A stretch of 64,000 nucleotides of DNA from Oopsacas minuta. Taxonomy: Eukaryota > Animalia > Porifera. The position numbers and the translations under genes are program-made. Below, piece after piece: positions 1 through 64,000 of this stretch; within the stretch, counting starts at the first letter, position 1, and the number at the start of each line of letters is the position of its first letter. Where the stretch lies: assembly GCA_024704765.1 (NCBI GenBank), contig JAKMXF010000336.1, positions 198,599 through 262,598 on the forward strand. The letters are read 5' to 3'. A model generated the notes under the pieces. That model made no database searches. It was given only the letters and a program-made list of their open reading frames with translations, and was not told the origin of the DNA.

Positions 1-80
1 CTTCTCTCAACGAGTTCTTGAACGGTGCATATAGGGATTTTTGACCACATTAAAAAAGTTGGGGGGTGTAAGATTCTGCA

Positions 81-175
81 ATTGTACCCTTAAATTTGAC
101 TAAAATGGATGTAGTTTTGTTTGGATAAGTTGATTCCATAGGTAAATTCCGAAATTTGCAGGATTTGAAAACGTT
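81..175. repeat. Dispersed repeat, inverted copy at ~15380-15475
   Basis: Reverse complement of 81-175 aligns by eye to 15380-15475 (TTTTCAAATCCTGCAAATTT...GGAATCAACT...AAAACTACATC...TAGTCAAA). Confidence 0.7.
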
Positions 176-344
176 AGGTTAATGAAAAATTACTTTATTA
201 ATTTGCTAAGAAGGATTGTGATAATTGAGAATGGAGTGATTAGTTTTATCTGCACTCATGAATCTAAAACAACTACATTTATTCTTGACTATTATTAGCC
301 TTTCACTGTTAACACAGTTGAAAACTGATGTTTACGTACCCTGA

Positions 345-1073
345 AAATACACAGTCCCTCATCCTAATGGAGAATGCTGTATCTGTTCAGATGAAGGAGG
401 GCTCAAGCTTAAGTGTGGACATTACATGTGTCCAGATGATATACTAGACAATGCTTGGCAGCAAATAAAAACACTCAAACACGAAATTAGTTGTGCTAGC
501 TGCACAAAAATAGTTGATATTGATGACATCATAATACTTGGACTGCCTAATGATGAAGAGAAGCAATTTCTAACTGCAGCGTTGTCAGTTAACTTCTGCG
601 CCAGCCAAGATATACAACAGTGTATTCGTTGTAAAAGCTATTGTCAGCGTAAAAACGAAGACAGCCCTCAGGTTAATTGTCTTGTCTGTACAAAGAATAT
701 GATTAAACCCTATCTCTTCTGTTGGTATTGTCTTGGAGAATGGAAAAATGCCCCAACTGAAGGCAAAAACTGTGGGAATTCAAACTGCAAGAAAGAAAAG
801 ATCGTACAGCTAAAGTCTGCACCAATGATTGATTTCAAAGATAGGAAAGGAAAAACAGTCAAAGTTCCTAAAATAAGAGCCTGTCCTGACTGCACAACTA
901 TACTTGAACATAATGGTGGTTGCAACGAGATGACATGCGATTATTGCAAGCATATATTTTGTTTTATTTGCTTAACTCCGACTACAAGAGGCAGTCTGAT
1001 TTGCAAGAGTACTACCTGGAACCCAAATGCTACCATAGCCTGTGTACCAGCACCAATACAAGCCAATGTATGA
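345..1073 (+). CDS. RBR (RING1-IBR-RING2) E3 ubiquitin ligase, copy 1; N-terminally incomplete
   Basis: Frame open from 345, with an in-frame TGA at 342. Reads [25 protein letters not shown] (RING1), CIRC..CLVC..FCWYC (IBR), [21 protein letters not shown] (RING2). Nearly identical to 12329-13165. Homology starts abruptly at 355, after a possible CAG acceptor. Confidence 0.85.
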   Translation, partial: KYTVPHPNGECCICSDEGGLKLKCGHYMCPDDILDNAWQQIKTLKHEISCASCTKIVDIDDIIILGLPNDEEKQFLTAALSVNFCASQDIQQCIRCKSYCQRKNEDSPQVNCLVCTKNMIKPYLFCWYCLGEWKNAPTEGKNCGNSNCKKEKIVQLKSAPMIDFKDRKGKTVKVPKIRACPDCTTILEHNGGCNEMTCDYCKHIFCFICLTPTTRGSLICKSTTWNPNATIACVPAPIQANV

Positions 1074-1199
1074 TATTCATTATTATCGATAATGGTATAG
1101 AAACAGGAATGATTGTTGTGTTGCTAACCTTTATTCATTGTTTTTGTTTTGAAATTTTCCAAGATGAAACAGCTCCATAAATTGAATTTTATTCTTGTT

Positions 1200-1330
1200 A
1201 ATGGTATTATAGTATAATACAGTTATTTAACGCAATCCACCTTTATTGATTTGCGTTAGCGTAACAAATTTTACCACAAGTGCAGCTCCAATAGGGAGAT
1301 GCCCTAATGGCTTGGATGATGTGCTATGTC
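1200..1330. repeat. 3' flank shared with RBR copy 2 (inverted, ~12120-12245); part recurs at ~33925-34010
   Basis: CCAATAGGGAGATGCCCTAATGG...GGATGAT matches the reverse complement of 12120-12160. CCTATAGGGAGATGCCATAATTGCATGGA occurs in an usherin intron. Confidence 0.7.
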
Positions 1331-1683
1331 TGTATATTACTGAATTAGCCAGGAAGTATTGTGAGTTATTTACTATTAATTGTATATAATTCCCTCGGGT
1401 TTAATGGAATAACTATACTAAAGGTTAGAAACTATTCATTTTTGCAATATTTATAGAACTCAAGTTCTATTTAACAGTTTCTTATATTCAATTATGTATA
1501 ATACAGTATATTTCGACTATTGCCAACGGATGTTACGAAGAGTGATGTAAAAGGGAAGCTTGAAATTATATACTTGTTGATTTCGCTATTGTTGTAAGAT
1601 AATCAATATTATCATAACTCTTGGTTCTATATTAATGAATTTTTTACATTTTGTATGATAGGCCACAGTAGAATGATGAGTAC

Positions 1684-1865
1684 CAGGGTTTTATCCAGGC
1701 GTATGCCACGCGTCTACAAGCGCATAATTTCAGCAAAAATAGATCTAGGCGTGTCAAAATTCGCAGAAGACCCATACCGTAATACTAAATATATACTCTA
1801 GGCGCACATAAATATGAATGCGAACATTTTAGGCGTATGGTTCAGAAAACCTGGATGAAACCCTG
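1684..1865. mobile_element. hAT-type MITE
   Basis: Terminal inverted repeats CAGGGTTTTATCCAGG / CCTGGATGAAACCCTG, with a perfect 8-bp target-site duplication ATGAGTAC (1676-1683 and 1866-1873). Confidence 0.9.
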
Positions 1866-2338
1866 ATGAGTACAGTTTGTGAAACGAAAATAGTAATTAT
1901 ATTGTTCAAAGTAGCACTAGTAGTTAGAGAGACCATTTGTACAGTGGTTTATTACATTAATTTTATCCTACCTCTGATTATGTAAACGCATGCGACGTTT
2001 AGAATGGTAAAGTGATTTGTTATGGTCTACTATAACGGGTCCGGGGTGGAACAATCATGTGCTGAAATCAACTGAAGCAGCATTCTAAATAATTCGGATC
2101 GAAGTTCAATTCCGCAATTAGATACACGTATATTCCGCTAAACATAAATGCAAATCATTAGTAGTATAAATACTTTCGATTGTACTTTTACAAGTGAATC
2201 ATATTTCTAGATTGTACATATATGATATATTTTGGATGCTAACCGTAATTACATATGAAATATAGTCTAAACACAAATCATATAATACACATATAAATAC
2301 CACTATAAATCAAATATCCACACAAACCAATCATTACA

Positions 2339-3523
2339 ATGACACACCTCTTATACAATGCATATCACATCGCTGTTACATCCCAAAGATTCATTCTCAT
2401 TCCTGCTTTTGTGATTGTATTCTGCTTGACTTTCCTATGGAATATTTACTTCGTAAAGAGAATAATATATTCCGCGAGATTGTACCATGAGTCGATGCGT
2501 TTATCAAAGATAGATACACTCGGAAATTTCATCAATTTGGCATTTCAATACAGAATTGATTTTATCAAATATTCGTTCATGTTAGCTCTCAACATTACTG
2601 AAATCTTAGGTACAATATTCTACGGAATTGGGTATGTAACCTCTGAATATTCCTTCGCAAGAAATACAAGTATTCAATTCCTTGATCGGTTTCAGAACGC
2701 TAGTTGTATTCATGAACTACGTTCACATTTCTTCGTACATTTGGTTCTATTCACTAACATGCCTGTTGGAGCTATGTGTATCGCATTGGGACAGGTTTCA
2801 CTGTTGCTCTCCATTGGTCTATGCATTTGCTTAATGAAGTATATGCATGAAAGTTACTACTTATCGCATAGGATATCCAAATCTTGCAAACGTTTTCTTA
2901 TCCTATCGATTGTATTGAGTGTTATCTTACTAATTCTGGGCTCTGTGCCTCAACTGTTGATGGTTAGAGATATCATTGAACCGATTATTATATTCACATA
3001 CTTTTGTATTTGGTTAAAATACGCTCGCATATTTCATCGCACTTTGAAGCAACAGACAATCGATTTGACTATAATAGATCGATCGGAGGCTAGCATAAAG
3101 AAATCAATTAAAGTGTCTTTTCATTTCGCAGTTATCATGTCTATAAATGCAGTGGGCATTGGCTGCTTCATTTTAGCAGAGACCCTCAGTGAATTTCTGA
3201 ATTTTATCTCAGTTTTACTTTACTTTGGCCCTTGTATCTACACCTATCTATATGGTACAGGAAGATATACACAATTTTTAACAACACCCCAACACATTGA
3301 AGCTCTATTTCAATCCCTCAAGCTACTCGGTACACTCAGTAGTTTATTAGTCACGTTGGCGCCTATATTAATTTGTGCACAGTATATACCTATTACTTTG
3401 TTATTTTTTGGAGCTAATATTTGGAAGGATCTGAAGTCCCGTTTTGGATTTGGAAAACCAATCAGATATAGATATACGCCTAGTCTTGGACAAGGACTAT
3501 TGTCTAAATATGATTTTAATTGA
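2339..3523 (+). CDS. Intronless orphan 7TM (GPCR-like topology) protein, 394 aa
   Basis: About seven hydrophobic segments. Loops 1, 3 and 5 are basic; loop 2 has N-glycosylation sequons and a Cys. Layout matches the 25233 and 54092 genes. Confidence 0.8.
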   Translation: MTHLLYNAYHIAVTSQRFILIPAFVIVFCLTFLWNIYFVKRIIYSARLYHESMRLSKIDTLGNFINLAFQYRIDFIKYSFMLALNITEILGTIFYGIGYVTSEYSFARNTSIQFLDRFQNASCIHELRSHFFVHLVLFTNMPVGAMCIALGQVSLLLSIGLCICLMKYMHESYYLSHRISKSCKRFLILSIVLSVILLILGSVPQLLMVRDIIEPIIIFTYFCIWLKYARIFHRTLKQQTIDLTIIDRSEASIKKSIKVSFHFAVIMSINAVGIGCFILAETLSEFLNFISVLLYFGPCIYTYLYGTGRYTQFLTTPQHIEALFQSLKLLGTLSSLLVTLAPILICAQYIPITLLFFGANIWKDLKSRFGFGKPIRYRYTPSLGQGLLSKYDFN

Positions 3524-3934
3524 CTTATTGTATGCGCACCTACTTAAGCTATGTTTAAATACCAAATATGTTGTATTAAACTATTCATCAAGTAATATTT
3601 ATTGGCCCAAAGTGTCTTTTGATAACTAAAATAGCAGGTTGAAATATGCTGTGACAACAATTAGTGTATTTCTCAACCTTGGGTTAATGGACGACACCCA
3701 GGGAGGCCACAGGATATCAAAGTTTATATTGCAATCAATGGAAGGGGTCCACGTAATGTAAAATTTGGTATTATTCCACTGGTGAAAAAGGTTGATAATA
3801 CCGTGTAACAGCTGAATTAGGGTTTGTTTCACTCTATTCCATCAAATTTTGTCTCAAAAACATAATTAGTAATATATTAGTTGAGAACCACTGGATGCCT
3901 GGAATAAATGTAATTACATCTGTTTCCAACCTTT

Positions 3935-4170
3935 TCGCCCATGAACCGGAAATGGAACCGATCAGCTTATCCTTGACCCGGCCGGTCAATGTCTACTAAC
4001 AATAATTATTAAATAATGCTAAACAATATTACCAATTCTAACTATAATTATTATAGCGAAACAATGATTGATTTTTACATAGGTGTCAATACACAATTTA
4101 GGGCAATAATCCATTTATCGAACTCGATCGGCCGGTCAAACTTGACCGGTTCCATCTCTGCCATGGGCCT
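3935..4170. mobile_element. Degenerate MITE
   Basis: Imperfect TIRs GCCCATG..ATGGAACCG / CGGTTCCAT..CATGGGC with internal CCGGCCGGTCAA repeats. No clear TSD. Confidence 0.55.
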
Positions 4171-4537
4171 CCTATACTAATTTTAATATATTCCGTTGAC
4201 CCCTTCCATAAACTCCAATACAAATGTTAAGATCCTATGGACTCCTTGCTGATGTTTACGGACCACTAAAGGCTCCATTCATCCCAGATTGGGAACCGCT
4301 GTATTAACCGATCACGGCTGAAATTTACGTTCGCAATGAAGAGGAACATAAAATTTCCACTTCGTTTTAGCCAATTTCCGCATCAAAAACCAGTTTTTAG
4401 CACCTTTTTGACATCATAAAATCACAATATGTATATTGAAAATTTGAAAACAAAGATCTCACCAAATGTACTGCTATTACTTCTCATATTGTCCAAATTC
4501 TCAATTACACATTTATTCAAGTTCAAGGAAACATACA

Positions 4538-5697
4538 TTATAACAGGTGTAGTTTGAGATCAGAGATTACACCATTCAGTTTAGCATCTTCAAGTGCTTT
4601 CCTCAATCCATACTTATTGTATTCAGGAACATCAGATGATTCCCCTTGGAGAGGAGCCTTTTGTTTCCACATACTTAGAGTTGCCAAAATTTTGTCTGTG
4701 TTGTTTGGTTTGTCACATATTTGATTATTGTGCTCAGTTACCCCTAAACCAAAACCTACCACTGCTAGCTCTGATAAACGATCTGCAGGAATCTTTTTGG
4801 ATATCTCAAAATGATAAGCATCAGAGATCTCAATAGTCTCTCCTAGAAGAAGTTATAATAATTGACAGTCAACTTTCCTTATATTGAACACTACAGAACT
4901 CAGATAAGACATAGCCACTCAGGAAACAAAAAATATTAAGTAAATAACCGATATACTTCTTATCTGAATATTTTCAAATTCAATTAGCACAAAATTGATG
5001 ATCCTTTATTAAGAAAAGTAAGTCTTAAGCCGAGTACGCATAACCGAGTTATACTGTATCTAGATACCCGCATTATCGAAGTCTAAAATTTTACGAAAGT
5101 GCACCCAAACCGTCATAGTGGCATAAACGTCATCGTTTATATCGAACTCCGCTTATAAATCAAGAATGAACATTTTTGCTTTGGCAATTAGCATGACGTT
5201 TGGCTTATGGCAAGAATATGATATGAAATTTCCCATTTTTTGACGTGACCTTTGTGGGCACATCATCTGGCTACACTGAAATACTGGGAACATTTAGAAC
5301 AGCTAGGAATTTTGCAAAAACTCCAGGAAATTTATTAATGGTTGGGAAGTATGTACATAATCTAATTCTCACTGGTTGGAGGTTGTTCCCTAACGCAGAC
5401 TGAGGAGGGGATTTCTCCACTGGGCGGTGCATATATCCTCATATACTCCTCAACCAAAACCAAACACTCTTTCATTTCCATAACTTTAAAAATCCGGTAG
5501 AGTATATTCACTTTATTCTCTTTATAGTAGCCCTGATCTAGTAAGTCCTTGAATAGGTCTAGGATAGATTTTTTGGAGTCAAATTTATTTTTCAAGAAGC
5601 CAGGTGCTCCCAATGCGAATCTAAACTTCTTAGCGTAATCATCTTTGTCTTTTATAATCCTCACAAGCTCCATCTTTAATTTGACGATCGGATCCAT
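4538..5697 (-). CDS. FADD-like adaptor: death effector domain (exon 5697-5373) plus Death domain (exon 4842-4538), 209 aa
   Basis: Donor ACCA|GTGAGA and acceptor TTCTTCTAG|GA join in phase 1, giving 630 nt. Exon 1 reads ILDLFKDLLDQGYYKENKVNILYRIF (DED-like). Exon 2 reads ISKKIPADRLSELAVVGFGLG..KILATLSMWKQK..GLRKALEDAKL (Death-domain-like). Confidence 0.75.
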
Positions 5698-7029
5698 TAT
5701 CTAAGAATTAGATTAAGTCAATACTCTGTATGAAAATTGCAAACAATACAGTACTGGTTGGTAGAACCATCCACATTGGGTGTCCTGGCTGGCAAGCATT
5801 TGAAACTCTGAAGCCCACTTTTGACATTCGAATTTTACGACTATTTGAGTTCATTCTTAATAAGATTTGTCCTATATTTTTCAGAAAACTTTTTGGCTGT
5901 CTCACTAATGGAATGGAGTATCCGCAGTATGTTTATCCAAGTTTTGCCATATACACCACTATAGTTGCCAACTTTTGAAAATTTCTATCCGTGAGATCGT
6001 CAAGGTTATTGTTATGTATTTTGAAAACGAACTTGTGAATCATTAATACGATTTAGCTACAATAATGACCTAACACAGTTCTCTTCGTGTTAACTTCAGG
6101 GGCATAACATTAGATATTAAAGTGAGAATGCAAAAGTTAAAGTGAGCTCGGGTGTAATCTATGAGGCTTGACAACTATGCACCACATTGCGAGATTCATT
6201 TAACTGTGTGGTCGTCGAAGCAGGCCCTACCTCTACACTATTTTGTGAGGTACCGTACCATGAAAATCCCCGATTCCGAAACTAAATGCAATGTGCGCCG
6301 CTTTTGCAATTTTTAAGTGAATTTGTGTATACAGTTTCATTCAAAATTGTCTCTGCCACCATAAACCCAATAACTTCACCCTGGGGAGTTGCACTATATA
6401 CCGATTTCCCTGGACAAACGCCTGGAACTAAGCCGGATTAGCCAAAAAATCAAACCTACTCAACTCATTTGACTTCTTTCACAACGAATACCGCCACACG
6501 CGAAATTCATTGATACCTCTATGTAAATATCACATAGATACAGTCACTGCCTCGATGCCTGGGGGCAAGACCCTCACAGATACCCAAACTTTCCGCCTAT
6601 GTGTGTACAATCTATAAATATAAATACATAATAGAATTAACCTGCCAACAAATTATAAGATAATCTCAATTACCCACCACTCTACTGTGCATACATTATA
6701 CAAGTATCATATTTCTGTATTATATTTGTAAATTCATTCATCTCTCTAATAACAGTAGAATGAAATGCTGCTGCATACAGAAGACTTGGTAACTCGACCA
6801 GGAACAGAACCATACAAATAGTGTTAATTTAATTCGGAACCAACACCTTTATTCGGCTTAATTGGGTAAAAAGGCCTTGTTCCGATGTGATCCAATATTT
6901 GGTATTTAGTGTTTATGGTTGTAAGCCAATACTCAGGTCATAAGTATTGGTGCAACTGTTTACCAATGTGTTCATTAATTGGTCAACTAGACCAACCTTC
7001 TCTCTAGGTTTGTCCAGGTAACCAATTGA

Positions 7030-7300
7030 TTGCTAGCTTCATATATTTTGTATAGGACAACAGGCACATGTTTCCGATCTTCTTATGACAGTATTCATAA
7101 AGCCCACAATACAAGATGCAAATTGTTGCATAAGTATGCAACAATGTAGGCTTTATGAATACATAGATGATAGATGACACCAGTAGCGCCATACTTTGCA
7201 CATTACATAAAAAAGGCAAGAAGTATAATCTGTCCACGCCCAGGTTATACCCTGTATATCCGGAGCTAGGGCAGATTATACCCCCATGGGTGCAGTTATT
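7030..7300. repeat. Repeat with iterated CAGATTATACCC motif, 3' of each LRR-EGF gene; copies at ~16990-17260, ~24820-25030, ~57350-57600
   Basis: Recurrent GGACAGATTATACC(C/G) units and shared flanking sequence, seen by eye. Confidence 0.65.
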
Positions 7301-7501
7301 ACAAAGATAACACTAAACTAGAGCACACAGCTATTTGTATATACAAAAAGAATCTCTGACTAGATATGAATACAGAGCTTAGAGTTAGTAAGAATCTAGT
7401 ATACATTACTGTGGATGCCTAAATATACACACTATGAGGTTAACCTATAGTATAATCCCTGAGATAGATAATCTAAAGTAAAGTCAATGATGAACTTGAT
7501 A

Positions 7502-10363
7502 TCAGTGTGTCTGCACACTTCCAGAGTAAATTTCTGCAATAAGGTTTGGATCTTTCTTTTCGATTAGTTCAGATTCTATAGCAGTTGTATTCTTCAATTC
7601 ATCAGTCTGTCCTGATTCGTGCATGCAATAAATTTCACTACTATATCCAGCTCTAAGGATTCTATGGTTGTTCGTGGCTTTTCCTTTGAGAATACCTTGT
7701 AGTTTGTTAACCTTTCTGACAAAATACAAGAACAACGCTATAAACATGAGTATTAGGAAAACATTGGACACTAAAGAAATACTCATAAAAATTACTGTTG
7801 GTTGGTACCATTCAAATTGGTTTTGAGGTGAAATGGCTTGTGGCGTAAATGAGGATGTCGGATCTGAAGTTTGATACGTAGCATTTCCTAGCGTATCAAC
7901 ATTGGGGCAAGAAAGATTATGGATAGTGATGTTGAATCCACCTTTACAAGAATATATGTGTTCCATTTCATTAATGCAACTTTTTTCCATCAATTCACAT
8001 TCTATTCCATCCTCACAGTGAGTTTTATTGTAGAGTTGGTGTCCATAATCACAATAACATTCAAATGAACCTATGAAATTTCTACAACCAAACTCACAAC
8101 CTCCATTCCATTCATAACACCCATTTACGTCTTCACAATCATATCCATTTGGAGAAACTGTGTATCCTTCATTACATGTGCAATAGTACGAACCTTCTGT
8201 GTTCTCACAGGCATGCTCACAATTCGTTTCCTCATCGCATTCATCCACATCTTTGCATTCACCTGAATTGTGCAGTGAATAACCAATAGGACAGTTTGTT
8301 GGCGATTCAGTTGATACTGTTGTAGAGGGTAATGTTGAGTCAGGGAAGCTATGGCAAGTCAGATTTGTGATTGTGAGATTGAATCCTCCATGACAAACGA
8401 AGCGATATTCTTCATCACCGCTACTATCTACCACGTCACATTGTATGTTGCTTTCACAATGAGTTTTGTTGATCAGCTGACGACCATCCTGACAATAACA
8501 CAGATATGAACCGATTATATTTTGACATCCAAACTCACATCCTCCATTCCCTTCCTGGCACTCGTTAATATCATCACAAGCATATCCATTAGCAGCTAAG
8601 GTGTATCCTTCATCACAAACACAAAGATATGAACCTTCTGTGTTCTCACAGGCGTATGCACAATCAGTTGCCTCGTTACACTCATCAAAATCTTTGCATT
8701 CACCAGAGTTGTGCAGTGAATATCCTATCGGACAAAAGGTTGGTGATATTGTTGACTGTGCTGTTGAACAAGTTGGCGTTGTAATTGTAGTGCTTTGACA
8801 AGTGAAGTTTGTAATTGTCAGATTGAACCCACCATCACAAATGAATTGATATTCTTCATTGTTACTACTATCAACCACGTCACATTGAATATCGCTCTCA
8901 CAATGAGTTATATTAATCAGCTGATGTCCGTACTCACAATAACACAAATATGAACCTATGGTATTGCCACAACCAAACTCACATCCTCCATTTCCTATCT
9001 TACACTCATTCACATCATCACAAACATATCCATTTGTAGCTAGCTTGTATCCTTCTTCACACACACAATGGTATGAACCTTCTGTGTTCTCACAGACATG
9101 CTCGCATTCAGTTCCCACTCCGCATTCATCTTCATCTACACATTCTCCTGAACTATGTTGTAGATAACCTACAGGGCAACCACAAAAGTAACCATCTTGT
9201 GTATTATGACATACTTGATTACTAGGACAGGTTGTGGACTTGTCAAAGCATTGATATGATTCTGTTTGTGAGCAATTTGTATACAGCTGTGGATTACTAA
9301 TATCTTTGTTGAGGAAATTGTTTGGTTCAGAACAAAAACCATTGTATATATATACCCCATATTGCGATACAATTGACGTCCATTGTAATCTACAATCGCA
9401 GGCGAAAGGGTCGTTTAGATATATGCTGGTTAGTGATTTCATTTGCTGGAAAACATACGGTTCTAGAGTATGATAATCATTGTACTGTAAGGATAGCCCC
9501 ACGACAGATGTGGATTTCAACAGTGCTTCAATAGGAAATTCTGGATTCTCATCTAATCCCAGGTATGTCAATTGAGTTAAACCTTCGAAACCATTATTTG
9601 ATGCAGTCTTTATTCCATTATTTGGAAGATAGAGTCTTAACAGACTTGAGAGTTCACTGAATGTACCATCCTCAATACTACTTAATTTATTTTTGTCAAA
9701 GCTCAGATATGTTAACGAGTTCAAACCATCCAATGCTCCATTAGTTATGCTATTGAAATCTGAGTTATAGAACCTTAGGTAAACCAAGTTTGATAATCCT
9801 CTAACAATTGTGTTATCAAATGTACGCGTGGACGCACCTACTATTCTAACGCTGAGAGACCTTAGATATTGAAGATTTGTAAACGATGGTGTTTCTTTTG
9901 TAATACAATAACCCACGAAGATATATTTTAGACCTGTGAAGTAATTGAAAAAGTTACCAGACTCGAGCTGGATATGATAGTTACTATAAATAGTTATCCT
10001 CCTCAAGCCAGTGTTTTGACTAGATGTAGTTAACCGGATATTGTCATGATCTTGGACATTGTAAATGTTTAATAGTTGGATATTTGAGGCTAATTCTATA
10101 TCAATGATTAGGTTCCCGTATACTGTTGATACGTAGTTTTTGTAGATATATATTGTAACAAACGCTGTACTCTGACCGCTACAGTTGCTTAACAAACTCT
10201 TGATGACCTGAGTATCATTATTGGTGATGTAGCACTGTAGATCGTTACTATAATAATCACAATACCCTGCTCCATTAGAGCAATCGACAGCTTCAACCAC
10301 TGCATAATAATACAAATATGTCACCAAACCTAACAACAGACAGATATTACCGAACTTCCCCAT
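7502..10363 (-). CDS. Intronless type-I membrane LRR-EGF receptor, paralog A (953 aa, 3 EGF modules)
   Basis: Signal peptide, Cys N-cap, LRRs (LxxLxLxxNxL), LRRCT (PFACDCRL), calcium-binding EGF repeats (DxDEC..CxNTxGSYxCxC), S/T/P linkers, TM helix (VIFMSISLVSNVFLILMFIALFLYFV), Tyr-containing tail. Confidence 0.93.
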   Translation of the reverse strand: MGKFGNICLLLGLVTYLYYYAVVEAVDCSNGAGYCDYYSNDLQCYITNNDTQVIKSLLSNCSGQSTAFVTIYIYKNYVSTVYGNLIIDIELASNIQLLNIYNVQDHDNIRLTTSSQNTGLRRITIYSNYHIQLESGNFFNYFTGLKYIFVGYCITKETPSFTNLQYLRSLSVRIVGASTRTFDNTIVRGLSNLVYLRFYNSDFNSITNGALDGLNSLTYLSFDKNKLSSIEDGTFSELSSLLRLYLPNNGIKTASNNGFEGLTQLTYLGLDENPEFPIEALLKSTSVVGLSLQYNDYHTLEPYVFQQMKSLTSIYLNDPFACDCRLQWTSIVSQYGVYIYNGFCSEPNNFLNKDISNPQLYTNCSQTESYQCFDKSTTCPSNQVCHNTQDGYFCGCPVGYLQHSSGECVDEDECGVGTECEHVCENTEGSYHCVCEEGYKLATNGYVCDDVNECKIGNGGCEFGCGNTIGSYLCYCEYGHQLINITHCESDIQCDVVDSSNNEEYQFICDGGFNLTITNFTCQSTTITTPTCSTAQSTISPTFCPIGYSLHNSGECKDFDECNEATDCAYACENTEGSYLCVCDEGYTLAANGYACDDINECQEGNGGCEFGCQNIIGSYLCYCQDGRQLINKTHCESNIQCDVVDSSGDEEYRFVCHGGFNLTITNLTCHSFPDSTLPSTTVSTESPTNCPIGYSLHNSGECKDVDECDEETNCEHACENTEGSYYCTCNEGYTVSPNGYDCEDVNGCYEWNGGCEFGCRNFIGSFECYCDYGHQLYNKTHCEDGIECELMEKSCINEMEHIYSCKGGFNITIHNLSCPNVDTLGNATYQTSDPTSSFTPQAISPQNQFEWYQPTVIFMSISLVSNVFLILMFIALFLYFVRKVNKLQGILKGKATNNHRILRAGYSSEIYCMHESGQTDELKNTTAIESELIEKKDPNLIAEIYSGSVQTH

Positions 10364-10613
10364 AACGAATACGGATCAAATGAAACTACCTGTTGTTCAG
10401 CAAATTTGAGCAATGAGTCGGAAAAGTAATGATTATTTGATTATTTGATTATTTGATAAGAATCTAGCATTTATATTCATAGCCGGAGCTGATATCGATA
10501 TCTTATTATTAGTTGCCTTATTTGGATTGTAGATGACGGAATATATCTATTTCAAGTGTAATTTTATATCATATATATCCATACTATTAAAACTCAATTA
10601 ATCTGTGTGTATG

Positions 10614-10648
<35 letters not shown>

Positions 10649-10650
10649 AT
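10364..10650 (-). promoter_or_regulatory. Conserved upstream block of the LRR-EGF genes (also ~21209-21457 and ~61173-61430); (TG)n expansion in this copy
   Basis: About 250 bp alignable in all three copies, including the palindrome GATATCGATATC and a variable-copy TGA(T/A)TATT unit. A TG/TA microsatellite at ~10605-10650 is present only here. Regulatory role is inferred from position. Confidence 0.5.
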
Positions 10651-10654
10651 GTCC

Positions 10655-11140
10655 AGAATTGCTTGAAGAAATTGGAAGACTCCTAGGGAAGATTTTTGGC
10701 ATTGCTCGGACAATTCGAGTCTTGGACACAAATTCACATCTATGACGAAATTATGATGTCATTGACACCTTTTGGGATTTCGAAACATCACATTATTCAC
10801 CAGTGCTCAGCCAATATACATGATAGAATTTTGAAATTTGAATCGCAGGTACCTCGCAAGGTGACAAATGTCCTGATGCCATGATTTTGGCCAAATACTA
10901 GCTCATCATGGGATTAGTACGTCATCATCACTGTACAAAATAATCAAATTTCGATATTTTTAGAATTTCATAATATTCGAGGCTGTAGGTGCCAGATTAC
11001 TAACTTAAAGCCACGTAAGAGCTGCAGTATTACCACAGAATTCCATTAAATGGAATTTTAATGGACCATGGATAATGAAAAAATTCAAATTTCCACAAAA
11101 AATTAACTCCGAGGTACATAGCGCCAAGTATTTCCCGTTG
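10655..11140. repeat. Dispersed repeat family (likely TE remnant); copies at ~15905-16480, ~21458-21580, ~45480-45620 (inverted), ~61430-61555
   Basis: Shared GAATTG..GAAGA(A/G)A(T/C)TGGAAGAC..GATTTTTGGCAT..TTCACACCTATG(A/G)CGAAATTATGA. The 10990-11110 part matches 16360-16470. Confidence 0.8.
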
Positions 11141-11359
11141 TGTTGCGACCAAAAGCCTCAAGAAATGAAGCAGTTTAATGCTTAAGTTGACTTGAGGCCT
11201 TAAGCTGTCGCGCTAGTATATTTGAAATATCAAAATAGAATCTTTGAAGTAAATCAATTTTGAAATCTTATCACTATATTTTACTAAAAGTACACAAATA
11301 TTCAGAATATCTTGTTTAAAATACCATATTCGGACTCAGCATACTCGATTACCTCAGTG

Positions 11360-11824
11360 CAGTACCGAATTTAGGAGTGTTGGAGTATGCGGCCAAACAG
11401 GGCCCCCACAACTCAAGTCATTAATTTATACACACTGTAATTAGACTTTAATCAATATAAATCTTATACTAGAAACCTTTCACTTCTATGACCTTATTAA
11501 TGATTTTTCGTCTAGAAAAGCACGCAGAGTTATCCTATAGAGTAATTATAGCTATTGTATGTTCATGATATATTTTGTGCAACTAAATAATTAGGGGTTA
11601 TGATAAGTCCTGCCATACTGCCACTGGGTGAAATAGACCTTCGAATAGGGTAGTACTACTTATAGGGTTGAATGTTACATATGCAAAATTGAATATAATA
11701 AACACAAGCATTCTAAATTGAGGAATGGGGACAGGTAAGCGAACCGTGACGGCTTTGAATTGGCTTCAAGAGACCCCGGGAATTGCCATCGAACAGGGCC
11801 CCCACAAACCTAAATCCGGCACTG
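11360..11824. mobile_element. hAT-type non-autonomous element
   Basis: TIRs CAGTACCGAATTTAGG / CCTAAATCCGGCACTG. Flanks CCTCAGTG and CCTCAGAA (6 of 8 bp match, a degenerate TSD). Confidence 0.75.
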
Positions 11825-12328
11825 CCTCAGAATAGTCGTTGAAAGTAAGACTCTACCTCAATTTTGAAATTTGTTACTTCATATACCTCTCTACATACTC
11901 AATTACTCCTGAATAGCATTTTATGCTAAATCTCTAGCATAATTTCAAAAATATGTTTAAGGTGTGTCAATATGATTAATCACCAAAAGCTGCGAAACAA
12001 TAACCTGAGAAACAATCAAATGGTAGTTCTGACCCAAAATGCATATGTGTACCAATTTTTCATGTTAATCTGACTGTTAGATTTCGCTCGACCACGCGGA
12101 TGGACGGACGGACACACGTCCCAAATCATCCATGCCATTAGGGCATCTCCCTATTGGATCTACACTTGTGTTAACATTTGGCGCGTAATGTACGTATATC
12201 AATAAAGGGTGATTTCGCTAAATAAATGTATTATGCTATATACTACCAAAACAAAAACAAGTATAAACGTAAGTATAATTATATTACAATCCTTCATGTT
12301 CCTTTACCAATATCCGGAATAATGAATA

Positions 12329-13165
12329 TCATATGTTGGCTTGTATTGGTGCAGGTATACAGGTTATCGTAGCATTTGGGTTCCAGGTAGTACTCTTGCA
12401 AATCAGACTGCCTTCTTTAGTTGGAATTAAGCAAATAAAACAAAATTTATGCTTGCAGTAATTGCATGTCATCTCGTTGCAACCACCATTATGTTCAATT
12501 ATAGTTGTGCAGTCAGGACAGGCTCTTATACTAGGAACTTTGACTGTTTTGCCTTTTTTATCTTTGAAATCAATCATTGGTGCAGACTCTAGCTGCATAA
12601 TTTTAGCTTTCTTGCAGTTTGAATTCCCACACTTTTTGTATTCAGTTGGGGCAGTTTTCCATTCTCCAAGACAATACCAACAGAAGAGATAGGGTTTAAT
12701 CATATTCTTTGTACAGACAAGACAATTTACCTGAGGGCTGTCTTCGTTTTTACGCTGACAATAACTTTTACAACGAATACACTGTTGTATATCTTGGCTG
12801 AGGCAGAAGTTAACTGACAACGCTGCAGTTAGAAATTGCTTCTCTTCATCATCAGGCAGTCCGAGTATTATGATGTCATCAATATCAACTATTTTTGTGC
12901 AGCTAGCACAACTAATTTCGTGTTTGAGTGTTTTTATTTGCTTCCAAGCATAATCGAGTATATCATCTGGACACATGTAATGTCCACACTTAAGCTTGAG
13001 CCCTCCTTCATCTGAACAGACACAGCATTCTCCATTAGGATGAGGGAATTTTACAGTTCTTTCATAATTCCTCTTCCCGATAAAGTATTCTGCACCTACT
13101 CTAACCTGACTGACTTCAATACCACGATTGTCAAATGCAGATTTAGAAGCACCTAAACTTGACAT
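12329..13165 (-). CDS. RBR E3 ubiquitin ligase, copy 2 (RING1-IBR-RING2 exon, 278-aa ORF)
   Basis: Complete Cys/His scaffold and RING2 catalytic Cys in [11 protein letters not shown]. It is probably the last exon of a gene that includes the Ubl exon at 13869-14065. Confidence 0.9.
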
Positions 13166-13267
13166 TACTATTGCTAACTTGCTATACTATAAAAGTAGCA
13201 GAAATCTACTCAGAAATATTCTCTTTATGTATACGACTATAGACTAGAGGAATGTATACATGTAGGG

Positions 13268-13510
13268 TTCCGTGGGAATGAAAATTTGATCCCCTTTACC
13301 ATCTCATGCACACAGCATTCTCATAGGGATTAGGATTCTCATTACAGGAATTCCCATAGGAATTCCTATGGAATTCTGATAGGAAAATACTAAGTATTCC
13401 CCTACCCATTTCATAATTGTCAACCTGAGTGAAGGAAAAATTGGGCACGGAAAGTATGAATTTAGTGAGACTTCGCGGGACGTAGCACTTGCATTAGACT
13501 GGACTAAGTG
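13268..13510. repeat. Repeat shared with ~21840-22060 and ~61820-62040; its right part is related to the MITE at 24147-24362
   Basis: ATGCACACAGCATTCTCATAG..GATAGGAAAATACTAAGTATTC..CAACCTGAGTGAAGGAAA..GCATTAGACTGGACTA present in all copies. Confidence 0.8.
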
Positions 13511-13868
13511 AACACTGTGCCATGTGTTGGGAATATTTAGCTTTATCATTTATCTAAATAGAAAGCCCTATACTGAAGTTTTCAAATACACAGACGGCAA
13601 ATTTGACAGAAACCCTATATCTTATATCATTATTATATTGGTTAGTCAAGTAGAGACGAGATTAGTACAATTTGTATGGAAGATTCTGCAGTGAATGAAT
13701 ACACTTGTTCAGGCAAGGAATATACCCACCATTAACTTTCTCTTGCAACGCATTGCCAATCTAGTAGTATCTAGTTAAACAGAAGCATCAATACTATATT
13801 TCAAATTGATATTTCAAGTAAAAACACAATAAATAACTCAAATTTTTATCCAGATAGTATGTACTCAC

Positions 13869-14065
13869 TTTCTATTGTAACCACCTGGAAGTCTGGTTAC
13901 AAGCATTATAGTACATTGATCTGAGATTCCATAATCAACTATAGTCATTTTTTTCTCTTGTCGGATATTTTGAAGTTCTTTTCCCACGTATAACAACCGT
14001 TGATGCTCTTCTTGAATCCCACACTTTATGGCAACCTCACATCTGAGTTTAGAAACGGTATAGTC
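13869..14065 (-). CDS. Ubiquitin-like domain exon, not in the ORF track; probable 5' exon of the RBR ligase
   Basis: Acceptor GTTATAG| at 14067-14066 and donor |GTGAGT at 13868. Translates DYTVSKLRCEVAIKCGIQEEHQRLLYVGKELQNIRQEKKMTIVDYGISDQCTIMLVTRLPGGYNR, which aligns to ubiquitin [52 protein letters not shown]. Confidence 0.85.
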
Positions 14066-15737
14066 CTATAACATTGTAAGTAACTAAGTATCATATCAAA
14101 TGTGTTCATACATGCAGAATTACAGGTTACTAAATGGCATTCTCATTGTTTTCTGCTGTATAGACATGTTAATACAAATTTATGAACAATTGATCGACCT
14201 TTTGTCTCCTAATTATTCAATTAGTTTAAATTTTTTCACCTCTAGCTGCGCCACTTTCATGCCAACGGAGCTGTGATAATAACGGGACAGAGGACTGCAG
14301 TTGAAGACAACGTTTAGTAATTACGATACTCTTTACAAACACTGATTTATAAATTTTCGACAAAGTGGTCTAATCATTTAGAAGATAAAGATAAGCCTTG
14401 CACCTTGTATGGAGGGAATATTGATTGGACACGGATTTTGTAATTATGGACCTTCAAAATGAATGCCCTTAATGTTGCGTCATAGATCAATTGATCGATT
14501 CTGATTTTGTTCATATTCAGTGACTATTTGGGGTAGGAATAGGAGCGTAGGGCTCCAAACAAATGTGGGCTCCTTAAATTCATACCCGACAAGGTATTAT
14601 AAAATTTCTCCTACTTTCTTAATGATCACTAAGAATATTTGCTAATTTTCAAAAACATCCAAAGTAATCAAAGAATATATAGTTGATCCTTAATTTGGGC
14701 TAGGAAAATATACTCGCATACCAGAGCCAAAATACATTTTTTGGGTGGTTAAAGGAAATACTGGTGGCCATAGCCAAAAAACTACAGGATGTATTGAGGA
14801 TTGGTGGGATTGCGAGCAAAGCGAGCCAAAACTATACCGAGAGCATTTCGATCCAAATTATTCATCACAATCAACATACAAATGTTAACCATCAAGATTA
14901 AACCGAAAACCAAACTTTTGCAAGAGCTTGAAGTGATTGACATTATTGCAGCCCCACTATTATAGTTATTGTATAGTCTTCCTCAGGCCTTCTTGGACAC
15001 TCCAAGAGTGAATTGTTCTCTCATTCATATCCATGTTAATTTAAACATTGACGATAGCCAAAGGTCTCACATACCAGGATGAGTAATACTATGCTCAACA
15101 TACGCCGGAAAAACATGCACGAAAGATTTGACAAAAGTCTACGGTGGCTACGATACTCAACATTCGCCGAACACATATATATATAAAATCTAGGTTATAG
15201 CAAATACGTAAACATTTACCTGAAATCCTTTTTTCGGAATGACGAAACTGTATGTTTTGTTGCTAAGGCCTATGACAAATATAGTATTCATTGCTAAGAA
15301 TAATAGTATTTACAAAATCTAAAGTATAATTGAATAAATAGATTATTGAATTCAAAATGTTGAATTTAATAAAACTTGAAAGTTTTCAAATCCTGCAAAT
15401 TTGGGAATTTACCAGTTATGGAATCAACTAATCCTAGCAAAACTACATCAATTTAGTCAAAATTAAGAATACAGAGTTTCTTTGTGTTTGGGAAGAATAT
15501 ACATACAGGTGTACTGTGAGAGCATACTATGTGGCAGTTGCATATTATTGTATGCAACCATATCATATAACACATTACTTCATACTCTTATCTACAAATA
15601 TTTCTTAACCAAAAATAGAAATGTATATGAAATTGTAGACTTTGTACAACATTCTAGAAGCTCATAAACTGTGGGAGGGCAGTTTTGTAAATTGGAATGG
15701 TAGGAATTGTAGCAAATATTTTTCAGCACTGGAATAT

Positions 15738-15800
15738 CAGGGCCGACGGAAGCGTGCCGGCCTGAGACGCCGCACATTTCATGGGCTTCGGACGGCCCTG
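15738..15800. mobile_element. 63-bp miniature inverted-repeat element
   Basis: GC-rich islet bounded by CAGGGCCG / CGGCCCTG. No TSD recognised. Confidence 0.45.
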
Positions 15801-17464
15801 TTTATGTAGATATTATTGTTATGGGTCCCAGACATATTAATCTATATTATTAAACCGCAAATATTCTGAAAGATATCTATATTAATATATATGTTTGTAT
15901 GTTCAGAATTGATTGAAGAAACTGGAAGACCTCCAAGATAGATTTTTGGCATACATGGGTATTTTGGCATGGCTCGGACAAGTTCGAGTCTTGGACGAAA
16001 ATTCACACCTATGGCGAAAATTATGACGTCATTGTCTCCCAGAGCCGGCGCCAGCTCGTAAAGATTCAGGAGGGACCAGGGAGGGGCCACCATGTTTAGA
16101 GGAGAGGCAAATACCCAGGGCATTTGGATTCAAATCTGTCATTGAATATATTGTTGCACGCTTCGCTTTCTAGGTCGTTATTATTTTCTAGAAACATGTC
16201 GTATTTTGGGGTCTTCACCTCTAACTGCAAGGTGTTCTTCGATAGATAACAGTCCATGGATCAAGTATAGTACACTAAGCATGAAATAACAAGAAGTCTA
16301 AAATATTTGTTGCAAATCCTTAATTTTTTAGCTTTTCACACTATTCTAGACACGAAGTACCCAGATTACTAACCAAATGCCATGTGGCAGCGCCAGTGTT
16401 ACCACAGAAGGCCATTAAATGGAATTTGGATGGACCATAGATAATAATAATTCAAATTCCACAAAAATCACCGCAGCACGTAGTCCCGATTATAATAGCA
16501 AACCAACCCATCAAGAAATTTAGTCATTGAATAATTACATAAGATAAAGTGGGACACTAAGCTCTCACACAGCTCCCTAGCAAGCGAAGCGGGCTAGTAA
16601 TTAATATGTTACAAAATTAATTTATACTCCAATCCCCTTACCTATAATTATAACATTCAAACTCAAATATTTGTATTTTGAGTGCTAACCTTTGTTGCAA
16701 TCCATTTAACTCTAGAGCAAATTTTAGCTCAGCAACAAGCAAGAGCTTAGATTATTCCATTTGCTATGACTGACCAGTTCATGCAATCTGTGTTTTCCCA
16801 TATTGCATTGGCCAATGGAACTCTATCCCAAATAATATTAAGAGTTCCAATGCCCTTGACGTATTTTTGTGTAAACTCTGAGCTAATCTGTCTACATCAA
16901 CATTCATCCAGTCACGCATGAACTTTTTAAGACTATTTTAGCAATATCTTATAGTTTTCTGAATGTGGGAATGATATTAAATACCAAATGAATAATATAT
17001 ACTTTACAATATATATACTCATCATAGTATGTATAAAGCCATCTAGCGAAGTTGATGAGGAAATATGCTGTAGGAGCCCAGATTATACACCCTGGTGTAT
17101 CTCTCTTGGACAGATTATACCGTATATAATATGAGCTACACCACTTCATACTCAGGGAATAATTTGACCTAGGGTAGAATACCCTGAGGTATATTCTAGT
17201 CTAGGACAGATTATACCCGAGTATAATCTTGTCTGTTACACTGGTACTGGAGTTATTACAAAGATAACACTAAACTAGAGAACACAACTAATATAATTCG
17301 GATATACAAAAAGAATCTCTGACTAAATATGTATACAGAGCTTAGAGTTGGTAAGAATCTAGTATACATTAATGGGGATGCCTAAATATACACACTATGA
17401 AGTTAACCTATAGTATAATCCCTGAGATAGATAATCAAAAGTAAAGTCAATGGTGAACTTGATA

Positions 17465-20400
17465 TCAGTTTATCTGGTATCTCACAGCTTCATCCTGCAC
17501 ACTTCCAGGATAAACTTCTGCAATAAAGTTTGGATCTTTCTTTTCGATTAGTTCAGATTCTATAGCAGTTGTTTTCTTCAATTCATCAGGCTGTACTGAT
17601 CCGTGCATGTAGTTATAGATTTCATTACTATATCCAGCAGTGGGGATTTTATGGTTGTTCGTGTCTTTTGCTTTGAGTATTCTGCGCATTTTGTTGTTCT
17701 TTCTAACAAAATACAAGAATAAAACGATAAACATGAATATTAGGAAAACATTGGACACTAAAGAGATAATCATGAGAATTACTGTTGGTTGGTACCATTC
17801 AAATTGGTTTTGAGTTGACATGGCTTGTTGCGTAAATGAGGATGTCGGATCTGAAGTTTGATGTGTAGTATTTCCTAGTGTATCAACATTTGGGCAAGAA
17901 TGATTATAGATCCTGATGTTGAACCCTCCTTGACAAATGAAACGATTTTCATGATAACTGCCATCTACAACGTCACATTGTATGTTGCTTTCACAATGAG
18001 TTTCATTGATCAGCTGATGACCATACTCACAATAACATTCAAAAGAACCTATGGTATTTCGACATCCAAACTCACATCCTCCATTCGCTTCTTGACACTC
18101 ATTGACATCATCACAATCATATCTATTTGCTGCTAGCTTGTATCCTTCATCACATAAACAAAGATACGAACCTTCTGTGTTCTCGCAGGTATGCTCACAA
18201 TTTGTTTTGTGATTACATTCATCGAAGTCTAGACATTCACCTGAATTGTGCAGTGAATAACCAATAGGACAATTTGTTGGCGGTTCAGTTGGTTCTGAGG
18301 GTGATGTTGGGTCAGGGAAACTATGACAATTCAGATTTGTGATTGTGAGATTGAATCCTCCTTGACAAATGAAAATATTTTCTTGATATCCACTACCATC
18401 TATCACGTCACATTGTATATTTCTTTCACAATGAGTTTCATTGATCAGCTGATGACCATGCTCACAATAACATTCAAATGAACCTATGAAATTTCTACAA
18501 CCAAACTCACAACCTCCATTCCATTCATAACACTCATTTACATCTTCACAATCATATCCATTTTGAGAAACTGTGTATCCTTCATTACATGTGCAGTAGA
18601 ATGAACCTACTGTGTTCTCACAGGCATACTCACAATTCGTTTCCTCATCGCATTCATCAAAATCTTTACATTCACCTGAATTGTGCAGTGAATAACCAAT
18701 AGGACAGTTTGTTGGCGATTCAGTTGATTCTGTTGTTGAGGGTGATGTTGGGTCTGGGAAGCTATGGCAAGTCAGATTTGTGATTGTGAGATTGAATCCT
18801 CCATGACAAACGAAGCGATATTCTTCATCACCGCTACTATCTACCACGTCACATTGTATGTTGCTTTCACAATGAGTTTTGTTGATCAGCTGATGACCAT
18901 CCTGACAATAACACAGATATGAACCGATTATATTTTGACATCCAAACTCACATCCTCCATTCCCTTCCTGGCACTCGTTAATATCATCACAAGCATATCC
19001 ATTAGCAGCTAAGGTGTATCCTTCATCACATACACAACGATATGAACCTTCTGTGTTCTCACAGGCGTATGCACAATCAGTTGCCTCGTTACACTCATCA
19101 AAATCTTTGCATTCACCAGAGTTGTGCAGTGAATAACCTATTGGGCAAAAGGTTGGTGGTATTGTTGACTGTGCTGTTGAAGTTGTTGACGTTGTAGTTG
19201 TAGTGCTTTGACACGTGAAGTTTGTAATTGTCAGATTGAACCCTCCTTGACAAGTGAAGTGGTTTACTTGATAACTACTACTCTCGACCACGTCACATTG
19301 AATGTCGCTCTCACAATGAGTTTGATTAATCAGCTGATGTCCGTACTCACAATAACACAGATATGAACCTATGGTATTTCTACAACCAAACTCACATCCT
19401 CCATTCCATTCCTGGCACTCATTAGCATCTTCACAATCATATCCATTAATAGCTAGTTTGTATCCTTCTTCACATATGCAATTATATGAACCTTCTGTGT
19501 TCTGACAAGCATATGAACAATTAGTTACTTCAGTGCACTCATTGAAATCTTTGCATTCACCTGAATTATGCAATGAATAACCAATAGGACAACTAGTTGG
19601 TTGTTCTGTTGAAGGTGTTGTTGGTTCAGTGATGCTTTGACAAGTCAGATTTGTGATAGTTAAGTTGAACCCTCCTTGACAAGTGAAGCGGTTTTCTTGA
19701 TAACCACTACTATCGACCACGTCACATTGAATATCGCTCTCACAATGAGTTTCGTTATACAATCGGTGTCCTTGCTCACAGTAACATTGATATGAACCTA
19801 TGGTATTCCCACAACCAAACTCACATCCTCCATTTCCTATCTTACACTCATTCACATCATCACAAACATATCCATTTGCAGCTAGCTTGTATCCTTCATC
19901 ACACACACAATGGTATGAACCTTCTGTATTCTCACAGACATGCTCGCATTCAGTTACTACATCGCATTCATCTTCATCTACACATTCTCCTGAACTATCT
20001 TGTTGATAACCTACAGGACAACTACAAAGGTAACCATCTTGTGTATTATGACATACTTCATTACTGGGACAGGTTATGGACTTGTCAAAGCATTGATAAG
20101 ATTCTGTTTGTGAGCAATTGGTATACAACAGTGGATCAGTAATAGACTTTTGGAAGAAAACGTTTGGTTCAGAACAATATCCATTACTTGTATATACCCC
20201 ATATTGCGATACAATTGACGTCCATTGTAATCTACAGTCGCAGATGAACGGGTCATTTAAATATATATTTATGCTTGGTGATTTCATTTGCTGGAATACA
20301 TATGAGTCTAGAGTATGATACTCATTGAACAGTAAATATACATCTCTTAGAGATCTTGTATGTATCAGTGCTTCAATAGGGAATCCTGGATTCTCATCTA

Positions 20401-21208
20401 ATCTCAGTTCTGTCAGTTCAGTTAAACCTTCGAATACATTATTTGATATAATCTTTATTCCATTATTTTGAAGATAGAGTCTTGACAGACTTGAGAGTTC
20501 ACTGAATGTACCATCCTCAATAATACTTAATTTATTGTTTTCAAAGCTCAAAAGTGTTAACGAGTTCAAACCATCCAATGCTCCTTTAGTTATGCTACTG
20601 AAATCCGAGTTGTAGAAACTTAGGTGAACCAAGTTTGATAATCCTCTAACGATTGTGTTATCAAATGTACGCGTGGACGAACCTACTATTCTAATGTCGA
20701 GATAAGTTAGAAATTGTAGATTTGTGAAATATGGTGATTCTTCTGAGATACAATTACCAATGTAGATAGATTTTAGACCAGTGAAATAATTGAAAAAGTT
20801 CCCAGACTCGAGTTGGATATGATAGGCATTATCTATAACTATCCTCGTTAATCCAGTATTCTGACTTGAGGTAGTTAAACGGATATTATCTTTATCTATA
20901 CCATTGTAAATGTACAACGTTTGGATATGTGAGGCTATTTCTATATCGACGATTAGATTCCCGTATACTGTTGATGTGTAGTCTTTGTAGACATATATTG
21001 TAAAAAATGCTGTGCTCTGAACGCTACAGTAGCTTAACAAACCCTTGATAACCTGAGTTTCATTATTAGTGATGTAGCAATTGAGGTAGGAACTATAAAA
21101 ATCACAATAACCTGCTTCATTAGAGCAACTGGGAGCTTCAACCACTCCATAATAGCACAAATATGTCACCAAACCTAACAACAGAGAGATATTTCCGAAC
21201 TTCCCCAT
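17465..21208 (-). CDS. Intronless LRR-EGF receptor, paralog B (1247 aa, 5 EGF modules)
   Basis: Same architecture as paralog A. Tail ends EVYPGSVQDEAVRYQIN. Confidence 0.93.
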   Translation of the reverse strand: MGKFGNISLLLGLVTYLCYYGVVEAPSCSNEAGYCDFYSSYLNCYITNNETQVIKGLLSYCSVQSTAFFTIYVYKDYTSTVYGNLIVDIEIASHIQTLYIYNGIDKDNIRLTTSSQNTGLTRIVIDNAYHIQLESGNFFNYFTGLKSIYIGNCISEESPYFTNLQFLTYLDIRIVGSSTRTFDNTIVRGLSNLVHLSFYNSDFSSITKGALDGLNSLTLLSFENNKLSIIEDGTFSELSSLSRLYLQNNGIKIISNNVFEGLTELTELRLDENPGFPIEALIHTRSLRDVYLLFNEYHTLDSYVFQQMKSPSINIYLNDPFICDCRLQWTSIVSQYGVYTSNGYCSEPNVFFQKSITDPLLYTNCSQTESYQCFDKSITCPSNEVCHNTQDGYLCSCPVGYQQDSSGECVDEDECDVVTECEHVCENTEGSYHCVCDEGYKLAANGYVCDDVNECKIGNGGCEFGCGNTIGSYQCYCEQGHRLYNETHCESDIQCDVVDSSGYQENRFTCQGGFNLTITNLTCQSITEPTTPSTEQPTSCPIGYSLHNSGECKDFNECTEVTNCSYACQNTEGSYNCICEEGYKLAINGYDCEDANECQEWNGGCEFGCRNTIGSYLCYCEYGHQLINQTHCESDIQCDVVESSSYQVNHFTCQGGFNLTITNFTCQSTTTTTSTTSTAQSTIPPTFCPIGYSLHNSGECKDFDECNEATDCAYACENTEGSYRCVCDEGYTLAANGYACDDINECQEGNGGCEFGCQNIIGSYLCYCQDGHQLINKTHCESNIQCDVVDSSGDEEYRFVCHGGFNLTITNLTCHSFPDPTSPSTTESTESPTNCPIGYSLHNSGECKDFDECDEETNCEYACENTVGSFYCTCNEGYTVSQNGYDCEDVNECYEWNGGCEFGCRNFIGSFECYCEHGHQLINETHCERNIQCDVIDGSGYQENIFICQGGFNLTITNLNCHSFPDPTSPSEPTEPPTNCPIGYSLHNSGECLDFDECNHKTNCEHTCENTEGSYLCLCDEGYKLAANRYDCDDVNECQEANGGCEFGCRNTIGSFECYCEYGHQLINETHCESNIQCDVVDGSYHENRFICQGGFNIRIYNHSCPNVDTLGNTTHQTSDPTSSFTQQAMSTQNQFEWYQPTVILMIISLVSNVFLIFMFIVLFLYFVRKNNKMRRILKAKDTNNHKIPTAGYSNEIYNYMHGSVQPDELKKTTAIESELIEKKDPNFIAEVYPGSVQDEAVRYQIN

Positions 21209-21679
21209 GACGAATACTGATCAAATGAAATTACCTGTTGTTCAGCAAATTTGAGCAATGAGTCGGAAAAGTAATAATGAATTGAATATTTGATAACAAA
21301 CTGACATTTATACTCATTCCCGGAGCTGATATCGATATCTTGTTATTGGCTGGCATATATGGATTGTAGATGATGGAACATATCTATTTCTAGTGTAATT
21401 ATATATCATATACGTATATCTATACTATTAAAACTCAATTCATCTGTGTATATGTCTAGAATTGTTAGAAGAGATTGGAAGACTCCCAGGGCTGATTTTT
21501 GGCATACTGGAGTATTGTGGGCATGGCTTGGACTAGCTCGAGGATTGAACGAAAGTTCACACCTATGACGAAATTATGATATTATCATATATAATCGAGT
21601 GTGGATTTCGCAAATATATGTATTATGCATATACTTCCAAAACAAATCAATCAATAAATGTAAACATCATTACAATCCT

Positions 21680-21829
21680 TCATGTTTCTCCACCATTCTG
21701 TATTGGTGCTGTTAAACAGGTTATCCTAGCATTTGGGTTCCAGGTAGTACTCTTACAAATCAGACTGCTTCTTGTAATCGGAGTTTAGCAAATTTGACCA
21801 AAGTTATACTTGCAGTAATTGCATGTCAT
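21680..21829 (-). pseudogene. RBR ligase C-terminal fragment
   Basis: Translates [33 protein letters not shown].., homologous to the end of 12329-13165, with an in-frame stop. Confidence 0.85.
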
Positions 21830-22122
21830 GTATGCATGCGGGCTCCGAGGGAATGAAATTTCCATCTTATGCACACAGCATTCTCATAGTTATAGGATTC
21901 CTATCACAGTATTTCCTATTGCAATCTGATAGGAAAATACTAAGTATTCTCCTACCCATTCCATACTTGCCAACCTGAGTGAAGGAAATTTTGTGACAGA
22001 AATATGAATTTCGTGGGACATCGTGAGATGCAGCATTTGCATTAGACTGGACTACAAAAAACGGGACAATTATGTGAAATTCTAATTTTAGAATATTTCA
22101 GATGTAATGATGCTTTCGGTAA

Positions 22123-22542
22123 ACAGCCCTCAGGTAAATTGTCTTGTCTGTACAAAGAATATGAGTAAACCCTATCTCTTCTGTTGGTATTGTCTTGGAG
22201 AATGGAAAATTTCCCCAACTGAATACAAAAACTGTGGGAATTCAAACTGCAAGAAAGCTAAGATTATGCAGCTATAGTCTGCACTAATGATTAATTTCAA
22301 AGATAAAATGGCAAAACAGTCAAAGTTCCTAGAATATGATCCTGTCCTGACTGACAACTATAGTTGAACATAACGGTGGTTGCGACGAGATGACATGCGA
22401 TTACTGCAAGTATAAATTTCTGAAAAATTGTTATATTTGCTTAACTCAGACTGAAAGAGGCAGTCCAATTTGTAAGAGTACTACATGGAACACAAATGTT
22501 ACGATAACTTGTTTACCACCACCAATACACACCAACGTATGG
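22123..22542 (+). pseudogene. RBR ligase fragment (second half of IBR through RING2), frameshifted, opposite orientation
   Basis: [49 protein letters not shown], with indels and stops. Confidence 0.85.
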
Positions 22543-23488
22543 TATTCATTCTTCGGGTTATTTGTTAAGATTCAATTGGGCTTAAAATGTACTGAATTAT
22601 TTCCTTCTATCCATTGTTTTAGACTTTTGTCCAGTAATGTATTCTAGTTACTTACTACTTCTAAGCTATGTACGCTCACACGCTATGAATTATATACAAA
22701 CTGATGTACCGAATAATGGACTGTAGCCATATACATTTGTAGAAAGCCTAAAACGTAACCACAAATAATGACATAATTAAAGGCGCTAACTTATAATACT
22801 TTCGCCGTAACCCTGAAATAAATGCTGGTGTAACCCAGTTTGAGAACCACTGATCTACATCGTATAAGAATATGAGCTAGCTATAATATCGTATTACAAT
22901 TACGCTATAAATAGATAAATTCCACCAACCAACTCAAAGATATCATATTCAAACACGCGTTATACTCTAACATATACTATACTTTATGTATATTTTACCA
23001 CATATAATCCCACCTATAAAGTGCTCTGCCACCACATTCCTCAAATTTGCTGAATATTAGGTAAGTGAATTTGTGAATATTTAATCAGTATTTATTCTGA
23101 GGAAAAATCGGCAAGTTATGCCTGTTGCTATGTTTTGTGACATGTTTGTATTATTATGTCGTGGCATGGTAGAGGTGGTGGATTGCAGCAATTTACTGTT
23201 ATGATGAATGATCTTTATTCAACACATTATTGAATTGTTTATTATCTTGATCATTTCTTTATTTTTTAAAACTTATGTAAATTTATACATTTTCCCGCTC
23301 ACTTTAAATTTGCTCCCGACGCACCTGGTGCTGACCATGAGATTCGAATATAGGATCAATATGTTACTGTCCGACAACAGTGTAATTCCAGGAGTGCACT
23401 GCAAATAAGGCACCTTCCAAGAATGTTTAGATAACCCCAGTTGGGTTTACGTATTAATCGAACAAATATTTAATTTAATAACATCATA

Positions 23489-23821
23489 TTAGCATAGAGA
23501 TACTACAATTGTGTCATTGTATAGATTATGATGATTAATGTAATCACGTACAATGTCAGTTGCAAAGAAGATAAAGCAGGCGAATATCTCAATGAAATTT
23601 ATCATGAATAGCAGGAGATATTTACGAATTTCAGTATCGAAATGGTTAATTAATTGCTGATTCGATTCACCTGATTCTTCATCTGTGATATTTCGAGTTG
23701 CAACTCTCTTATATTTGATATTGCAATGTATTTTGTTAATGAACACTATTGCCCAATAAGCATTCATTACTATGAATATTGATAACTAACCTGTAAATGT
23801 AACCACTGTTAAAGCAAACAT
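23489..23821 (-). pseudogene. Truncated 7TM paralog (TM1-TM2 only)
   Basis: ATG at 23821 reads MFALTVVTFTG*LSIFIVMNAYWAIVF.. with a TAG at codon 12. It then closely matches the 25233 gene until a stop at IVVSLC*. Confidence 0.85.
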
Positions 23822-24146
23822 TGTAATAATAATATATTATCAAAATGAAAATGTATAAATTTTTATATGATGCCTTGCAGTCATACATTATTTGTGTTAG
23901 ATATTACTTTGAATATAATATTTCGGACAAACCCTTATAAACTATTCATGTATTCAAATCACAGTTACAACATATTTCAAGTTATTCATGCATTACATCA
24001 TAGAATTATCAGTAATTATTCAAATTACCTTTTTCAACTAAAATGTCTACAAGTTTCCTGAACAATTCTAGCTTAAGATTTTTAACATTTCAAAGTTTCA
24101 GGATTGCATTTGTATATGTGAAGAATTGCGGATGGTAACGTTTAAG

Positions 24147-24362
24147 CATACTTTCCAACTGTCTCGTTCTTGGCGGGACGTCCCCCCCTTTTGGACATAT
24201 GTTAAGGGCAATGAGGCAAATGTCAGGCCAAATCTTGCCAAAAATCTGAATTGTCCCACATTTTTGTAGTCCAGTCTAATACAAATATACTACGTCCCGC
24301 GATGTCCCGCTAAATTATTGTCTTTCGTCACAAATTTTTCTTCACTCAGGTTGGCAAGTATG
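24147..24362. mobile_element. MITE with 13-bp TIRs
   Basis: CATACTTTCCAAC / GTTGGCAAGTATG. A half copy starting CATACTTGCCAAC is at 21962 and another near 61938. TSD is only partial (CGTTTAAG vs CGTTATAT). Confidence 0.7.
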
Positions 24363-25232
24363 CGTTATATTCATTAAGACAATTTCAAAAGTGGAATTGT
24401 ATTTTACTTGTTGATTTATGAATATAATGATTCCGTAAAATTCTTAGAGATTTATGGAAATTTTCCCTCTTAACCGACTTCTACCTATTTCAGATTTCGA
24501 GTTTTCTCAGCTAACATGTATAGTAAATAATATTCTAGCTAAAAGTTGTATATCTTAATCACCCTATTGCTCTGAATACAAACCTGGGAGCTTTCTAATT
24601 CGTGAGCATTTTTTGTCGCGTAAATTTTAACAAAATTCAATTAGAGGCTGTGATAAATATTATTCACAATTCTTGGTGGGATTTCTAGACTCCAGTTTAA
24701 CAGCCTAGATTAACCTCCCCACTTTTTGTAAGAAATAATGTTAGTTCTATGGGGCATGAGTCAGTATAGCCGCCCCACTTTTCATGGGCTTCCATCCTGC
24801 CCACCATATGTGATGCAAATTTGTTGCATGTAACAAGGGTAATATACATGGTGTAACAATGTTATGTTGTGTTTTCAAGCAACAATTTGTATCGTGAATA
24901 GTGGGCTTTACGAATACATAGATAACACCCACACTTTTTACACATGACATAATAAGGGCAGGGAGTATATTTTGTTCTAGCGCAGATTATACCCGAGTAT
25001 ACTCTGGGCTGCTACACCGGGTTCGTACCTATACTTATATTATATCCCATTGGATATCTTGAAATTTGATACATAGGTATCTATACACTTTTAAGATGAA
25101 TATCATTAAACAAAATATGTAAGATATATGATGTTACAATTAATTAGAGAATTTCTAATTCATTACTTAATTATTGTAAGTCTTGAAGAACTATAAATAT
25201 TCTAGAATTTTGTAATATAGAATATCTTGAAA

Positions 25233-26357
25233 ATGTTTGCAATAACAGCAACAATATTTACTATTTTAATATCATTTTTTGGTGTACTAAATATATATTG
25301 GGCAATAGTGTTCATGAAAAAAATACATTGCAATATCAAATATAAGAAAGTTGCAACTCGAAATATCACAGATGAAGAATCAGGTGAATCGAATCAGCAA
25401 TCAATTTACTACTTCGATACTGAAATTCGTAAATATCTCCTGCTATTCATGATAAATTTCATTGAGATATTCGCCTGCTTTATCTTCTTTGCAACTGACA
25501 TTGCACGTGATTACATTAGTCATCATAATCTATACAATGACACAATTGTAGTATCTCTACGCGAATGTACAAGTGCAAACGAATCCATTATGAATCAAAT
25601 TATCAATCAACCAATCATATTCCCGTTTCAAAATGGTTTGTTAGCGATAGGAAATTGTGCAGAATTATTTGTTGCGGCATTTGTCATTTGTCTAATGAAT
25701 CTTCTCATTATACGTATAAAGAAAATCAAATACTCGTATATCAAGTTCAATCCTATCATATTTCTTACATTCACTACATTATTGTGCTGTATAATCATCA
25801 TTACAGGGTTCATACAAATAATTACCAACATCAGTACATTATTGTTTGCTATTTCAATCTTTCCATATTTCTGGGTATTTGTAAGAACAGCGAATCGATT
25901 TAAAAGTGCCTTGCTTCATAGAGCTATAGAGTGTCTCACACAATACGGATCTAACAAGGAAGAAATGAGACAATACAAAAACTTCAAATACACTATTAAT
26001 AGTATATCTTATGGATTCCTGTTGACTATAATAGGAACTTGTTTAGTGCAAATACAATGTGTTTTAGTTACCGAGATTTACTACGCAAAATGCTTCTTTC
26101 CACTAAATTTTCTCCCTCCGATAAGATTCATGATAGACTCACCTGAAAATACTGAGAGATTTTTAAAATTCTTATTAATCCAACAGACAATTGGCTTGAT
26201 TTTTATTGCCATTGGAATATTATTATGGTTATCACCATTTATTGCCGTCACAATATACATTTGGATCAAACAAATCTATCAATATTTTCACAAAACTCCA
26301 AAGGAAAAGTATACCACAGTAGTCTCTACTCTGGGTGATTCATTGTTAAATGATTAG
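25233..26357 (+). CDS. Intronless orphan 7TM protein (374 aa from the ATG at 25233)
   Basis: Seven hydrophobic segments and the same loop pattern as 2339-3523. The ORF-track start at 25227 is a TTG. Confidence 0.8.
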   Translation: MFAITATIFTILISFFGVLNIYWAIVFMKKIHCNIKYKKVATRNITDEESGESNQQSIYYFDTEIRKYLLLFMINFIEIFACFIFFATDIARDYISHHNLYNDTIVVSLRECTSANESIMNQIINQPIIFPFQNGLLAIGNCAELFVAAFVICLMNLLIIRIKKIKYSYIKFNPIIFLTFTTLLCCIIIITGFIQIITNISTLLFAISIFPYFWVFVRTANRFKSALLHRAIECLTQYGSNKEEMRQYKNFKYTINSISYGFLLTIIGTCLVQIQCVLVTEIYYAKCFFPLNFLPPIRFMIDSPENTERFLKFLLIQQTIGLIFIAIGILLWLSPFIAVTIYIWIKQIYQYFHKTPKEKYTTVVSTLGDSLLND

Positions 26358-28003
26358 TAATCTTTTCGAATATATTTGTAACATTTTGTTTCTTAAGCTC
26401 ACACCATACTTTTGTTTTCGTGTATATATTCTGTAGTGTACTAGTTAATATGATATTATTCCAGTCTATATCTAAATGTTTTCAATTTATTCATATTCTC
26501 AGCAAAGTCATTCAGGAAATCTGGGCTGATACATTTTTTTGATTGGACTTTCCTGGATGGCATATTTGGGACAGAAAACAGTTTCCTAGTATATATTTAT
26601 AGAAATCTATGGATTTTCCATAATTCCCTGGATTTCTTATTTAATATGCAAATAATATCGATTTTCCCTCATAAATATAAGAAAAATAGCTAGGAATATC
26701 CTATATTTTCCCTGAATTTAGTAATTTTTCTCCTGAATCATAAGTCCAATCCCTGGATGGTTAACAAGTATGCATTTTACCCCTGTCCTTGTCTGTCTTA
26801 CCGTAGGCATTTCTTACCCTACATGACCATATGCGTAACCAGGATTGAAGCCCTACCGAGGAAAAGTTTTGTAATCGGACAGGTATGTATTTCGGGTATA
26901 TGGTACTTCATGACCTGATAAGATCAGCTGATCCCTTGACGTAGGGGTAATCTAAGTCATAAATTGTTTATTTTTGAAAGAAATTATAAGGCGTTGATGA
27001 CGCAGCATATGTAAAATTCTTTGAGATTTTTAAAAAGATTTTGTAAATAATGTATGATGTCATATCTTTTCACATATTTACTTTAAACAATATTTTTGAA
27101 AAATCTCAACTTTTCTCGAAAATTCCCTACTCCAACCATATACAAACACCGACCCGATCACGATGTGTAAATAAGTGTAGATATTACCTGAAATTCCTCT
27201 AAAATATACGTTCTGTTGACATTCTCACGAAAACAAATATCTACTTGTTATAATATAGTATTGAGTAGTTTTAGTAACTAGTAGCATGTTCTGTATTTAA
27301 GGAAGTTTTGTTCTTGCAATATTATGGGTTAATTTTATTTATCCCATAAATGTCCTTTTGAAGCCATTTTATTAAAGTCCCATATGATGTTTCAAATGTA
27401 AATATAATCTTTCAAAAATAGAGTTAAATTATTGAATTTAAAAAATACGCAAAAAATTCGAACTGATCAACTTCGAACCCGATCCGATCCGAGAAACCCG
27501 AACCCGATTCCAACTCTGGATGGTGGTCTTCACCCAATGCTAATCTATCAGGTGGCCCTAAAGAACCTGACATAAGTCTACCAGGGTGCTAATTTATACT
27601 CACAGACTACTATTCAAGGAAATAAGGTATACAAATTCATGTTAACGGAGTTTTCAATGCACCATTCTCTATTTGTCAAGTTCATTTCCTGGATTATGAT
27701 TAGGTCACTTTAAGTGATTTATCCAGATTTCTATACCTGCGCTTTTTTGCAAGGGCTTTCCTAGCTCCTAGGATGGCACCTTGGGACATCAACATACTGA
27801 TCCGGTACTTTATCTGAGTCTCACGGTCGGCACAGATTTTCTTCATGGCAGCTGAGCTAGCTGACTCGCACCTAGAATCTTAGATAAACCCCTGGCTAGT
27901 GACCCCGTCTCTACTGTCAAATAATACAGATACTTTTACCATTTCTAAATCTATTTATTAGCTTTACACTATAATTGATAAATACCCAACAGATTGTCTA
28001 ATC

Positions 28004-31000
28004 ATGGGAAGAGAATTTCTTTTCCCTAGAAATTGGTCTTATTTATACTATTTCCTATTTCTGGTGCTCTTATCAAGCGTCACAACTCAGGATACAGTGC
28101 TAGAGCCTCCTCTTGGTGATAGGAGCAAGGAGAGAATGGTCGAGGTATGTAGTCTTTTGTATTTTTATTATTTGAAGTGGAACCTGAGTGCAGGTGAATT
28201 TGAATTGTTTACCTCATTCATTATATACACATCGTAGAGGCCTTCCGGATTATACAGGTGTCGAATTATGCAGGTGCACCTTCGAGATTTGAGCTCGGTA
28301 CATAATGTTTTCGGCATTTTTCGCATCATATATTTGACTTTTGGCAGTATTTTAATTCATCAGCTGCCATAAACTGTGAATACATGAGTAATATTAAGCA
28401 TCTCGTAATTGTAATTTAGAGCTACAGTGGAGTCTCCGAATAACGGACACGTTGGGGATATTGCTTCTGCCCACTGTAGATAATTGTCCGCTCATCGGAG
28501 ACCGCTTAAGTATTAATTACATGTTTGGAAAATTCAATCCCTGCGGCGAGGTTTGTCCGCTTTCCGGAGTGTCCGTTTTGGGAGACTCCACTGTACAATA
28601 GATAGTGTATTTGTGAGATCCGGTGGCACTACCCAGACCTCACAAGTTTGGATTTATTATTGTTTTCCCTCTACAAGTGTTATTTTCATCACAGGTCCCT
28701 ACTCCCTATTCCCTATCTTTCGTCAGATTGGATGAATCTCTGAGTCCTAGAATTTACTGATGGGAGTAAAATTCTATATTATACCAAGGTTTCAATCGAA
28801 TAATATTTGGCGAATAGTTCAATATTTGGTTACCAAGCGAATATCATTATCAGTATTTGATTAGGCAACTATTCATTAATACTCATACTCGGTTCGATCG
28901 GTTTCAACCTTGAATTATGCGTATTTTCATATGATTAATCATGTCAGATAATTTGGCGAAACGTCCATAGACATTTTGTTCCTGATTTCACCCATAAATC
29001 AGAATGAGAACATTCTAAGTGTCAAAGTTGTTATAATAAAAACTACAAATACTGAATCGTAACTTGTCTCAATTGTTATATATCCATGGTACATTCATGT
29101 CTAGTATCGTTTCAATAGCCAAATTCTATTCAATATGTTAGATTTGTATATTATCAAATAATTCGTTCAGTCCACTCTTCTAAGATATATTTCGACTATA
29201 ATTTTATAGTCTATTGGGCCACTGTTAGTTGGAAACATGTTTCAGCTCCACTGCCCGTATCTGATTTGGATACCGTACTAATGTTGTCATTATTTCACGA
29301 TTTACTCAATGTATAATCAACTACAAGGTGTATAAACTGGCTAGAGTACAATAGAAGTATCATTTCATAATCTAACCTATTCTCATATCAAATTTGACTT
29401 TAGTTATTATAAAATTTTCTATGAATGAAATGCATGTTCAGCTGGATTTAATGTGGAGCTGGAACAAGTTTCTCGTTAACAGTGGCCTTATTGCTGACGA
29501 ATTGATGTATTCAAATCATGAATTACTCAAAAGAAATGAAGAGATCGAATAAAACGATTTTTCGTGGGTACTCCAGGATTGAAACCTGACCAACCGTACC
29601 GTCTCCTACGGCCATGAGATAGGCGGACTGAGATAGAAATTTAGCGACAGCTGTTTCTGTCCCTTCCATGAACTTTGTGGACACATCACTGTTAACACTG
29701 GGAATTACCCAATGTCAAAGAAATCCAGCACTGTGTCCAGAGATTTGATTAACCAAAGGTTGGAAGATATGAATGCGTACGCGTACCAATGATAAAGCGA
29801 TACAGTAAGCTGAACTGATAAGACGTACTACTTCTTTCTACTATTAAATTCAGTCCCCATTCATTATGGTAGTCCCAATTTTGGTAAGACGTACAAGTCT
29901 TATCTGAGTTCCACTGTACTTCAATTACGTTCAATTGCTCTATTCTAAAAATATGTTACAGTAAAGGTATTGGGTACATTTTTGGCGAACGCAACGATCA
30001 GAAGATCTCAACCTTGGGGTTACACTAAATCTCCAAATCATTACATCTCTACTCGCCAACTTATTTCCATTTTAGGATAATATATAAACTTTCCATATTT
30101 ATTATAAGACGACAAACAAAGTTCATTTGAACAGATATACCTTATTTTTAGAAAAAAGAATTTGCATATTTGTATAGTATAATAGAGATATCTGTGTGCA
30201 ATAACAATTGTGAATTACTTGTGAATATATGTAAATTCTTATTGTATATATAACTATCCTTACTTTCAATTTCCCAGGAAAATTGCTTAGTTCATTTACT
30301 GGATTGTACAATATTATGTTATTCATTTAGTGTCAGGTTTCTGCTTATAATTCTAAGAGACATTCCATACCACATCCTTCGTTGCTAGGAAATTTATAGT
30401 TTTTTAAGAATGCCAGATTTTGGTTTGTTTGCTGCTGGATTTCTTAGGTGCTGGTTGATTCATTTATAGAGAAATTTCAAAATGCTACACGTATATATAT
30501 AACGTTAATTTTGATAATTTAATATAATAAATAGAATAAATAGAATAATAAAATGGATTTTGAGACAACTTATTTCCAACCAATTTCTCAATATCTTCCA
30601 ACACTTTACTCACTACCAATGGGGCCTAAAATCTCAAATTTTTCGTCCCCAGCTATGGAAACAAAATTGAAAAAGTGTATGGCACTTAAAGGCCTGTTGA
30701 TTGACGGTTGGAATACGAAATTCCACAAATCGCCGTTCATTTCTCTACTCGATTCGCATAAAGTCGCATTTTGTATTGCAGTCCAGGATTTGAATCGAAT
30801 TTTACAAGAAAGCGTGTTCACCGACACAGAAAGGAAACGTATTAAGAAACTGCGTTATCAAGGTCGGAACAATAAGGCTGCACAGACTCTACGTATCAAG
30901 AACAAACGTCGGGAAAATGCCTTGTCATACTCTGTGTATCAACTTGAAAAAGCAAGAATTTCATTGAGTATAGAGAAAGAACAATTAACTTCGGAAATAT

Positions 31001-34000
31001 GTTTCTACCAAAAGGCATTATCAACTTCATCCAATTAGTTTAATAATTATATCGTACATATATTTCTGTTATTTTCATATTTACTCACCCTGCTGGACAG
31101 GTTTATTGAGTTATTTGCATGTTTTTCCTTTTATTAAACAATTCCTGCACCTTTAACTATGTTTACACTATTGACCTCATCAACTGGGGCCTATTTAGAT
31201 ATACTTTCGAGGTTTCCTTTCTGGCCAAGTAACCTGATAATTGACATATATTTAGTGGAACTTCATTAGTACGAACACATTTAATACGAATTTCGGAACA
31301 ATAGAACAAATATTTACACAAATTCAGGTCCCTACAATAGTTATTCAAGTGATATTGCTCCTGTCAAGAAGTACTAAATTTAAAGGTCCACTCGTGTACG
31401 TATTACAGAGGTTCTACTGAATCAGGTCATTTCTGGTATATCTCGAGTATCTGTTTGAATTTCACATGGATTTATTTATGAGGGGAATTCCCTGAATGAA
31501 ATGTCAGTTCACTGCTGTCACGAAAAGTATTGTAATCTAATTTCTTATTCATACAAAGTATAATATTGAATTTACACAATTAACAAATACAGTGAACCTT
31601 CAGTAAGTGAACACCCCGGGGGCCAGCCAAAGTGTTCACATACGAGAGGTGTTCTCTTTTCGTGACATCGTGCGTAGCAATGGAAAAAATTTGGGACCGA
31701 GAAAAGGTGTTTATCTTTTCGAGGTTTTACTGTATTTACAGTGAGTAACACCAACTTACATTTTACATGGCATCAGTAATTACAGTATCCCATAGATAAC
31801 AGTATAACCTCAAATTCCTAGTTTCATACACATGAGCCTATACAAAAGGGAATTGGGTAGACAGAGAGAATCGGAGTCGCATCTTTTGGCCTTCCTGGCA
31901 CCCCATTTACATTTCTCGGGAGTCCTGATATTTATATCGATATCCCCGATTTTCATAAATTTCCCTGCATTTCTAATTTTATTCGCAAATAATATGAATT
32001 TTCACTATTTTGTCCGCTGCGAGAAATATCCAATATTTTTGAATGTACAAAATATCCCTGATATAATCTAAAACCCGGGACAATCCACGGATCCAGGGAA
32101 GGTTGGAAAGTGTACGTTTGTGAGGTTGCACTGCAGTAGCTCCCATTGAGGGCGATCACAACTTGATAATCGCCCCGAGAAAATCTCAAACATTTCGTTA
32201 CGCTATTCCCTCTCTTATCTAGGCTACCAGCACTTGTGGATTAACAGGTTCAGAAACATACTGTAGGTTTCTAGGTCCTTCTCAACCTGATTCAGTATCT
32301 CTTGCTCCTGAATGTAATATTGATAACTGTGATAATACATGTCCTCATGGAAATACCTCTCCAACTCCCATTATGATTGAAATAGGTAAGTGTGTATGTT
32401 AGACGTCACAAGCACGGCACAGGTCGTTCGGGCTTCTGGCTGTCTGGCCGGGTCAGGGGTAGTCCCAAGATCTGGCATTCCTGCGACAAATGCCTCGTCA
32501 GGCCTGGGGTTAGAGTAATATGTGATTGTAATTGTAATAGTAACGATTACAATTTGAAAGGTAATTGTAATATTGCAATTGATCTTATTGTGCAGCAATA
32601 TTTAACTGTTCCAGCTTCTCAGCTCCAGTAGAGAGACTTTTAGTATAGCTGGTTAATTCTTTCGAACTGATAGGTGTTCCCTAAGCCTAAGTGATGAGGT
32701 ATTTCAGAAACTCATCACTGTCAAATCCAATGCGGGTTTATAAAAACTGATTTGAGTTTTTGCATACAAAATCTATCATTTTGTATTAACACTCGTCAAA
32801 TCCAAACGTGACAGCTTTTCACTAATCCGAACGAATTATCTTGCAATTTCTGTTCGGATTAGCGAAGGTATACTATATATTGTATGTACAATTTAACCAT
32901 ATATTATTATTCCACGAGGCTCAATATTACAAACAGACACGCCTGCTCCAGGACAATCAGGAACCTCTCTGATGTTTTCTGGTGAATCAGATAGTTTTAT
33001 ATCTCATAGTAATATACCTGTTATAGATGATAATACAGGTTTCTCATTCTCTTCATGGTTTAGAGTTGATTCTGGGAATATTAATGGGTAATTTAATTGT
33101 TGGGAATATTATATTGTATGTTGTATGTATGTATGTATGTATGTATGTATGTATGTATGTATGTATGTATGTATGTATGTATGTATGTATGTATGTATGT
33201 ATGTATGTATGTATGTATGTATGTATGTATGTATGTATGTATGTATGTATGTATGTATGTATGTATGTATTGTATGTATGTATGTATGTATGTATGTATG
33301 TATGTATGTATGTATGTATGTATGTATTGTGTATGTATGTATGTATGTATGTATGTATGTATGTATGTATGTATGTATGTATGTATGTATGTATGTATGT
33401 ATGTATGTATGTATGTATGTATGTATGTTTGTTTGTTTGTTTGTTTATTTGTTTGTTTTTATGTGTGCTTGCTCGCTTGCTTGCTTGCTTGTTTAGCATT
33501 TACTTGTCGTATGTTGACTGTTGTTTTTTTGTTGGTTTGACTGTTATCTATGTTTGTTATTCTCCCAATTTCCCTAATATTTGTATCTACAGAATAATTA
33601 TATCACGAGGAAATGATGACATAGATTCAGAGGAAATATTCCACATACGCGTTTCTGGCACATCTCTATACATTTCCTATATCCCATTAACCAGTAATAC
33701 AGCTTCAGAAATTCAAATTCCATCTTTCGTTATCGTATCCAACGTATGGTATCATATATCTGTAGCAATATACCAAGAGGACGTATCTGTATATGTGAAT
33801 GGAGCTATACAGTATGCTACGTCACTTATTGCTGATATTAAGGGACCTGCTGGTGTATTGTATCTGGGAAGAGGTGTTGATGGTGAGCAAACACGACCCG
33901 TTCAAGCGTTTTCTAATTATTAGAGTAGCTCCTATAGGGAGATGCCATAATTGCATGGAGGATATGACTTCCATACGTCCGTCCACGCAGCCGTGCTAAA

Positions 34001-37000
34001 TCTAGCAGTCCTATTAACACCAAATTGGCATTACAGTATCATCATGTTTTTCGTACTCTAGGGTCAAGCGTTTTACCCAATCGGTTCATTCCAGACCGCC
34101 GTGGGTCTGGTCGGGACTGATTATCTAGTTTAGAATTGTTTGGGTCACCTGTTAATCGGGTCAAAATGATCTGGTCCCGAAATGATTTTATCAAATGGAG
34201 TATGCGTATATACGTACTGTAATTAAATAAAGTTGTCTCTCATTGAACTCTGAAAACCAATTAAATTTTCCTGTTTTGTGAATTGTAATAATACTTCTAA
34301 TGGACTACTATAATGTATTCAAATTTCTCAATGATTTGTATTAACGGATATCTTTCAACATATCAATTCAATTCTAGAATTATTCAAGCTGACAAATTGA
34401 AGCTGGTGATCAAATTGTGGATGTTTGACAAACTCAACAATGATTAAGCTAAATTATCCTAAGATTATTTAGCGAACTTTTGATCTTTGACTCAATATAA
34501 TTGTCTTTTTTTCCTAGATTTCTTACCCAATCTTGTTTAGAACGTTTACCCGTGTATCATCTGATTTCTATTGAATAATAATTTGAGACAGATTAATTCT
34601 TAAAATTCCCTTTCAATTTGGGGATTTTGAATATGGTAATTTGTTGAAAGTATTCTAATGAGAAATCGACTACTTTTGCGTTTAATATATTGTGGTTTAT
34701 TGAGATTGTATTATTTGAATTGCAATATATTTCTTAATGAATATGGGAAATTTCTAATTATTGATCAAAGTAATGAATATGATTGTTGATTATTAAAATG
34801 TTTCCTTAGAAAGATATTTATTATTATGACCATATATAGGAATATTTGATACAAATATCAATTTTAGGTTCTAACAGTTTTAAGGGAAATTTGGATGTTC
34901 CAGCTTATTATACACAAGCGATAACTCAAAGGTAATTTGAAATAATTTTTCCTGTCTTATACGTATTTAACAAATCTGGCAATTGAACACTTCCTTCAGG
35001 ACATTTCTGTGCTCGGATATTTCGTCCACAATGGCATCATTTATTTCACACCATGTTTGTAGTTTGTTTTTATTGTGCTAATTATTCCAGACGAAATGTT
35101 ATGTTGGTGCTAAGAAATATCCGAGATGAAGTTCCGGTGACTGTGCGCTCTCCATTCTCCAATATTCTGGGGCGTAATTTGAGATCCCAGAGCGAGAAGG
35201 CAAGGATGGATATTTGCCTCAATATAATGGGGATTACAATAGGAAGATGGGGTAACATCCGAAAAAGCGAGGCAACTGTCTCCTCTGCCTCAATCGTAGT
35301 TACACCCCAGCTAATCTGTCCATTTTATAGCTCGCTATTAATTTTAAAGAGTATATACTCTTTAGTCTTTTTATCTTATGAAAATTTGGGGATTGAAACT
35401 ACCGTATTGCAACACTTATTATTTCCTCACTTTTTGTTGACCCAATTATGTATGATAATTTGTAAATTTTGCCGAAAATTTCATCAAAACATTTTCTTGT
35501 GTGTGCTAATAAATTTGTATTTACAAGTCTTGGAGCGTTTTTTCTAGCCCCGAGCGCTTATTTTAGGAAATACGTTATGATACTATTATTTAATAACTGA
35601 ATTCTCATTTTCGGATCTTTTTCACAATTCCTCTTTCAAAACATTTCAATATTTATTTCACATTGATGCTCCTTGTATAGAGAAGCATATGAAGTACATT
35701 CAGGATCTCTCTCCTTCCTTCATCTCTCACCAAATTGCAGATGTCCTCCCTCACACCCTGTTGTATCACTCACAACACCCTCATTATGTACCCAACATCC
35801 TGGATTAACCACAGACAGAGGGAATAATAACAGACTGAATACAGATGCACATCCTCCAAGCTACTCTAATGATAATTTTACTAATTCATATTGGCTGTCT
35901 TCGCCTGGTGATAGGATGCTTAATATTACTTATGTACTCAGTGATAAACTCATTGAGGTTTGTGATTATTCTTCACATTAAGACAAGCCGCTTCACTTGC
36001 TCGTGCTGCGCGGCTTGCGAACACTTTGTGTTCGAATGGGACTCGACACTTCGTGCCTCGAGTTTAGCAAAGTCTAAAATTGCAAAATTGAATAAATTAC
36101 TTAATATTAACACGATGAGTACATAGTTATGCGACATCTCAGAATTGATAAATTCGAATCTAATACAACATTCCACAAATCCTTTCCTTGGCAACGGACA
36201 AACAGACAGACAAAAATAACAACTTTTCCCTCTTAAGAGTGAAGTTACGAAATTTATCTACACGTTAATCATACCTTTGTGTTATACCATGTGTTTATAT
36301 CCGAACTAACAGCATATGTATATATACATCATATACAGGAGAATTTTAGGACCCCTCTGGAGGCTACTATTCAAGGATTCCCCTGAGGGATCCAAAAATT
36401 CCCTCCAAAACATGATATATCCTCGCTTTTGCCACTAGCATTCCTTGACCTAGCACGAATATTGAATATTCGAATATTCGAAAGTTACCATTTCAAATAT
36501 TTGTTCCGGTCATTTTGCTCATAATATCGAACAAACAATTCGTAACTGTCCAACTATAATTTCCCATTTCTTTAGGTTCTTTTCATTCTCGCGGAATTCA
36601 GAAGTCCTAGACCTCAATCAATTGTTTTACTAAAATCCTCAGATGATGGCAATACATTTACTCCATTACAATATTTCTCTAGTGATTGTATGGGAGATTT
36701 TGGGCTCATGGCTGGTGCTGATATTACTTCTCCTTCTGATGCTGTCTGTGTTGATACTTACTCTCTGTAAGTATTGAATATTACCACTTGATAACATACA
36801 AGAAAACAGATAGATAAATAAACAAACAAACAAACAAATATAGAAATAACTAAACTAACTAACAAATAAGGAAATAAACAAGAATTTTCTATTTCCAATT
36901 TATTTTATTTCTAACATTTTTTCGATTAAAATATTTAACACATTTTTACACGGAAAAATTGTTAAAAATATCCGTTTTCTAATTGAAAAATGAATACAGA

Positions 37001-40000
37001 TTATTTTATCTAATGAACATCTCATCTTTAGTCAGAGTCCTCTATCTACAGCCACAATCAGTTTAAATCTATTCCATCCAGATAGACCAGGTGTATCATC
37101 CTTCAATACTAATCTAGAAATAAGAGATTTTATATCTGCCAATCAAGTACGATTCTCTTTCAGGAATTACTTCACGGAATTTACTACAGACAGGCATCTG
37201 TATTACTCTCTCTCCACTGTTACTGTTGCAGCTAGGTATAGTTAGTTACTTGTAGTAAACTTCTCCCGTTACAATCGAGTCTCCCATTAAGGGACGCATT
37301 GGGGATTAGATTTTCTCCTTTGTAAGTGAGATATCCGCTTCTCAGAGATTGATTAAGTATTATTTACATGTAATAGTAACTTATTCGTTCCATGAGCTTG
37401 TACGTTTTGGGAGACTCCACTGTATCATATTTCACGAAGTCGATCTATCTCATCATTCTAGTCTATGTATTTCCATTATCCGTATTTATCAAACTACTAT
37501 TTGATGTTTTAGATGTAAGTGTAACGGTCATGCAGATAGCTGTATATTCAGTCCCACATCTTCTACTTGTCAATGTCAACACAATACACAAGGAGATTTG
37601 GTAAGAATATTTGAAGTGTTGCTAATCGCAATTTCGTATCCGAAACTTTCATCATCGTGCATTATCATAGTTATACTGTGTTTAGTAAAATTAGCGTTTT
37701 ATTGTGTGAATAGCTAATTAGAGTTTCTTGAGCTACAGGGTTCGTTTATTTTACACCTCATTGACGTCATAAAATCACACATATTCCCGACAGTATTCGG
37801 TTAACGAGATTCTACTGTATTATGATAAATTTATAAACGGACAGATATATTTATTACGAGCCTTTGGCTCGTCGCTTCATGATGAACTCGTCGCATTGTG
37901 CCTCGAGGTATCCATTATTCTCCAAATTGACGGCCCCTTTAAGTATTATAACATAGATATATTTAGAACAATGTAATTCACAAATATACGTATATGGCAT
38001 ATATAATATTGCATTATTTTGTAAGATCAACCCTCTTTGCAGCCGTTGAGAGCAAACCTATTCATAGAAACAACAATAATTTACATATCAAAGGACAAAC
38101 AAAATTGAGATTTAATAATATAGATTACATGACATACATACTTTACTTTTTAGTGTGAAGAGTGTCTTCCTCTCTACAATGACAAACCGTGGCTGTTTGG
38201 CATACCTTGTGTAGCTTGTACCTGTAATAATCATGCAGACGAGTGTATGTATGATGAAGCACTGGATAGTAACCCGAATGATAGAAACGCAGAAGGTGGA
38301 GGTATGTGATAGTTGATTACGTCACAGTTGGATTGTTGTAATTGCCAATTCTCTTTATAATGTATATTTCTTATGTGTGTAAGATCGAACGTTGAAATAG
38401 TCAGCTGGAAAAATTCTTGAGAAAACGAATATTTCCCTCAACGAACAATTTCATAGTCCCATTTGTGGTTGGGCCACACAAACTGAGCACTTGAATTTCA
38501 CTATTGAGACTTTCTCGTTTGAGTTTAATCAAAAACGTGTCTGGCTTGGACAAAAAATATTTTCTGACTCGAAAAAACTTTGCTAACTTTGCTTGGAAGT
38601 TTGCTTCTCCATCGTATGACTGTGATAGGAACATAGCCAGCACTTTACGTAAGAAGGTGCCAAGGTTTTGACAGGTGACGCTACCCTGTCTACATCCTGT
38701 ACTGGAAATCAACCAAGAAAGTTTACAGTGCGTTAATACTGAAGTATCATTGAACTATTGGCTTAATTTCCAAGTTTTCTGCTAATTAACTTAGTGGTTT
38801 ATATTGAAATTAGATTCTAAATTATTCCGTTAGAAACAAAATGATCTGAAAATGCTCTTATCACATAATTGTTAGATTCAATTAAACTCTTTCAACACAT
38901 AATACTGATAAATCAATTTACATATTAACCTTTATTCTAAGATCAATTTGAACTGATACAAACTATGTACCAGTTAGAGTCTATACAAATCATTGGTAAT
39001 TGAGATTTTCATTGAAATGGGTTTCTTGATAACTTACAATAGTTTAGAAGAATTGTTTTAATACGTATAACAGCAGGTATACTTTTGGCTATAGTTTAAT
39101 AGTTCAAGTAACTTTCTAGGTAAATTGTCCCTCGAAATGGTTGGGAGATCATATATTCATGTTTTCTAGGTCAAAATATGTTAGGTCAGTTTGTGCGAGC
39201 AAAACACTTTGAAGGAAATTTGACTTTTTCAGAGTTTGAACTTTTTATTGGAACTGATTTTATCCATATTTCAGTTGGTTCATTCGTGCAACCTCTATAA
39301 GAGGGGAATTCTATGATAAATTCCTTGATTAATCAATTTTGGTGCTAAGTTTAGAAAAGCAGTATTTATCGCTATGAGGAATTGAAATTTTGGGTTTCTC
39401 AGAGAGACTATTTTACAAAATTGTATATTCAATCAACAACCTTAGGGCGTATTATAATAATCGAATATCTCTTCTCTCATTTGAGGATGCATTTGGAAAT
39501 ATAAATGGGGCATGGGAGGTTATCAGGCCCGACTTTGATTTATTCCGAATTCTACAACCATACTAGTAATGAGAATCAATTTTAGTACTACACTAAGAAT
39601 GTTCTTATAACCGGTAAAAATCCCATGGAGTAGAATACAACAGATTCCCTAATTCAAATTATGGTTCTTACAATCGGTGTTCTTATATCCGGCATCACAA
39701 AAATTGCTTTATAATGTTTATGCAAAATAACAACTTGCATTCTTTTCTAAACAATGAATCAAATCTATGACAGTTTGCATCAGACAACCTGCATGCTTGT
39801 TGACTTCAATAATGAAAGCCTTCTACACCGGATGAACTGTAATTTTGAACTATCAGCTTATACTTTTATTGTAATATACTTTTCTACGACGTTTATTCGA
39901 AACTTTTAGAGATTATATATATTCCCTTTTATGGAAGTTTGTTTATCATAACTATATATGCGATTATTTCGCTTAATAGGGGTAGGACGTATAACATCAT

Positions 40001-43000
40001 TGTGTTGAAGCTTAAACTACTCGTGAATATATAGGAAGCGATATCTCGTGCTGCGCTATATACCTTACTTCTGTTTAGGAGAATGCATCACGTGTAGAGA
40101 TAACACACAAGGTAGATACTGTAGTGAGTGTATAGATACTTTCTATAGAGATGTTAGTAAACCGATTGAAGATTCCGATGTATGTCTGCCATGTGGTTGT
40201 GATAGTAGAGGTATTACTGATGAAGGATTATGTACTCTGGTGAGTTTATCAAATACTAGCGCGCTTCGCATGCATGACATAGCACACACCGGTTGAGAAT
40301 CACTTATCTATTAGATTTTAGAAATAATAATTCTTACATTATGATATTTCTCAGGATATTAATGGCAACCCTCAATGCAATTGCAAACCAAACGTTGAAG
40401 ACCCTACTTGCTCTACCTGTAAAATAGGCTATTTTTCATTAAATGCTTCAAACTCTGACGGTTGCACAGATTGCGCATGTTTTATAGCAGGCACTAAATT
40501 AGGCAGCACAGCTTGTCATGCTGACTCAGGACAATGTGAATGCAAGAGCAACGTGGATGGACTAAAGTAAGTTTCTATGTAAGAAGAACGAACCGCTTCA
40601 CTTGTTCCTGCTGCGCGGCTTGTGAACACTTTGTGTTCGCATGGAACTCGACACTTCATGCCTCGAATTTTGGCAAAGTATAAAAATTGCAAATGAATTA
40701 ATATATACATATATACGTATATATTTCAACTATTTGTTTACTTTATATTCATAAAAACAACAATTTGGTGATATTACGTGTAGTCCAGCACAGTTGCCAA
40801 TGTGATATGAGCTAGTTTGTAGGTAATTTCATTGAAATACTTGATACCATAATTATTGCCATACATGGTAATTGATAATTTTATTTGAGTTGTGGAGCTG
40901 CAACAAGATTCCGACTAACAATGGGCTCATGATGGATACGATAATTATATTCATGGTTATCATTATACATCTTCCAGGAATAACTTATAGTTGGAATTCC
41001 ATGGATTATACCTTGGATATATCCTGGATTGGCTGTAAAACAGACTAGCGCGTGCTTCACATGCTAGGTCGCTGTGTTTGTAGTTCGTACCTCGGATTAT
41101 GAAACAGCTAAATTTCTAGTGCTTTTACTGGCTACTTCGACAGGATATAGTCAGCACTATGTCCCTACAGTTAGAAAATTAAGGCTCTAATATGAATTTA
41201 TTAGCCATGGACCATCCCCAAATAACTATTTTAATGATTTCCAGTAGTAAGACCAGAGCCATTACGTAGCTTTTGGTTATCGATTTCGGCACTGAATGCC
41301 TCGCGCATAAAGGAATTCTGGAATTCTCAATTTTGTCCCAATTTACCTCAGTTGGCTGTATTCATATTATGATCCTTAGATGTGATACTTGTGAATCCAA
41401 TTTTACACGTCTGACATCAACTAATGCAGATGGTTGTGTAGCGTGTGCATGTAACCAAATTGGATCAAAGAATGATAACTGCGACCCGATCACTTCTAAC
41501 TGCGATTGTAAACCAGGTGTTGGGGCTGTTCGATGTGACACATGTTTATCTGGTTTCCATTCCTTTTCCACAAATGGTTGTCAAGCATGCCGATGTGGAA
41601 ATGGATCTATAAATGAGATATGTGACGTCACTAATGGACTCTGTGAGTGTAAATTGAATGTGAAAGGCAATAATTGTGATGTCTGCAAAGATGGCTTTTT
41701 CAACTTGATGCCTTCAAACGAAGATGGGTGAGTAGTAAATATATTAATAGTGTGATATTTTCATTACTTTGTATTGTGTACAATCTAATTCAATAATATA
41801 GCTGATAGTATCCATCTTATTTCAATAATATGGTAGGATTAGATAACTTACCATTTAATGCATACCTCTACAGGGCATTGGATGATAGTTTCACTAGTCG
41901 AAACTTTATATCTTTTGACGCTTGCACTGCCCTACAGCCATATCACGCGGTACTCATGCTTGTTAATCCATATTATAATATAATTCAATATAGTGTAACC
42001 TCTAGAAATGGGGAACTTCTTCCATTTTCATTCATTTACATAGAAACTAACCTCTATAAGCAGGGAGTGGTGAATGAGGCATGTTTTACAGTTAATTATG
42101 TCTCACACCATTGAAAGCCTCAATAAGTGGGGAATTCTACGATAAATTTCTTGAATAATCAATTTTTGTGCTAAATTTGGAAAACTAACGTAATTATCGT
42201 TATAACGAATTGAAATCTTTGGGTTTCTCTGAAGATAATTTATTTCAAATAATATATTCAAACAATAACTTTAGGGCACATTATATTAATACTAAACAGC
42301 TGTTGGAGCAAATGGCTATACGTGATGGCTCAAAAATTTCTGTTTATAGGGCATTTTAGGTTGATATTATAATTGAGGAATGGGCCCGACCTCCCCCACT
42401 TATAGAGGTTCTACCGTACTAGAAATAAGTGGGCTCAGAATTTAGAATAGCACAACTTCTCAAATAATTTGCCAACTTAAGATATCGTGAATCCATGAAC
42501 TTTACATATACGCATATATTTAATGCATATTTTGTAACGATGTATACTTTGTAGCTAATGTAATAAGGAATGTGGCTAATTATAATCCAAATATAAATTT
42601 ATAACCCCTCTTACTATTAGGTGTATTTCCTGTGGATGTGACCAATCAGGAACTGAACTAGACACACAATTATGTGACACTATATCAGGAGAATGTAATT
42701 GCAAACTGAATGTACAGGGCCCGAATTGTGATGACTGTAAACCTGGATTTTTCCTTCTACAAGAATCGAACTCAGAAGGCTGTGAATCTTGTCAGTGTAA
42801 TGAACTTGGTACCAATACTACAGGAGATATCTGTGATATGATTACTGGTGGATGTGAATGTATTGAACCTGCAATGGGTATGTTAAGGGTAGATTTCGAT
42901 CATAACGGTCTATTCAAGCCACATAAATCTATCATTCGAATAGATTTGACGATAGGCATCGTAATTCACCCAGCTGATATTCCTGATTTTGCAGATTTTG

Positions 43001-46000
43001 AGTTTTGGTCAGTGGGACCTGTTCATAACGGCTACCAAAGGGAACGAACTCTGGGTTACCTATATTTTTTGGTGACTACCCTTAATAGTCAAGTTATACT
43101 GATTGACTTTTCTCCCTAGGCACCAAATGTGACGGTTGCACTACAGGTCATTTCCTATCCTCTGATGCTTCTACTCTGTGTGAAGTCTGTGCATGTAACC
43201 CTATAACAGCTTTTGGTCAGGATTGTAACTCTACAACAGGTCAATGTTTGTGTCGAGGTATAGATGGTGATGGAGCAGCGTTAGGAATAGGAGGACGTAC
43301 TTGCGATGAATGTATTGATGGTTACTTTCTATTCTCAACAACTGGGTATTTTTAATTAATAATTAAATTCATTTGTATCTGAAAAACCAGCTGTTGGCAG
43401 CTGTTTTTGAAGCATACTTTAGCAAGTCGACGTCATGATTAACTTTATTACATCTTTAGCAGTTTACGAATAGATATTTTCGCGAAGGATCGGTCTTGGA
43501 GAAAATTCGTCATTGTTCGAGTTCATTTTGAGTCACTATCGGTTTGTTTGGGTGTATACATTATTCTGGATTAGCGCTTATACCTGCTTTGATTTTTGTG
43601 TGACTGATCTTCCGGCACGCTCGTTCTCCCAGCGACCAATTGCCCCGCGATTATTTTTCCGCAACAAACTTCGCCATTCATAATAACTGTGTTTTAGGCA
43701 GTAATAAAGTTAATCACAACTCGGATCTAGAGGTCGCAAGCCTGGCTTCGGGGCCTATAATTTAGGGCCCAGAATAAACCAACGGCCCATTAAATTTCGA
43801 AATAATTTCCTTTCATTCCTTGGATTAAATTAGAATTGACTTTAAAATTCTTTTTTCAATCACAGTTTCTGATCGTAAGATCTGATTCAACAATTTTTTA
43901 TTCAATTTTGAAAAATTTTCTAAACCATGTTGTAGGCATGCTGGGTCGGGAGTTTGCTCTGACCTTCAATTCCCTTGGATTTGTTCATTGTTTTCTTATG
44001 TGTAACAAATCAAATACTTATTTCCCTATTTATCCCTACAGATGTGTAGAATGCGACTGCAATATTGCTGGGAGCGAAGGTATCGGCTGTGATCAGGCAA
44101 CAGGAGCTTGTGTTTGTAAGAAAAATGTGCAAGGAATTACATGTGATACTTGTAAAGATGGATTTGGATTCTTGAACGAAAATGATGAATTTGGATGTTC
44201 CTCAAGTAATAATATAATCACATAATTAGATTTGTTCCTTCCTGGCAAGGCCAAAATTTATGTGACCATGCGATAATGAGGAGATTGCCAATTTGGTGTT
44301 CACATATATTGTCGAATTATGCCCTCAAATATTCCCAGCTCAGAATTATTGATATTTTCCGTACGAATCATTCAATTGAAGCGAAACTTTTTCGGAACTG
44401 CGAATATCATTTTTGACCCTTTAGAATTTTGCTCTGTATTTATTGCTAAGTTCAGTTTGTTCCTATCAGGATGTTGAATTATTTTTTTCGACCAAGCCGG
44501 CGAAATCTTACAGTGGATGCCGGTTATAATAACCCATTGGGAAGAGTAATACATGTTCTTATAACAGGCATAATACTAAAGGAATATATGAGAACTGTTT
44601 TTCCAGAGGATGGTACTTATATCCGGCACGTTCTTACTACCAGTATCCCTGTTTTTATATTTTCACAATCTTGTAGTTCCAACAGGACTCGCTCCACCTA
44701 CCCTAACAATCATATCCTCTTCCTCAATCTTAATATCCTGGTCGCCTGCTAGTTCTGAATCAGCTATACTATTCTACGGAGTTTCTCGAAACTTTACAGA
44801 AATCCATCAAACTACAGAATTAGAATACACAGACACTGGCCTATCCCCAAACACCATTTATACCTACACTATAACTGCAACGAATAATGCAGGTTTAAGT
44901 GAGAGTGGCGGCACTACTGATCGTACACTAGAAGATGCTCCTACGGGTGTTTCACCTGTCATGTTGACTAATATACAGGCTAGATCACTACAAGCTAGTT
45001 GGAGTGTACCTACTCAACCGAATGGAGATATTACTGTGTATAATATTTTCGTTTCTTCGGACAATGGAGATGAGTTATATTTTTCTGGATTGGCACTGAC
45101 TACAACTATTTCTAGTAAGTTTAATCATTACCCATGTGCCCTATCCTTCAATGCGTGATTATAGACATTTTTATCGTCCATTGTGCATCCAAATTTCATA
45201 CATTTAAAGACTTTTTGTGTGGACAATGCAGTTGCTACCTTGCTTTTGGTTACTAATCTTTGTACTTCGTGCATATTGTATTCGAAATTCTGAAAGTTTG
45301 GAAATTGAAAAACTACAATTTGTGCACAGTCATGATTACGTAATAATTCCATGATGAGTTTGCATTTTATCAAAATCATTCTGTCGGGACATTAGTAAAT
45401 TGAAGGTTACCTGTGATTATATTTTCGACCTTCTATCATATATATTGGCTAAACAGTGTCTAATAATTTAATTTACCGCAAATGCAAAAAAGTTGACACT
45501 TACGTCATAATTTCGTCATAGGTGTGAATTTTCGACATGTCCGGGCCAGGTCAAACATATCTCTGTATGCCAAATATCACCCATGGGTGTTTTCCGGTTT
45601 CTTCAATCAATTCTAGACATACTGAATAATTGCGTATTAATAGTATAGATATTATTATGAAATCATATTCTGTTTGTTGTTCATCTCCCCTTCAACCCTA
45701 CTGGGGTCTTACATCTCCCCCCAGCATTCCAGCTGGATTGGCATCCCTCACAAGAGATTCCTGGATCTGCCACTGCAAAATACTATCAGTTAGCATAGTA
45801 CTCGTATATTTGAATACAATTGAGTTGTTAGGTTGTGCAGCACATGATGACCATAGCTCCAACTGAACAGAGACTACGAGAACTGATATGATTGAAATGA
45901 TATTATTATCAGCTTAGGGATGCACCAGACATCTAAGCATGTCCATTTCTGAGTAATAATGTAAGAATCATCAACTGGTTTAAGTATAAATTCGCTAGAA

Positions 46001-49000
46001 TACATTTCTGATATCATTCAGTAGCGTATCTATGAATTTCTGATTTGAAGGGTGCTATTAATCGCGAGTTAATTGGTTTTCAACTCTAGACAATAAGAAA
46101 GGGACACCAAATATATTTATCGTAACATGGGAACAAGATATTTCAAGCAATCCTAGTTAGTGTTTGTCATGAAAATCTGTTGTAACTATATGATTAATAC
46201 ATCTTTTTTGTAATTTTCAATATTTCAAAACATTTTTTTCCCGTGACAGTTCGAATTAACAGTGGTGGCCTCATTTATGCGAATATATGAGTAAATTTAA
46301 TTCTTCACTTTAGTGTATGCTAATTTTCCTCTAATCTCATAGGTCTCAAACCCTTCACAGAATACAGTTTCACCCTACAAGTATGCACTAATACAGGTTG
46401 TACTAACAGCTCCGTATCTAATATAACTACACTACAAGATGTTCCTGAACAGGTATCTACACCTCTTGCTTCTTCTATCTTCTCAGATTCCCTACAGTTA
46501 TCATGGTCACCCCCCACACAACCTAATGGTATTATTATCGCTTACGAAGTGTTTCAAAGGCAATCACCATTCACTGGACCAAGTGTCTCTATTGACAGTC
46601 TTTCTGGTAGTGAATTGAGTGTGTCTGTTACAGGACTCAATGCATTTACTGAGTATGAGTTTGCTGTATTAGCTTCTACTATTATTGGGGGTAATTTAAG
46701 CGAGAATGTTAGAATCAGGACATCTGAAGCTGGTAAGTTAAGAGTCACATGAACTTATTTTAGCTGTATATGGCATATAGGTATCTGAATATATCTACTG
46801 GCTGGAGTGCCCTATATCTCATTGTATTTTGATGTTATTATAAGAAATTCATTTCTTGATCAAAAATATTTCAACGTTTTTAGGCTTTGTCCATCTGATT
46901 GCTTTCAAGAATTTTTATCTCATTGTTTCATGACGTCCTCACCAGCTAACAATTTTCTTGGTCATTGGGACTAGAATGTGAAAAATATTATTTAAAATTT
47001 ATGGTTGAGTTGAAATTATGAAATAATAGTGTGAATTGTACTTAAATATCGCCAATAGTCGTGTTGTAGCTAAAATTGGAAATTGGAAATCAAACTGAAC
47101 CAATTTCTAACTAAAAACGGTATGAGAAATGAATTCTCTGTAGCTAGGGAAATTTGCTATACTGTAGAACCTCTTTAATACATACACCAAGGGACCGTCG
47201 AGATTTGTACTCCTTATCCAGAGTACGTATTAACGAGGTTTCACTGTAATTCCATAAATTTCCTACTTTCAATACCAAATTTTTTATCTTTATAGCGCCA
47301 ACTGAGATTCAAGACCCTATCCTAACAGTACTAGGCGCTATGTCTGTACAGATATCATGGCAAAATCCTACAACACCAAATGCAGATTCAATAATCCACC
47401 ATATTATTCGAACTAGCCCGCTACCCATGTCTGTTATTGTCAGTTCTACTAATACTGGGTCTTTCATTTTACCCAATCTACAGCCTTTCACTATGTATTC
47501 ATTTCTATTACAAGTATGTAATGTTGCAGGTTGTGGCAATAGTTCAGCTGTAACCATAACAACGGATGAGCATAGTAAGTATGCATTATTTTATATTACA
47601 TTATAACATGCATTATCCTGCACTTTTTTACTCGACAGTGTTTCTGATTTGAAATTGCTTCCGACTATTTAATTCACGTTCACACCCCGACACAATGGTC
47701 AGGTCCAAACGAGTGTGTCGGGTTGTGCAGGTTTCACTATCCGTTGTAAAAATACCAGTTAATGTTTTGTATTATGTCTATATACTGGAAATGATTAAAA
47801 TGTACAGTAAAAACAGTGTGAAAAAGTGTACGATCAAAATATTTTTTTGCCAACATGCACTAGAAAACCCCATTACGACTGTGTATAAAGATCGATGAAA
47901 TTTTTATTCATGATTATTTTTCTAGCTCCTTCAGGCCAATCACCTCCTATCATCATATCCTCATATCCTAACAACATATCTCTAGGATGGGATCCACCAT
48001 CTCTACCCAATGGCATAATTACGTCATACACTTTATCTAGACGTCTACCATCTCTAACACTATCTTCGCAACTAATTCATGAGAAAGGATTCCGTTTTCA
48101 TGGAGGAGGTTATGCTAGATTTCCAACAGGCTCTTTCAATCCTGGGTTTTCAACTTCCATAGGTCTTCGTATACGTACTTTTAGTACAGACGGCTTGATA
48201 ATGCTCCTGTCCACAGCCAGTATGTATGATTACATAGCGATTTCATTTAATAGCACTGCAGTACAGTTTGCATTCGATTCTGGTACCAATTCATTGACAA
48301 ACATCCTCGTACTGAATGTAGCTATTAATGATGGTGCTTGGCATGACATAGCTGCTACCCGTATTGGTAACGAGGGTGGATTAAGTATAGATAGCAGTTT
48401 TAGTGTCGGGAAAACTGTTGCTGGATCTGATAATGACATTGCACAGAGTTCTATTGCTTTTGTGGGTGGAGTTGATGCGGATTTTGTATTTCCTGATGTT
48501 TTCCCTGTTCTGAGTGTGCATAGTATTGCTGGTTGTGTTCGTGATATGGAATTTAATTCTGAATTTGTTGATTTTGATTCTATAGAGAGTTCAGGACAGT
48601 TTGATTTGACGCTTGCTGGTTGTCCTGTCGATATCGAGCAAGGTACGCATTACTCTGGTGCAGGTTTCGCGAAATTTGACGCTTCTAATGCTGAGATCAA
48701 CGGTGAATCATTTGATATTTCATTCGAGCTTAAAACAATAGAAAGTACCAGCATAATATTAGCATTAGGACTGGATTCAGCTACTCAATCGAGTGATTAT
48801 ATACTTTTCACAATCGCAGATTCTTTCCCAATGATAGATTTCCAAATTGACGGAGTGAAAGGCTCAATTTTATTTATTGAAACTACCATAGATATCTGCG
48901 ATGGAAAATGGCATTCATTTTCCCTGCAAAAAACCGCAACACGAATTTTAATGGTAGTTGATGAGGAGTCAAATCCCATTCCATTAGCTATGATAATCCA

Positions 49001-52000
49001 GATGGATACAATATATTTTGGTGGTTTAGACGTGTTGTCGCCTTTTTATACTAAACTCGAGGCTGAATCCTTATTAGCGCCTAATTTCGGTGGATGTATA
49101 CGCGGGCTACAGCTGGATGGTGTTGAATTGGATTATTCATATGCAAGTGAAATATGGAATGTAGATATTGATGGTTGTCCTACTGTGTCTGTTGGGAGCT
49201 GTACTGCTGCTGGTATCAATGATTTAACTAGTGGAGATGTATTGAGTTATACAAATACTGGATTGATGGAATTTAGAGGTATTTTTTGACGGATTTTCAT
49301 TATTTTCGTGTGAACTATAGGCTCTCGTTATATGCACATCAATAGGCTGTTGAATTCATACTTCATATAAGGAGTGTGATTAATAGTGTTCAACAAGCTG
49401 GTGGTTTGTTGGCGTTAGCCACCGAGATTCATTGCTTGCTGGCAGGGGCGCCTAACTTTGTAACAAATTTAACGGTACAGATGGTTGCTCACACATATTT
49501 TTTGTATTAGCTCTTTAGGGCTATAACCAAACGAGGAGGCTCGAGCCTCAAGCCCCCTCGGGTTCGGCGCTTGTGCTGGCTTAGTTATCCCACCATCTAA
49601 TTTTTGTTTTTTCGAACACTAGTGCTTAATTGCTTATGGTATTTGGTTAAGATATCCAGCACACGCGAATCCTGGATTATATTTCATTGCCTTGTAAAAA
49701 ACAATTTCCAAGGTTGAAACCGATCAAACTGAATATCAGTATTCATGTATAGCAACATAACCAAATACTAATAATATTCGGTTTGGGCCAACCAAATACA
49801 GAATATTGAACTATTCGCTTGCAACCTTGACAATTTCCTAGTTATTCATATATATATTTGCGAAATTTTGATGTAGCCTCTATGTCTATGGGAGTACGTG
49901 TACAAATGATCTACAAATATTTATTTTTTGTATTTCCAGTGCTAACGAGAGTCTAATCTAGTTTGCAGCAATCAATGAATTTGCTTATATATTTATCTCT
50001 TATAGAATATTACTATAGAGTTAGTAGTCAAAACAGTGCTGGATTTGGTGTTAGTAATTGGCAGAGAGCTAATACACAACAAGGAGGTAAGTAGTTGTTT
50101 TAATGTTATTGGTGTACTTTTGTATTCGTACTCAGCTTTTAGTTACGTCATTCCTAGATTAATAATGTATAACAAGTTGTAATACCCTGAGAAATTTCTA
50201 GTGGAAACTGCTATACTGCCTCTAATTGAATACAATGTTTGCATTGTATGATTGCATACAGCGTATAGTTGCCGATGCCTATAGCTCGATAAATCATCTA
50301 TTTAACTAATTTCAATATTCAGAGCCTGAGGCGTAACTAGAGATCCTAGAGCTAGGAGGGAAGGATGGATATTTGCCTCAATAATGGCGATTACAATAGG
50401 GAGATGAGGTAACGCCCGAAAAAGCAATTGTCTCCTCTGCCTCAATGCTAGTTACGCCCTAGAGAGCATGGTGGATGATATTCTTTCTGTGAAACACTAT
50501 ATATACACGTACTTCGGAGACCTAAATACTCTCATACGATTTTCCACAAATCCAAACCCGTGATTCTAATCAATTCATATACTATTTCCAACATCTGTGC
50601 TAATGTGTATAATGTCTTTTCTTAGTATCATCTCCACCTTCAAACCTTCAGTTAACAGCACTCAGTACTTCTATTCAAGTTAGTTGGGATGCTCCTACAA
50701 CTCTAAATGGAGTAATAGACATGTATTTTATCACAACACTATTGAATGGTAAGTCTTGTATTAATGTACAGGTAATGCGTAGCTCGGGGTCACAGAGGTC
50801 ACATGCCCCCTGGCCAAGATTTAATAAATTAAAATTTCTTACAAATATCAATATGGATTACTAAAACGAGCAAAATTGAAGATAACACCTTCAAGCTATT
50901 GGTGGTAAAGAATTACTTCGTTATGTTATACCGGATATTATTGTTTATTGCTAACTGTTCTCTTTTAGCGCTTTTTAACCCTAAATTTGTCCATGTTTTT
51001 CAGTGTCCACACTCGACATACTCCCAGTTGGGCGGGTGCCTCTCCCTTCTCCTCTCTACTCCTGTTATATAGAACGGATACTTCGAAATACCGCTTTTAT
51101 ATTGAAGTCTGAAATTGTACAAACGTGGTCTAAAGCCTATCATAGAATTCATTGGTTATATCAAAGTAATTATTACACTTCCTTGGGTTCGATATAACAG
51201 GAGTTGCCTGTTCTCCTCCTCCTTTATCAATTTCTTTAACATCTTTTATTTAACTCCATATAGGGAATATCGTATCACAAGATAGTGTACCAGATACTCA
51301 GTTACAACTTGATGTACAGGGTCTATCGCCATTCACCAATTATACTATCTCATTAGCTGTTCAGTTGACTACTGGAGTATTATCTGATTCAGTTACTGAT
51401 ACAGTTACTACGCTAGAAGATGGTAATTATGCCTATAACCTTGAAATTAGCCGAGTTATGCCACATTCCTTATAACTTGTATAATTCTCTAGTTCCATCT
51501 AATGTAATTCCTCCCAATCCTGTGAGTGTTACGTCACGCGATGCTACCATATCCTGGCAGCCTCCGAATCAACCTAATGGCCTGATAACAAGCTACAGTA
51601 TATTATCACTATCTCCTACTCAAGATACACTATATGTAGGGAATAGTAATGTATTCGCTACAACTTTATTGAATTTATCACCATTCACTGAGTATCAAAT
51701 TCTTCTGAGAGCTTGTACTGTTATTGGGTGTGCTGATAGTGAAGCTGTAATATTCACAACGGATGAAGATATTCCTGAAAGTGAGTAGAGTTGGATTTGC
51801 TTCAAAATGTTACTCTCAATATTGGTCTATTACTCTATTTCAATTTTCACTTATTATAGGGGAAAAGTGTACTATCACAATTTCCCTATTAGTCTCTTCA
51901 ACCGCCGTAACCTATTTCTAATTATAATTCTAAGACTTAACAATATTTGGCGAAATTTCGATAAAATTCATTGCATCGATTAAGTATTGCAGTGCTTTTT

Positions 52001-53232
52001 AGAAAAGCTATTTTTAGAATCTTTAATTCGATGTCACATTTATTCGTAAATATTTCTACCCATTATTGACATTGTGAATTAACAATTACGACCGTTGAAT
52101 AGTTATGTAGATTACAGAGAAGCACTTGTAATACAGAATCAAATAGAATTCCATTTGTCTTATTTGTGTATTTCCTCATATTTAGGTTTGAACCGTCCCA
52201 GCTTAATAGTACTAGACGCCAGAAGAGTATTGGTACAGTGGATCGCTCCATTTCTCCCCAACGGTGTAATCACCAGCTACACAGTGTTATATGCTCTATC
52301 AACAGATCCTAATAATAGTATTACAGCTGGTACGGTCAATGCTACTGTACTAGAGTTTACTGTATCAGGTAAAGTACTTTTTTGTAAATACTACAGTTGA
52401 AATCGGCGGTTGTTGTCAATTTCTTTCCACCAAGAATGAAGACAAAAACATCCGGTAGGCCTAATCATCCGAAGGTATTTTAGCCAAAAGCCTTTTTCTT
52501 TACAATTAAACATAACCCGATTAAACTGCACATAATGCCTCAGAAATGGACGCCTGGGGAATCGCATACATCTACGCACATTGTTTCTTACCATATCCCA
52601 TCTATATAATCACCTCCCTCGCCTAGGGTGATGTGTAATTGATGGATCATGGGTCACGGAACCAGGGCCCATCACCTATGACCCATCACCATGACTGATT
52701 GCCTATTGGCATTTGGATGTACAATCTAATTTCTGACTTATGAGCCACTCGGGTCGAAGTGTGTGACCAAATACCAACATACTAACAACTACGAAATATG
52801 TAGTACACATAGAAATCACAAATATAACATGTGCCCTGTAGCTATTAGAAGTAATGAGATACTTTTTTCATTGACGCTAATCCCTAGGCTTACCTCCTAT
52901 CTACAGTTCCTTTGTGTATCCGTATACGTTACTTGATTGCATATTTTCATTACTTTCCTACCTCCTAGGGTTACAACCAGCAACAGAATACCAATTCTCA
53001 ATACAAGCTACAAATAGCCTAGGTTCTATAACAAGTGATGTCACTATAAACTCAACACTACATGATGTACCAGAAGGAATATCTCCACCATCTGTATCAA
53101 TTGTAACTGCTGTGAGTTTATTGGTTGTCTGGCAGATACCCGAATTACCTAACGGTGACATCATCAACTATAAACTGCTTATTGATCAGAATGAAGTATT
53201 TGAAGGGTTGCAATTACAGACAAATGTAACAG
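28004..53232 (+). CDS. USH2A: Usherin-like gene, 26 exons, ~2220 aa recovered; C-terminus not found
   Basis: Phase-consistent GT-AG exons: 28004-28144, 32223-32385, 32919 (or 32937)-33087, 33593-33882, 34868-34931, 35681-35957, 36576-36766, 37032-37235, 37513-37600, 38154-38301, 40079-40239, 40355-40566, 41380-41727, 42621-42877, 43120-43345, 44042-44205, 44677-45114, 46343-46732, 47296-47574, 47926-49278, 50006-50086, 50626-50748, 51264-51422, 51493-51780, 52186-52368, 52969-53232. Domain order is signal peptide, LamG-like/pentraxin, laminin N-terminal, 10 laminin-EGF, 4 FN3, 2 LamG, further FN3, which is the usherin order. Confidence 0.88.
28425..28593. mobile_element. pogo/Tigger-type MITE; degenerate copy at 37272-37422
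   Basis: TIRs CAGTGGAGTCTCC..AACGGACAC / GTGTCCGTT..GGAGACTCCACTG, flanked by TA on both sides. Confidence 0.85.
28785..28912. mobile_element. hAT-type MITE (CAAGGTT termini)
   Basis: TIR CAAGGTT / AACCTTG, flanks TATTATAC / AATTATGC (6 of 8 match). Inverted relative of 49709-49829. Confidence 0.75.
30553..31038 (+). CDS. Intronless Maf/CNC-type bZIP transcription factor, 161 aa, nested in usherin intron 1
   Basis: Extended-homology-like segment IAVQDLNRILQESVFTDTERKRIKKLR, basic region QGRNNKAAQTLRIK (compare CNC RGKNKVAAQNCRKR), and leucine heptads L..V..L..L..L. Confidence 0.75.
   Translation: MDFETTYFQPISQYLPTLYSLPMGPKISNFSSPAMETKLKKCMALKGLLIDGWNTKFHKSPFISLLDSHKVAFCIAVQDLNRILQESVFTDTERKRIKKLRYQGRNNKAAQTLRIKNKRRENALSYSVYQLEKARISLSIEKEQLTSEICFYQKALSTSSN
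31590..31732. mobile_element. pogo/Tc1-type MITE; second copy at 53528-53689
   Basis: TA-flanked, TIR CAGTGAACCT / AGGTTTTACTG. Internal CCAGCCAAA..GTTCACATACGAGAGGTGTTC..TTTGGGACCGAGAAAAG shared by both copies. Confidence 0.8.
33123..33491. repeat. Compound tetranucleotide microsatellite (TATG)n-(TTTG)n-(CTTG)n in usherin intron 3
   Basis: About 300 bp of TATG with two interruptions, then short GTTT and GCTT runs. It generates the spurious YVCM/YIHT ORFs. Confidence 0.97.
35167..35310. mobile_element. hAT-like MITE; second copy at ~50326-50462
   Basis: TIR GGGGCGTAA(T/C)T / AGTTAC(A/G)CCCC. Shared core GGATGGATATTTGCCTCAAT..GATTACAATAGG..TGTCTCCTCTGCCTCAAT. Confidence 0.75.
35988..36105. 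repeat. Intronic repeat; second copy at ~40593-40700
   Basis: CCGCTTCACTTG..TGCTGCGCGGCTTG.GAACACTTTGTGTTCG..ACTCGACACTTC.TGCCTCGA present twice. Confidence 0.8.
38401..38712 (-). mobile_element. Possible decayed hAT transposase fragment
   Basis: Motif SQSYDGEANF resembles the GQxYDGAxNM catalytic motif of hAT transposases. Single short motif only. Confidence 0.25.
39300..39460. repeat. Intronic repeat; direct copy at ~42128-42290
   Basis: GGGGAATTCTA.GATAAATT.CTTGA.TAATCAATTTTT..GGGTTTCTC..TTAGGGC shared. Confidence 0.75.
47162..47246. mobile_element. Short TA-flanked pogo-type MITE
   Basis: TA|CTGTAGAACCTC ... GAGGTTTCACTG|TA. Confidence 0.6.
49709..49829. mobile_element. hAT-type MITE
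   Basis: TIR CAAGGTTG / CAACCTTG with a perfect 8-bp TSD ACAATTTC (49701-49708 and 49830-49837). Confidence 0.9.
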
Positions 53233-54091
53233 GTTTGATATGCTCTTCATAAGGTTCTTGTGGTAATACACCTGTATGCAAGGTTTGGCGAAGATATATC
53301 CGTTATGAAAAGATATCGAAAATAACGTATACGGTATGCCGTTGAAAATATCCATATGTAGCTGGATTTCTTAAAGTTATTCGAAAAATATCGAAATCAT
53401 CTAAATATCTAAATTTTCAATATTGATAGCTGATATTTCCGATCTTTTCTATATTTTTCGGGGAGAAAACTTATCTAGTACTCCTCTTATATTTCCCGTC
53501 AATCACAATCTCTGTCTTCTCCATATACGGTGTAACCTCTTTCAGTAATTGAACATCCTGGGGACCAGCCAAAATGTTCACATACGAGAGGTGTTCACTT
53601 GTCATGACATTGTACGCAGCAATATAAGACATTTGGGACCGAGAAAAGATGTTCATCTTTTGGAGATATAACTTCTTAGAGGTTTGCTGTACTTTATAAA
53701 AGTCAGGGAAAGGCTAATATGATTAGAGTAATCAAAATGAAATATTTCCCCATTGAAAATATCCTTTCAACCAAACGATATCCATTAACGATTACACTAT
53801 ATATCCAGTATCACTATACCTAACATTCTATTAGTTTCTATTGATTCAATATTTGTATATTTTTTGTATTAATTATTTCGCTAGAATGCAATCATGTTAC
53901 TTTTTAACAGGCCCTAATATTAGGGACTATACATTTGGATATGCATTCTTATGCATACACTAAATGGCTGGATAATGATATCTTTTACATATTAGCAAAA
54001 CGTATATATAATCTCTAAATTTTGATAATGTAAGAATATTTATCTGTATATTCAATCCTAGTTTTGATACAATTTCCTTGCGAGTGCTACC

Positions 54092-55239
54092 ATGCTTATC
54101 CATGTGTATTTTGATGCTCTTATGTTATCCATTTTCGGTATCATAAGTTTGTGTGCCGCGATATGCTACACAGTATGGATTGTAAAAGTTATCAAACATC
54201 TTAAACAATGCATAACAAAGTACAGAATAAACAAGAGAATGGATTACCGTGACATTCGTGAACGTTATAGAATTCTCTACAACTTTGAAACTCATATAGT
54301 TAAAGACATAATATTACTCATTGTATGCTGTGCTGAGATCGGTGAACCGTTTATGGCTATAATAATTGGCGTTGTCATTTCGTATTACAATCTGAATCTT
54401 GGAGTTTCCAAAATTCGATTGAATAGGACTTCTAGCTTAACTTCCTGTACTTTGAAACAAAGTATTTTAGAAATTGATGCTATAGGAAACGACACCTCAT
54501 TTCAGTACCTGTATTTAACCACCCTTCTAATACTCATCTGTCAACTAATTCTAATTTTACTCTCATTCTTAACACAGTATCTCTCGAAGAGATATTTCCT
54601 TCATTCTATAAGGAAAACTAGCATTTCTCATTTCACTCTTGCAATGATACAAATCTCCATCATTGTCTGTCTAACTAATAGAGATACAATAATTCTGTAT
54701 CTCTTAGTTATACCGCTACTGGTATTCATGGATTGGTGCATTTTAGTCAGAAACAGTAGAATCCTATATCGAGTACTTAAATCAAATGTAAGAGATTTGA
54801 AGTTGAATCTATCAAATCAATATTTGTACATAAAGCAATGGAGACTGCTTCGAATATACAAAATACTGATGCCTGTACTATTAACCGCGTTATTCTTCGG
54901 TTTTTGCACGATTTTTCTTCGTTTTTATTTCAAGTTTTGTTTCGCATTTTGATGTCAAATTGTTTTGACATAATGTTAAGAGACACATTCACAGTTACTC
55001 GAGTCAATGGTCTACATAGAATAATTTTCTACTTTCAATGTGCATCTGAATACCTAATTCTTATTAGTATGACAATCCACTTCATATTACTTGGTTTCCC
55101 AATATTCGCTATTTCAATTGGAATGCTATATACAGCTTGTGTAAATAGGTGGGGCAAGAAGAAAAAGAATTTTTACAGATTTGACTATACTAACTTCAAG
55201 GAAACTTTACTTAAGTTAAACCTGAGAACTCCGTATTGA
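54092..55239 (+). pseudogene. Orphan 7TM gene with a single 1-bp frameshift (pseudogene or consensus error)
   Basis: ORFs 54092-54952 and 54838-55239 join if the T5 run at 54901-54905 is T6 (GGT TTT TTG CAC GAT). That gives ~382 aa with seven TMs, the same length class as the 374 and 394 aa paralogs. Confidence 0.75.
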
Positions 55240-56325
55240 CAATTTGTGTGTATATTTTCAATTGTCTAATATTTAACTGTATTGTTGATTTCATGAATAT
55301 ATGCAAACAAATTATCCGAATCTCTAAATATAGATAGGGAATTGCTCTCAACAGACTTACAAGGTAATTTAGTACGCTAAATCTGAATTTCGCATTTCTA
55401 ATTTTCTCATATGTAAATTTATTGTTGTTTTTCGAACAAATAATTGAAACCTTGAATAATCGTAGAAACTTGCTCTCAACAGACATATAGGGGTAATAAA
55501 TAACCCTGAGTCCGGTGCCTTAAGGAAAAATTACGTCGGCACAGATGGTGATTTGAATTTCCCTTTTGTATATCACAGACTTTCAACCTTGTTTTAATGC
55601 CAAATTAGCTGTGTACTTATTGACATCTCGTAATTCGTTAATGCTAGACACAGGGAATCTATTATTTTCGTATAAGAAGTCATATTTTGGGAGTTCAATG
55701 TTCATATTAGTTTGCCGGAAATATTTGCGGAATCTAAGTTATGCGATATTCACACTTTTCCATAAATGTTATTACAGTGACTCATTCTGTGCACCCCCTA
55801 CTGTCATCCTTGGACCACCAAGAGGTCCATAGACCCCAGTTTGGGAACTGATGAACCAGATCTTCCCTGGAAGTGTTTGTATTATGTCTATGTACTTCAA
55901 ATGAATTAAATTGTACATTAAATAATGAAAAACTGAAACTGTATGTATAGTCTAACTCTCTTTGCCCCAAAAAATGCGTGAGAAAAGAAGAAAACTCGCA
56001 GCAATCCTATCTAGATTATAACATCATAACAATTATGCGTAAATATCTTAGTAATAATATGTGTATTATTTATTAGTATAGCGATCTCAAGTTGGCTTCA
56101 TTTATAGCTTCCTTACAGTTATCATAGTTAAATTCGTAATGATTCTTATTAGTGCACCTCTTTACACAAACTGAATATAGCATTCCAATTGAGACACCGA
56201 ACATTGGAAATCCAAGCAAGAAGAAGTGGATTGTAATGCAAATTATCAGTAAGTATTCAGACGCAACTTCTAAGTATGAAATTATGCTGAATATATTCTT
56301 GTATTCTGTGTTTGAGTGTGTACTT

Positions 56326-57140
56326 CAGTGGCGGCCATATGGGGTGTGCAGGGTGTGCGGTGCACAGGGGCCCCCAAAGAGATCATTTGGATGGAGAGGA
56401 GATTAACCGAGATTTTTGGGGAATGATTGGGCCCACAAAATCCCAGGACAACCTTTATTCTAGGTTGAGTATAGTTAATTGTTTAGTTGATCTATGTATT
56501 CATGAAGTTTGAAATTACATTAGTCAATAAACATAGGATATGACTACTATAAGAATTTAAATTTCCATGAATTGGTTTTAATTTAGATATTTTCCTTTTA
56601 GATCGTTAATTTATTAGTTATTCATCTCTTGTACACATAGATTATATAGAAATATAGTTTCACAAACATTAAATTGTATTTCCGTGTATTATTAAGATAT
56701 CTGTCACGAAAGTTCTTATTAGTTATACCACAGGAGAAACTTATGCTGGGGCAGATCCAAGGGGTCCAAGGGGTCCTAGGGGTCCTAGGACCCCTCCTCG
56801 GTGTTCCTAGTGTGAATCAAAATGGAATCAAAATTTCAGTTTTGAATTTCTGTCTAAAATTAATGAATAGTAAGATAAATGAATTTACATATATTTCTCT
56901 ATATGTGGTAGAAATGTCTTTAGATCTCTATTTCAGTGTCGAAATATTCAAAACAACTTCTGAGGGCACCCCTTAGGATAGCTCGCTCGGCTCGCGCTTG
57001 GATCCCCCTAGGTAAATCCTGGATCCGCTCCATGTTATGCATGTGCCATGTGCATAAGTTTGCATCTTTTTTTTGATAATTGAGAAGGGGGCCCAAGAAA
57101 AACATTGCACAAGGCCCTCAATATCCTATGGTCGCCACTG
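56326..57140. mobile_element. TIR element with a nested second element (56747-57032)
   Basis: Outer TIR CAGTGGCGGCCAT / ATGGTCGCCACTG. Inner TIR TGGGGCAGATCCA / TGGATCCGCTCCA, flanked by ACTTATGC / TGTTATGC (6 of 8 match). Confidence 0.7.
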
Positions 57141-57800
57141 ACACTGAGTTATATATGTATACCGCATAACTTCTAAGCCTAATACCTGAATGAACCTCAG
57201 GTAAGAGACCTTCCATATAGCCGCGCCAGTTATAACCAGAGTGGACCGATTATGGCCGCTCAGTTATGGATGTCACTACTGGTGCAGTAAGAGTTGTGGC
57301 CTTTTCAAAAGATTTTATCAATATTTTATAGTTTCTGAATGTGAGAATGATTTGATATACCGAATGAATATTCTATACTTTACAATACATATACACATTA
57401 AAGTATGTATAAAGCCATCTACCGAAGTTGATGACGAAACATGGTGTAGCAGCCCTGGTGTATTCTCTCTTGGACAGATTATACCGTATATATTATGAGC
57501 TAGACCACTTTATACTCAGGGAATAATTTGACCTAGGCTAGAACAGATTATGCCTGAGTATAATCTTGGCTGTTACACCGGTACTGGAGTTATTCCAAAC
57601 ATACACTAAACTCGAGCACACAACTAATATAATTCGCATATACAGAAATAATCTATGACGAAATATGAATACAAAGCTTATAGTTAGTAAGTATCTAGTA
57701 TACATTACTGGGGATACCTAAATATACACACTATGAGGTTAATCTATAGTTAATTCCCTGAGATGGATAATCTAAAGTAAAGTCAAAGATGAACTTGATA

Positions 57801-60800
57801 TCAGTTTATCTGGTATCTCACAGCTTCATCCTGCACACTTCCTGGATAAACTTCTGCAATAAGGTTTGGATCTTTCTTTTCGATTAGTTCAGATTCTATA
57901 GCAGTTGTTTTCTTCAATTCATCAGGCTGTGCTGATCCGTGGATGCTGTTATAGATTTCATTACTATATCCAGCTGTGGGGATTCTATGGTTGTTCGTGT
58001 CTTTTGCTTTGGGAATCCCTTGTAGTTTGTTAACCTTTCTAACAAAATACAAGAATAATGCTATAAACATGAATATTAGGAAAACATTGGACACTAAAGA
58101 GATAACCATGAGAATTACTGTTGGTTGGTACCATTCAAATTGGTTTTGAGTTGACATGGCTCGTGGCGTAAATGAGGATGTCGGATCTGAAGTTTGATGC
58201 GTGGTATTTCCTAGTGTATCAACATTGGGGCAAGAAAAATTCTGGATAGTGATGTTGAATCCTCCTTGACAAATGAAACGATTTTCGTGATAACTGCTAT
58301 CAACCACATCACATTGTATGTTGCTTTCACAATGAGTTTTGTTGATCAGCTGATGACCATCTTGACAATAACACAGATATGAACCGATTATATTTTGACA
58401 TCCAAACTCACATCCTCCATTCCCTTCCTGGCACTCGTTAATATCATCACAAGCATATCCATTAGCAGCTACAGTGTATCCTTCATCACATGCACAACGA
58501 TATGAACCTTCTGTGTTCTCACAGGCGTATGCACAATCAGTTGCCTCGTTACACTCATCAAAATCTTTGCATTCACCAGAATTGTGCAGTGAATATCCTA
58601 TCGGACAAAAGGTTGGTGGTATTGTTGACTGTGCTGTTGAAGTTTTTGGCATTGTAATTGCAGTGCTTTGACAAGTGAAGTTTGTAATTGTCAGATTGAA
58701 CCCACCATCACAAATGAATTGATATTCTTCATTGTTACTACTATCAATCACGTCACATTGAATATCGCTCTCACAATGGGTTTGATTAATCAGCTGATGT
58801 CCGTACTCGCAATAACACAGATATGAACCTATGGTATTTCTACAACCAAACTCACATCCTCCATTCCATTCTTGGCACTCATTAGCATCTTCACAATCAT
58901 ATCCATTAATAGCTAGTTTGTATCCTTCTTCACATATGCAATTATATGAACCTTCTGTGTTCTGACAAGCATATGAACAATTAGTTACTTCAGTGCACTC
59001 ATTGAAATCTTTGCATTCACCTGAATTATGCAATGAATAACCAATGGGACAACTAGTTGGTTGTTCTGTTGAAGGTGTTGTTTGTTTAGTGATGCTTTGA
59101 CAAGTCAGATTTGTGATAGTTAGGTTGAAACCTCCTTGACAAGTGAAGCGGTTTTCTTGATGACCACTACTATCGACCACGTCACATTGAATGTCGCTCT
59201 CACAATGCGTTTGATTAATCAGCTGATGTCCGTACTCGCAATAGCACAGATATGAACCTATGGTATTTCTACAACCAAACTCACATCCTCCATTCCATTC
59301 CTGGCACTCATTCGCTTCTTCACAATCATATCCATTAATAGCTAGCTTGTATCCTTCTTCACATATGCAACTGTATGAACCTTCTGTATTCTGACAGGCA
59401 TATGTACAGTTAGTCACCTCATCACATTCATCGAAATCTTTACATTCACCAGAATTGTGTAGTGAATACCCAATGGGACAACTAGTTGGTTGTTCTGTTG
59501 AAGGTGTTGTTGGTTCAGTGATGCTGTGACAAGTCAGATTTGTGATAGTTAGGTTGAAACCTCCTTGACAAGTGAAGCGGTTTTCTTGATAACCACTACT
59601 ATCGACCACGTCACATTGAATATCGCTCTCACAATGAGTTTCGTTATACAATTGGTGTCCTTGCTCACAGTAACATTGATACGAACCTATGGTATTACCA
59701 CAACCAAACTCACATCCTCCATTTCCGACCTTACATTCATTAACATCATCACAAACATATCCATTTGCAGCTAGCTTGTATCCTTCATCACACACACAAT
59801 GGTATGAACCTTCTGTGTTCTCACAGGTATGCTCGCATTCAGTTACTACATCACATTCATCTTCATCCACACATTCTCCTGAACTATGTTGTAGATAACC
59901 TATAGGGCAACCACACAAGTAACTATCTTGTGTATTATGACATACTTGATTACTAGGACAGGTTATCAATTTGTCAAAGCATTGATAAGATTCTGTTTGT
60001 GAGCAATTGGCATACAACAGTGGATCAGTAATAGACTTTTGGAAGAAAACGTTTGGTTCAGAACAATACCCATTACTTATATATACCCCATATTGCGATA
60101 CCATTGACGTCCATTGTAATCTACAGTCGCAGATGAACGGGTCGCTTAAATATAGATATATGCTGCTTGGTGATTTCATTTGCTGGAATACATACGGGTC
60201 TAGGGTATGATACTCATTGTACTGCAAGAGTACATACCTTAGAGATCTTGTATTTATCAGTGCTTCAATAGGGAATCCTGGATTCTCATCTAAATTCAGG
60301 TATGTCAGTTCAGTTAAACCTTCGAAAACATTATTTGATATAATCTTTATTCCATTGTTTTGAAGATAGAGTTGTAACAGGCTTGAGAGTTCATTGAATG
60401 TACCATCCTCAATGATACCTAACTTATTGTTTTGAAGATAGAGAGATAGCAGACTTGAGAGTTCATTGAATGTACCATCTTCAATAATACTTAATTTGTT
60501 GTTTGCAAAGCTCAGATATGTTAACGAGTTCAAACCATCCAATGCTCCTTTAGTTATGCTACTGAAATCCGAGTTGTAGAAATTTAGGTAAACCAAGTTT
60601 GATAATTCTCTAACTATTGTGTTATCAAATGTACGCGTGGACGCACCTACTATTCTAACGCTGAGAGAACTTAGATATTGAAGATTTGTAAACGATGGTG
60701 TTTCTTTTGAAATACAATAACCCAAGTAGATATATTTTAGACCTGTGAAGTAATTGAAAAAGTTTTTAGCCTCGAGCTGGATATGATAGCTACTACTAAC

Positions 60801-61172
60801 AGATATCCTCGTTAATCCAGTATTTTGGCTAGATGTAGTTAGACGGATATTATCTCGATCTTCGTAATTGTAAATGCGTAAATATTGGATATTTGAGGCT
60901 AATTCTATATCAATGATTAGGTTCCCGTATACTGTTGATACGTAGTTTTTGTAGACATATATTGTAGAAAATACTGTACTCTGACCGCTACAGTAGCTTA
61001 ACAAACTCTTGATGACCTGAGTTTCATTATTAGTGATGTAGCACTGTAGATAGCTACTACCATAATTACAATACCCTGCTCCATTAGAGCAATCGACAGC
61101 TTCAACCACTCCATAATAATACAAATATGTCACCAAACCTAACAACAGGCATATATTACCGAACTTCCCCAT
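57801..61172 (-). CDS. Intronless LRR-EGF receptor, paralog C (1123 aa, 4 EGF modules, one extra LRR)
   Basis: Same architecture as A and B. The 24-aa LRR L(S/Q)LYLQNN..IIEDGTFNELSSL is duplicated. Confidence 0.93.
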   Translation of the reverse strand: MGKFGNICLLLGLVTYLYYYGVVEAVDCSNGAGYCNYGSSYLQCYITNNETQVIKSLLSYCSGQSTVFSTIYVYKNYVSTVYGNLIIDIELASNIQYLRIYNYEDRDNIRLTTSSQNTGLTRISVSSSYHIQLEAKNFFNYFTGLKYIYLGYCISKETPSFTNLQYLSSLSVRIVGASTRTFDNTIVRELSNLVYLNFYNSDFSSITKGALDGLNSLTYLSFANNKLSIIEDGTFNELSSLLSLYLQNNKLGIIEDGTFNELSSLLQLYLQNNGIKIISNNVFEGLTELTYLNLDENPGFPIEALINTRSLRYVLLQYNEYHTLDPYVFQQMKSPSSIYLYLSDPFICDCRLQWTSMVSQYGVYISNGYCSEPNVFFQKSITDPLLYANCSQTESYQCFDKLITCPSNQVCHNTQDSYLCGCPIGYLQHSSGECVDEDECDVVTECEHTCENTEGSYHCVCDEGYKLAANGYVCDDVNECKVGNGGCEFGCGNTIGSYQCYCEQGHQLYNETHCESDIQCDVVDSSGYQENRFTCQGGFNLTITNLTCHSITEPTTPSTEQPTSCPIGYSLHNSGECKDFDECDEVTNCTYACQNTEGSYSCICEEGYKLAINGYDCEEANECQEWNGGCEFGCRNTIGSYLCYCEYGHQLINQTHCESDIQCDVVDSSGHQENRFTCQGGFNLTITNLTCQSITKQTTPSTEQPTSCPIGYSLHNSGECKDFNECTEVTNCSYACQNTEGSYNCICEEGYKLAINGYDCEDANECQEWNGGCEFGCRNTIGSYLCYCEYGHQLINQTHCESDIQCDVIDSSNNEEYQFICDGGFNLTITNFTCQSTAITMPKTSTAQSTIPPTFCPIGYSLHNSGECKDFDECNEATDCAYACENTEGSYRCACDEGYTVAANGYACDDINECQEGNGGCEFGCQNIIGSYLCYCQDGHQLINKTHCESNIQCDVVDSSYHENRFICQGGFNITIQNFSCPNVDTLGNTTHQTSDPTSSFTPRAMSTQNQFEWYQPTVILMVISLVSNVFLIFMFIALFLYFVRKVNKLQGIPKAKDTNNHRIPTAGYSNEIYNSIHGSAQPDELKKTTAIESELIEKKDPNLIAEVYPGSVQDEAVRYQIN

Positions 61173-61655
61173 AACGAATACTGATCAAATGAAATTACCT
61201 GTTGTTCAGCAAATTTGAGCAATGAGTAGGAAAAGTAATGATTATTTGAATATTTGATTATTTGAATATTTGATAAGAAACTAACATTTATACTCATTGC
61301 CGGAGCTGATATCGATATCTTGTTATTGGCTGGCTGATTTGGATTATAGATGATGGAACATATCTATTTCTAGTGTAATTATATATCATATATATCTATA
61401 CTATTAAAACTCAATTCATCTGTGTATATGTCTAGAATTGTTAGAAGAGATTGGAAGACTCCCAGGGCTGATTTTTGGCATACAGGAGTATTGTGGGCAT
61501 GGCTTGGACTAGCTCGAGGATTGAACGAAAGTTCGCACCTATGACGAAATTATGATATTATCATATATAATCGAGTGTGGATTTCGCAAATATATGTATT
61601 ATGCATATACTTCCAAAACAAATCAATCAATAAATGTAAACATCATTACAATCTT

Positions 61656-61805
61656 TCATGTTTCTCCACCATTCTGTATTGGTACTGTTAAACAGGTTAT
61701 CCTAGCATTTGGGTTCCAGGTAGTACTCTTACAAATCAGACTGCTTCTTGTATTCGGAGTTTAGCAAATTTGACCAAAGTTATACTTGCAGTAATTGCAT
61801 GTCAT
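61656..61805 (-). pseudogene. RBR ligase C-terminal fragment
   Basis: Near-identical to 21680-21829. Confidence 0.85.
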
Positions 61806-62098
61806 GTATGCATGCGGGCTCCGTGGGAATGAAATTTCCATCTTATGCACACAGCATTCTCATAGTTATAGGATTCCTATCACAGTATTTCCTATTGCAA
61901 ACTGATAGGAAAATACTAAGTATTCTCCTACCCATTCCATACTTGCCAACCTGAGTGAAGGAAATTTTGTGACAGAAATATGTATTTTGTGGGACATCGT
62001 GAGATGCAGCATTTGCATTAGACTGGACTACAAAAAACGGGACAATTATGTGAAATTCTAATTTTAGAATATTTCAGATGTAATGATGCTTTCGGTAA

Positions 62099-62518
62099 AC
62101 AACCCTCAGGTAAATTGTCTTATCTGTACAAAGAATATGAGTAAACCCTATCTCTTCTGTTGGTATTGTCTCGGAGAGGGGAAAAGTTCCCTAACTGAAT
62201 ACAAAACTGTGGGAATTAAAACTGCAAGAAAGCTAAGATTATACAGCTAGAGTCTGCACCAAAGATTGATTTCAGAGATAATACAGGCAAAACAGTCAAA
62301 GTTCCTAGAATAATAGCCTGTCCTAAATGCACAACTGTAGTTGAACATAATGGCGGTTGCAACGAGATGACATGCGATCACTGCAAGTATAAATTTCTGG
62401 AAATTTGTTCTATTTGCTTAACTCCGACTAAAGAAGCAGTCTAATTTGTAAGAGTAATACCTGGAGCACAAATGCTACGATAACCTGTTTCCCACCACCA
62501 ATACACATCAACATATGA
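62099..62518 (+). pseudogene. RBR ligase IBR-RING2 fragment, frameshifted
   Basis: Homologous to 22123-22542. Retains [28 protein letters not shown]. Confidence 0.85.
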
Positions 62519-63129
62519 TATTTATTCTTCGATTTATTTGTTAAGGTTCAACTAGGCTTAAAATCTGTATTCTTTCCATTTATACATTGTTTTGGACTTT
62601 TGGCCAGTAATGTATTCTAGTTACTTACTACTTCTAAGCTATGTACGCTCACACGCTATGAATTATATACAAACTAATGTACCGAATAATGGAAAATAGC
62701 CATATATGTTTGTAGAAAGCCTAAAACGTAACCACAAATAACAATATAATCAAAGGCGCTAACTTATAATACTTTCGCCGTAACCCAGTTTGAGAACCAC
62801 TGATCTACATCGTATAAGAATACATGATGAGCTAGCTATAATATCGTATACATTTACGCTATAAATAGATAAATTCCACCAACCAACTCAAAGATATCAT
62901 ATTCAAACACGTGTTATACTCTAACATATACTATACTTTATGTATTTTCTAACATATACTCCCATCTATAAAGTGCTCTGCCAAGACATTCCTCAAATTT
63001 GCTGAATATTAGGTAAGTGAATTTGTGAATATTCAATCAGTATTTATTCTGAGGACAAATCGGTAGAGGCGGTGGATTGCAGCAATTTACTGTTATTATA
63101 ATAGTTTGTATCTTGAGTGTTTCCTTTAC

Positions 63130-63630
63130 AATAATGATACGGGATTGATTAGAATTCTGTTAAAGAATTGCAGTATCCTGAACACTGCGATAGACTACAT
63201 GATGTGTATAAACACTATTATCCACCAACATATGGCCATTTAATCATTGATATTGACTTACCTACAAGTATTCATACAATATTTGGTCAGAACGTTGGGT
63301 TAAATTGGTTAACCAGTTTTGCACATGTTGTATTCGAATCGCAAAACTTTTTCAACAACTTTCAAGTTCTCCAGCATATATACATGAGCAATCTTATTCT
63401 AAAATAGACACAATAGTTCACGAATCTAGAATATCTGAACATTTTCGAAAGTTTACATGATTTGACATCATTAGACATATCTGAGAGTCCAGAGTTTTCT
63501 ATTATAACACTGCTACATGCAAGATCTCTCGATATTCTATACTTACAATAGTTATAGAACGCTTCACTCGTGTATATTCCAACAAATGAATTCATTAAGA
63601 TATCTGTGTCCGGATAATCCATTTACTATG
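63130..63630 (+). pseudogene. Decayed, divergent LRR-EGF receptor paralog (N-cap/LRR part)
   Basis: Pieces in shifting frames: NDTGLIRILLKNCS, VYKHYYPPTYGHLIIDIDL, FESQNFFNNF, FTNLEYL, FESLHDLTSLDISESPEFSI, FQQMNSLRYLCPDNPF. These match NDTQVIKSLLSNCS, YKNYVSTVYGNLIIDIEL, LESGNFFNYF, FTNLQYL, FEGLTELTYLNLDENPGFPI, FQQMKS..DPF. Confidence 0.75.
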
Positions 63631-63784
63631 GAGTAATTCGATCCATCAATTTATCACAAATCCATAACTATATTCAAATTGCTTCATTCATGCAAATAAT
63701 ACGAATGATGAGAGTTTGCCATCTTTAGCTTCTATTGATATTGATATAGATCGTAAATTTGAACTCAGCGAACTATCAGGTATC

Positions 63785-64000
63785 ATGATGGGGAAGCTTA
63801 TAAGAGGCATATTCGTTATACTTCTAATTATTCTAGGTTGTGTGTGTATAATATCTGGTATTATTCCAAGTTCTCAATATTTGTCAGTAAATATACTAAT
63901 CAATACAAGTATGTTCAGTACTTGTAATAGTTTCGAATTTGATACAGGTAGCATTACTAATAGGAGAAGATGTATAAATTTGTATCTGTTGGCAGTTAGT
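63785..64000 (+). CDS. Open frame running off the window; hydrophobic N-terminus (signal peptide or TM)
   Basis: 72 codons without a stop: MMGKLIRGIFVILLIILGCVCIISGIIPSSQYLSVNILINTSMFSTCNSFEFDTGSITNRRRCINLYLLAVS. Confidence 0.4.
   Translation, partial: MMGKLIRGIFVILLIILGCVCIISGIIPSSQYLSVNILINTSMFSTCNSFEFDTGSITNRRRCINLYLLAVS

Follow-up and report, generated by a model that had tools for sequence, protein, structure and literature searches.

Positively selected residues on the predicted concave face of a tandem LRR-cbEGF family, candidate recognition receptors of the glass sponge Oopsacas minuta

The VLRs of lampreys and hagfish form a capped LRRNT-LRR-LRRCT horseshoe in which diversity centres on concave strand residues and the LRR number is variable. 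Their germline genes are incomplete and are somatically assembled from flanking cassettes. In plants, the RLPs and R genes (Cf-4/Cf-9 clusters) combine an LRR ectodomain with a single TM helix and a short kinase-less tail; they lie in tandem clusters that exchange sequence, and diversifying selection acts on the exposed x residues of xxLxLxx. In the working model, these plant proteins signal via a co-receptor. Sponges reject allografts and have to cope with dense contact with microbes. Canonical LRR-TIR Toll-like receptors are unreported in the sponges studied so far, and the surface recognition receptors of these animals are poorly known (PMC6043800). The TLR families of sea urchins show positive selection in M7/M8 comparisons, with the sites mainly in the beta-strands of the concave face and a few in LRRNT/LRRCT (Buckley and Rast 2012, PMC3367398). 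For HyLRR-2/HyTRR of Hydra, a TIR-less LRR membrane protein is reported to act jointly with a second membrane protein that bears the TIR domain, and an LRR-Ig-EGF protein, with EGF-like domains, has been noted in the demosponge Amphimedon (PMC6043800). In this study, we describe a tandem LRR-cbEGF family of O. minuta with a positively selected, predicted concave face. With a probability of about 0.78, we read the family as a germline repertoire of recognition receptors, a function suggested by its evolutionary signature.

The window analysed is a stretch of 64,000 nt of contig JAKMXF010000336.1 of the glass sponge Oopsacas minuta. Three family genes are located in it, all intronless and on the minus strand: gene A (7502..10363, an ORF of 953 aa), gene B (17465..21208, 1247 aa), and gene C (57801..61172, 1123 aa). 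Their products share a layout of signal peptide, LRRNT, 10-11 LRRs, LRRCT, cbEGF modules, TM helix, and short tail. Gene A has 10 LRRs, an EGF and three cbEGF modules (~140 aa each) behind the LRRCT, and a tail of 71 aa. Gene B has the same architecture with five cbEGF modules, and gene C has it with four cbEGF modules and 11 LRRs. Gene A gave Pfam matches to LRR_8, EGF_CA, cEGF, and FXa_inhibition, and its sequence is identical to a called gene on the contig.

Eleven close paralogs at 75-80% identity are distributed over two contigs, eight on JAKMXF010000336.1 and three on another. All 11 are intact, uninterrupted single-exon germline ORFs from start codon to tail. Some 65 further relatives come from other assemblies; these members are 45-59% identical to A, the median pairwise identity within each group is ~70%, and no 1:1 orthologues stand out among them. 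The nearest named relative is Slit (30% identity over 44% of the query). Pseudogene fragments are present in related arrays, and copies in this tandem multigene family are born and lost. We found the family described neither in the O. minuta and Aphrocallistes vastus genome papers nor through literature searches on sponges, LRR, and EGF. A, B, and C are members of an undescribed, tandemly amplified family of single-pass surface receptors.

Gene A is apparently transcribed. In run X1, unique contigs cover the gene A body at a depth of ~1000-1400, compared with 12-18 upstream; this run was read as RNA from one spliced contig and its uneven depth profile, so that the run type is a guess. Four variant letters in the LRR region of A (9402, 9418, 9860, and 9923) may be alleles or cross-mapped paralogs.

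The LRR ectodomain of A (9248..10282, minus strand) covers residues 28-372 and was delimited by alignment and an AF2 model as a Cys-capped LRRNT, LRR1-10, and LRRCT. The corresponding domains of B and C, also on the minus strand, lie at 20090..21127 (residues 28-373) and 59979..61091 (residues 28-398). The LRR register was set solely from the conserved hydrophobic pattern, which places the repeat starts of A at residues 95, 120, 145, 167, 193, 217, 241, 265, 287, and 311. The 10 tandem LRRs of A have 22-26 residues each (Pfam LRR_8, E=2.5e-19) and are flanked by invariant cap cysteines, C28, C35, C44, and C61 before LRR1 and C322-x-C324, C344, C364, and C372 after LRR10. By its repeats and Cys-rich caps, the ectodomain is an extracellular capped LRR domain of the 'typical' 24-residue class. 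Gene C carries a 24-residue insertion relative to A and B in the alignment. Its two tandem 72-nt LRR units (60345..60488, minus strand; aa 229-252 and 253-276), which are identical at 58 of 72 nt, are an internal duplication adding one repeat. In the AlphaFold (AF2) model m6d251355c0f2 of the A ectodomain (pLDDT 91.9), each repeat contributes one short strand at positions 3-5. Foldseek returned a probability of 1.0 to Nogo receptor, LRRTM2, and LGR4; VLR hybrids and TLR4 were also among the nearest folds.

An earlier note, made from the letters of this DNA, had proposed that the differences between A, B, and C concentrate on the concave LRR beta-sheet. The interval it marked, 9330-10290, corresponds to residues 25-345 of A, i.e. 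the LRR domain, and every paralog string it quoted was found in the three translations. We defined the x positions as positions 2, 3, 5, 7, and 8 of LxxLxLxxN and used gap-free aligned columns, with the register anchored by the invariant Leu and Asn positions. A, B, and C vary at 28/48 x positions (58%) versus 66/292 other positions (Fisher p=2e-6), the latter being divided among the core (7/38), the rest of the LRRs (27/134), and the caps (32/120). The convex stretches named in the note are indeed near-invariant. Among the 11 paralogs, 41/48 x positions and 133/292 others are variable (p=1e-7), and the mean entropy is 1.05 bits at x positions versus 0.33 bits elsewhere in the LRRs. The proposal can be refined. 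Positions 3, 5, and 7 hold the variation, to which position 2 adds weakly, and with an omega of 0.34 position 8 is conserved. The composition of the hot positions is strongly biased to Tyr (29% versus 6.4%) and Arg (13% versus 2.2%), with odds ratios of 6-7; the VLR paratope is likewise Tyr-rich.

The strand motifs of A, all on the minus strand, carry these sites as follows. LRR1 (IQLLNIYNV, 10055..10081, residues 95-103) has an x-site omega of 3.35 and M2a sites at 97, 99, 101, and 103. LRR2 (LRRITIYSN, 9980..10006, residues 120-128) falls within a long AF2 strand (residues 122-133) and has sites at 124 (M2a and M8) and 128 (M8 only). LRR3 (LKYIFVGYC) lies at 9905..9931 (residues 145-153). 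A single selected site is found in LRR4 (LRSLSVRIV, 9839..9865, residues 167-175; site 171), and LRR5 (LVYLRFYNS, 9761..9787, residues 193-201) has sites 195 (M2a and M8) and 199 (M8 only). Sites 219, 243, and 267 belong to LRR6 (LTYLSFDKN, 9689..9715, residues 217-225), LRR7 (LLRLYLPNN, 9617..9643, residues 241-249), and LRR8 (LTYLGLDEN, 9545..9571, residues 265-273), respectively. LRR9 (VVGLSLQYN, 9479..9505, residues 287-295) reaches an x-site omega of 4.35 with sites 288, 289, and 291. The last motif, at LRR10 and the start of the LRRCT (LTSIYLNDP, 9407..9433, residues 311-319), is not diversified (omega ~1.0). Hot sites outside the x set are N-cap residues 38, 40, and 43, residues 103 and 128, residues 136 and 177, and LRRCT residue 340. 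Judged by the strand register from DSSP and by the usual geometry of LRRs, the hot residues are predicted to sit on the concave face.

In the NG86 comparisons, x-site dN was 0.304 versus a whole-domain dS of 0.214, with a non-x omega of 0.45, and x dN exceeded whole-domain dS in 51 of 55 pairs. Omega for the x codons was 1.16 when limited to their own ~25 synonymous sites. Codon models were fitted with our own ML code, which matches the IQ-TREE lnL of -5044.738. Fixed-sites models of the 11 paralogs gave an omega_x of 1.95-2.6 and an omega_rest of 0.50, and omega_x=1 was rejected (p=8e-10; p=4e-4 with a free partition rate). The earlier note had set dN/dS at concave positions against background as its test, and by these values the concave positions exceed the background and the sites are not scattered. 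Positions 3, 5, and 7 as a single class had an omega of 3.0. The per-position profile is periodic, with an omega of 5.1 at position 3, 2.6 at position 5, and 1.8 at position 7, as compared with 0.2-0.35 for the convex side; omega of the LRRCT was 0.49, and the EGF region, taken as a control, gave 0.30. At the outward-facing strand positions (3, 5, 7, and weakly 2), amino acids are replaced at a higher rate than silent sites change (omega ~2-5), and the scaffold, convex face, caps, and EGF stalk are under purifying selection (omega 0.2-0.7).

Recombination among the paralogs was detected by PHI (p<=0.001), by a nearest neighbour that switches along the gene, and by significant conversion tracts in E-K, J-K, and A-E. 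LRRs and EGF modules have also been gained or lost. The paralogs are gene-conversion mosaics, and by the exchange of segments, through gene conversion or unequal crossing-over, together with the gain or loss of modules each gene therefore has a unique combination of concave-face residues. Recombination inflates site-model LRTs. The site models on a single tree gave 2dlnL=141 for M1a/M2a and 157 for M7/M8, the latter being among the checks that the note had asked for, and 12 of the 20 M2a sites with posterior >0.9 fell within the 48 x codons (Fisher p=9e-7). Because the PHI and mosaic analyses show recombination, these single-tree LRTs were not relied on, and the fixed-sites, segment-tree, and tree-free tests were used in their place.

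Such recombination is real, the ML tree is weakly supported (bootstrap 27-62% on most nodes), and the site-model LRTs are inflated; positive selection could in principle be mimicked by gene conversion, a wrong tree, or the alignment, or by a local excess of mutation or conversion in the strand codons. We regard an artefact of this kind as very improbable. The synonymous-rate ratio of x codons to the rest was 0.84-0.92 in the fixed-sites models and 0.99 for the class of positions 3, 5, and 7. The x and hot codons share the synonymous rate of the rest, and therefore the excess is specific to amino-acid changes. With six per-segment trees (block-coordinate optimisation), omega_x was still 2.03 (p=6e-7), and tree-free disjoint pairs gave 1.41-1.92 (p=5e-3 to 2e-7). 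The strictest model, which combines segment trees with a free partition rate, gave an omega_x of 1.56 (p=0.039). An alignment error is further opposed by the gap-free columns and by a register fixed on invariant Leu and Asn.

The result was replicated in five paralogs of assembly ERZ25069837, with an omega_x of 1.8-2.85 (p=0.0016-0.006) and an omega of 2.5-4.9 at positions 3, 5, and 7 (p=9e-6 and 0.001). For A, B, and C alone, omega_x >1 was marginal (p=0.17, 0.048, and 0.012). In an older, more divergent array (L006, ERZ25072730), omega_x was 0.7, above background and below 1; this array is uninformative for omega >1 because its tree is near saturation, with ~6 neutral substitutions per codon. 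L006_19933 and L005_454 were left out as too divergent or outside the family.

In most LRR families, constraint is weakest at the solvent-exposed x positions, and exposed strand residues of redundant recent paralogs might simply drift fastest under relaxed constraint, without positive selection. The NG86 omega of just 1.16, the p value of the strictest model, and the omega_x of the older array are in line with this account. Drift, however, cannot raise omega above 1, and omega_x=1 was rejected in the single-tree, segment-tree, and tree-free analyses and in the second assembly. Relaxed constraint is also at odds with the omega of 3-5 at positions 3, 5, and 7, the non-random Tyr/Arg composition, the 11 intact ORFs, and the low omega of the convex positions, which are equally exposed. 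We therefore disfavour it as unlikely. The claim of the earlier note that diversifying selection acts on a predicted ligand-binding surface is upheld by the segment trees, the tree-free pairs, and the replicate in ERZ25069837.

The TM helix of A (7718..7798, minus strand, residues 856-882) is a hydrophobic stretch conserved in A-E, and the cytoplasmic tail (7505..7717, minus strand) has no recognisable signalling domain. Pfam gave no match to TIR, Death, or kinase domains in the tail of A, where the sole match was sub-threshold and meaningless. TIR was not matched in A, B, C, or the isolated tail at E<=0.05, and the tail has just ~70-80 residues. The last 150 codons, comprising TM helix and tail, have an omega of 0.80 among A-E. 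Tyrosine motifs are conserved in the tail.

We propose that each protein carries its capped LRR horseshoe on the end of a stalk. Calcium-binding EGF modules, which vary in number, and Thr/Pro-rich linkers make up the stalk, and the TM helix and the short tail follow. The concave face would be the ligand-binding surface under diversifying selection, and the family would provide recognition receptors, encoded in the germline as a repertoire, for ligands that vary. Such ligands may be molecules of microbes, non-self tissue, or variable partners from the sponge itself. A separate partner or the conserved tyrosine motifs of the tail may mediate signalling or uptake. We infer an immune or allorecognition role.

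With the sea-urchin TLRs, the sponge genes share the organisation as large families of close LRR receptor genes and an M7/M8 signal mainly in the concave strands; the sponge genes are, in addition, intronless and tandem. Unlike those TLRs, the sponge proteins lack TIR, have a cbEGF stalk between LRRCT and membrane, and belong to a non-bilaterian host. The family is not detectably nearer to TLRs than to other extracellular LRR proteins. Membership in the Toll-like receptors is ruled out, as no TIR domain stands behind the LRR ectodomain and TM helix.

The capped horseshoe, the diversity of the concave strands, and the variable LRR number are shared with the VLRs, and the matches by sequence and by fold include chains derived from VLRs. 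In contrast to the incomplete germline genes of VLRs, 11/11 sponge genes are complete ORFs, and hence there is no sign of VLR-style assembly. Exchange between the sponge genes is evolutionary gene conversion. VLRs have a GPI stalk, whereas the sponge proteins have a TM helix and tail, and a hypervariable LRRCT insert is absent from the latter, in keeping with the low omega of their LRRCT. The complete germline ORFs rule out VLR membership, and the diversity of the concave strands is a resemblance in working only. Being germline-complete and without a TIR domain, the genes A, B, and C resemble TLRs and VLRs as analogues and belong to neither group. The 'VLR/TLR-like diversification' of the earlier note thus holds as an analogy and fails as a statement of membership.

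The plant RLPs and R genes resemble the sponge family in domain order, in sequence exchange within tandem clusters, and in selection on the exposed x residues. This likeness is convergent, since the plant proteins have another LRR subclass and no EGF stalk and belong to another kingdom. The Hydra and Amphimedon proteins are, like those of O. minuta, non-bilaterian LRR membrane proteins without TIR; unlike them, they are encoded by single or few genes and do not form a diversifying multigene family. The homologue search (E<=1e-5, over a limited length range) returned no protein from Hydra or Amphimedon. The sponge family itself shows the features of a diversifying LRR receptor family, namely a tandem multigene organisation, dN/dS >1 at strand residues on a conserved scaffold, and exchange among paralogs.

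Proteins of the Vasorin, Slit, and Nogo-receptor type have the same LRRNT/LRRCT caps and 24-residue repeats and are the best fold and sequence matches, and in Slit and Vasorin the LRRs are likewise followed by EGF domains. Unlike the sponge family, they are at an identity of just 15-30%, and none is a rapidly diversifying tandem family. Slit membership is ruled out: the sponge proteins have one LRR domain (Slit has four), no LamG or CTCK match, and a TM helix, whereas Slit is secreted and carries LamG and a cystine knot. Vasorin is ruled out by the lack of an FN3 match and by 3-5 cbEGF modules, as opposed to one EGF and FN3 in Vasorin; the fold match is confined to the LRR domain.

The diversified face could be real and nevertheless serve adhesion or development, as an 'address code' for cell-cell or cell-matrix pairing in the syncytium or for gamete or larval settlement recognition. 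A family of this kind would resemble Drosophila Connectin, Tartan/Capricious, and neuronal LRR adhesion proteins. Nogo receptor, LRRTM2, NGL, LINGO, FLRT, Connectin, and Vasorin are indeed the closest folds and sequences, stalks of cbEGF modules are a typical feature of adhesion and matrix proteins, and the tail is without an immune signalling domain. Adhesion codes are, however, usually kept as orthologues between species. Here, the lack of 1:1 orthologues that stand out and the 45-59% identity to A of the members from other assemblies speak against such a code, and birth-death turnover with pseudogene fragments and omega >1 is more typical of host-microbe, allorecognition, or reproductive conflict. 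We consider an address code doubtful, though worth keeping in mind.

Within the reading of a recognition-receptor repertoire, a more specific version can be put forward tentatively, and we would give it somewhat less than even chances. The family may be the glass-sponge counterpart of TLR/VLR recognition, comprising dozens of TIR-less LRR-cbEGF receptors whose diversity is kept by positive selection and by the shuffling of LRR segments among tandem copies. These receptors would discriminate microbes or allogeneic tissue from self in syncytial sponges, with a separate signalling partner as in Hydra HyLRR/HyTRR. If this is true, diversified, LRR-based recognition of non-self would already occur in the sponge lineage, among the earliest animal branches.

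The family is a concrete candidate for the recognition-receptor set of sponges, being apparently expressed, tandem, recombining, and positively selected on its predicted concave face. Its hot positions are direct targets for binding and structural experiments. The combination of a conserved LRR scaffold, hypervariable strand residues, and exchange among paralogs has precedents in the resistance genes of plants, the TLRs of sea urchins, and, in a somatic form, the VLRs of lampreys, and it operates in one of the earliest-branching animal lineages.

The stretch 9330-10290 encodes residues 25-345 of gene A, i.e., its LRR domain. Gene A (7502-10363, 953 aa), gene B (17465-21208, 1247 aa), and gene C (57801-61172, 1123 aa) are long uninterrupted ORFs on the minus strand of GC-poor, eukaryotic DNA, which matches contig JAKMXF010000336.1 (198599-262598; assembly GCA_024704765.1) of the glass sponge Oopsacas minuta. 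They share one layout: a signal peptide, a four-cysteine N-cap, LRRs, a CxC-type LRRCT, an EGF domain, stalk modules, a transmembrane helix, and a tail. The Pfam matches in the three proteins were LRR_8, EGF_CA, cEGF, and FXa_inhibition; no TIR, Death, or kinase domain was found by Pfam in A, B, or C. A and B have ten LRRs and C has eleven, with a repeat length of 22-26 residues. The extra LRR of C comes from an internal duplication, visible as tandem 72-nt units at 60345-60488 (minus strand, 58/72 nt identical); hence, LRR number differs between paralogs. The stalk (minus strand; A, 7800-9230; B, 17790-20080; C, 58130-59970) consists of modules of approximately 140 residues with a pair of calcium-binding EGF (cbEGF) domains, a Cys-rich FNLTITN unit, and a Thr/Pro-rich linker. 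Module number is paralog-dependent (three in A, five in B, and four in C). The tails (minus strand; A, 7505-7717; B, 17468-17704; C, 57804-58040) are approximately 70-80 residues long. Otherwise divergent, the tails of A, B, and C and those at loci L002 and L003 keep two tyrosine motifs, one near the membrane (IYNSI-like) and one at the C-terminus (DYQTL, DYETL, or RYQIN). They may serve in sorting or as docking sites for SH2 domains.

With the LRR region as query, eleven paralogs of O. minuta were retrieved at 75-80% identity, A, B, and C included, along with approximately 65 further family members from other ENA assemblies at 45-59% identity. The next match beyond the family was Slit (30% identity, 44% of the query covered). 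Eight of the eleven genes are located on contig JAKMXF010000336.1 (five minus-strand genes and, upstream of the window, three plus-strand genes) and the remaining three on contig JAKMXF010000340.1. An intact single-exon ORF is present in all eleven. The LRR-EGF family, which goes without mention in the genome papers of O. minuta and Aphrocallistes vastus, is real, and its genes are intact and amplified. Broken LRR-EGF gene fragments were observed within same-family arrays of two other assemblies (L007, 13173-14276, 17591-18628, and 18816-20583; L006, 8234-9348), and one of these arrays contains a DDE transposase gene; together, they indicate birth-and-death turnover.

Conserved hydrophobic and Asn positions alone set the LRR register, with repeats starting at gene A residues 95, 120, 145, 167, 193, 217, 241, 265, 287, and 311. 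The x positions are positions 2, 3, 5, 7, and 8 of the LxxLxLxxN repeat. The peptide strings quoted in the earlier note for A, B, and C were all recovered in the translations, and its claim that the differences among the three concentrate at x positions was borne out. Variable columns made up 28/48 (58%) of x positions, 7/38 of core positions, 27/134 of the rest of the LRRs, and 32/120 of the caps. The enrichment at x positions (Fisher p=2e-6) is therefore genuine and well outside chance expectation. With the eight remaining close paralogs included at the DNA level, 41/48 x columns were variable compared with 133/292 others (p=1e-7; gap-free alignment, 340 codons). Entropy in the eleven paralogs peaked at positions 3, 5, and 7 (1.6, 1.45, and 1.1 bits, respectively), with positions 1 and 4 at 0.2-0.3 bits. 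Tyr accounts for 29% of residues at positions 3/5/7 vs 6.4% elsewhere (odds ratio 6), and Arg for 13% vs 2.2% (odds ratio 6.9). Protein-binding hot spots typically show such a Tyr/Arg-rich composition. The set of hot residues is unique to each paralog, no pair being identical.

In NG86 pairwise comparisons, mean dN at x codons was 0.304 vs a whole-domain dS of 0.214, and x-codon dN exceeded whole-domain dS in 51/55 pairs; omega at non-x codons was 0.45. Likelihood tests were performed with our own GY94+F3x4 program, for which the IQ-TREE M0 likelihood matched exactly (-5044.738). In fixed-sites models on a single tree, dN/dS at x codons (omega_x) was 1.95-2.6 and omega elsewhere was 0.50 (omega_x=1 rejected, p=8e-10); with a free partition rate, the values were 2.1-2.6 and 0.50 (p=4e-4). 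In the latter model, the fitted synonymous rate at x codons was 0.84-0.92 times that at other codons; hence, the x-site excess is specific to amino-acid change. Site models assigned approximately 9% of sites to a class with omega near 5. Twelve of the 20 sites with posterior >0.9 lie within the 48 x codons (Fisher p=9e-7), and the other eight are residues 38, 40, and 43 of the N-cap, 103 (just past the LRR1 strand), 136, 150, 177, and 340 of the LRRCT. M8 added residue 128, inside the long LRR2 strand of the structural model.

The paralog tree is poorly resolved, the PHI test was significant (p<=0.001), and the nearest neighbour of each gene shifts along the gene length. A run-length permutation test called conversion tracts between paralogs E and K (residues 83-115; genes in opposite orientation, separated by approximately 75 kb), J and K (residues 28-72, 100% identical), and A and E (residues 343-369). 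The paralogs (A, B, and C with those of loci L001, L002, and L003) are thus gene-conversion mosaics. For this reason, the site-model tests (2dlnL of 141 for M1a/M2a and 157 for M7/M8, the comparison named in the earlier note) were discounted, and segment-tree and tree-free analyses were relied on instead. With six segment-specific trees, omega_x was 2.03 and omega elsewhere 0.52 (p=6e-7), or 1.56 and 0.52 with a free partition rate (p=0.039). In tree-free analyses of 12 random sets of five disjoint pairs, omega_x was 1.41-1.92 and omega elsewhere 0.43-0.50 (p=5e-3 to 2e-7). The claimed diversifying selection holds: omega_x stayed above 1 in the single-tree, segment-tree, and tree-free tests, with 0.43-0.52 elsewhere. 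Segmental exchange, LRR duplication, and varying EGF-module number add further diversity.

With branch lengths fixed, the omega profile along the repeat was strikingly periodic: 0.50, 1.43, 5.09, 0.34, 2.58, 0.65, 1.80, 0.34, and 0.77 at positions 1 to 9, and 0.19-0.49 at positions 14-24. The x set of the earlier note therefore stands for positions 3, 5, and 7, is weak for position 2, and fails for position 8. Taken as one class, picked post hoc, positions 3/5/7 had an omega of 3.0 (free-rate test, p=6e-5), their synonymous-rate ratio being 0.99. Omega was 0.69 in the N-cap, 0.49 in the LRRCT, and 0.30 in the first EGF region. An AlphaFold2 model of gene A residues 26-385, built with a family alignment of 61 sequences (mean pLDDT 91.9, pTM 0.90), has a single short strand at positions 3-5 of each canonical repeat and longer strands in LRR1-4. 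In LRR geometry, Leu at position 4 points into the core, so that positions 3, 5, and 7 face outward on the concave sheet; this established geometry and the modelled strand register place the hot positions on the predicted concave sheet. Positive diversifying selection thus acts on the concave strand residues, and purifying selection on the scaffold and stalk.

For the A, B, and C pairs alone, omega_x was 1.4-2.0 and omega elsewhere 0.38-0.55 (p=0.17, 0.048, and 0.012). Statistical support from these three genes is marginal; it is the eleven-gene family, with the replicate in a second assembly, that gives the result its strength. In ERZ25069837, five close paralogs in tandem arrays (L005 and L007) gave an omega_x of 1.8-2.85 vs 0.5 (p=0.0016-0.006). 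Here, the 3/5/7 class derived from the O. minuta data was tested out of sample and had an omega of 2.5-4.9 (p=9e-6 and 0.001). In the older, more divergent array of a third assembly (L006), omega_x was 0.7 vs 0.33, raised yet below 1 on a near-saturated tree. The 3/5/7 entropy pattern recurs at the protein level in both foreign groups.

Gene A was found in four runs of one sample. The unique contigs of X2 and X3 had an even depth of approximately 70 and those of X4 a less even depth of approximately 80-340; by depth profile, these three runs are read as DNA. The unique contigs of X1 had a depth of approximately 1000-1400 inside gene A vs 12-18 in the 5' flank, and one X1 contig carries a 66-nt gap (6612-6677) with CT..AC ends, equivalent to GT..AG on the minus strand. 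From depth and the spliced contig, X1 appears to be RNA and gene A to be transcribed. X1 contigs also cover 6200-7407 (minus strand), the 1.2 kb directly 3' of the A stop, at approximately a tenth of the gene depth; this coverage represents either a 3' UTR of A that contains an intron or the 5' exons of the following gene.

Several other features lie in the window. For a 111-aa ORF (5362-5697, minus strand), the Pfam score for the death effector domain (DED) stays below threshold (E=0.009, 16.7 bits vs a cutoff of 35.9), which does not establish it as a DED adaptor. Two IBR-domain ORFs, pieces of RBR-type E3 ubiquitin ligases, occur between receptor genes (426-1073, plus strand; 12329-13165, minus strand), and IBR genes resembling them also border paralogs at L003 and L004. 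Three plus-strand ORFs of 286-394 aa (2339-3523, 25227-26357, and 54092-54952) look like multi-pass membrane proteins and have no Pfam match. Exon-sized plus-strand ORFs at 41273-51788, with laminin-type EGF, fibronectin III, and LamG-like pieces recognized by eye, suggest a large usherin-like gene with introns. A long ATGT/ATAC microsatellite at 33050-33500 generates spurious CMYV/HTYI-repeat ORFs in several frames.

The nearest solved or predicted folds (15-24% identity) were those of the Nogo receptor, LRRTM2, NGL-3, LINGO-1, LGR4, FLRT, VLR and TLR4 hybrids, Connectin, and Vasorin; among metazoan capped extracellular LRRs, the domain is a generic example. Defining features exclude the proteins from the TLR, VLR, Slit, and Vasorin families. 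Of the VLR/TLR-like diversification proposed in the earlier note, the concave diversification remains and membership in TLR or VLR does not. Hydra HyLRR-2 is a TIR-less LRR membrane protein, and in Amphimedon an LRR protein that carries EGF-like domains has been reported (PMC6043800); neither was among the homologues found with the LRR region at E<=1e-5 in the length range searched. In the expanded TLR families of sea urchins, positively selected sites are concentrated in the concave strands (PMC3367398). With this same concentration, they come closest to the sponge family in how they evolve, and plant LRR receptor-like proteins offer another parallel.

The earlier interpretation is supported with qualifications: the hot set is 3/5/7, A, B, and C alone are marginal, and an immune role of the family would be drawn by analogy. 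The rigid cbEGF and mucin-like stalk would lift the LRR domain above the membrane, where the concave face may bind ligands, perhaps jointly with the N-cap hairpin, and the tail may work via a partner protein or its own conserved tyrosine motifs. The ligands would be variable, with microbial or allogeneic molecules and endogenous partners that evolve fast as candidates.

Follow-up and report, generated by a model that had tools for sequence, protein, structure and literature searches.

In a stretch of 64,000 nt from the glass sponge Oopsacas minuta (contig JAKMXF010000336.1, positions 198,599 to 262,598 of the forward strand; hereafter the window), an exon whose translation covers most of a ubiquitin fold lies upstream of an open reading frame for a RING1-IBR-RING2 (RBR) ligase on the same strand. 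The question arises whether both belong to one protein, as a preliminary description of the locus had proposed, or to two genes, and what the Gly-Gly kept by the ubiquitin-like (Ubl) segment is for. From our point of view it is rather probable that there are two genes that form a cognate pair, in which the Ubl is the RBR ligase's own ligand and is likely trimmed at Gly-Gly and transferred. Coordinates below are positions in the window unless another contig (C29, C277) is named, and the features of the window described here lie on its minus strand.

The Ubl gene and the RBR ligase gene

The Ubl exon of 197 nt (13869-14065) encodes protein residues 25-89, ending LVTRLPGGYNR. Its frame, DYTVSKL...IMLVTRLPGGYNR (translation of 14065..13869), is stop-free, and it is bordered by ttatag| at 14066-67 and by a phase-2 donor, AA|gtgagt, at 13868. 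It matches Pfam PF00240 over positions 20-71/72 (E 8e-9; 35.6 bits, cut-off 25.4 bits) as well as PDB ubiquitin chains at residues 22-76, with eukaryotic ubiquitin-ribosomal fusions among the matches. Translation, Pfam, PDB and transcript contigs hence all bear out the exon as it had been described, including the retained Gly-Gly. It had further been called hidden, which is true of the open-reading-frame track, from which it is absent, but it is contained with a 100% match in the public NCBI protein LOD99_8475 (P0139).

The transcript evidence consists of contigs of one RNA-like run (X1, kind unrecorded), and such contigs show presence, not absence. They place, together with P0139, the first exon, for which the preliminary description gave no position, at 15220-15318, with a 5'UTR at 15292-15318, the ATG at 15291 and the donor CAG|gtaaat. 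Its coding part comprises 24 codons, MNTIFVIGLSNKTYSFVIPKKGFQ, the same as the N-terminus of P0139, and homologous first exons are also present in paralogues. Three X1 contigs extend from 14067 into GAAATCCTTTTT, which is window 15222-15233 and occurs only once within the window; this junction, also given by P0139, defines an intron 1 of 1154 nt (14066-15219). A candidate first exon MKVAQLE at ~14238-14260, with a phase-0 donor GAG|gtgaaa in the six-frame reading, was discarded because the RNA contigs and P0139 place exon 1 further upstream.

The phase-2 donor of exon 2 is a used splice site, and its phase fits the acceptor at 13181 as had been stated. In one X1 contig (side 30; plus-strand ends CT..AC), however, it is joined to 13770 across an intron 2 of 98 nt with gt..ag ends (13771-13868; joint 13770|13869), the same intron that P0139 implies. 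The start of exon 3 (13761-13770) completes a Lys codon, adds Tyr-Tyr and reaches a TAG stop, with the 3'UTR following toward lower coordinates; 13318-13770 is covered by an X1 contig. The protein therefore ends ...RLPGGYNRKYY-stop, with the six-residue tail YNRKYY after Gly-Gly, and the three-exon model is identical to P0139 (92 aa), which has a full ubiquitin fold (PF00240 E 4.6e-9, residues 24-83; Rad60-SLD over residues 3-78). The first gene runs from 15318 to about 13318 and yields this 92-aa Ubl. Pro takes the place of ubiquitin Arg74, as described before, a residue that is uncommon there among conjugated Ubls.

The RBR coding sequence (12329-13165, ATG at 13165) specifies 278 aa and a stop. 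RING1 (residues 47-89; 12899-13027) has the pattern C47/C50, C60-x-H62-x2-C65, C86-x2-C89, by which 7/8 canonical positions of a C3HC4-type RING are filled; across 48 relatives C60, H62 and C86 are invariant and C47 and C89 nearly so, and the first RING1 Cys pair is not kept in fused fungal relatives. Residues 95-120 (12806-12883) form the RING1-IBR helices (the AF2 model has them at 95-102 and 106-120), the predicted docking surface for the Ubl. The IBR domain (residues 126-184; 12614-12790) carries Cys 129, 132, 136, 148, 151, 162, 165, 179 and 184, a set that is invariant in the 48 relatives. In RING2/Rcat (residues 213-256; 12398-12529), the presumed catalytic Cys229 (codon 12479-12481) lies in GGCNEM and corresponds in the alignment to the ARIH1 active-site Cys, GGCN(H/E)M, the ARIH1 RING2 reading GGCNHM. 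A family-specific motif, C-x-PAPIQ (12332-12361), forms the C-terminus, with C269 and Q275 invariant and A272 and P273 nearly so.

Pfam finds IBR_1 (E 2.1e-9) and IBR (E 2.8e-8) on residues 210-252, and all 41 Foldseek matches of the model at E<=1e-3 are RBR ligases, which confirms the reading frame as real and points to an RBR E3 ligase with Cys229 as its presumed catalytic residue. The best sequence matches are ARIH1/2 (RING2, E 1.6e-6) and the best fold matches reach E 6e-7 at prob 1.0. The AF2 model contains neither RING0 nor REP, and only two short helices precede RING1; the absence of RING0 had thus been recognised correctly. The likeness to Parkin did not hold, since by sequence and by fold the nearest RBR ligases are of the Ariadne type, and on these comparisons the enzyme is Ariadne-like.

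Spliced leaders and paired paralogues

Both genes begin at an acceptor that takes a spliced leader (SL). At the Ubl gene (ag at 15319-15320), an X1 contig extends past 15320 and reads GTAAGTTTT; this is the 3' end of the SL, ...AAAACTTAC(AG), in reverse complement. At the RBR gene (ag at 13182-13183), a contig extends past 13183 with GTAAGTTTTTT, which is the same leader, so that this loose end is the 3' end of the SL and the downstream cistron takes it as well. Nine homologous SL RNA genes end ...AAAAAACTTACAG|gtaagt (reversed control pattern: 2 matches). SL trans-splicing has been published for glass sponges (PMC10282587, PMC7986045); hexactinellid operons were unreported as of PMC7986045. 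The leader is followed by a 5'UTR of 16 nt (13166-13181); outside the exon that starts at 13181, the RBR ATG is preceded at a distance of 8 codons by a TAG in its frame. The acceptor at 13181 is hence a used splice site, as had been supposed, but in the X1 contigs it receives the leader and not the Ubl exon. Since this acceptor carries the leader, the 278-aa ligase is made from a separate mRNA with a start codon of its own, and the second gene begins here.

The SL-bearing contig at 13183 could derive from an 88% paralogue on C3 that has the same acceptor. This paralogue also accounts for variant letters in the RBR exon, which were considered as alleles co-varying with the Ubl interface and match it letter for letter. 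X1 contigs tile 13219-13850 and with it the whole spacer 13219-13770, although contigs cannot show a single molecule, and perhaps the two genes are transcribed together, with the spliced leader resolving them. On the Logan contigs L036 and L038 of relatives, which are genomic, no spliced leader was found.

Seven co-oriented pairs, each with a Ubl followed by an RBR gene, exist in the O. minuta genome (G000). The seven paralogous Ubl frames end with GG, 1-6 residues and a stop, except that one pseudogene pair has GD, so that the GG with its short tail is present in 6/7 genome copies; it is also present in a pair from another assembly (L034), which has the same split layout (...RLPGGTK-stop, with taa directly before the RBR ATG). 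An in-frame stop precedes the RBR ATG by 3-7 codons in 6/7 pairs. The pair is retained down to 43-48% protein identity, with the identities of Ubl and RBR dropping in parallel. In one pair on C277 (L003/L029), there is no GT from the GG codons to the stop and no AG from the in-frame TGA to the RBR ATG, and consequently this pair allows no in-frame join in which the complete Ubl and the start of the RBR are both kept. The paralogue on C3 has the RBR gene and the kept acceptor (13182-13183 here) and no Ubl.

The L034 pair is adjoined by a UBE2J2/Ubc6-like E2, and the best matches to this E2 in the O. minuta genome likewise adjoin three pairs (C29:9822-10289, C277:311428-311895 and C277:303848-304314); within the window there is no E2 gene.

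Fused relatives and the number of gene products

In other organisms at least 64 relatives carry the Ubl, with its GG, fused directly to the ligase. Among 65 fused forms GG is kept in 64/65 and the exact RLPGG in 50/65, while the residues after GG vary freely and the linker to the ligase is variable. These relatives include Glomeromycota, and other taxonomic leads are only Chordata and Mucoromycota (Atlas). In L035/P0057, the counterparts of exon 2 and RBR form one open reading frame; the Ubl exon aligns to the P0057 Ubl, an N-terminal FDNRG motif also occurs in P0057, and the RBR shares 30-41% identity and the C-x-PAPIQ C-terminus with the fused family (P0057, P0069 and others). In O. minuta, by contrast, Ubl and RBR are not in one reading frame, a stop following GGYNRKYY and the RBR mRNA being separate and SL-bearing, and in the tree split and fused forms part at a single branch (support 100/100). 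Searching the literature for an earlier account of a Ubl-GG-RBR family gave nothing specific. By sequence comparison, the O. minuta pair represents, in split form, a wider family not yet described that elsewhere fuses Ubl-RLPGG to the same ligase. That the Ubl exon is tied to the downstream RBR gene, as first supposed, is hence supported by the paired paralogues and the fused relatives; the single Ubl-RBR protein exists as an architecture in other organisms and is not supported at this locus.

One could still imagine that the Ubl exon is cis-spliced from 13869 to 13181 and that the locus mainly yields a single Parkin-like Ubl-RBR protein of ~373 aa, with an internal Ubl that serves for autoinhibition of the ligase or else gets cleaved off. 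Such a splice would be in frame, as acceptor 13181 restores the phase-2 frame without a stop (AA|C, then KLAIV-M...), several paralogues likewise offer donor/acceptor combinations that keep the frame, and fused relatives are common. The X1 depth is also far higher on exon 2 and the RBR exon than on 13219-13850; however, contig depth cannot rank gene parts and the depth of the RBR exon is raised by contigs of a paralogue, for which reason we dropped it as proof that exon-2 transcripts skip this region. Against this stands that the joint 13869 to 13181 is found in none of the X1 contigs, whereas the joint to 13770, with its stop three codons on, and the leader at 13183 are both seen, so that in the transcripts visible in X1 the Ubl exon is not joined to the RBR exon. 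The public model of the locus is likewise the stand-alone 92-aa protein, the paralogues stop right after GG, the C277 pair lacks the donor and acceptor, L034 has its taa directly at the RBR ATG, and the C3 paralogue keeps RBR and acceptor without any Ubl. The NCBI annotation P0038 (locus L006/L030) does fuse one paralogous pair, but its junction, RLPET-MADV, omits the GG that the genome encodes (RLPGGNKYY-stop), and the fusion therefore looks like a modelling choice. We regard the cis-spliced protein as the main product as improbable; a minor in-frame fused isoform may occur at the locus.

Predicted docking of the Ubl and possible role of Gly-Gly

A complex model of Ubl and RBR gives an ipSAE of 0.82 (best control 0.01), a mark that is reached by 51/78 solved complexes and 2/108 mismatched pairs. 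The runs agree in >=98% of contacts, with a partner pLDDT of at least 90 (90-91). The modelled interface joins RBR 95-121 and 126-150 to Ubl 5-11, 41-52 and 70-86, where RBR 126 and 132-150 touch the Ubl tail. The Ubl is hence predicted to dock on the RING1-IBR allosteric ubiquitin site of the ligase, although the score may echo solved ubiquitin-RBR complexes known to the model and indicates likeness, not binding. Allosteric binding of ubiquitin or a Ubl at this site is general for RBR ligases (PMC9834252).

As such, we propose for the two-gene locus that the Ubl serves as a ubiquitin-like ligand of its own ligase. An Ile44-type patch (L9, L49, V80) and the RLPGG tail would lie on the RING1-IBR helix as well as the second IBR strand, and the docking surface would be the conserved allosteric ubiquitin/Ubl site that turns RBR ligases on. 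Since the Gly-Gly is almost always kept and is then followed by a short tail in split or a linker in fused forms, the Ubl would probably be trimmed at Gly-Gly and then transferred. The likely route would lead from the UBE2J2-like E2 beside several pairs to Cys229, within a feed-forward loop as in other RBR ligases.

A different use of the same contacts can also be imagined, namely that the Ubl regulates the ligase solely as a non-covalently bound subunit, by allosteric activation or inhibition, with RLPGG kept for pairing with the IBR strand and the E2 delivering ordinary ubiquitin. This would agree with the general allosteric site of RBR ligases, with the complex model, which sets Ubl 72-86, tail included, on IBR 132-150, and with Pro74, by which the protein departs from conjugated Ubls. 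Integral Ubl domains such as those of Parkin and HOIL-1, however, usually lose Gly-Gly, yet 64/65 fused forms keep it with the residues beyond it free, the split forms have short variable tails after GG as in modifier precursors, and the division between the two genes falls exactly at GG; we therefore consider a purely non-covalent role rather unlikely. That the genes are neighbours by block duplication alone, with no functional link, appears very improbable. The seven pairs could indeed stem from one duplicated block, in line with the parallel drop of Ubl and RBR identities, but the pair was kept at 43-48% protein identity and in another assembly, independent single-ORF fusions occur in many organisms, fungi included, and the complex model is confident.

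Going beyond a cognate pair whose Ubl is probably trimmed and transferred, one could speculate that the protein ending in RLPGG acts as a ubiquitin-like modifier of a new kind, in a cassette with a private E3 (the RBR) and a UBE2J2-like E2. We hold this as a tentative possibility that is on the whole doubtful, and equally tentative is the corresponding view of a cleavable N-terminal fusion in fungi and other animals that is a separate upstream cistron in glass sponges. The cassette is multiplied and fast-changing, and its neighbours include LRR receptor genes and death-domain genes; for this reason it might have served early animals as a tagging system for defence, comparable to ISG15. If the protein is a modifier, trypsin would leave a Lys-LPGG remnant, unlike the Lys-GG of ubiquitin.

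Among known systems, Parkin (Ubl-RING0-RING1-IBR-REP-RING2) likewise combines a Ubl unit with an RBR module and shares the RING1-IBR allosteric ubiquitin-type site predicted here, whereas the O. minuta ligase has no RING0 or REP, is nearer to ARIH1/2 and has its Ubl, with Gly-Gly kept, in a separate gene. In Parkin, the Ubl lacks Gly-Gly and acts as an inhibitor through RING1. ARIH1/HHARI and ARIH2, the best sequence and fold matches, differ from the 278-aa ligase in that the latter lacks an Ariadne domain and a UBA-like domain, has Glu for the His of GCNHM in RING2, ends in C-x-PAPIQ and has a private Ubl encoded next door; Ariadne RBR ligases are activated in trans by the ubiquitin-like NEDD8 (NEDD8-cullin) (PMC9834252). 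HOIL-1/RBCK1 (Ubl-NZF-RBR) also combines an RBR with an N-terminal Ubl, and both HOIL-1 and RNF216 have a defined allosteric ubiquitin site and are among the top fold matches, whereas the O. minuta ligase has no NZF or LTM and its unfused Ubl ends in Gly-Gly. The fused relatives resemble UBA52, RPS27A and FAU/FUBI in that an N-terminal ubiquitin-like unit up to Gly-Gly is followed by another protein, and the O. minuta Ubl resembles the NEDD8, ISG15 and SUMO precursors in its short tail after Gly-Gly; unlike in these fusions and precursors, the partner is an E3 ligase, RLPGG replaces RLRGG and processing is putative. As in the SL-resolved operons of nematodes and tunicates, the leader is added just before the ATG of the downstream gene in a co-oriented pair, while here the upstream gene receives it too, the spacer is about 580 nt and a polycistronic precursor is putative.

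For animals with SL trans-splicing, it follows that an acceptor lying in frame and closely ahead of an ATG does not have to be used in cis, and gene models that fuse such neighbours, like P0038, should be checked. The pair further poses the question whether RLPGG is a docking strand only or a site of processing and conjugation, which would mean a new Ubl pathway that has an E2 and an E3 to itself. RBR ligases are now thought to be turned on by ubiquitin or a Ubl at one conserved site, and the present ligase family would encode its own such ligand, which many eukaryotes fuse to the ligase and which in glass sponges is split off precisely after Gly-Gly. As such, it would provide a natural "Rosetta stone", in which the fusion names the ligand of an orphan ligase family.

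Structure and expression of the Ubl and RBR genes

On the minus strand, positions 14065..13869 form a stop-free frame (DYTVSKL...IMLVTRLPGGYNR) that matches Pfam PF00240 at positions 20-71 (E 8e-9, over the gathering score) and, in a PDB search, ubiquitin itself (residues 22-76). The frame is bordered by ttatag at its 5' side and by a phase-2 donor, AA/gtgagt. The preliminary description of a Ubl exon with such a donor beside an RBR ORF was hence correct in all its particulars. It had called the exon missed by the ORF track; from public annotation the exon is not absent, since the 92-aa gene product is letter for letter that of NCBI LOD99_8475 (P0139).

The genomic stretch is present in four sequencing runs, all from one sample. 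Three of them (X2-X4) behave like DNA, while X1 is RNA-derived, as its contigs are spliced and leader-bearing. Three X1 contigs continue past 14067 with GAAATCCTTTTT, which equals window positions 15222-15233 and is unique in the window; the exon spliced upstream of exon 2 hence ends CAG/gtaaat at 15220. A further X1 contig joins 13869 to 13770, skipping 98 nt with gt..ag on the minus strand. The Ubl gene (minus strand) thus comprises a spliced-leader (SL) acceptor at 15320-19, seen in an X1 contig, exon 1 (15318..15220; ATG at 15291, 24 codons), intron 1 (1154 nt), exon 2 (14065..13869), intron 2 (98 nt) and exon 3, which starts from 13770, completes a Lys and adds Tyr-Tyr-TAG, so that the product ends in ...RLPGGYNRKYY. 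A first-exon candidate taken from reading frames, MKVAQLE near 14250, proved wrong. One X1 contig starts at 15275 within exon 1, and the nine unplaced letters before that point, AGACCCACT, occur nowhere in the window.

The RBR gene, likewise on the minus strand, has its SL acceptor at 13183-82 (X1 contig), followed by a 5'UTR of 16 nt and a CDS of 278 aa (ATG at 13165, stop at 12329-31); no upstream ATG occurs in the leader or in the UTRs of both genes. One X1 contig continues at 15320 with GTAAGTTTT and another at 13183 with the same letters, GTAAGTTTTTT, the minus-strand reading being ...AAAAAACTTAC, then an AG common with the acceptor. The contig at 13183 could, however, stem from an 88% paralogue on contig C3 with the same acceptor. 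Nine homologous small genes in the genome of the glass sponge Oopsacas minuta (L018-L026; three on C10, two on C348 and one each on C16, C19, C41 and C133) carry a TATA-like box, a leader of ~40 nt ending ...AAAAAACTTACAG, then gtaagt and a hairpin GGTGTC...CACC, against 2 matches for a control with reversed pattern. They are SL RNA genes; SL trans-splicing in hexactinellids has been published (PMC10282587, PMC7986045).

Split and fused forms of the pair

The preliminary description had proposed that the Ubl exon is cis-spliced to the RBR exon, giving a Parkin-like fused enzyme. Such a splice (13869/13181) is possible, as it would be in frame (AA/C, then KLAIV-Met), and the joint was not found among the X1 contigs, although absence in contigs is weak evidence. 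The comparison with paralogues is stronger evidence against the join. Seven pairs with a Ubl followed by an RBR on the same strand occur in the genome, spaced 0.45-1.3 kb apart (the window pair on C336, two each on C29 and C277, one each on C348 and C180). Their Ubl frames stop 1-6 codons past Gly-Gly (GGM, GGT, GGINC, GGNKYY, GGNRYFH; window pair GGYNRK(YY)); the seventh pair is a pseudogene, its Ubl reading GD and its RBR containing a TGA. An in-frame stop lies 3-7 codons before the RBR ATG in 6 of the 7. In the pair L003/L029, the stretch from the Gly-Gly codons to the stop lacks a GT and that from TGA to ATG lacks an AG, so that no splice could link a complete Ubl in frame to an RBR that retains its start. 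A pair in a second assembly (L034; RBR 65% identical) is split too, its Ubl ending in ...RLPGGTK-stop and its RBR ATG being immediately preceded by a taa. The closest paralogue, P0001 on C3 (88%), shares DNA with the window only across 12122 to 13506; its RBR gene is intact with the same acceptor, and the Ubl is absent. The sole annotated fusion among the O. minuta pairs, P0038 (C180), has its donor placed within the Gly-Gly codons, where the genome reads RLPGGNKYY-stop, and we take it as a modelling choice. Together with the 13869 to 13770 joint and the leader at 13183, the paralogue stops largely refute the cis-spliced fusion.

The spacer between Ubl stop and RBR acceptor (13219-13850), including the 98-nt intron, is fully tiled by X1 contigs, as would fit a long 3'UTR or a bicistronic precursor; no operons in hexactinellids were reported as of PMC7986045. 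In X2 and X3, one contig each joins 13822 to 14732, skipping 909 nt and with them Ubl exon 2; with only 20 letters on its shorter side, this joint may be an artefact of a repeat or reflect an allele that carries the deletion.

Protein searches showed that single-ORF Ubl-RBR proteins exist beyond the sponge copies, for example in the Glomeromycota Glomus cerebriforme and Rhizophagus irregularis, and at locus L035 the exon-2 equivalent and the RBR form one unbroken genomic ORF. Gly-Gly stands at the junction in 64 of 65 fused proteins (exact RLPGG in 50/65), P0038 being the only one without it, and the residues past it vary. FDNRG at the RBR N-terminus and C-x-PAPIQ at the C-terminus are common to split and fused forms. 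In an unrooted ML tree of 48 RBR parts, where the label "split" was verified for the O. minuta loci and L034 only, one branch parts split from fused forms (support 100/100). One fission or one fusion is therefore enough, and its point lies exactly past Gly-Gly. Despite their separate genes, Ubl and RBR are probably one functional unit.

Kind of ligase and role of the Ubl

The 278-aa protein (13165..12329) is an RBR, not a Parkin orthologue. It has an IBR/RING2 match at residues 210-252, its top sequence-search match is the RING2 of ARIH1/2, and Cys229 (GGCNEM) aligns with the active-site Cys of Ariadne. An AlphaFold2 model with 48 relatives as input is confident (mean pLDDT 89) and retrieves, in Foldseek at E<=1e-3, RBR ligases only, led by ARIH2 and ARIH1 and followed by RNF216, HOIL-1, Parkin and HOIP. 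Ariadne is hence nearest both by RING2 sequence and by fold. As two short helices alone precede RING1 in the model, there is no RING0, in contrast to Parkin; of the description as a Parkin-like Ubl-RBR without RING0, the RBR and the missing RING0 thus stood, whereas the kinship with Parkin did not. RING1 has 7/8 ligand positions, and the IBR cysteines are invariant among the 48 aligned relatives. Fused relatives do not keep the first RING1 Cys pair (alignment A1), its place reading, for example, DMITW in Glomeromycota and CLITH in P0057, the protein of L035. Since only C-x-H...C-x2-C is invariant in A1, some members of the family may have just one zinc in RING1.

Modelled as a complex, the RBR and Ubl residues 1-86 scored 0.82 (best control 0.01), with >=98% contact agreement between runs and partner pLDDT >=90. 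The score passed the mark that 51/78 solved complexes and 2/108 mismatched pairs attained. Contacts are predicted at RBR residues 95-121 (RING1-IBR helices), 126 and 132-150 (IBR strands) and at Ubl residues 5-11, 41-52 and 70-86, namely the Leu8 loop, the Ile44-type patch and the C-terminal tail. This pass may reflect the model's memory of solved ubiquitin-RBR complexes; it shows likeness, not binding.

UBE2J2/Ubc6-like E2 genes recur beside several of the pairs. The E2 adjoining the L034 pair (L034:8195-8740; E 3e-37 to UBE2J2) has its best O. minuta matches directly beside three pairs, at C29:9822-10289 (minus), C277:311428-311895 (plus) and, with stops, C277:303848-304314 (plus). In both assemblies E2 and pair lie on the same strand, 0.5-3.3 kb apart, and the Ubl-E3-E2 cassette is thus a recurring arrangement; no such E2 was found within the 64-kb window.

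From our point of view, the Ubl would foremost be the cognate ligand of the RBR allosteric site and probably also be trimmed and conjugated in a feed-forward loop. A purely non-covalent subunit, to which the modelled docking would equally apply, comes second, as a role of Gly-Gly beyond docking is favoured by its near-perfect retention with varying residues or short tails after it, and also by the adjoining E2 genes; modifier precursors have a short tail past Gly-Gly, as does the Ubl of split pairs. The fused Parkin-like enzyme ranks third.

Variants, debris and significance

Ubl exon 2 also occurs in a second haplotype (X1, X2) that differs at 8 nt, 8/8 nonsynonymous (Y50F, V51A, Q56E, E61G, D73N, P84E; RLPGG to RLEGG); over 680 nt of intron 1, the X2 contig concerned shows no difference. 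Several changes fall on the surface predicted to bind the RBR. An expressed third variant, a loose end at 14062, carries K21T, G22E and D25A. One could think of diversifying selection or gene conversion.

Window 83-175 and 355-1323 (plus strand) hold an RBR paralogue that is truncated and, from residue 40 onward, 90% identical. Its upstream flank (83-175) matches 15379-15473, the DNA that precedes Ubl exon 1. The stretch resembles a duplicate of the complete pair from which an internal deletion removed the Ubl gene together with RBR codons 1-39. At 21698-22539 and 61674-62518, on both strands, RBR fragments interrupted by stops are pseudogene debris inside duplicated LRR-EGF receptor blocks, and further fragments occur farther along C336.

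RBR ligases with Ubl partners, Ub/Ubl fusion genes cleaved past Gly-Gly and SL trans-splicing are known kinds, and a limited literature check found no published description of an RLPGG Ubl-RBR family. While the hidden-exon Parkin-like fusion is largely refuted, the underlying biology is still of interest: what is new is the combination, namely an uncharacterised RBR clade that encodes an RLPGG Ubl of its own, as a fusion in many eukaryotes and as a separate gene in glass sponges, and that in some cases comes with a dedicated E2.
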